Below are positions 1 through 64,000 of a stretch of DNA of 64,000 bases, in pieces. Below the pieces are notes generated by a model. The model searched no databases and was not told the origin of the DNA. It saw only the letters and a list, made by a program, of their open reading frames with translations. Source of the DNA: Podarcis erhardii (Eukaryota); assembly GCA_964252035.1 (NCBI GenBank), contig OZ176200.1; one strand, 5' to 3'. The translations under genes and the position numbers were made by a program. Each line of letters starts with the position of its first letter. Position 1 is the stretch's first letter.

Positions 1-1063
1 GACTGAACACCATTCATCCCATTGCAATGGGATTAAGATTATTGACAGAAATTAGATATGAATCACCGAGGTCCAGGATGAATACATTATATTAAGCCAA
101 TCATAGTGTATTTTTAAAATTTGTATTCCATTTTACTATTAAAGTAATAGTCAAAGCAGTTTACAATGAAATGAAAATACAATATAATAAAGAAGAACAA
201 GACAAGACATCCTGAACAAGGGCTACATTCAGATGTGAGTATTGTGTTCGTTTTACTGGTTATAGCACTAGTGCTTCTGTCGTGGTTTCTAACATTCCTT
301 TTACACTGCAGTACCTGTTGAGTTATTCTGCCACGTCACATGGAATTTTACAGGGTAGGAAAGAACTATGAGCCAGGATACCACCCCAAATTTTATCACA
401 GGAGCAATGGTGGTGAGATCGTGAAAATTGCAATGCAATAACTCCCACGATTTTCTGAGTTAATGGGATAGCAAACAGATTTTTTTCCTGGAAGCAATTA
501 AGACGGAAATGAGCATTAAAATGGGAGCTTTCTAAAACTTAAGATCTTTTTCAGTGAAACTACTCTAACTGCAAAATCAGAATAGAGAGGTTAGAATTGT
601 GGCTACTGAGTAATGGTATTGTGTAAAGCTGAAAATAAGAGGTGGGGATTAAAGATTTGTACTTGGAATATGCCTGGGGGGGTTTCTTCTTCTTCAAACA
701 AGTGGCATATTAATTTTATGAAATAAAATAAATATAAATAAATATCATTTTCACATGGTCACCTAAAAAAAGGTTTATAATCCTGTATATGAGCCTATAG
801 CTACTGCTAGAATTATAGAATTGTAGCTACAGTTTTAGAAAGCTACCAAGCTACAAAGAGGCTACAGACTATCTAAAAACGGTGGTGGCGGGAGTCTAGG
901 AAGCATATGGATTTCCTTAATAGCCCACTGTTGTCCCCTCCCATAATTTGAGCATTGCTCATAGCTGCAGACTGAAAATAATCCTCTTTCCTGGAGACAG
1001 GTGGACTGTGAGAAATAGCAGGCTAAACCTGGAGTACAGTTGTGTACATTAACTCAATGCAAG

Positions 1064-1065
<2 letters not shown>

Positions 1066-1130
<65 letters not shown>
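1066..1130. repeat. Compound (TC)n(TG)n microsatellite
   Basis: Direct reading. Confidence 0.97.
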
Positions 1131-1131
<1 letters not shown>

Positions 1132-2444
1132 CCTAACTAAACCTAATGTGCTCTACACTGTGACATCAGAATGGTTATAAAAACACAATGTGTGTTGCTA
1201 CCTTTGCAGGTGCCAAGGTCTTTGCTGCTCTGATTCAACAGCATCAGCTTCTCTCTTGATATCATGGAAGTTTGGCCCACCTTGGCCCCTGCCACCGAGA
1301 ATAAGGAAACTGTACAAACTGGAAAACCTCACAAGCCTTCCGTGTTTGATAAGCTCCCTCACTTAAAGGCAGAGTGCCAGGTGCTTTCGAATGACACCTT
1401 GTGGGTGCAGATTGGCTGAGCAGCCTTGGAGCCTTTTTTTTTTTTTTTTTTTTTTTTTTGCTAAAAAGGACAGACATCTCTTAACTGCTGATACTTAGTG
1501 TAGGATATGCTGTACCCAGGCCAAAAAAAAAAAAAAAGCCCAGAAATCTAGTTCTGCATTGGCTTAGCTCATTCCAGTGAGCTGACAGGAAGCCAGATAG
1601 AGCTAACTGCCTTTCTTGTTGTCCTTTCTCAAGAGGACTCCAGCCAACTTGATCATTCACAACTGCCCCTTTAATAGGACCTGTGCAAGCCGAGGGGGAT
1701 TTCATCAGACTGCAGGCAAATGCTTTTGGTCTGCATCCAAGTTGCTTTGTACCCTAGCTTTTGTTGAGGGGAAAAAAGGCATATTCAGTGACAGCACTGT
1801 GTAATTTGTTTTGGTGGTAGCTCTCTGCATTCACCTAGCTGAATAGGCTCTGTACCTAGCTTTTTTCAATTAAATTACTCCCCTACTTTCTGCTGTTTCT
1901 TTTGTTTGTGGATTGTTCTTCCTCCCCCTCCCTCTCTAAGTACGCTTGCCAGTGGGGCTCGCATCAAAGACACATAAAACATACCGGTGGAGAATTCACA
2001 CATTCCCAGTCCTGTTATTGTTAGAGAGCCAAGGAATAACACACATACCAACCTTCTTTAAATGGTGCTTTCCTTCCTCCTGAGACATGCTCTCAACATA
2101 TTTATTTAGGAGGTAGAAGATGGAAGGAGGAGCATTAAGAAAGTTGTTGCATTCTCCTTTTCCCTGTACAAGAAATAGATGTTCCTCTGGCTTTTGCTGC
2201 AGTTATTAAAGCCAGCCCATGCAGAAAAGGTTGAGTATTCCTCATGTCCAAAGCCTGATATGTTCAGATCCAAGCAGTGGCCAGTGTTGAGGCAGGGAAT
2301 TCCACAGGAGCAGTGTAGCTTCCAAGAACACCCACCTTCCTTCTGTACATAAGTGAGTGAGAGAATATTAACCCGGTAGATAACATGGTTGTTCCCCGAC
2401 ACAAGGTCCACATCAGGTCGTTGAATTCAGTGGAATGATGAGCT

Positions 2445-2570
2445 CAGACCCGATTTTCCAGGGACAGTCCCAGATTTACAGAAGCTGTCCTGGTTTCTGA
2501 TTTGATCCCAGAATGTCCCGCTTTTCCTTAGGATGTCCCTATTTTCATCAGAGAAATATCGGAGGGTATT
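2445..2570. mobile_element. GGGAC-motif hAT-like MITE, degenerate
   Basis: Termini cagacc... / ...ggagggtat with repeated internal gggac/gtccc motifs. No clear TSD. Confidence 0.6.
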
Positions 2571-2865
2571 TATGCTCCAGGCCACCATACACAACTTCCA
2601 ACATGGGTTCAGCAATGGCATGCAAAAATGCAAGTTATGAAGCTGCCTCGTGCTGATTTTCCCATTCAGTGTTTAAAACCCTCTTGAGGTGTTCGGCTTG
2701 GACACGTGAGGGTAAAAGTAAATAGAGTGATGGAGGTACAATGTATTGTCGTTGCTGTCCCCCCCCCCCATGTGTCTCGGCATGCAGGGTATGTCCACTC
2801 CACCCCTGACTTTCACGCCTAACACAAATGTCTGAATGGAGTTTGTAAATGGGTTGGCTTGTCCC

Positions 2866-3070
2866 GAGAGCCCGTGTGGTATAGTGGTTAGAGTGATGGA
2901 CTAGGACCTGGGAGACCAGGATTCAAATCCTCACTTGGCCATGAAGCTCACTGGGGTGACGTTGGGCCAGTCACTGTCTCTCAGCTTAACCTACCACACA
3001 GGGTTGTTGTGGGGATTAAATGAGCAGTGGGAGAACTATGTATGGCACCTTGAGTTCTTTAGAGAAAACC
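2866..3070 (+). mobile_element. tRNA-derived CORE/MIR-like squamate SINE
   Basis: A-box tggtatagtgg, B-box ggattcaaatcc, core ggtgacgttgggccagtcac...ctaccacacagggttgttgtg. Confidence 0.8.
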
Positions 3071-4555
3071 TGGGGTACATGTGTTTTAAGAAATGAATTA
3101 AAGGCATATAAGCTTGCTTGTTTGAGGCAAACGTGAAGAGGCTTTTACATTCCTTCAGGGAAATACACTTTCAAGTCCACTTCAGATCTTCTTGCTAAAC
3201 ACATGGTCAGGGCAAAAGGCCTGGCAAAAGGTGGGGCCCACACATGTGCCCCCATCCCTCTACTGTAACTCTGTTATGACTAGCAGTAACTCTCCATGGC
3301 CTCAGGCAGAGGTCATTCCCAACTTTCTTGTGTGTATGCAGTCCTTTAATTGGAGACCAAACCTTGATGAGTCCTAGACCTTCTACAATGAAAGGATCTT
3401 CCCTACCACACTTCTAATGCTCTCCTCATGTTTCCTGAAGCATAGACCTCTACTTTCCCTCAGTCAGGAGCACTTCAAGATGCAAATCTACAACTTCTCA
3501 GCTGCACACCTAGACCTTAAACAGCTAGCAACATTCCCTGAGGTAAAAAAGCAAGTGAGGCAGGCAGCTTCATGAATGGGCGCCCCCCCCCCAGGAGAAA
3601 AAGAAAAGTGTGAAATGTGATTGGAATGGATCTTACTATATAAGATTTGCCTTTGCTATGTCAGTGGCTTTCCCTAAAATAAACCAAGAAGTGGAACTAT
3701 GGAGGAAAATGGGGGAAAGCAGATTCCAAGGCGATTGAGTAGTATGGCTGCCTCCCCTGCAGTAGACTTCTGAGGATATCACTTTGCTCAATTAAAGTTT
3801 TTCCCCCTGCATCTTCTTGGACGGAAGAGGCCTGTGCCAGCAAAAGCTGAAAGGGGGAGCCGTATGTGAAATATCTTCTCTAATTTTGGTGCCTTTTAAT
3901 AGCATGGATCAGTTCTGGCCCATCTTGCAAGCCACAGAATACCAAATTAGACCGTCACTCCCTTTGCTAAAATACTCCACTGGCTTAAGTCTTATCAAAA
4001 TGAATGAAGCTTGCCCTGGCAGCACACTGTGAGGAACTGTGCCAAAGTCATGTCTATATTAAGCAGAGCTGTAGTATATTGCTTGCTTTTCATTTGCCAA
4101 AGATAATTAAAATCAAAGATACCTCTAATAAATAATGCTAAACTTCAATAAAACTATTAGATGATGCCTCTCCCCATATGCAATATCTTAAGATAAATAG
4201 AAATTAATCTTTAAATACCCAGCTGGCAATGGGATTTAAAGGCTTGTGTCTGTCTGTGTGTGTGTGTATAAAATGGAAAAGAGAACATATCATACATTAT
4301 TCTTACAGAGATTGTTCTCAGTGTTATAGAAGAAGTAACACAAGATGTTTCATTAACATAACATAAAGCACTTTCAGGCTGATTAGCAGTAAAAGTATTT
4401 TCATTCAATTTTAGGTGTGCTCACAGAAGTATACTCTGAACAAGCAGCTAGGAAAGCACCCCCCCCCCCGCCAAAGACTTCCTGTCACAACTTCTCTTCT
4501 CCTTCTAGATCCTCCTTCTAGATCCCCCCCCCCATACAATTAAAGTACATTTGAA

Positions 4556-4670
4556 GCACACAATTTCTCCTCCCAAATCCTGGGAACTGTAGTTTATCCC
4601 TCACAGAGCTACGATTCCTAACATTCTTCAACAAACTGCGGTTCTCAGATTTCTTCAGGCAGGGGGATGC
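4556..4670. mobile_element. Palindromic MITE remnant
   Basis: Imperfect inverted arms aatcctgggaactgtagttt ... aaactgcggttctcagattt. Confidence 0.5.
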
Positions 4671-4749
4671 AATGTGTTTTTAATGTGTCTCTCCACAAAT
4701 CCTATGAATGACTTCTAATGGTATTTCTTTTTTCCTATCTTCAAATAGT

Positions 4750-4819
4750 TGTTGTTGTTTAGTCATGTCCGACTCTTCGTGAGCCCATGGATCAGAGCAC
4801 GCCAGGCACTCCTGTCTTC
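4750..4819 (-). mobile_element. BovB (RTE) LINE 3' tail fragment
   Basis: Minus strand gacaggagtgcctggcgtgctctgatccatgggctcacgaagagtcggacatgactaaacaacaac. Flanked by tcttcaaatagt / tcttcgaatagt. Confidence 0.85.
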
Positions 4820-7800
4820 GAATAGTAGGTGGGCAAAAGTGCTCACATCCTGACTGCCATGTTTTGTTTCATTCCACACCCCAATACATTTTCCGCCAAG
4901 TGAAAGGAAGGGAGTAGCAAACCAAATACCTTTCGGCATACCAACATCTGCATTATTTTTTTTAACATGGTGAGAACCTAAAAGTCAAGAGCTTGGGCTG
5001 AAGTTTGAGAACTGGAAGCTGTGGGTATGGAGCAGCTCCACAATGAAGACTTCCACTCCACCTGCCACTATGAGGCCAACCATACAGGATCAGTACCGGC
5101 ACAGGAAAGGCAGTCCAAGCAGCCTCAGAGCTGTTTCCTAAGGCCAAGCTGGGCCCACACCTCAAAGCACTTTCTTTGTAACAAGCAAGGAGAAAAGTAT
5201 GGCTACTAATAGGAGCACCGTGGTTTTTTAAATCAAGATTAAGTGGTGGGGAGTGTGCATATCTTTCTACGCTATCTATCATTTTGCCTAATCGTTTGCA
5301 GTTATTTTTGTGAATGGAGGAGGAGGATTGTCAGAAGAAATGGTGGGTGGCTTCTATGTGTGTTGCAACTTTCAACACCTGTGTGCTGTTGGAAATGTAG
5401 GGTGTGTGTGTGTAGGCCTGAGAGATCCAATTCATTCATTTTTAGCAGAAAGAAAATTAAAATAAGCTTGCTGCATCATAACGGCTTTGGAATTTGTGTC
5501 AAGCATTTTGATGAGGTTTCCTGTTTCATGCTGCCAGCATTGTTGTCCACGTCTATCTCTGCTCTTCAGAGGGCCGAGCAGAGATGATCCAGCAGGCTGC
5601 TCCACCTATCTTTCCAGTGCAGCTTCCCAGCAACTATTAATGTTCCAACCTCAGCCACCATTTAAACAGGAAGAGCACTGGCAGCTTGTCACTTTGCAAA
5701 GCCAACGTCCGGTCTGGTCTATATTTTTGCATTCTAAAAGAAGACCACCTAAGGAAAGGCCATATATATATATATATATATATATCTTCTTCATGTCCAC
5801 AAAAAGACATTCGAGTGCACCTATCCCTCTCTTTGCAAATGCAAGGGCTAGTTTCTCATGCTACACACATTACCAGAGCTGTTAAGTTGGTCACAATGAA
5901 CTCAGAAATTTATTATTTTTTTGTAACTATCCCATTCTAGATTCAGGGAGTTCAGGACAGGATACATAGACCCCTAGTCTTTTTTTACTCATCACATCAA
6001 CTCTGAGAGGTAGGTTAGGCTGCAATATAGGCCCAAGGTGTGCCGGTCACCCAGGTGGGTGTTCATTGCACAAGCAATGTTCCTTACCCAACTTTGCTCC
6101 CTGACCGCACATTGTAGGCCACCCGGCCTTATGACTGAGTCTTATGAGGCTTCTAGAGATCAACTGACAACTCTACATGAGCCACCTGATATTTCTGTCA
6201 GTTGACAACCCACATGACTCCTCTTACAGCCGGGTTGAAAAAGTAGACCATTACATTCGGCTCTGAAGAGTTGCACATGTGAGCCTGTGCTCACCCAGCT
6301 GTGGGCCTATTTGTCCAGAGCATCAGGTGTCAACAGGCATGCAGTACTCCTGAGAACAACTGGATGTCAGCAAGCTTCATGTAACAGAAGGGAGCGCAGC
6401 AGAGTCGGTTTATTTCTCTTACCCCTCTGTGCTTCTTTAATTCCGACTCAAGTTTGCTTCCATTCCCATGTTCAGATGGTGTTATTTCATTCTGTCACTG
6501 TAAATTACTGTTGCTGAAAATGCTGAATCAGGAAATGGGTTATAGCTCTTGAAGAAATGAATCCCACATTATGTCAAAGTGCTTCTGCCTGCAGTTTATG
6601 CTGTGTCCCTCAGCGTGAGTCATTGTCACACATTTTGAAGGCCAGCGTTACACATCAGAGTCTTCAGGGTGTCAGCTTTTCTTGTTCCTGCAATCTTTGT
6701 GGGCAGATAATGTTGTTAGGTGACCTTTTTGCTTAATTCTGAGAGTGTGGGGTTGTGATTCCAGGGCTTATGATACAGCAGAACGGCTAGAGAGATAAAG
6801 CTGCTTGTTTAGCTGCAGCCCCCTAATGAGTTCAGTCGGACTGCCGAGGTCGGCAAGAGTGGGCAAGAACAGGATGTCATTTTTTTGATTTCCAAAACCT
6901 CTTGAAGGAAAGATGATTATTAAAGTTGGGAATCAGATGTAGAGCATGAAGTGGGTCCAGGAATTCAAACAAACAAAAACAAACAAATGAACAAATGAAT
7001 GAATGTTACACTTAACAGTTTTGCTGGGGAAACCCCAGCTCTTTCTGGGGTACCGAATAGGATACCCCGAAGAGCTTTGCCTCTGCAACCACATTTACTC
7101 ATTTAACTAAGGGCACTTCCAGAATGACCCACTTTTGTGCAGATCTTCCACACATTTGGGTAGATGCTGGTATAGATACCCTTTGTACACTAAGAGTACA
7201 CCTTCATAACCCACCGCAAAGAGAGCCTTAATAGCAACCGTTAAATCTTGCACAGCGAATCCACTTTGGACATTTTGCAGAAGGGAAATGGATGGGAAAA
7301 CTAGAGTGGGAAGTGCAGGATAACAGCCACTTAACAGCGAAGTTCTATAGCCCCCACACAAGTTTTGTGAAAACAAATTAGGATGATTGTTCCATATATG
7401 CTTTGTCTGGAAACATTGTATATCTTGGATTTAGCACAAGTGCTGATAATGCATTGCCCTGCTTTGTTGTTTTCAGCTTCTGGGTATGCTTTGTATAATC
7501 AGGTTCTTTCAGAGAATAAGAGTCTTGGAGGTTAATTTATGATGCCTTTATAAACATATTTGATAACTTTAGCAACGTAACAAATAACTTCAGTTTGTTT
7601 CTTTTGCAGCATCATTCGACATGTGGAAGGTTTTTGTGAATCTCTCTTATGGGAAAGCTTTGTGAATAAAAGGTGTGTGGCTGCTCTGCTATATCTAGCT
7701 TGGCCTTTAAATGTACCAGAATAAATAAAGAAATCACAAGGTAAGAAACGACATCAGAAATAAGGTTCCCTCCCTTGTATTCACCTTAAAAGAAAAGCAG

Positions 7801-9286
7801 AACTCGGGCCTTTGCAGACAATGAACAGGGAACTGTTATTTGATTGGTTAACTATAAAGACAGCAAACACACACACACCATAGAACATCCCACAGTGCTT
7901 ATAATGTCTCTCCATCCCTTATTCCCTCCCTTTAGTAGCATACTTCAGTGTCAATGTATAATAATAACACATGCAATGAGTTTGCGCTTGCCAGCCAGCT
8001 AGACTTTGTAGACATTCTCCCACACTGAGAGAAAGAAAAATAATTCACTGGCACCGATTTCATCTTCCACAAGTATGGAGAGTAGGAATCTCTCTCTCCT
8101 TTGCTTCCACTCCACCCACTCTCACGACTCTGTCCCTCTCAGATCTTCTTTGTTTCATGCTGGGAACACAAAGGAGCAGATTGTTTTGGCTAGGATGAGA
8201 TGGACACAGATGTGACCACCTGTTGCATGCTCCTTCCTTTCCATTGTGTCCTGAAGCACTTCTGAAGAAAAAAAATCACTGGGGGAGGAAAATGGTGACC
8301 TTTGGCATTGTTCAGTACCAAGCACGCTCTGCCATGGTTCGTTCCTTGATGTCCAGGTTGGCATCTTGGCGCCCGCTGTGCTGCTCCACTCAGAGGGTGC
8401 CCAAGCAGAGATGTGCCAACACAGGATCTGGTTTTGCCACAGCTTCTTCTCTGATTTCAAAGAGAGGAAATATCCTCGGACAAATCTGCTTTGTCAAGGT
8501 TGAAAATGTTCCGCACCACAGATGGCGACCATAAGGTGCAAGCGAGTTTTCCGATGAACTGGAGATGCCCTGCCCATTTGCTTCACTTCTGAAGTCTTAA
8601 AGGGGGTGGGGGGTGGCAGAGAAACACCCACCTTTTTTTCATTTATGGAGTGAGAAAATTTGCTCAAAACAGTTCCTCACTTTAACTCCTCTGCCCTGTA
8701 CTATTCGTGGCATCCCTGCTACTGCCAATTTGACAAGAGTGTAGCTCCTATTGCAAATCACCCCTCTTGTAGCACATTTGTAGCAATCCATTCCTTGGAA
8801 AGGAATGGAAAATTGTGAAGGTGGTGGGAGTGTGTGTGTGTGTGTGTGTGTGTGTAATTTTGCTCCGGTTCAAACTTCTGTTGCAAGAGGCTCTCTTGGT
8901 TATTCTAAGTGATGACTCACAAGAATGGTTGCAAAATGAGTTGCACACCGTGCCAGCCTTCTGCATCTGAATGCAGAAGTGCCCACCTAGCTTTTAACAT
9001 AACCGATGCTTTTAGGTCAAATGCTGCTTTGCTTACAGGATATTGATTGTAGGGGAATTTCCCAGCAAACAGCACGAGGGGACTTTTCAATCCCTCGGCT
9101 ATATGTACTGGGTAGGCCAGCGGCGGCAGCAATAGTTGCAAAAAGCAAAAGGCAAAGCATCTTATGACTTTCCACTTCCTCTGAGGCAGTACCTTTGTGC
9201 AAGTATTGGCACAGCCGTGCTGTCCCGGATGTGCCTTGTGAAGAGAAGGTGGCTACTGAGGTGTTGTACAGCCTGACAGTGAAAAG

Positions 9287-9785
9287 CAGTGGCATAGCGT
9301 GGGGGGTGCAGGGGGTGCCAGCTGCACCGGGCGCAACATTTGGGGGGGGCGCGCGCTCGCAGCTCTCTGCCCTTACCTGGCTCACTCACTCTCTCTCACA
9401 GTGCTGGCTGTGCGAATCCGATCCGAGCTGCCGGGTCGCCGCCCACTGTGGAGGGGGAGGGTGCCAGGCGTGCGTTGTGTTGCGGAGCGGAGAGAGAGCG
9501 AGGGAGGGACTATCTGGGGGAGGGACAGTGCAGCGGCCGCCCAGCACAGCGCTGAGCGCGGGAGAGAACCACACCCGACCAGCCCAGGGAGCAGCAAGAA
9601 GAAGCTGGCAGTGGCAGCAGGTTAGGGGTTAGGGGCGTAAATTACTTGCCTTGCCCCGGGTTAGGGGGCACAAATTACTTGCCTTGCCCTGGGTTAGGGG
9701 GCGCAAATTACTTGCCTTGCCCCGGGTTAGGGGGCGCAAATTACTTGCCTTGCCCCGGGTGCTGACAACCCACGCTACGCCGCTG
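9287..9785 (+). mobile_element. Non-autonomous hAT element, copy A (499 bp) with ~250-bp GC-rich internal insert
   Basis: TIRs cagtggcatagcgtggg / cccacgctacgccgctg. Perfect 8-bp TSD gtgaaaag (9279-9286, 9786-9793). Four ~33-bp subterminal repeats. Confidence 0.92.
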
Positions 9786-10009
9786 GTGAAAAGTGCAGGT
9801 TTCATGGCCATTTGGCTACATTTTGTCCAAAGATTAGAAAGCTAGCTACACTCACGTATGCTAGAGGTGACTGAAAAACAAGGGGAGTGGGTGTAGCTGA
9901 ATGACAGGGAGAGCAGATGAAGCTGGCATTTGGCATACAGAGTGGCAAAGAATCCCCCCCCCCCCACAAAAAAGCAATATTTAGAATCAAAAAGGAAACT
10001 GCCAGTATC

Positions 10010-10640
10010 GTAATGCCTTTCATGCAAGTTTATCGTGTGACCACAATTGAAATATTGGAAGCAGTTCTAGTCTCTGCACACCTCAAAAGAGATACCACAG
10101 GGCTGGCAAAGGTGCATAAAGGACAAGCAAAATGATCTGGAGGCTGGTGTATCTTCCACTCTATGGGGGAAAGTTATAATACTTAGAACTTTTTAATTTA
10201 GGAAAAGAGGGTGGGGAGTAAGGAGAGACTTGCTAAATCATGCAAGTGCATAGAAAGAAGTTATTGCACCATTTTCTTAATTTTAGAACTCGGGGGCCAT
10301 TGGACAAAGCTGAAGGGTGAGAGATTTGGGAAACGAAGTACTTCCTCACATGGTTAAGCTGTGGAATTCCCTGCCACAAGGTGTAGTGATGGCCACCAAT
10401 CTGGATGGCTTTGAAAGAGGAATTAGACAAGCTACTGATGCCCTGATGACTACGTTCAGCCTCCTGTATCAGATGTCTTATGCCTCTGAAAGCCGGTTTC
10501 TGATGAACAACAGCAGGAGAGGGTTACTGTGGTTGTGTCCTGCTTGCAGGCTTCTGAGGGACACCTGGTTGACCACTGTGGAAAGCAAGATGCTGGACTA
10601 AACAGGCTTCTGGTTGGATCCAGCCACTTCTTTTTATGCG
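10010..10640 (+). mobile_element. CR1 LINE 3' fragment, degenerate
   Basis: Residual RT C-terminal peptide (KLWNSLPQGVVMATNLDGFERG) and a squamate CR1-type 3'UTR ending ...ggatccagccacttctttttatg. Confidence 0.85.
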
Positions 10641-11659
10641 CTTGTGTTCTTTTAAAAGGGTTTGGCAGGAGAGCTCTTTTTTGTTTGTTTGCAATTCAAG
10701 GGTGCTGCTTGCTGCTAGGAATCTGGAATTGTCAGCCGACGCTTCTGTGCCTCTGTGGTGCCTGCCCAACTTGCACGGTGGCGAAGAAACAGATGATTAC
10801 ATAGGCACCTTAAGTCCCCAGGGCTCTCTTCTCCAACTGAGAGCCAAGCTGCTCCGAATTTCCCACCGCTTGGTGAAGGGGAAGTGGGAAATAATATTAA
10901 GAGTGCACCTCTGATTGAAAGACCCTCTTGCTCTGGGTTTCCCTTTTGCGATTTCCTTCATTTCATTGTGGGGAACATAGCTTCTGATTTGCAGCGTTGT
11001 CAGATTTATAGGACTTCACTTCCTGCCTAAACAGGGGCATAAAATAAAATGAAGGAGTATAAACCGACCAAGTATCCCAAGTGTTCTTTCTGTTATTCCA
11101 AAAATAGTAGGTTTTGTAGGAATGTCTTGAGAGAGAGAGATATAAAATGATATGTATGTTCAAATGTGCATCCTGGGATCTTTCTAAGCATTAATAACAT
11201 AAGCATTACCCACTTGGAAATAAATCTATGCCATCACAAAATTAACATGTAGGTGAAAGGTGAAAGAGGGATTTAGATCGAGAGATGAAGGCAGCAAGAC
11301 TTTTAACAGCATTGACCCTGCCATGGCAATGGTGTGTGTGTGCGCACGCTGATGTAATTCTGGGCTTCCTCTTTAGGCAGCCAAATGACTTGGACCACAT
11401 TGACTGCATGAGCTGGTTAATTGAGGGTGAGAAACGGTGGCTTCACAGGCTCTTGGTCCTGCAAGCCTTTGCAAGTCCTGATCAACAGCCTTCGCAAAGG
11501 CACCACCAACCAGCTGATCAGCAGTGATCAAAACCCCTGCTTTGGGCAGGCCCCATATCTATATGGCATGCAGGGCAAATGGGCATGGCTAGGCTAGGCT
11601 AATGATGCCTGTGGGCCAGAGGCCCACCACCAAAAAGCAAAACAGTGAGGACATCCAGG

Positions 11660-11870
11660 GATAAGAAGCCTGCTGATATGAACATTAGGACAAAACTTTT
11701 AATGATGAGAGCAGTTTGACAATGAGGCTCATTTCCTTGCTGTGTCTCTAAGCAGAAGCAGGATAGCCATTGCTTGGGGATGCTTTAGCTGAAGGTTTCC
11801 TGCATCAATCAGAGGTTTGGTCTTGATGGTCTGCAAGGCCCTGTCTAACCCTGTGATTTTATGCCTATAT
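11660..11870 (+). mobile_element. CR1 LINE 3' end (different subfamily)
   Basis: Tail ggtcttgatggtctgcaaggccctgtctaaccctgtgattttatg. Confidence 0.65.
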
Positions 11871-12756
11871 GACCTAAGCCTGGGACCATGGATATGGGAG
11901 GAAAGAATGGAAGTGTTTCACCCAGGATTGCCACAAGGTATGCTGAGATGTATACACTGACGGGAAGTGGGAGTGGAGCATCCTGCTTGCCCTGCCACTG
12001 TCTTTATTCAAGGTGGAAAGTGCAAAGAGTTATGCATACTTGGTTGAAAGGAGGACTCAAGTGTTCTGTATGTCAGCATCCAAACTGCCTTGCAATCAGC
12101 CTGTGTTGCCCATCTATAATGTCTGTAGAAGAAGGAGATGGATGGCCTGCAGGGCTGTCCCAAAACATACCTCAGTGGCTCCAGAATTTTGGAGATCCCC
12201 TTAGCCTGGAAAACACTGAGCATGCAAACAAGGAATTCTCCCCTGAGGCCTCTGACCTTCTTGGGGCATTGTGGGCTCTTACTCAACCTTGGGGTCCCAG
12301 AAAATGCTTGCCCTTTATTTCCCCCAGCCCGCACTCACTGAACTGTCACTCATTATTTCTAATAATAATAATAATAATAGGTGGTGTTCAGCTGTCCTTT
12401 TCTTGGAGTAGACCCTTGATATGAAGGGACCTAACTCAGCCATGCCATTCATTTCAATTGGTCTTCTCTGAGTAAAGCTGAGTTCAATACCACCCAATAA
12501 TTGGAGACTGTTAATTCAATTCTGTAGTTTAAATAGTAACGTGTATTAATGAAACTATGAGATTATAGATGGCACAAGATTAGCGTTGTAGTTTTTAAGC
12601 CTGCTGCTCTAAGATAAAAAAAGAGAGAGGTTCCAAACTTCAACTTCCTTATCTACACTACACACTTGTTTTGGTTTTTAAAAGGGAATCCTAGGAATTA
12701 TAGTTTGATGAGGTACTGAGAATTCTGTTAGAGATCCTCACCCCGCCCTGCCCCAT

Positions 12757-12759
<3 letters not shown>

Positions 12760-12790
<31 letters not shown>
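12760..12790. repeat. (AG)n microsatellite
   Basis: Direct reading. Confidence 0.95.
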
Positions 12791-12796
<6 letters not shown>

Positions 12797-35712: not shown

Positions 35713-38461
35713 TTATACAATATCCTGCGTTCCTATACTATGTTAGTTACTATATTTAGTTTCATCCGTAACCAGGTAAGCACCCTGAGTTACAATAAGC
35801 AGCCTCATTGGCTCACACTCAACTTTTTATCCCATGGAGTCTTACGTGAGTAGTGCAAAACACATATGTCCAGAGCTGGCACCCAACAGAGTATGTTTAG
35901 GATGCCACTTGGAGTCTGAAAAATCATCTGATGACACGGGGCTGCCACAAAAACATATTCTCTCAATATCTCCTATAACATCTGTGGTGTCTTAATGTTG
36001 TTTGTTTTCTGCTGTCTCTGCACATCCCTGGCTGATGGGCTTGGGGAAGTGCGCAACATCGTGATGTCACAACATGGGGATAAATAATGATTACAAGGAG
36101 ACATGGTGTCTTCATTGTGACAGATGCATTTTTACCTGCTGCCCTGTATCACTAAAAATATAGTTTCAGTCTCAATTGGCATGGGCACCCAAAGCATAAC
36201 AGAAAAGGCAGAAGCTGGCAAAATTGTGACTGCATAAGCAATCTGAACCCTTTTACAGGCTATCATGTGCTCAGTCTCTCCCTATGCTGAGGGAGGGTAT
36301 GAACTAATAGTGTGTCGTACTGATGGCTGCTCCTGAAATGATGCTATGAAATGCTATATCTATGCAATGGAAGAGAACAGATGGCCAAATGGCCACTTAT
36401 ACCATTACCAAGTCAGGGAACATGACAACAACCAGAGTCAGCTCCACATAGTTCTTTGTGATTTCATCCCTGTGGAAAGCACTGGTGTGATCAGAATATG
36501 ATGTAACCACTTTCCACAGGACCACAGATGCCAGCGTGTTTTGATGGAACTCCTGCTCACATTACTTAATTTGTTCAAGTCATATCCAAATATGTGCCAG
36601 CTTTCAGTTCCAGGAGGTCATAGTTGTCCTGCATGACCAAACCCATCACCCCAAAATTAAGGCTGCAATCCTATACATACTTACCTGGGAGTAAGTCTCA
36701 TTGAACTCAATGGGACTTAATTCCTCAGCAGGCATGCACAAGATCGCACCACATAAGCACTCTTGGACATAACTGTGAGGGGCACAGGAAGTGCGAGTGC
36801 CGCATTCTTCCGTTTCATAATTCCCTCACCTTCACTTCTCAGAGATACACAAGCAAATTCAAGGATTCATGTTTTCTGAGGACAATGAGAGTGGAGGATA
36901 TGGACATTCTGTTTTGAATGATACAGAGATGCAAGAAAACAGCACTTGTATTTCCTATCGTCCCCATATCTATAGCTGCTCTAAAATGTAGGACATATCA
37001 TTTAATAAACAAAAAACATGCTATGGATGTGTGCACTCTGGCCTACAGCTTATCATGTGCAATCTGGCTAACAACATGGACAAGGTTGTACACAGAATTT
37101 GAAAGGAAGGCTTCGGTAACAAGAAAGCAAGCAACTTTTGCTTTATAAATATTCTGAGGTTAAGTACTTCGACGTATAAAGATTTTGAGGTTAAAACAGC
37201 AGTATCTGAAGCTGCTCTAACATCTATTCAACTTTTAGGATAATTCTGCAAAGTAACTGGAAGTTACAGAATGTCATAGTGTGTCGCAAACCTAAAATAA
37301 ATGTGCAAACACAGCTTCTCGAACAGGCTCCCTCCTCCAATAGCCCTTCACGCTATAAGCCACTTGGGAACAAGAGCAATATGAAACTAGTATGTGTGTC
37401 TAGTGCTCAAGAAAAAGAAAAGCAAGATTATGGTAGTTTTTAGTCTTTGCAGAATTTGTAGCTTGCAGTGCACTTCTGTGCATGTTTTATTGGAAATAAG
37501 CCTTGCTGAGTTCAATAGGACTTACTTCTTGGTCAGTATGCTTAAAATTCCAAAGTGCATTGTGTTCATAATAATAGGAGGTTGTAAAACAAAAACAAGA
37601 CCCAAAAATAACACACACACAGTCACAAACCACTAGGTACAAGCAACAATGACAGAGCTTTTCTTTCAAGATACCAGACTATAAGTGTTAGAAAGGCTTC
37701 AAAATGAAGTTTATATTTAGGCACAAAATATTATTATGCAATCCACTGAAATGTATGTCTCCCCTCAAAAGGCCTTGAGCTATATTTTTATATTTAATTT
37801 TGTAATTTGAAATAGGGAATATTAATAACACTTTTTATCAATGCTGTATCTATGTTAAAACAGCCTTCAGCATTAAGCAGTAATGAATGTGGATCAGTAA
37901 ATTATTAAATTTCTTGATATTTATTTTGTCTTGATCCAAAGAGAGTGCAAACTTGCATGATAACGTACATTTCCATTTGCTATCAGACAGTTCAGTTTCT
38001 TAGACTAGGTTTTTACTAATTAATATTAGAGAAGATTAAATAGGCTTAAATACGTTTACAAAGAGGGCAGATGTACTGTAAATTGGAATAGTGGAACAGC
38101 TGTTATGGAGGTACCGTGCTATTTATGCTCCTATTGTGCAGAGAGGGATTACTGCCTGTAACATTAAACCATACCTGATTTTCACATTTGAAAATATAAA
38201 ACATTTACTAGTTGGTAAAATTACTAATGGAACCTAATAGGTCATATGGGAATGTCCACAGATGTTTTAAAAAATCAACTATAATCAGTTAATCGCTGTC
38301 TGACAAACTGTAGATGTATTATATATACACAATTCCTACACACTACGCATGTTTCCTGTGGATAAAATACTTTGCTATATTTAAGTGGACAGATGTCAAT
38401 TTTTATTTTTTTATTTTTTTGCAGTTGGGAGAGTTCCTAAAAGTTTGAACTCACCTACATT

Positions 38462-38662
38462 GGGCCATAGCTCAAAGCACATGCCTTTAATGCAGAAGCT
38501 TCCAAGTTCAATCCCCGGCAACTCCAGTTTTTTAAAATAAGGATCTGGTAGCAGATGATGGGCAAAACCTCTGCCTAAAACCCTGGAAAGCCACCAACAT
38601 TTAGAGTAAACCTTAATGGGCTCGGTGGGCTGATGGTTTGACTTAGTATAAGGCAGCTTCAT
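38462..38662 (+). mobile_element. Same SINE family
   Basis: gggccatagctc...agttcaatccccggcaactccag...cctctgcctaaaaccctgg...gtataaggcagcttc. Confidence 0.75.
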
Positions 38663-39417
38663 AGATCCACATCAGCCCAAAAGTGGACTGAGAGAACCTT
38701 TTTATGAAGATAAAAACCAACAGACACTATATTTTTAGAGTCTTCTCAACAATAGTCCAAGGGATGCGGTGGGATGGGGGGAAGAATAGACCGGTGAGGA
38801 AAATGGAACAGGTGAGATGAAAACAAGTCTGGCTTGGGGATCTTCATAATCCTTTTTATAGCTTTGTAAAGATTAGTTGGAACATATTATAAACAGCTTA
38901 TGGCTGCATTATCATTTCCATGTGATTTCTGAGAATCTCTTAGGGTTACAGTGGCAAGGAAACTACCTAAACCACACTGTGCCAGTGCCAAAGAAGCCAC
39001 AGGCTGGGGGACTCTCCCAGTGCTTCATGTATCTCATCGGTACTTATACTAGGATGGTCATGAATATGAACTGTATCAACAGCCTTTTCTTTAAGAGTAC
39101 TAACCTTAACCTTTCTCAGGGTAAAGCAGAAGCATTTTCCCCCTGCATGAGGACTGTAGCTGATCCCTTGAAACTCATTTTATATTCTTATGGGCAGGTA
39201 ATGTAACAGTAATGGGCAGGAAATGTTCAACTGCAGTTGAACATTCCAAGTTTGTCCACCTTGGCCATGTTTACATAGTTTCATTTCCTCGCGTCTCCTT
39301 TTAAAAATACAAATGGAATGTTTGAGCTGATTTACCCTTAGGATGTTTTAAGTCATGAAAGAGTACATAGGAATGATGTATACAACTGTAACCTTCTGAA
39401 ATAAGCAAGATATTTAC

Positions 39418-41390
39418 CTGAAAACCTTGCTTCCGCTGGTACTTTCGCCTTTGCTGCATGTCAGCAAACGTAGCTGCTCCAGTTGGATAAGTATAGGCCA
39501 TATGTGGTAGGAAGCTCATTTGATCTATTCCTGGGTATGGTCGTAGCCCAGGAATACTGGTCTGAACTGGTGGCATAAAAGTGGCTGGGGGAAATGCGCT
39601 CTGTGGCGGAAGTGTGGTGTACAAAGGTTTGGCACTAAAAGGGCTCATACCAAATAATGGATTAGTGCTTTTATCCAAACTATTTGAATTAGAAAATTCT
39701 TTCTTGATAAAAGTCAAGTTCAGTGGCTCATCTGAGGTTTCAGATGACGAAGAAACACTGTTGTGGTCTACGTTTACACTATTGGATTTTGTTTTGTTCT
39801 TTGTGGCTATAATACTTTTGGGTTCCTTCATTTGTTTTGGTAATGACAAGTCCAAAGGCTCAGCCTGAAGCTCCTCAGAGGAGAAACTGTTTGGAGTGTA
39901 AGAACTACTATGGGAGTTTTTAGAAGATGTAGAAGAAAGATTTAATGGAGAAGGAGTATTGCTCCTGGAGTGGTCCAATTTATCAACTGGTTTAATATTG
40001 GTAAAGTGAGTAGGTTTTGTTAGCCTGAGAGGGGTATCACAGTTAGTAACGCTATTATGAAGTTCAGCTATAGATGGTGATGTTATAGAGTCCACAGGCT
40101 TTATAGGGGATCTGGCTGACAAAGAGTCTTTAGTGGGAGTGTTGTTGGTGGCAGCCAGCACCACCTTGGCACTGTTCCTTTCCAGCGATGGTGACCTGGA
40201 AGTTGAGTACTGGTAGACTTTTCTTTGTTCGAACCATTCCTTCACAAATTCCTGAGGAAGGCCAACGGCAATGGAAATTTTCAGTAGTTCATCAGAGGTG
40301 GGTTCCATATTCATAGCAAAATATGCTTTAAGTACAGACATATGGTCCTTGTATGGATTGATGGGGCTAGTCATTCCTTTCTCAGAAAGTACTGATGACA
40401 GGAGGAGAGCTTGCTTATCGACAAACACTCCTGGTTTGCTAGGAGCCATGTTTTCATGAGGTTGGAGGACTGCCTTGATTTCTTCGTTCATCTTACACAG
40501 GTAACGTTCATGCTGATGAAGGGGAATGGGACCAGGAAAGCTTTCTTTACAGAACTGGCATGAAAATGGAGTAGGTATATTATGGTTGTCTATCATTTTG
40601 TCTTCAGTTACCAGATCTATTAGGGTGCGTAGCTTTTCTTTCTTAATGTTATTGAGCTGCCTCCTCGAGTCTGTAGTTAAACTCTGGAGACAAGCTTTGG
40701 CTTCATTGACCTTTTCTAATGTGTAGTCAATAATACTTTTAGTGGCACCATTATGACTGACTACTGGAAGACCCACAGGTGGAATACCAGGAGAAGTAAC
40801 GCCTTGTTCCTCAGGTTGAGAACATGGGTCCTTCATATGGTAACCTTTCAGCTTGGAGATTTCTTCAGCACTGCAGTCCATTTTCTGCCTGGAAACAGTG
40901 TTGTCCACAATCTGTAGGACTTTCTGCACCTCACTTAAATTACTGCCTATTGCTGGGAATCCAAGTAAAGATGCATCCATCCCTACCCCTAAGTGCTGCA
41001 TTGGACTTTGCGTGGAAGTATGAACTCCTATTGGGCTGGTTGCACCAAGTCTGCCATTCATGAAAGGATTAGCACCAGTGAACCCATGGGTTGCCATCAG
41101 AACTTTATATTCATTGAAATCTAGTGGTTCCGTTTTGATTTTCAGTAAGCCTGATTGCTCAGACATACTAGGTGGTTTTCCATTCTCCAGCTTGTTTCTC
41201 AGTTGTGTAATGGCTGAATTAGTAGGTGAAGAAGATACAGAATTAGGAGAAGAACCCGTCTTGATATTGTTTCTCATTCGACCATTTACAGAGATTAAGC
41301 CAATGCATTTCTTGCTGCTGATGTGTGAACTATACGAGCCAGAATGGGAGAAACGCTTCTTGCAGTTTGGACACTCATAGGGCTTTTCAC
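39418..41390 (-). CDS. ZEB2: ZEB2 exon 8 (1973 nt): last N-terminal finger, SMAD-binding domain, homeodomain-like domain, CtBP-interaction motifs
   Basis: Acceptor ttgcag| at 41391 and donor |gtaaat at 39417; open throughout. Contains [10 protein letters not shown]-type SMAD-binding segment ([15 protein letters not shown]), [10 protein letters not shown]...WFEQRK, PLRLT/PLNLS/PLDLS/PLNLT, and IKTE and IKKE SUMO consensus sites. Confidence 0.99.
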
Positions 41391-41759
41391 CTGCAATTAA
41401 TTTTTAAAAATTATTTTTTAATAACTCACAAATAGACCAGTTCTCTGCACATTTCACTCCTTTCATCTTGCTGCATTTTCTCCTTCCTTCCAAGTTATGT
41501 TTAGGTTTTTGTGACTGGAAACAATTCAAACTAGACAATCTACAATTAGCTGCATGCAAGATTCCTTCTCATCCTGTGATACTCCCTAGTTTTTACTGAT
41601 GGCTCACATTTTGTTGAAAGCTATAGATGTCTTTACAAGGGAAACAGAGAGTGCACTGTACTGTACTATGTAAAGGAATACAGCTGAAAACTTACATGTA
41701 ATGCACAGTGTTTGCAATATCTAAATTCGGATAGCAGAAGGATTTTGCCATGGCTTTTA

Positions 41760-42125
41760 ATAAGGACCAGGCAACATGCAGTTACAACAGTAGCATAATT
41801 TTGTGTGAATCGGTTGGCATAGTAAAATGGGGGACAAATATGACCCAGTTCACATTTGAATGCAAATTTAATGCAAATATACACTATTCAAAACAATATG
41901 TTGAACAGAAACACCGTGACTCATTAAAATTTGCACTTCTCCAAATTTTTCAATGCAGTTCTCCAGCAAAGCAATGTGCACAAAAATGCATATGGAAAGT
42001 GTGCATAAAAAGGCATATATTGGTGGAAATAACAAATACATTGTTTATGGAGGAATTACTGTAAAAAATGTGTATCCTGAGAAAAATTCACACTAAAATG
42101 GTGGTGAATTTTCATGAGAACTTTT
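41760..42125. repeat. Unclassified AT-rich interspersed repeat
   Basis: Internally repetitive aatgtgcacaaaaatgcatat / gtgtgcataaaaaggcatatat motifs, resembling a lizard repeat I recall but cannot name. Confidence 0.4.
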
Positions 42126-42269
42126 TTTTAGAAATTAAGCTTTAGAATAAATTATGGAAGTTCACTCATACTTGCTTATTAGCTTTTAATGGTTTACTTC
42201 TAGATGATCTACATGGATAATGGCCAGAGAACAGGAGACATGTATTTCTGAAAAGGGCATTGAAGCACT

Positions 42270-42380
42270 CTGGTCTTGCTTCAGGCTCCCCATAAGTATC
42301 TGATTGGTTTCTGTGAGAACAGGATCCTGGACTAGGTGGGCAATTGGTTAGATCCAGCAGGGCTGTTCTTATGTTTTTTA
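42270..42380 (+). mobile_element. CR1 3' tail
   Basis: gatcctggactaggtgggcaattggttagatccagcagggctgttcttatg. Confidence 0.7.
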
Positions 42381-44322
42381 TTCCTCCTCTACTCTCATTT
42401 CCAGCCTAAAGCTGGAACCACTTTCTGAATCTGTGTACATATATTTTTAGGTTTTACCCTAAGGCGGGGCAGATAATTTTAACACAGGTTTTGGCAGCTG
42501 TGAATGAATTTTGGGCTCATGTGCTCCCATCCCCCCTGCTTCTGCTCTCTTGACTCCTGTAAGGCTCTGTTTCCTTCCATTTGTCCATAGCACAGTTAGC
42601 CATGATTGTCCAAATCAGGCAGGTTATGGTTTGTGCAAATCATACTTTGCCTCCAAAGCAGAATGGGAAACCATGGTTTGAACTGAGTTTCTGATTTAGG
42701 TTTGGCAAGCTTTTCCTATTTAGGTGACATGACAAAATATTGTTTACAACTGAACCAGGGAACAGGAAAAATTCAAAAATGAAGGTTAGGAGGAGGGAGT
42801 ATGAGAACCCATTGCTGTCTCTTTGCCTTTTCTTGCTACTTTGGAATGAGTCTACTTGAGTTCAGTAGCCACTAGTCTTTGAAGGATGGGAACTCTCCCC
42901 TCTCCTGTGATGGATAACCCTTGAGTCATGATCTGGATTGGCTACACAAAATATAAAGGCAGTTTTTCCACTCTCTGTCTCATGCTTGAATCACCCCCCC
43001 CCAATTCCTGGGCTTGTATTAATTTAATTAACTTCTCAAATGGAACAAGACATCCCCCACTCGTTCTTCCACATGCGCCCCCTGCCACCCCCAAATTTGC
43101 TCCAGGGGGGCCGGGGGAACTCACAGAACAGATTTAGTGGGTGAATGTGAAAGGGGAGGAGAGAAGAGGTGATGTACATAAGCCCAAAGTTCACTGCAGC
43201 TAGTTATTATAGTGGGAAACTGTGGTTTGCTATTACAGCTGAGTTGAGCATTAAACATATTAAACTTCAGTTGGAGCATTAAACATAAGCTTAAATCCCT
43301 TCAGCTCAAATCAGTGGAGTTTAGAAGTGCTTAACTTTGAGATTGTACCCAAGGTTTGCAAATGCTGATCTACTAAACAAAAAACAAAGTTCACTGCGAG
43401 ATTTTACATGCCTGCAGATTAGATAGCTTAAACATTAGTATTATTATATATAAGCAGAATATACTTTTTAAAAAAAACTTATGAAGAGTGTATAATTACA
43501 GAAACTTATTCAGACTATTTCTTAGCTTTAAAATACTGCTTTTTTAGTCTTCGGTATATTTGTCTTTGTTTCTGATTTGCCTTTGAATTTATTTGAATAA
43601 ATCAAAGTCTTTGAATACTTGACCAGTGTTAATAGCTTTACTCACAATGTCTGCATCAAAGGGTGAAGACTTTTAGTTGGAGGAGAACTCTAAATATTAT
43701 TATTCAAACATTGACAAGTTCCAAATATAAGGCAAAGTGTTGCCCTATTTTTTCGCTGTCATGTGTAACTGAATGACTTAATGCACTCAGCAGAGGCTAT
43801 TTATTTCAACGAAGGGGATTGAATTAGGAACACAAAATTATATTTTTAATTGATGTGATAGCCGATGCAGGCCAGAAAGGCAGGGTATAAATATTGTAAA
43901 TGGATATATAAAGTGGCTAGTGTGTTCAGCTTGGATGTGGACAACACAACTTCGAAGTCAGACAGGCCACTTCACACATTACATGGCAACAATCTCATGT
44001 TGGCTATTAAGTGCATCTTTATTGGGAAGCTGCAGCCAATCTGAAATCTCTGGCAAAGATACCTGAATGTTTGTTGCTTGTTGTGACATCCAGCTGTGAT
44101 GGTATAGATGTCCACTCACACAACTGGGGAGGCGGGGAGTTAGAGGAAGAGGAAGTCTTGTTGCACAAACTTAATTCTGCTCACCTGACACTGGATTTTG
44201 CAGAATGTTTTACAGGTACTTAAAAGTACAGTGTATGAAGAAGCTATGAAGCTCATCAAGTGTGATGCCGTGTCACTATCTCTCAGCTCAACTTATCATG
44301 CAGGGTGCTTGGGAGGCTAAAT

Positions 44323-44574
44323 CAGAGGTCAGCAAACTTTTTCAGCAGGGAGCCAGTCCACTGTCCCTCAGACCTTGTGGGGGCCGGACTATTTTTTTTT
44401 GGGGGGGGGGATGAATGAATTCCTATGCCCCACAAATAACCCAGAGACACATTTTAAATGAAAGGACACATTCTACTCAAGTAAAGACACACTGATTCCC
44501 AGACCATCCGTGGGCCACATTTAGAAGGCGATTGGGCCATATCCGGCCCCCAGGCCTTAGTTTGCCTACCCATG
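44323..44574. mobile_element. hAT (Charlie/Buster-type) MITE, 252 bp
   Basis: Imperfect TIRs cagaggtcagcaaact / agtttgcctacccatg. 8-bp TSD ggctaaat / ggctaaac with central TA. Confidence 0.85.
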
Positions 44575-44720
44575 GGCTAAACAGTTGCTGTGAACTCTTT
44601 GGAGGAAGGATGAGATGCAAGTGTGATAAAATAATATGAATGAGGCAGCCATTCCAAGTAAGCAAGCTTAATTTGTTTATTGCTGCTGGATTGTGGGTGT
44701 TGGTCTTGTTCATCTTTAAG

Positions 44721-44885
44721 CAGTGGCATAGCGTGGGGGGTGCAGGGGGGCCGGCCGCACCGGGCGCAACATCTGGGGGGGCGCGCTCGCACTCGCAGCT
44801 CTCTGCCCCCTGCTAAAATCCACAGGTTAAGGGGCGCAAATTACTTGCCTTGCCCCGGGTGCTGACAACCCACACGACGCCACTG
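44721..44885 (+). mobile_element. Same hAT family, copy D (165 bp, empty backbone) in ZEB2 intron 7
   Basis: TIRs cagtggcatagcgtggg / cccacacgacgccactg. Perfect TSD tctttaag (44713-44720, 44886-44893). Confidence 0.92.
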
Positions 44886-45258
44886 TCTTTAAGGTTCCTT
44901 GTTTTTGTTTTGTTTTTTAGGCAAGTGTATCACAAATAAGAAAACTTAAGAGCCAAATGGCTAGGAATTCCCAGAATTCCTCTGAGTAGAAATAGCTCCA
45001 GAAAAGCAATTTAGAACTTAATTAATTAATCAGGTAATACATTCTGCTATTTGGAAAATCTTCTATGGAAACTTGTGGTGCTGGTTTCTTATTTGTTTCT
45101 GAATAGCATGAAAAATGAGGACGAGTCAGAAATCATTTACAAAGTATCTTGGCAGCTCTAAACAAAATGGTGAAGATACTATGCTTTTAAAAAAAAACAA
45201 AAAACAAAAACTCTGCTAATTAAACAAAATGCAAATGAGAACCCTGGCACCTCAGCTA

Positions 45259-45495
<237 letters not shown>

Positions 45496-46283
45496 CTATA
45501 TCTGTGTATATGTCTCTGTGTGAGTGTGTGCGTGTGCCTGTGTGTGTGTGTAGAAAGAGAGAGAGAAAGGTTTCCTTTTAAGAAAAAAATTTAATTAAAG
45601 CAGTTTTGTATTTATCTGTCAGCCTAAAAGATCTGCATGCACATTTATTTGCCTCATCAGTGCTGCCATAAAAATCAAAATGTTGGCAGTAAACCTGAAG
45701 GAAATCTGAATTCACTTCGAGCATTTGCTTTGGAATTATTTCTTAAGTCTTTCATCGGCAGCACAATATATTAAGGCATGCAGTGCTGCAAGGAATGGAT
45801 TTGTTAATTTTTAAAAGAAATTGAGGCTTTTAATATTCTTAGCTGATCATATTGTCAATTCGTAACTTGCAGCATTTATTTTTTTTAAATATATATTTGC
45901 AGTGCTTCTGAACCCTTTAGCATTGTGATGATAAGCAAGCTTTGTTTTATCAAATGCAAGAGGCGGTCACTGCTGGGAGGGAAAGTCCTGATCAGAGAAT
46001 TAAACTGGTTCTTTTTTTTCTTTCCCCTCCTTCAGAGCAATGCTAAGGAGCAGGGGCAAAAACAAGAAGGAAAAGTTGGCAGAAAGGACAAGTTAAAAAG
46101 CAGCATAAAGATAGGATCAAACACAGCTGACCTTTCTGAACAAGTGAGAAAAGTGCTGTGACTTTGAATTCTGATTTTAAAAAGGGGGAAGAAAAAAAAG
46201 CTGCAGTCATCTAGTCTGGATGTTCAAGGTAGGAGGTCAGCCTCCCCCCCCTCCCCCTTTTCTCCCAAGCAGCAATGACACAA

Positions 46284-46655
46284 NNNNNNNNNNNNNNNNN
46301 NNNNNNNNNNNNNNNNNNNNNNNNNNNNNNNNNNNNNNNNNNNNNNNNNNNNNNNNNNNNNNNNNNNNNNNNNNNNNNNNNNNNNNNNNNNNNNNNNNNN
46401 NNNNNNNNNNNNNNNNNNNNNNNNNNNNNNNNNNNNNNNNNNNNNNNNNNNNNNNNNNNNNNNNNNNNNNNNNNNNNNNNNNNNNNNNNNNNNNNNNNNN
46501 NNNNNNNNNNNNNNNNNNNNNNNNNNNNNNNNNNNNNNNNNNNNNNNNNNNNNNNNNNNNNNNNNNNNNNNNNNNNNNNNNNNNNNNNNNNNNNNNNNNN
46601 NNNNNNNNNNNNNNNNNNNNNNNNNNNNNNNNNNNNNNNNNNNNNNNNNNNNNNN
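46284..46655. other. Assembly gap (372 N) in ZEB2 intron 6
   Basis: Run of N; non-repetitive flanks. Confidence 0.99.
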
Positions 46656-47538
46656 CAGCACAATCACACTCTTGCATGTGAAATTTAAGGCAGTTATTCT
46701 GGATAAATATCCAGCCACACGCCCCCCCTCCCCTCCCATTAGTGTTTTGATAGTCAAAAGCAATAGGGAAGGAGAGGAAAAGCCACTCTTGTCTCCCATT
46801 TTGTCAGAAAGGGGGGAAAGTTACAGATTAACAACTCGCTTTGCTCTTTAAAATGAAATGTTATGATAAATCCTGTCAGAATTGTATTTTATCGATTACA
46901 GAGATCAAGTGAGAAAGAGTGAACTAATTACCAAACTGCTTGATTAGAAGGTGAGCATGATACATGTTTGTTTAATTAAGCACGTCTTTTATTGAAAAAA
47001 TGCCTGCCATGATAAATCTAAATCCGTATGACTTCTCATTCTTTAGAATAAAAACTATTGGTATAATTCTCATAGTAATGGGATGGAATGTAGTTTAAGA
47101 TCTGCCATTTGGATTTCCATTGCAACATGTCATTATAGAAATTTTAAGCAGGAATTCAAAAGACACATTCAATTTGATTAAATATAATGCATCAAGGAAT
47201 CATTTTGATTTACAGGAGATTTGCTGCTCGGATGTGTAGATTTCAGGAATAGTGTATTCCTAAAGTGATCACATGTTATTAGAACAGCCATAACGCACGC
47301 AGATACACGCAACAAGATTAACTAAAAAATATGAACCTATTTGTATGGACTGCATGAAAAATATATACAAGGCTCCATAAAAAGTAATGAATGACAGAAA
47401 ATAAGATTAGCAGATTCCTGAGATGTCTTTGAGATCCTATGTGAGGGGAAATGCAGTGCAAAACTAGGTGAAAAATGGAGATAAAATTGCTGAGATGTTT
47501 AATAATGTATAATTAAAATGCCACAATTTCATTCACAT

Positions 47539-47814
47539 NNNNNNNNNNNNNNNNNNNNNNNNNNNNNNNNNNNNNNNNNNNNNNNNNNNNNNNNNNNNNN
47601 NNNNNNNNNNNNNNNNNNNNNNNNNNNNNNNNNNNNNNNNNNNNNNNNNNNNNNNNNNNNNNNNNNNNNNNNNNNNNNNNNNNNNNNNNNNNNNNNNNNN
47701 NNNNNNNNNNNNNNNNNNNNNNNNNNNNNNNNNNNNNNNNNNNNNNNNNNNNNNNNNNNNNNNNNNNNNNNNNNNNNNNNNNNNNNNNNNNNNNNNNNNN
47801 NNNNNNNNNNNNNN
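47539..47814. other. Assembly gap (276 N) starting 4 nt into ZEB2 intron 6
   Basis: Run of N adjacent to the exon 6 donor. Confidence 0.99.
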
Positions 47815-47815
47815 C

Positions 47816-47915
<100 letters not shown>

Positions 47916-48744
47916 NNNNNNNNNNNNNNNNNNNNNNNNNNNNNNNNNNNNNNNNNNNNNNNNNNNNNNNNNNNNNNNNNNNNNNNNNNNNNNNNNNNNN
48001 NNNNNNNNNNNNNNNNNNNNNNNNNNNNNNNNNNNNNNNNNNNNNNNNNNNNNNNGAAAGAAGCAGGCCAAAAGGTCAGTAAATCAATGGCAGTTAATGG
48101 GCTTATTGCCCAGGATGGATTGACAAGAATCACTGCAATCTGCCTACAGTGGAATATCCGTGATATCTACCTTGCTTGCAAAAACCACATCAATCACTTT
48201 TTACACGCTCAGGGCAAACTTGTATGAAACATAAGAAAATTAATTCAAAACTTTCGTCTGGCTTATTGTGAGACTACAATAGCTTGTGGGGTGTGTGTGA
48301 AAAATGTTGGGGTTTTTTTCTTTCTTTCTTTCTCTGATTTATTGATGCTGTGCACTTAATTACCAGTCTGTTGTCTCCAAACACAACACCATCTAGTTCC
48401 ATCTTCACGGATGCTTTTTCAATTACTTATTAAGGATTTAACAGAATCAGTTAGTAATCCTCAATTTGTCCTGTAAAAAAATTCAATCATTCCCAAACTA
48501 AAATTAGAGCAAGGACGCTGCTCCTTTAAAAACATAACCCTTAATTGTCCCTGCTATTTATTTCACCTACAGAAGAGTCTCAATTTGCTGACTAAAAAAG
48601 CAATCACAATATGCTGAAATTACAGTCCCATCTTTGCTCATGAAATTCCATGCTTCTGCAGCTGTTCTTCAATTTTAAGGTAAACACCCAGGCATGTAGT
48701 GCATTTATAATTGCAACAGCTGCAAGAGGTCAGAAGAGTGGCTA

Positions 48745-49050
<306 letters not shown>

Positions 49051-64000: not shown

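What the first reader, a model, noticed from the sequence alone, without database searches (positions are those of the whole stretch)
9287..44885. A cargo-carrying hAT mini-transposon family: one ~165-bp backbone, empty or loaded with different CpG-rich inserts
Seen: four copies (9287-9785, 13087-13255, 13386-14087, 44721-44885) share TIRs (CAGTGGCGTAGCGTGGG-type), subterminal sequence and distinct 8-bp TSDs, so each is an independent transposition. B and D are 169 and 165 bp. A and C have the same ends plus unrelated GC/CpG-rich inserts (~250 and ~470 bp), both placed within about 25 bp of the same internal hinge next to a TTAGGG motif. Established: 8-bp TSDs indicate hAT; Pack-MULEs in plants and Pack-TIRs in animals capture GC-rich 5' gene fragments by gap repair. 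Inference: this is an active or recent Pack-hAT family that shuffles host promoter/first-exon DNA in a lizard and seeds ectopic CpG islands near a dosage-sensitive developmental gene. I do not know whether this family has been described.
Basis: partly seen in the sequence, partly recalled or inferred. Interest (0 to 1): 0.8.

Follow-up and report, generated by a model that had tools for sequence, protein, structure and literature searches.

The report
Young mosaic hAT mini-transposon family in lizard
Four small cut-and-paste (hAT-type) transposons around the lizard ZEB2 gene are real, recent and independent insertions, one still absent from another genome of the same species, but their two "cargo" inserts are repeated hundreds to thousands of times, and I could not test whether they were stolen from host genes.

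Summary
Four copies share a 17-bp terminal inverted repeat and subterminal arms, and each has its own 8-bp target-site duplication: 8 TIR hits in 4 proper pairs against 0.03 expected by chance. No copy touches an assembly gap.

Contigs from public runs show precise empty sites. C is missing from a contig of the best-matching organism and from a second species. B is missing from the second species. A is missing from a third species. The family was therefore active very recently, and C may still be segregating.

The two inserts are unrelated to each other, but neither is unique. Summed contig depth is roughly 3,000 times single-copy depth for A's interior in two species. For C's interior it is about 850 times in one species and about 40 times in the other. 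A and C are therefore members of amplified subfamilies that jumped here whole. They are not local captures.

Whether the interiors came from host promoters (true Pack-hAT) or from longer transposons could not be tested. No lizard genome, Dfam or Repbase was reachable. No autonomous partner lies in the window.

The backbone is as GC- and CpG-rich as the inserts. Copy A already shows CpG decay.

The scan has noted cargo-bearing hAT elements before on other DNA of this genome (GNAL, CENPW cargos).

The parts
9287..9785 (+). Copy A (499 bp). Left arm 9287-9372, interior about 9373-9620, right arm 9621-9785 holding 4.1 units of the 33-bp repeat (9626-9760). TSD GTGAAAAG at 9279-9286 and 9786-9793.
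   Evidence: Present in run X1, where a single-copy contig runs 26 nt into the element. Site empty in an RNA-run contig of organism H (record 8).
9373..9620 (+). A-type interior. 248 bp, GC 67%, CpG o/e 0.64, no ATG-led ORF. Ends ...GCAGCAG next to GGTTAGGGG.
   Evidence: for composition and translations; summed contig depth 359,000-519,000 against about 114 single-copy in X1, and 425,000-492,000 against about 140 in X4; unrelated to the C interior; no protein relatives of its 108-aa ORF.
13087..13255 (-). Copy B (169 bp). Short subfamily with a 22-bp repeat variant (13131-13192) and a perfect 17-bp TIR. TSD CCTGTGCG / CCTGTATG (6 of 8).
   Evidence: the highest depth, about 2.1 million in X1 and 1.8 million in X4. 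Present in X1 (records 5 and 6). Precise empty site in X4 record 26, which joins 13085 to 13263 and skips 177 = 169 + 8.
13386..14087 (-). Copy C (702 bp). Right arm 13386-13504 with 2.6 units of the 33-bp repeat, interior about 13505-13975, left arm 13976-14087. TSD CACCAACA at 13378-13385 and 14088-14095.
   Evidence: joint 13377 to 14088 skips 710 = 702 + 8, with 8 letters fitting both sides. Seen in a 2,120-nt X1 contig at single-copy depth (107) and in an X4 contig.
13505..13975 (-). C-type interior. 471 bp, GC 66%, CpG o/e 0.66, no ATG-led ORF. Contains a short hairpin (13652-13712) and a (CTTGC)n run (13619-13640).
   Evidence: depth 95,000-99,000 in X1 but 5,300-6,100 in X4. RNA contigs holding it also hold backbone (X19 record 21, X18 record 14).
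44721..44885 (+). Copy D (165 bp). Short form with one 33-bp unit. Shares the segment CTGCTAAAATCCACAGGTTAAGG with C's left arm. TSD TCTTTAAG. Lies in a ZEB2 intron.
   Evidence: Presence or absence in other genomes was not tested, because D lay outside the stretch given to read laying.

Best explanation
These are four independent, recent insertions of one mosaic family of non-autonomous hAT transposons. The family has a 17-bp TIR (CAGTGGCGTAGCGTGGG), imperfectly inverted subterminal arms, a 33-bp repeat array of variable length in one arm, and 8-bp TSDs.

A hAT transposase encoded elsewhere in the genome moves them in trans (inferred).

The family is split into subfamilies that keep the ends but differ in the middle:
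- a very abundant short form (B-like);
- a form with the A interior, at roughly 3,000 copy-equivalents in two species;
- a form with the C interior, which expanded about 20-fold in the window's species relative to a sister species, and whose copy here is still missing from another genome of that species.

A and C arrived here as complete units. Nothing was captured at these loci.

The most likely source of the different middles is double-strand-gap repair after excision, with template switching. That process both deletes and replaces internal DNA between the arms, and the hinge at GGTTAGGG with short homologies fits it. This step is inferred, not shown.

Where the A and C interiors first came from is open. 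My odds are about 0.4 for GC-rich host 5' gene DNA, 0.35 for a longer or autonomous hAT element, and the rest for other repeats.
For: - Four proper TIR pairs against 0.03 hits expected by chance, each with its own 8-bp TSD.
- Shared arms with mosaic relatedness. The A and C right arms are 96% identical and share the CAGCGG TIR variant. The A and D left arms are 90% identical, and the A and C left arms 83%.
- Precise empty sites, each equal to the element plus 8 bp, for C in X1 and X4 and for B in X4. The A site is empty in organism H.
- Depth against a single-copy flank of about 114 (X1) and about 140 (X4). A interior: 359,000 and 425,000. C interior: 95,000-99,000 and 5,300-6,100. B: 2.1 million and 1.8 million.
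- The A interior's depth is of the same order as, and below, that of its own arms, as expected if it sits inside the arms.
- The arms are abundant in RNA-run contigs of two further species (depth 800-4,460). The A interior is nearly absent there (0-5), so the interior is younger or narrower in distribution than the arms.
- The interiors have no ATG-led ORF and no Pfam or Rfam signal.
Against: - The depth is a sum over Logan contigs at 88% likeness or better, which the tool itself warns is not a copy number. Part of the interior depth could come from copies outside hAT arms, for example if an interior is a piece of another repeat.
- Joints suggesting deletion derivatives of A have short sides (20-28 nt) and are individually unreliable.
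- No autonomous partner was seen.
- The empty C allele in X1 could reflect heterozygosity in the assembled individual rather than a second individual. Either way the allele exists.
- The gap-repair origin of the middles is inferred from anatomy alone.
Confidence: 0.75

Rival explanations
1. True Pack-hAT. Each interior is a piece of a host gene's promoter, 5'UTR or first exon. It was copied between the arms once by gap repair and then amplified by transposition to hundreds or thousands of copies.
For: - The interiors are unrelated to each other and to the arms. They are GC-rich, have no ATG-led ORF, and carry donor-like ends: A ends ...CAGCAG next to GT, and C holds GAGAG|GTAATT in the same orientation.
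- One X1 contig leaves A's interior at 9587 into other GC-rich DNA.
- One RNA contig of organism I (record 17) matches 9493-9611 but has unaligned letters at both ends. It does not run on into the right arm.
- Unchecked earlier notes of this scan report hAT elements with GNAL and CENPW 5' cargo in the same genome.
- hAT is the commonest Pack-TIR superfamily in animals, and a frog hAT-N8_XT carries a CAPSL 5'UTR (PMC8277862).
Against: - No parent locus was seen or could be searched.
- Composition does not discriminate, because the backbone is equally GC- and CpG-rich.
- The other RNA contigs holding C's interior also hold backbone, so they are element copies and not a parent transcript.
- In the one survey I read, multicopy Pack-TIRs in animals number 4 of 370, and the example it describes was amplified onto three chromosomes. 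Thousands of copies would be far outside that range.
- I could not confirm that the GNAL and CENPW elements share this backbone; the look-up by sequence was blank.
Confidence: 0.4
2. Plain deletion-derivative series. A and C keep internal non-coding parts of longer, possibly autonomous, hAT elements. B and D are their internally deleted descendants. No host DNA is involved.
For: - Shared arm length shrinks stepwise: about 90 bp shared by A, C and D against about 63 bp in B.
- D equals C minus its interior, with an 11-nt overlap (GGTTAGGG-GC) at the junction.
- Many contig joints link points inside A's interior (9385-9501) to the right-arm repeats (9657-9729).
- The maize Ac/Ds family shows the same spectrum of heterogeneous non-autonomous elements sharing only TIRs and subterminal repeats (PMC3260210 abstract).
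Against: - The A and C interiors share nothing with each other, so they cannot be overlapping pieces of one parent unless that parent is long.
- No transposase fragment lies in either interior.
- The arms are abundant in two further species where the A interior is almost absent. This suggests the interior was added to older arms.
- The joints have short sides and are weak evidence.
Confidence: 0.35
3. The interiors are fragments of other high-copy repeats, for example a CpG-rich retroelement 5' region, that became nested or templated between hAT arms. Their high depth then reflects that other repeat.
For: Depth alone cannot tell in what context the interior copies lie. The earlier scan notes include a chimeric hAT-mariner element in this genome (unchecked).
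Against: - Interior depth tracks and stays below the depth of its own arms in both species.
- No heavy loose ends at the interior borders appear among the best-supported ones, whereas they do appear at the element termini.
- Nothing else in the 64-kb window, which holds other repeats, matches the interiors.
Confidence: 0.1

Closest known systems
Multicopy Pack-TIRs of animals, e.g. Pack-hAT-N8_XT of Xenopus tropicalis carrying 291 bp of the CAPSL 5'UTR (Tan et al. 2021, PMC8277862)
   Same: Short non-autonomous hAT ends and distinct TSDs at each copy. A GC-rich non-coding insert of a few hundred bp between the arms. The unit is moved as a whole.
   Different: The frog case has an identified parent locus and was amplified onto three chromosomes. 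Here no parent is known, and the depth suggests hundreds to thousands of copies. The survey counted only 4 multicopy cases among 370. In the searched text it does not mention lizard, Anolis or reptile.
Heterogeneous non-autonomous Ac/Ds elements of maize (Ds-del, Ds1, Ds2; PMC3260210)
   Same: One hAT family whose members share only the TIRs and subterminal repeats and vary greatly in size and internal composition. They are mobilised in trans and make 8-bp TSDs.
   Different: It is a plant family with a known autonomous partner (Ac). Here the partner is unseen. The variable part is GC/CpG-rich, and one arm has a 33-bp tandem array.
Pack-MULEs of rice and other plants
   Same: The proposed logic is the same: TIR elements that pick up GC-rich 5' gene fragments and amplify them.
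   Different: They belong to a different superfamily (Mutator, 9-11-bp TSDs), with parents documented genome-wide. Membership is excluded here by the 8-bp TSDs and the hAT-type TIR.
hAT elements with GNAL-XL or CENPW 5' cargo noted earlier in this same genome by this scan (s1-259082, s1-263131, s1-232443, s1-232444)
   Same: Same genome, hAT ends, CpG-rich cargo of a few hundred bp, and reported high copy numbers.
   Different: Those cargos contain recognisable first codons of named genes. The A and C interiors have no coding part. I could not check whether the backbone is the same (one search was blank, which per the operators means nothing).

Membership tests
hAT superfamily, non-autonomous (MITE-like) element | 8-bp target-site duplication | tested here: met
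   Three perfect 8-bp TSDs and one at 6 of 8. Empty sites skip the element plus 8 bp: 710 = 702 + 8 and 177 = 169 + 8.
hAT superfamily, non-autonomous (MITE-like) element | Short terminal inverted repeats beginning (C/T)A(G/A) | tested here: met
   17-bp TIR CAGTGGCGTAGCGTGGG. It is perfect in B and 82-94% complementary in the other copies.
hAT superfamily, non-autonomous (MITE-like) element | Target preference nTnnnnAn (from my own knowledge of Ac, hobo and Hermes) | tested here: inconclusive
   Only GTGAAAAG fits fully. The other three TSDs fit at most one of the two positions. Four sites are too few to judge.
hAT superfamily, non-autonomous (MITE-like) element | An autonomous partner encoding a hAT transposase with matching TIRs | not testable with these tools
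   None lies in the window. The only long ORF is a ZEB2 exon. No lizard genome or repeat library could be searched.
hAT superfamily, non-autonomous (MITE-like) element | No coding capacity of its own | tested here: met
   No ATG-led ORF in any frame of A or C. No protein relatives of the 108-aa ORF over A's interior.
Pack-TIR / Pack-hAT (as defined in PMC8277862) | TIRs and TSDs flanking an internal segment that is not transposon sequence | tested here: inconclusive
   TIRs and TSDs are present. The interiors differ from the arms and from each other. Their non-TE nature is unproven, and both are high-copy.
Pack-TIR / Pack-hAT (as defined in PMC8277862) | An unambiguous parental copy of the captured segment elsewhere in the genome | not testable with these tools
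   No genome-wide search was possible. The only hints are one X1 contig leaving the A interior at 9587 and one RNA contig with unaligned ends.
Pack-TIR / Pack-hAT (as defined in PMC8277862) | Cargo derived from a gene (exon, UTR or promoter) | not tested
   No coding part is available to search. Composition and donor-like motifs are only suggestive.
CpG island (sequence criteria: 200 bp or more, GC 50% or more, o/e 0.6 or more) | Length, GC and CpG o/e thresholds | tested here: met
   A is 499 bp, GC 65%, o/e 0.63. C is 702 bp, GC 66%, o/e 0.69. Flanks have o/e 0.13-0.29.
CpG island (functional sense) | Unmethylated in the germline, so CpGs are preserved | tested here: inconclusive
   Three of the four listed private differences of copy A from the family majority are CpG-to-TpG/CpA changes, at 9478, 9546 and 9612. 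That hints at methylation, but the sample is very small.

The most novel reading that the evidence does not exclude
The A and C interiors are host promoter or 5'UTR fragments. Each was captured once by a currently active hAT family and then amplified to about 10^2-10^3 copies, and C burst in one wall-lizard lineage within the time since a sister species split. That would be by far the largest amplification of Pack-TIR cargo reported in an animal. It would also give a living vertebrate system in which DNA-transposon gene-fragment capture and spread can be watched as polymorphism.
Probability: 0.3. Interest if true: 0.75.

Novelty: new member of a known kind. Interest (0 to 1): 0.42.

Why it matters
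Cut-and-paste transposons that still move are uncommon in amniotes. An insertion that is present in the assembly but precisely absent from another genome of the same organism code points to very recent or ongoing hAT activity in a wall lizard. That makes the family useful as a marker system and as a source of structural variation next to genes such as ZEB2.

If the interiors prove to be host 5' gene DNA, the family would show that animal DNA transposons can spread promoter-like fragments in thousands of copies. The published survey found almost only single-copy cases.

If they prove to be ordinary internal transposon sequence, this is a routine young MITE family. It is worth a Dfam entry and no more.

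Tried and rejected
- Protein route to other copies or a parent. The 108-aa ORF over A's interior gave no homologue. The ZEB2 exon ORF is not on record for fetching orthologous loci.
- Exact 28-mer of the right arm against metagenome contigs: no hit.
- Rfam over the whole window at gathering scores: nothing. Rfam over 9200-14200 at a permissive E-value gave only a chance-level mir-4484 match (E 0.42, 24.7 bits against 90 needed) on a hairpin in C's interior.
- Similarity between the A and C interiors was rejected. The local alignment score lies within the shuffle distribution on both strands.
- The 12-nt inverted copy of the arm motif inside C's interior (13619-13630) sits in a (CTTGC)n microsatellite. 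I do not take it as evidence of a nested element.
- Earlier-findings look-ups by sequence for both interiors and for copy D were blank. A look-up for an autonomous hAT returned only L1-type notes.
- Literature: no paper in the library describes this family or Pack-TIRs in lizards. One lacertid genome paper reports hAT at 2.3% of the genome (PMC9498476).
- The look-up of sequencing runs was busy three times before it answered.
- I did not read, fill or look up any N stretch.


Full report
**Observation**

Reading the sequence confirms four elements at the stated coordinates.

| Copy | Coordinates | Length | TSD |
|---|---|---|---|
| A | 9287-9785 | 499 bp | GTGAAAAG on both sides |
| B | 13087-13255 | 169 bp | CCTGTGCG / CCTGTATG (6 of 8) |
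| C | 13386-14087 | 702 bp | CACCAACA on both sides |
| D | 44721-44885 | 165 bp | TCTTTAAG on both sides |

- The 17-bp terminus CAGTGGCGTAGCGTGGG, allowing up to 3 mismatches, occurs 8 times in the window. The hits form exactly four inward-facing pairs, against 0.03 expected from shuffles.
- A right-arm 19-mer occurs 9 times against 0.02 expected.
- blastn of the four copies against the window finds no fifth copy and no match for either interior.
- B and C are inverted relative to A and D.
- The assembly gaps (19693-20395 and four others) lie outside every copy and TSD. A, B and C sit in one ungapped block and D in another. Nothing here depends on continuity across a gap, and I did not try to recover those letters.

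**Anatomy**

In the A/D orientation the element has four parts.

- A left arm. About 90 bp of it is shared by A, C and D, and only about 63 bp by B.
- A hinge around ...CTAAAATCCACNGGTTAGGG.
- A right arm that begins with a 33-bp tandem unit, GGGTTAGGGGGCGCAAATTACTTGCCTTGCCCC. It is present 4.1 times in A, 2.6 times in C and once in D. B has a 22-bp variant repeated 2.8 times.
- The last 30 bp or so, ending in the TIR.

The arms are also imperfectly inverted beyond the TIR (32 nt, 75% complementary in B).

A replaces 16 nt of the backbone. C's junction is ambiguous over an 11-nt repeat of GGTTAGGG-GC.

Relatedness is mosaic.

- The right arms of A and C are 96% identical and share the TIR variant CAGCGG.
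- The left arms of A and D are 90% identical, C and D 88%, A and C 83%.
- B and D are only 79% identical overall.

The interiors (A about 9373-9620, C about 13505-13975) are 66-67% GC with CpG o/e 0.64-0.66. Neither has an ATG-led ORF. They align to each other no better than dinucleotide shuffles do. The short, cargo-free copies are just as GC- and CpG-rich (B 64%, o/e 0.55; D 67%, o/e 0.70). Composition therefore does not mark the interiors as foreign.

**Evidence from other genomes**

Public runs holding window 9200-14200 were found. Logan contigs of two DNA-type runs and two RNA runs were laid on that stretch at 88% likeness or better. The DNA-type runs were X1 (organism A, the best holder) and X4 (organism B). 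The RNA runs were X18 (organism H) and X19 (organism I).

Result 1: empty sites.

- A 2,120-nt X1 contig at single-copy depth (107) joins 13377 to 14088. It skips 710 = 702 + 8, and 8 letters fit both sides. An X4 contig does the same. C is therefore precisely absent from a genome (or an allele) of the best-matching organism and from a second species.
- The same X4 contig joins 13085 to 13263, skipping 177 = 169 + 8. B is therefore absent in organism B. X1 contigs run 22-26 nt into both ends of B, so B is present there.
- An X1 contig runs 26 nt into A, so A is present there. A contig of organism H joins 9286 to 9819 with 15 other letters between, so A is absent there.
- Whether A is present in X4 could not be read from the output. 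D was outside the stretch.
- These are pre-insertion alleles, not excisions. They confirm three independent and recent transpositions of different ages. C is the youngest and possibly still segregating.

Result 2: depth.

| Stretch | X1 depth | X4 depth | Ratio to single-copy flank |
|---|---|---|---|
| Single-copy flanks | about 70-116 | about 90-152 | 1 |
| A interior (9367-9533) | 358,852 | 424,703 | about 3,000 in both |
| C interior (13542-13875) | 95,000-99,000 | 5,300-6,100 | about 850 in X1, about 40 in X4 |
| B bins | 2.1 million | 1.8 million | above 10,000 |

- The tool warns that summed contig depth is not a copy number, so these are orders of magnitude only. Even so, neither interior is unique.
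- A and C belong to amplified subfamilies. The C type expanded roughly 20-fold in the window's lineage, which fits its polymorphic copy here.
- The A interior's depth is of the same order as, and below, that of its own arms. The best-supported loose ends sit at element termini and not at interior borders. Both points fit interiors that lie inside the arms.

Result 3: distribution.

- In the RNA runs of organisms H and I the arms are abundant (depth about 800-4,460). The A interior is nearly absent there (0-5), and the C interior is low (6-18).
- The arms are therefore older or more widespread than the A interior.

Result 4: possible deletion derivatives.

- Many low-depth joints link points inside A's interior (9385-9501) to the right-arm repeats (9657-9729).
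- They look like deletion derivatives. Their short sides (20-28 nt) make each one unreliable.

Result 5: CpG decay.

- Three of the four listed positions where copy A differs from nearly all family contigs are CpG-to-TpG/CpA changes in the window copy (9478, 9546, 9612; checked).

**Is this a Pack-hAT?**

The defining test is a parent locus outside the element, and I could not run it. Every tool that reaches beyond the window holds microbial, viral or protein data.

- The interiors have no coding part to search. A's 108-aa ORF found nothing.
- A metagenome scan for the right arm was empty.
- Rfam gave nothing.

Two weak hints of a non-element context for A's interior exist. One X1 contig leaves the interior at 9587 for other GC-rich sequence. 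One 151-nt RNA contig of organism I matches 9493-9611 but has unaligned letters at both ends. It does not run on into the right arm. The RNA contigs that hold C's interior also hold backbone, so they are element copies.

The scan's earlier notes report hAT elements with GNAL-XL and CENPW 5' cargo, some at high copy number, elsewhere in this genome. That raises the prior for capture. Those notes are unchecked AI notes, and I could not confirm that they concern the same backbone.

The published survey of animal Pack-TIRs found 370 cases, 208 of them hAT. Only 4 were multicopy; the example it describes was amplified onto three chromosomes. A text search of that paper finds no lizard, Anolis or reptile (PMC8277862). 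Heterogeneous non-autonomous hAT families that share only their ends are classical (maize Ds; PMC3260210 abstract).

**Most likely mechanism**

- Shown: these are non-autonomous hAT-type elements that insert with 8-bp TSDs. They inserted here at three or more different times, one very recently, and they belong to subfamilies with different, amplified interiors.
- Inferred: a hAT transposase encoded elsewhere mobilises them by recognising the TIR and the subterminal repeats.
- Inferred: the different middles arise during repair of the gap left by excision. Template switching deletes, duplicates (the 33-bp array) or replaces DNA between the arms. Each new middle arose once and then spread.
- Open: the first source of the A and C interiors. 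My odds are about 0.4 for host GC-rich 5' gene DNA, about 0.35 for a longer or autonomous hAT, and the rest for other repeats.

**Context**

- The window lies in ZEB2 on the minus strand. The 658-aa ORF at 39301-41277 matches the solved homeodomain of zinc finger homeobox protein 1b (E 5e-32; Pfam Homeodomain).
- Zinc-finger exons sit near 47837-47899, 45268-45330 and 35479-35541. The last coding exon is at about 21183-21750.
- D is intronic. A, B and C lie 7-12 kb beyond the stop codon.
- By sequence criteria A and C qualify as CpG islands. The CpG decay in A and the high copy number argue that they behave as methylated repeats. No functional effect on ZEB2 is shown.

**Verdict**

- The central claim of host capture remains open.
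- As it stands this is a new member of a known kind, a young mosaic hAT MITE family. It has a moderate chance of being an unusually prolific Pack-hAT.
- The scan has met the same theme before on other DNA of this genome.

Noticed in passing
window 39301-41277 (-), 21183-21750 (-), 35479-35541 (-), 45268-45330 (-), 47837-47899 (-): The window carries ZEB2 (zinc finger homeobox 1b) on the minus strand. It holds the large homeodomain exon, C2H2 zinc-finger exons and the last coding exon with the acidic tail. One zinc-finger exon sits between two assembly gaps.
   Followed up: partly
window 10369-10535, core 10386-10420: A short piece of another high-copy repeat (...CCTGCCACAAGGTGTAGTGATGGCCACCAATCTGGATGGCTTTGAAAGAGGAATTAGACAA...). 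Its summed contig depth is about 26,000-29,000. About 90-130 contigs diverge at 10385 and 10421 in both DNA runs, and it is also present in both RNA runs. The family was not identified.
   Followed up: no
window 12373-12539: A moderately repeated stretch, at depth about 2,000-2,700 against about 100 single-copy. It lies next to a (TAA)n run at 12360-12379. Not identified.
   Followed up: no
window 9626-9760, 13411-13495, 13131-13192: One arm of the element holds a tandem array whose unit number differs between copies: 33-bp unit x4.1, x2.6 and x1, plus a 22-bp variant x2.8. Each unit carries a telomere-like TTAGGG. Contigs that go from the 33-bp units back into the 22-bp units (joints 13479/13480 to 13131, depth 650-1,860) show hybrid arrays elsewhere in the genome.
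   Followed up: partly
window 13079-13086 and 13256-13263: B's two TSD copies differ at two adjacent positions (GC against AT). The empty site in organism B appears to read like the left copy (CCTGTGCG), so the right copy appears to have mutated after insertion. One of the two changes is a CpG transition.
   Followed up: partly
window 10292-11885: Low-depth RNA-run contigs (depth 2-4) of two other species cover unique sequence downstream of ZEB2. This could be read-through, unannotated transcription or DNA carry-over. It was not resolved.
   Followed up: no
window 13652-13712: A 22-nt imperfect hairpin inside C's interior (77% complementary). It gives a chance-level Rfam match to mir-4484 (E 0.42, far below the gathering score). 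I regard it as noise.
   Followed up: yes
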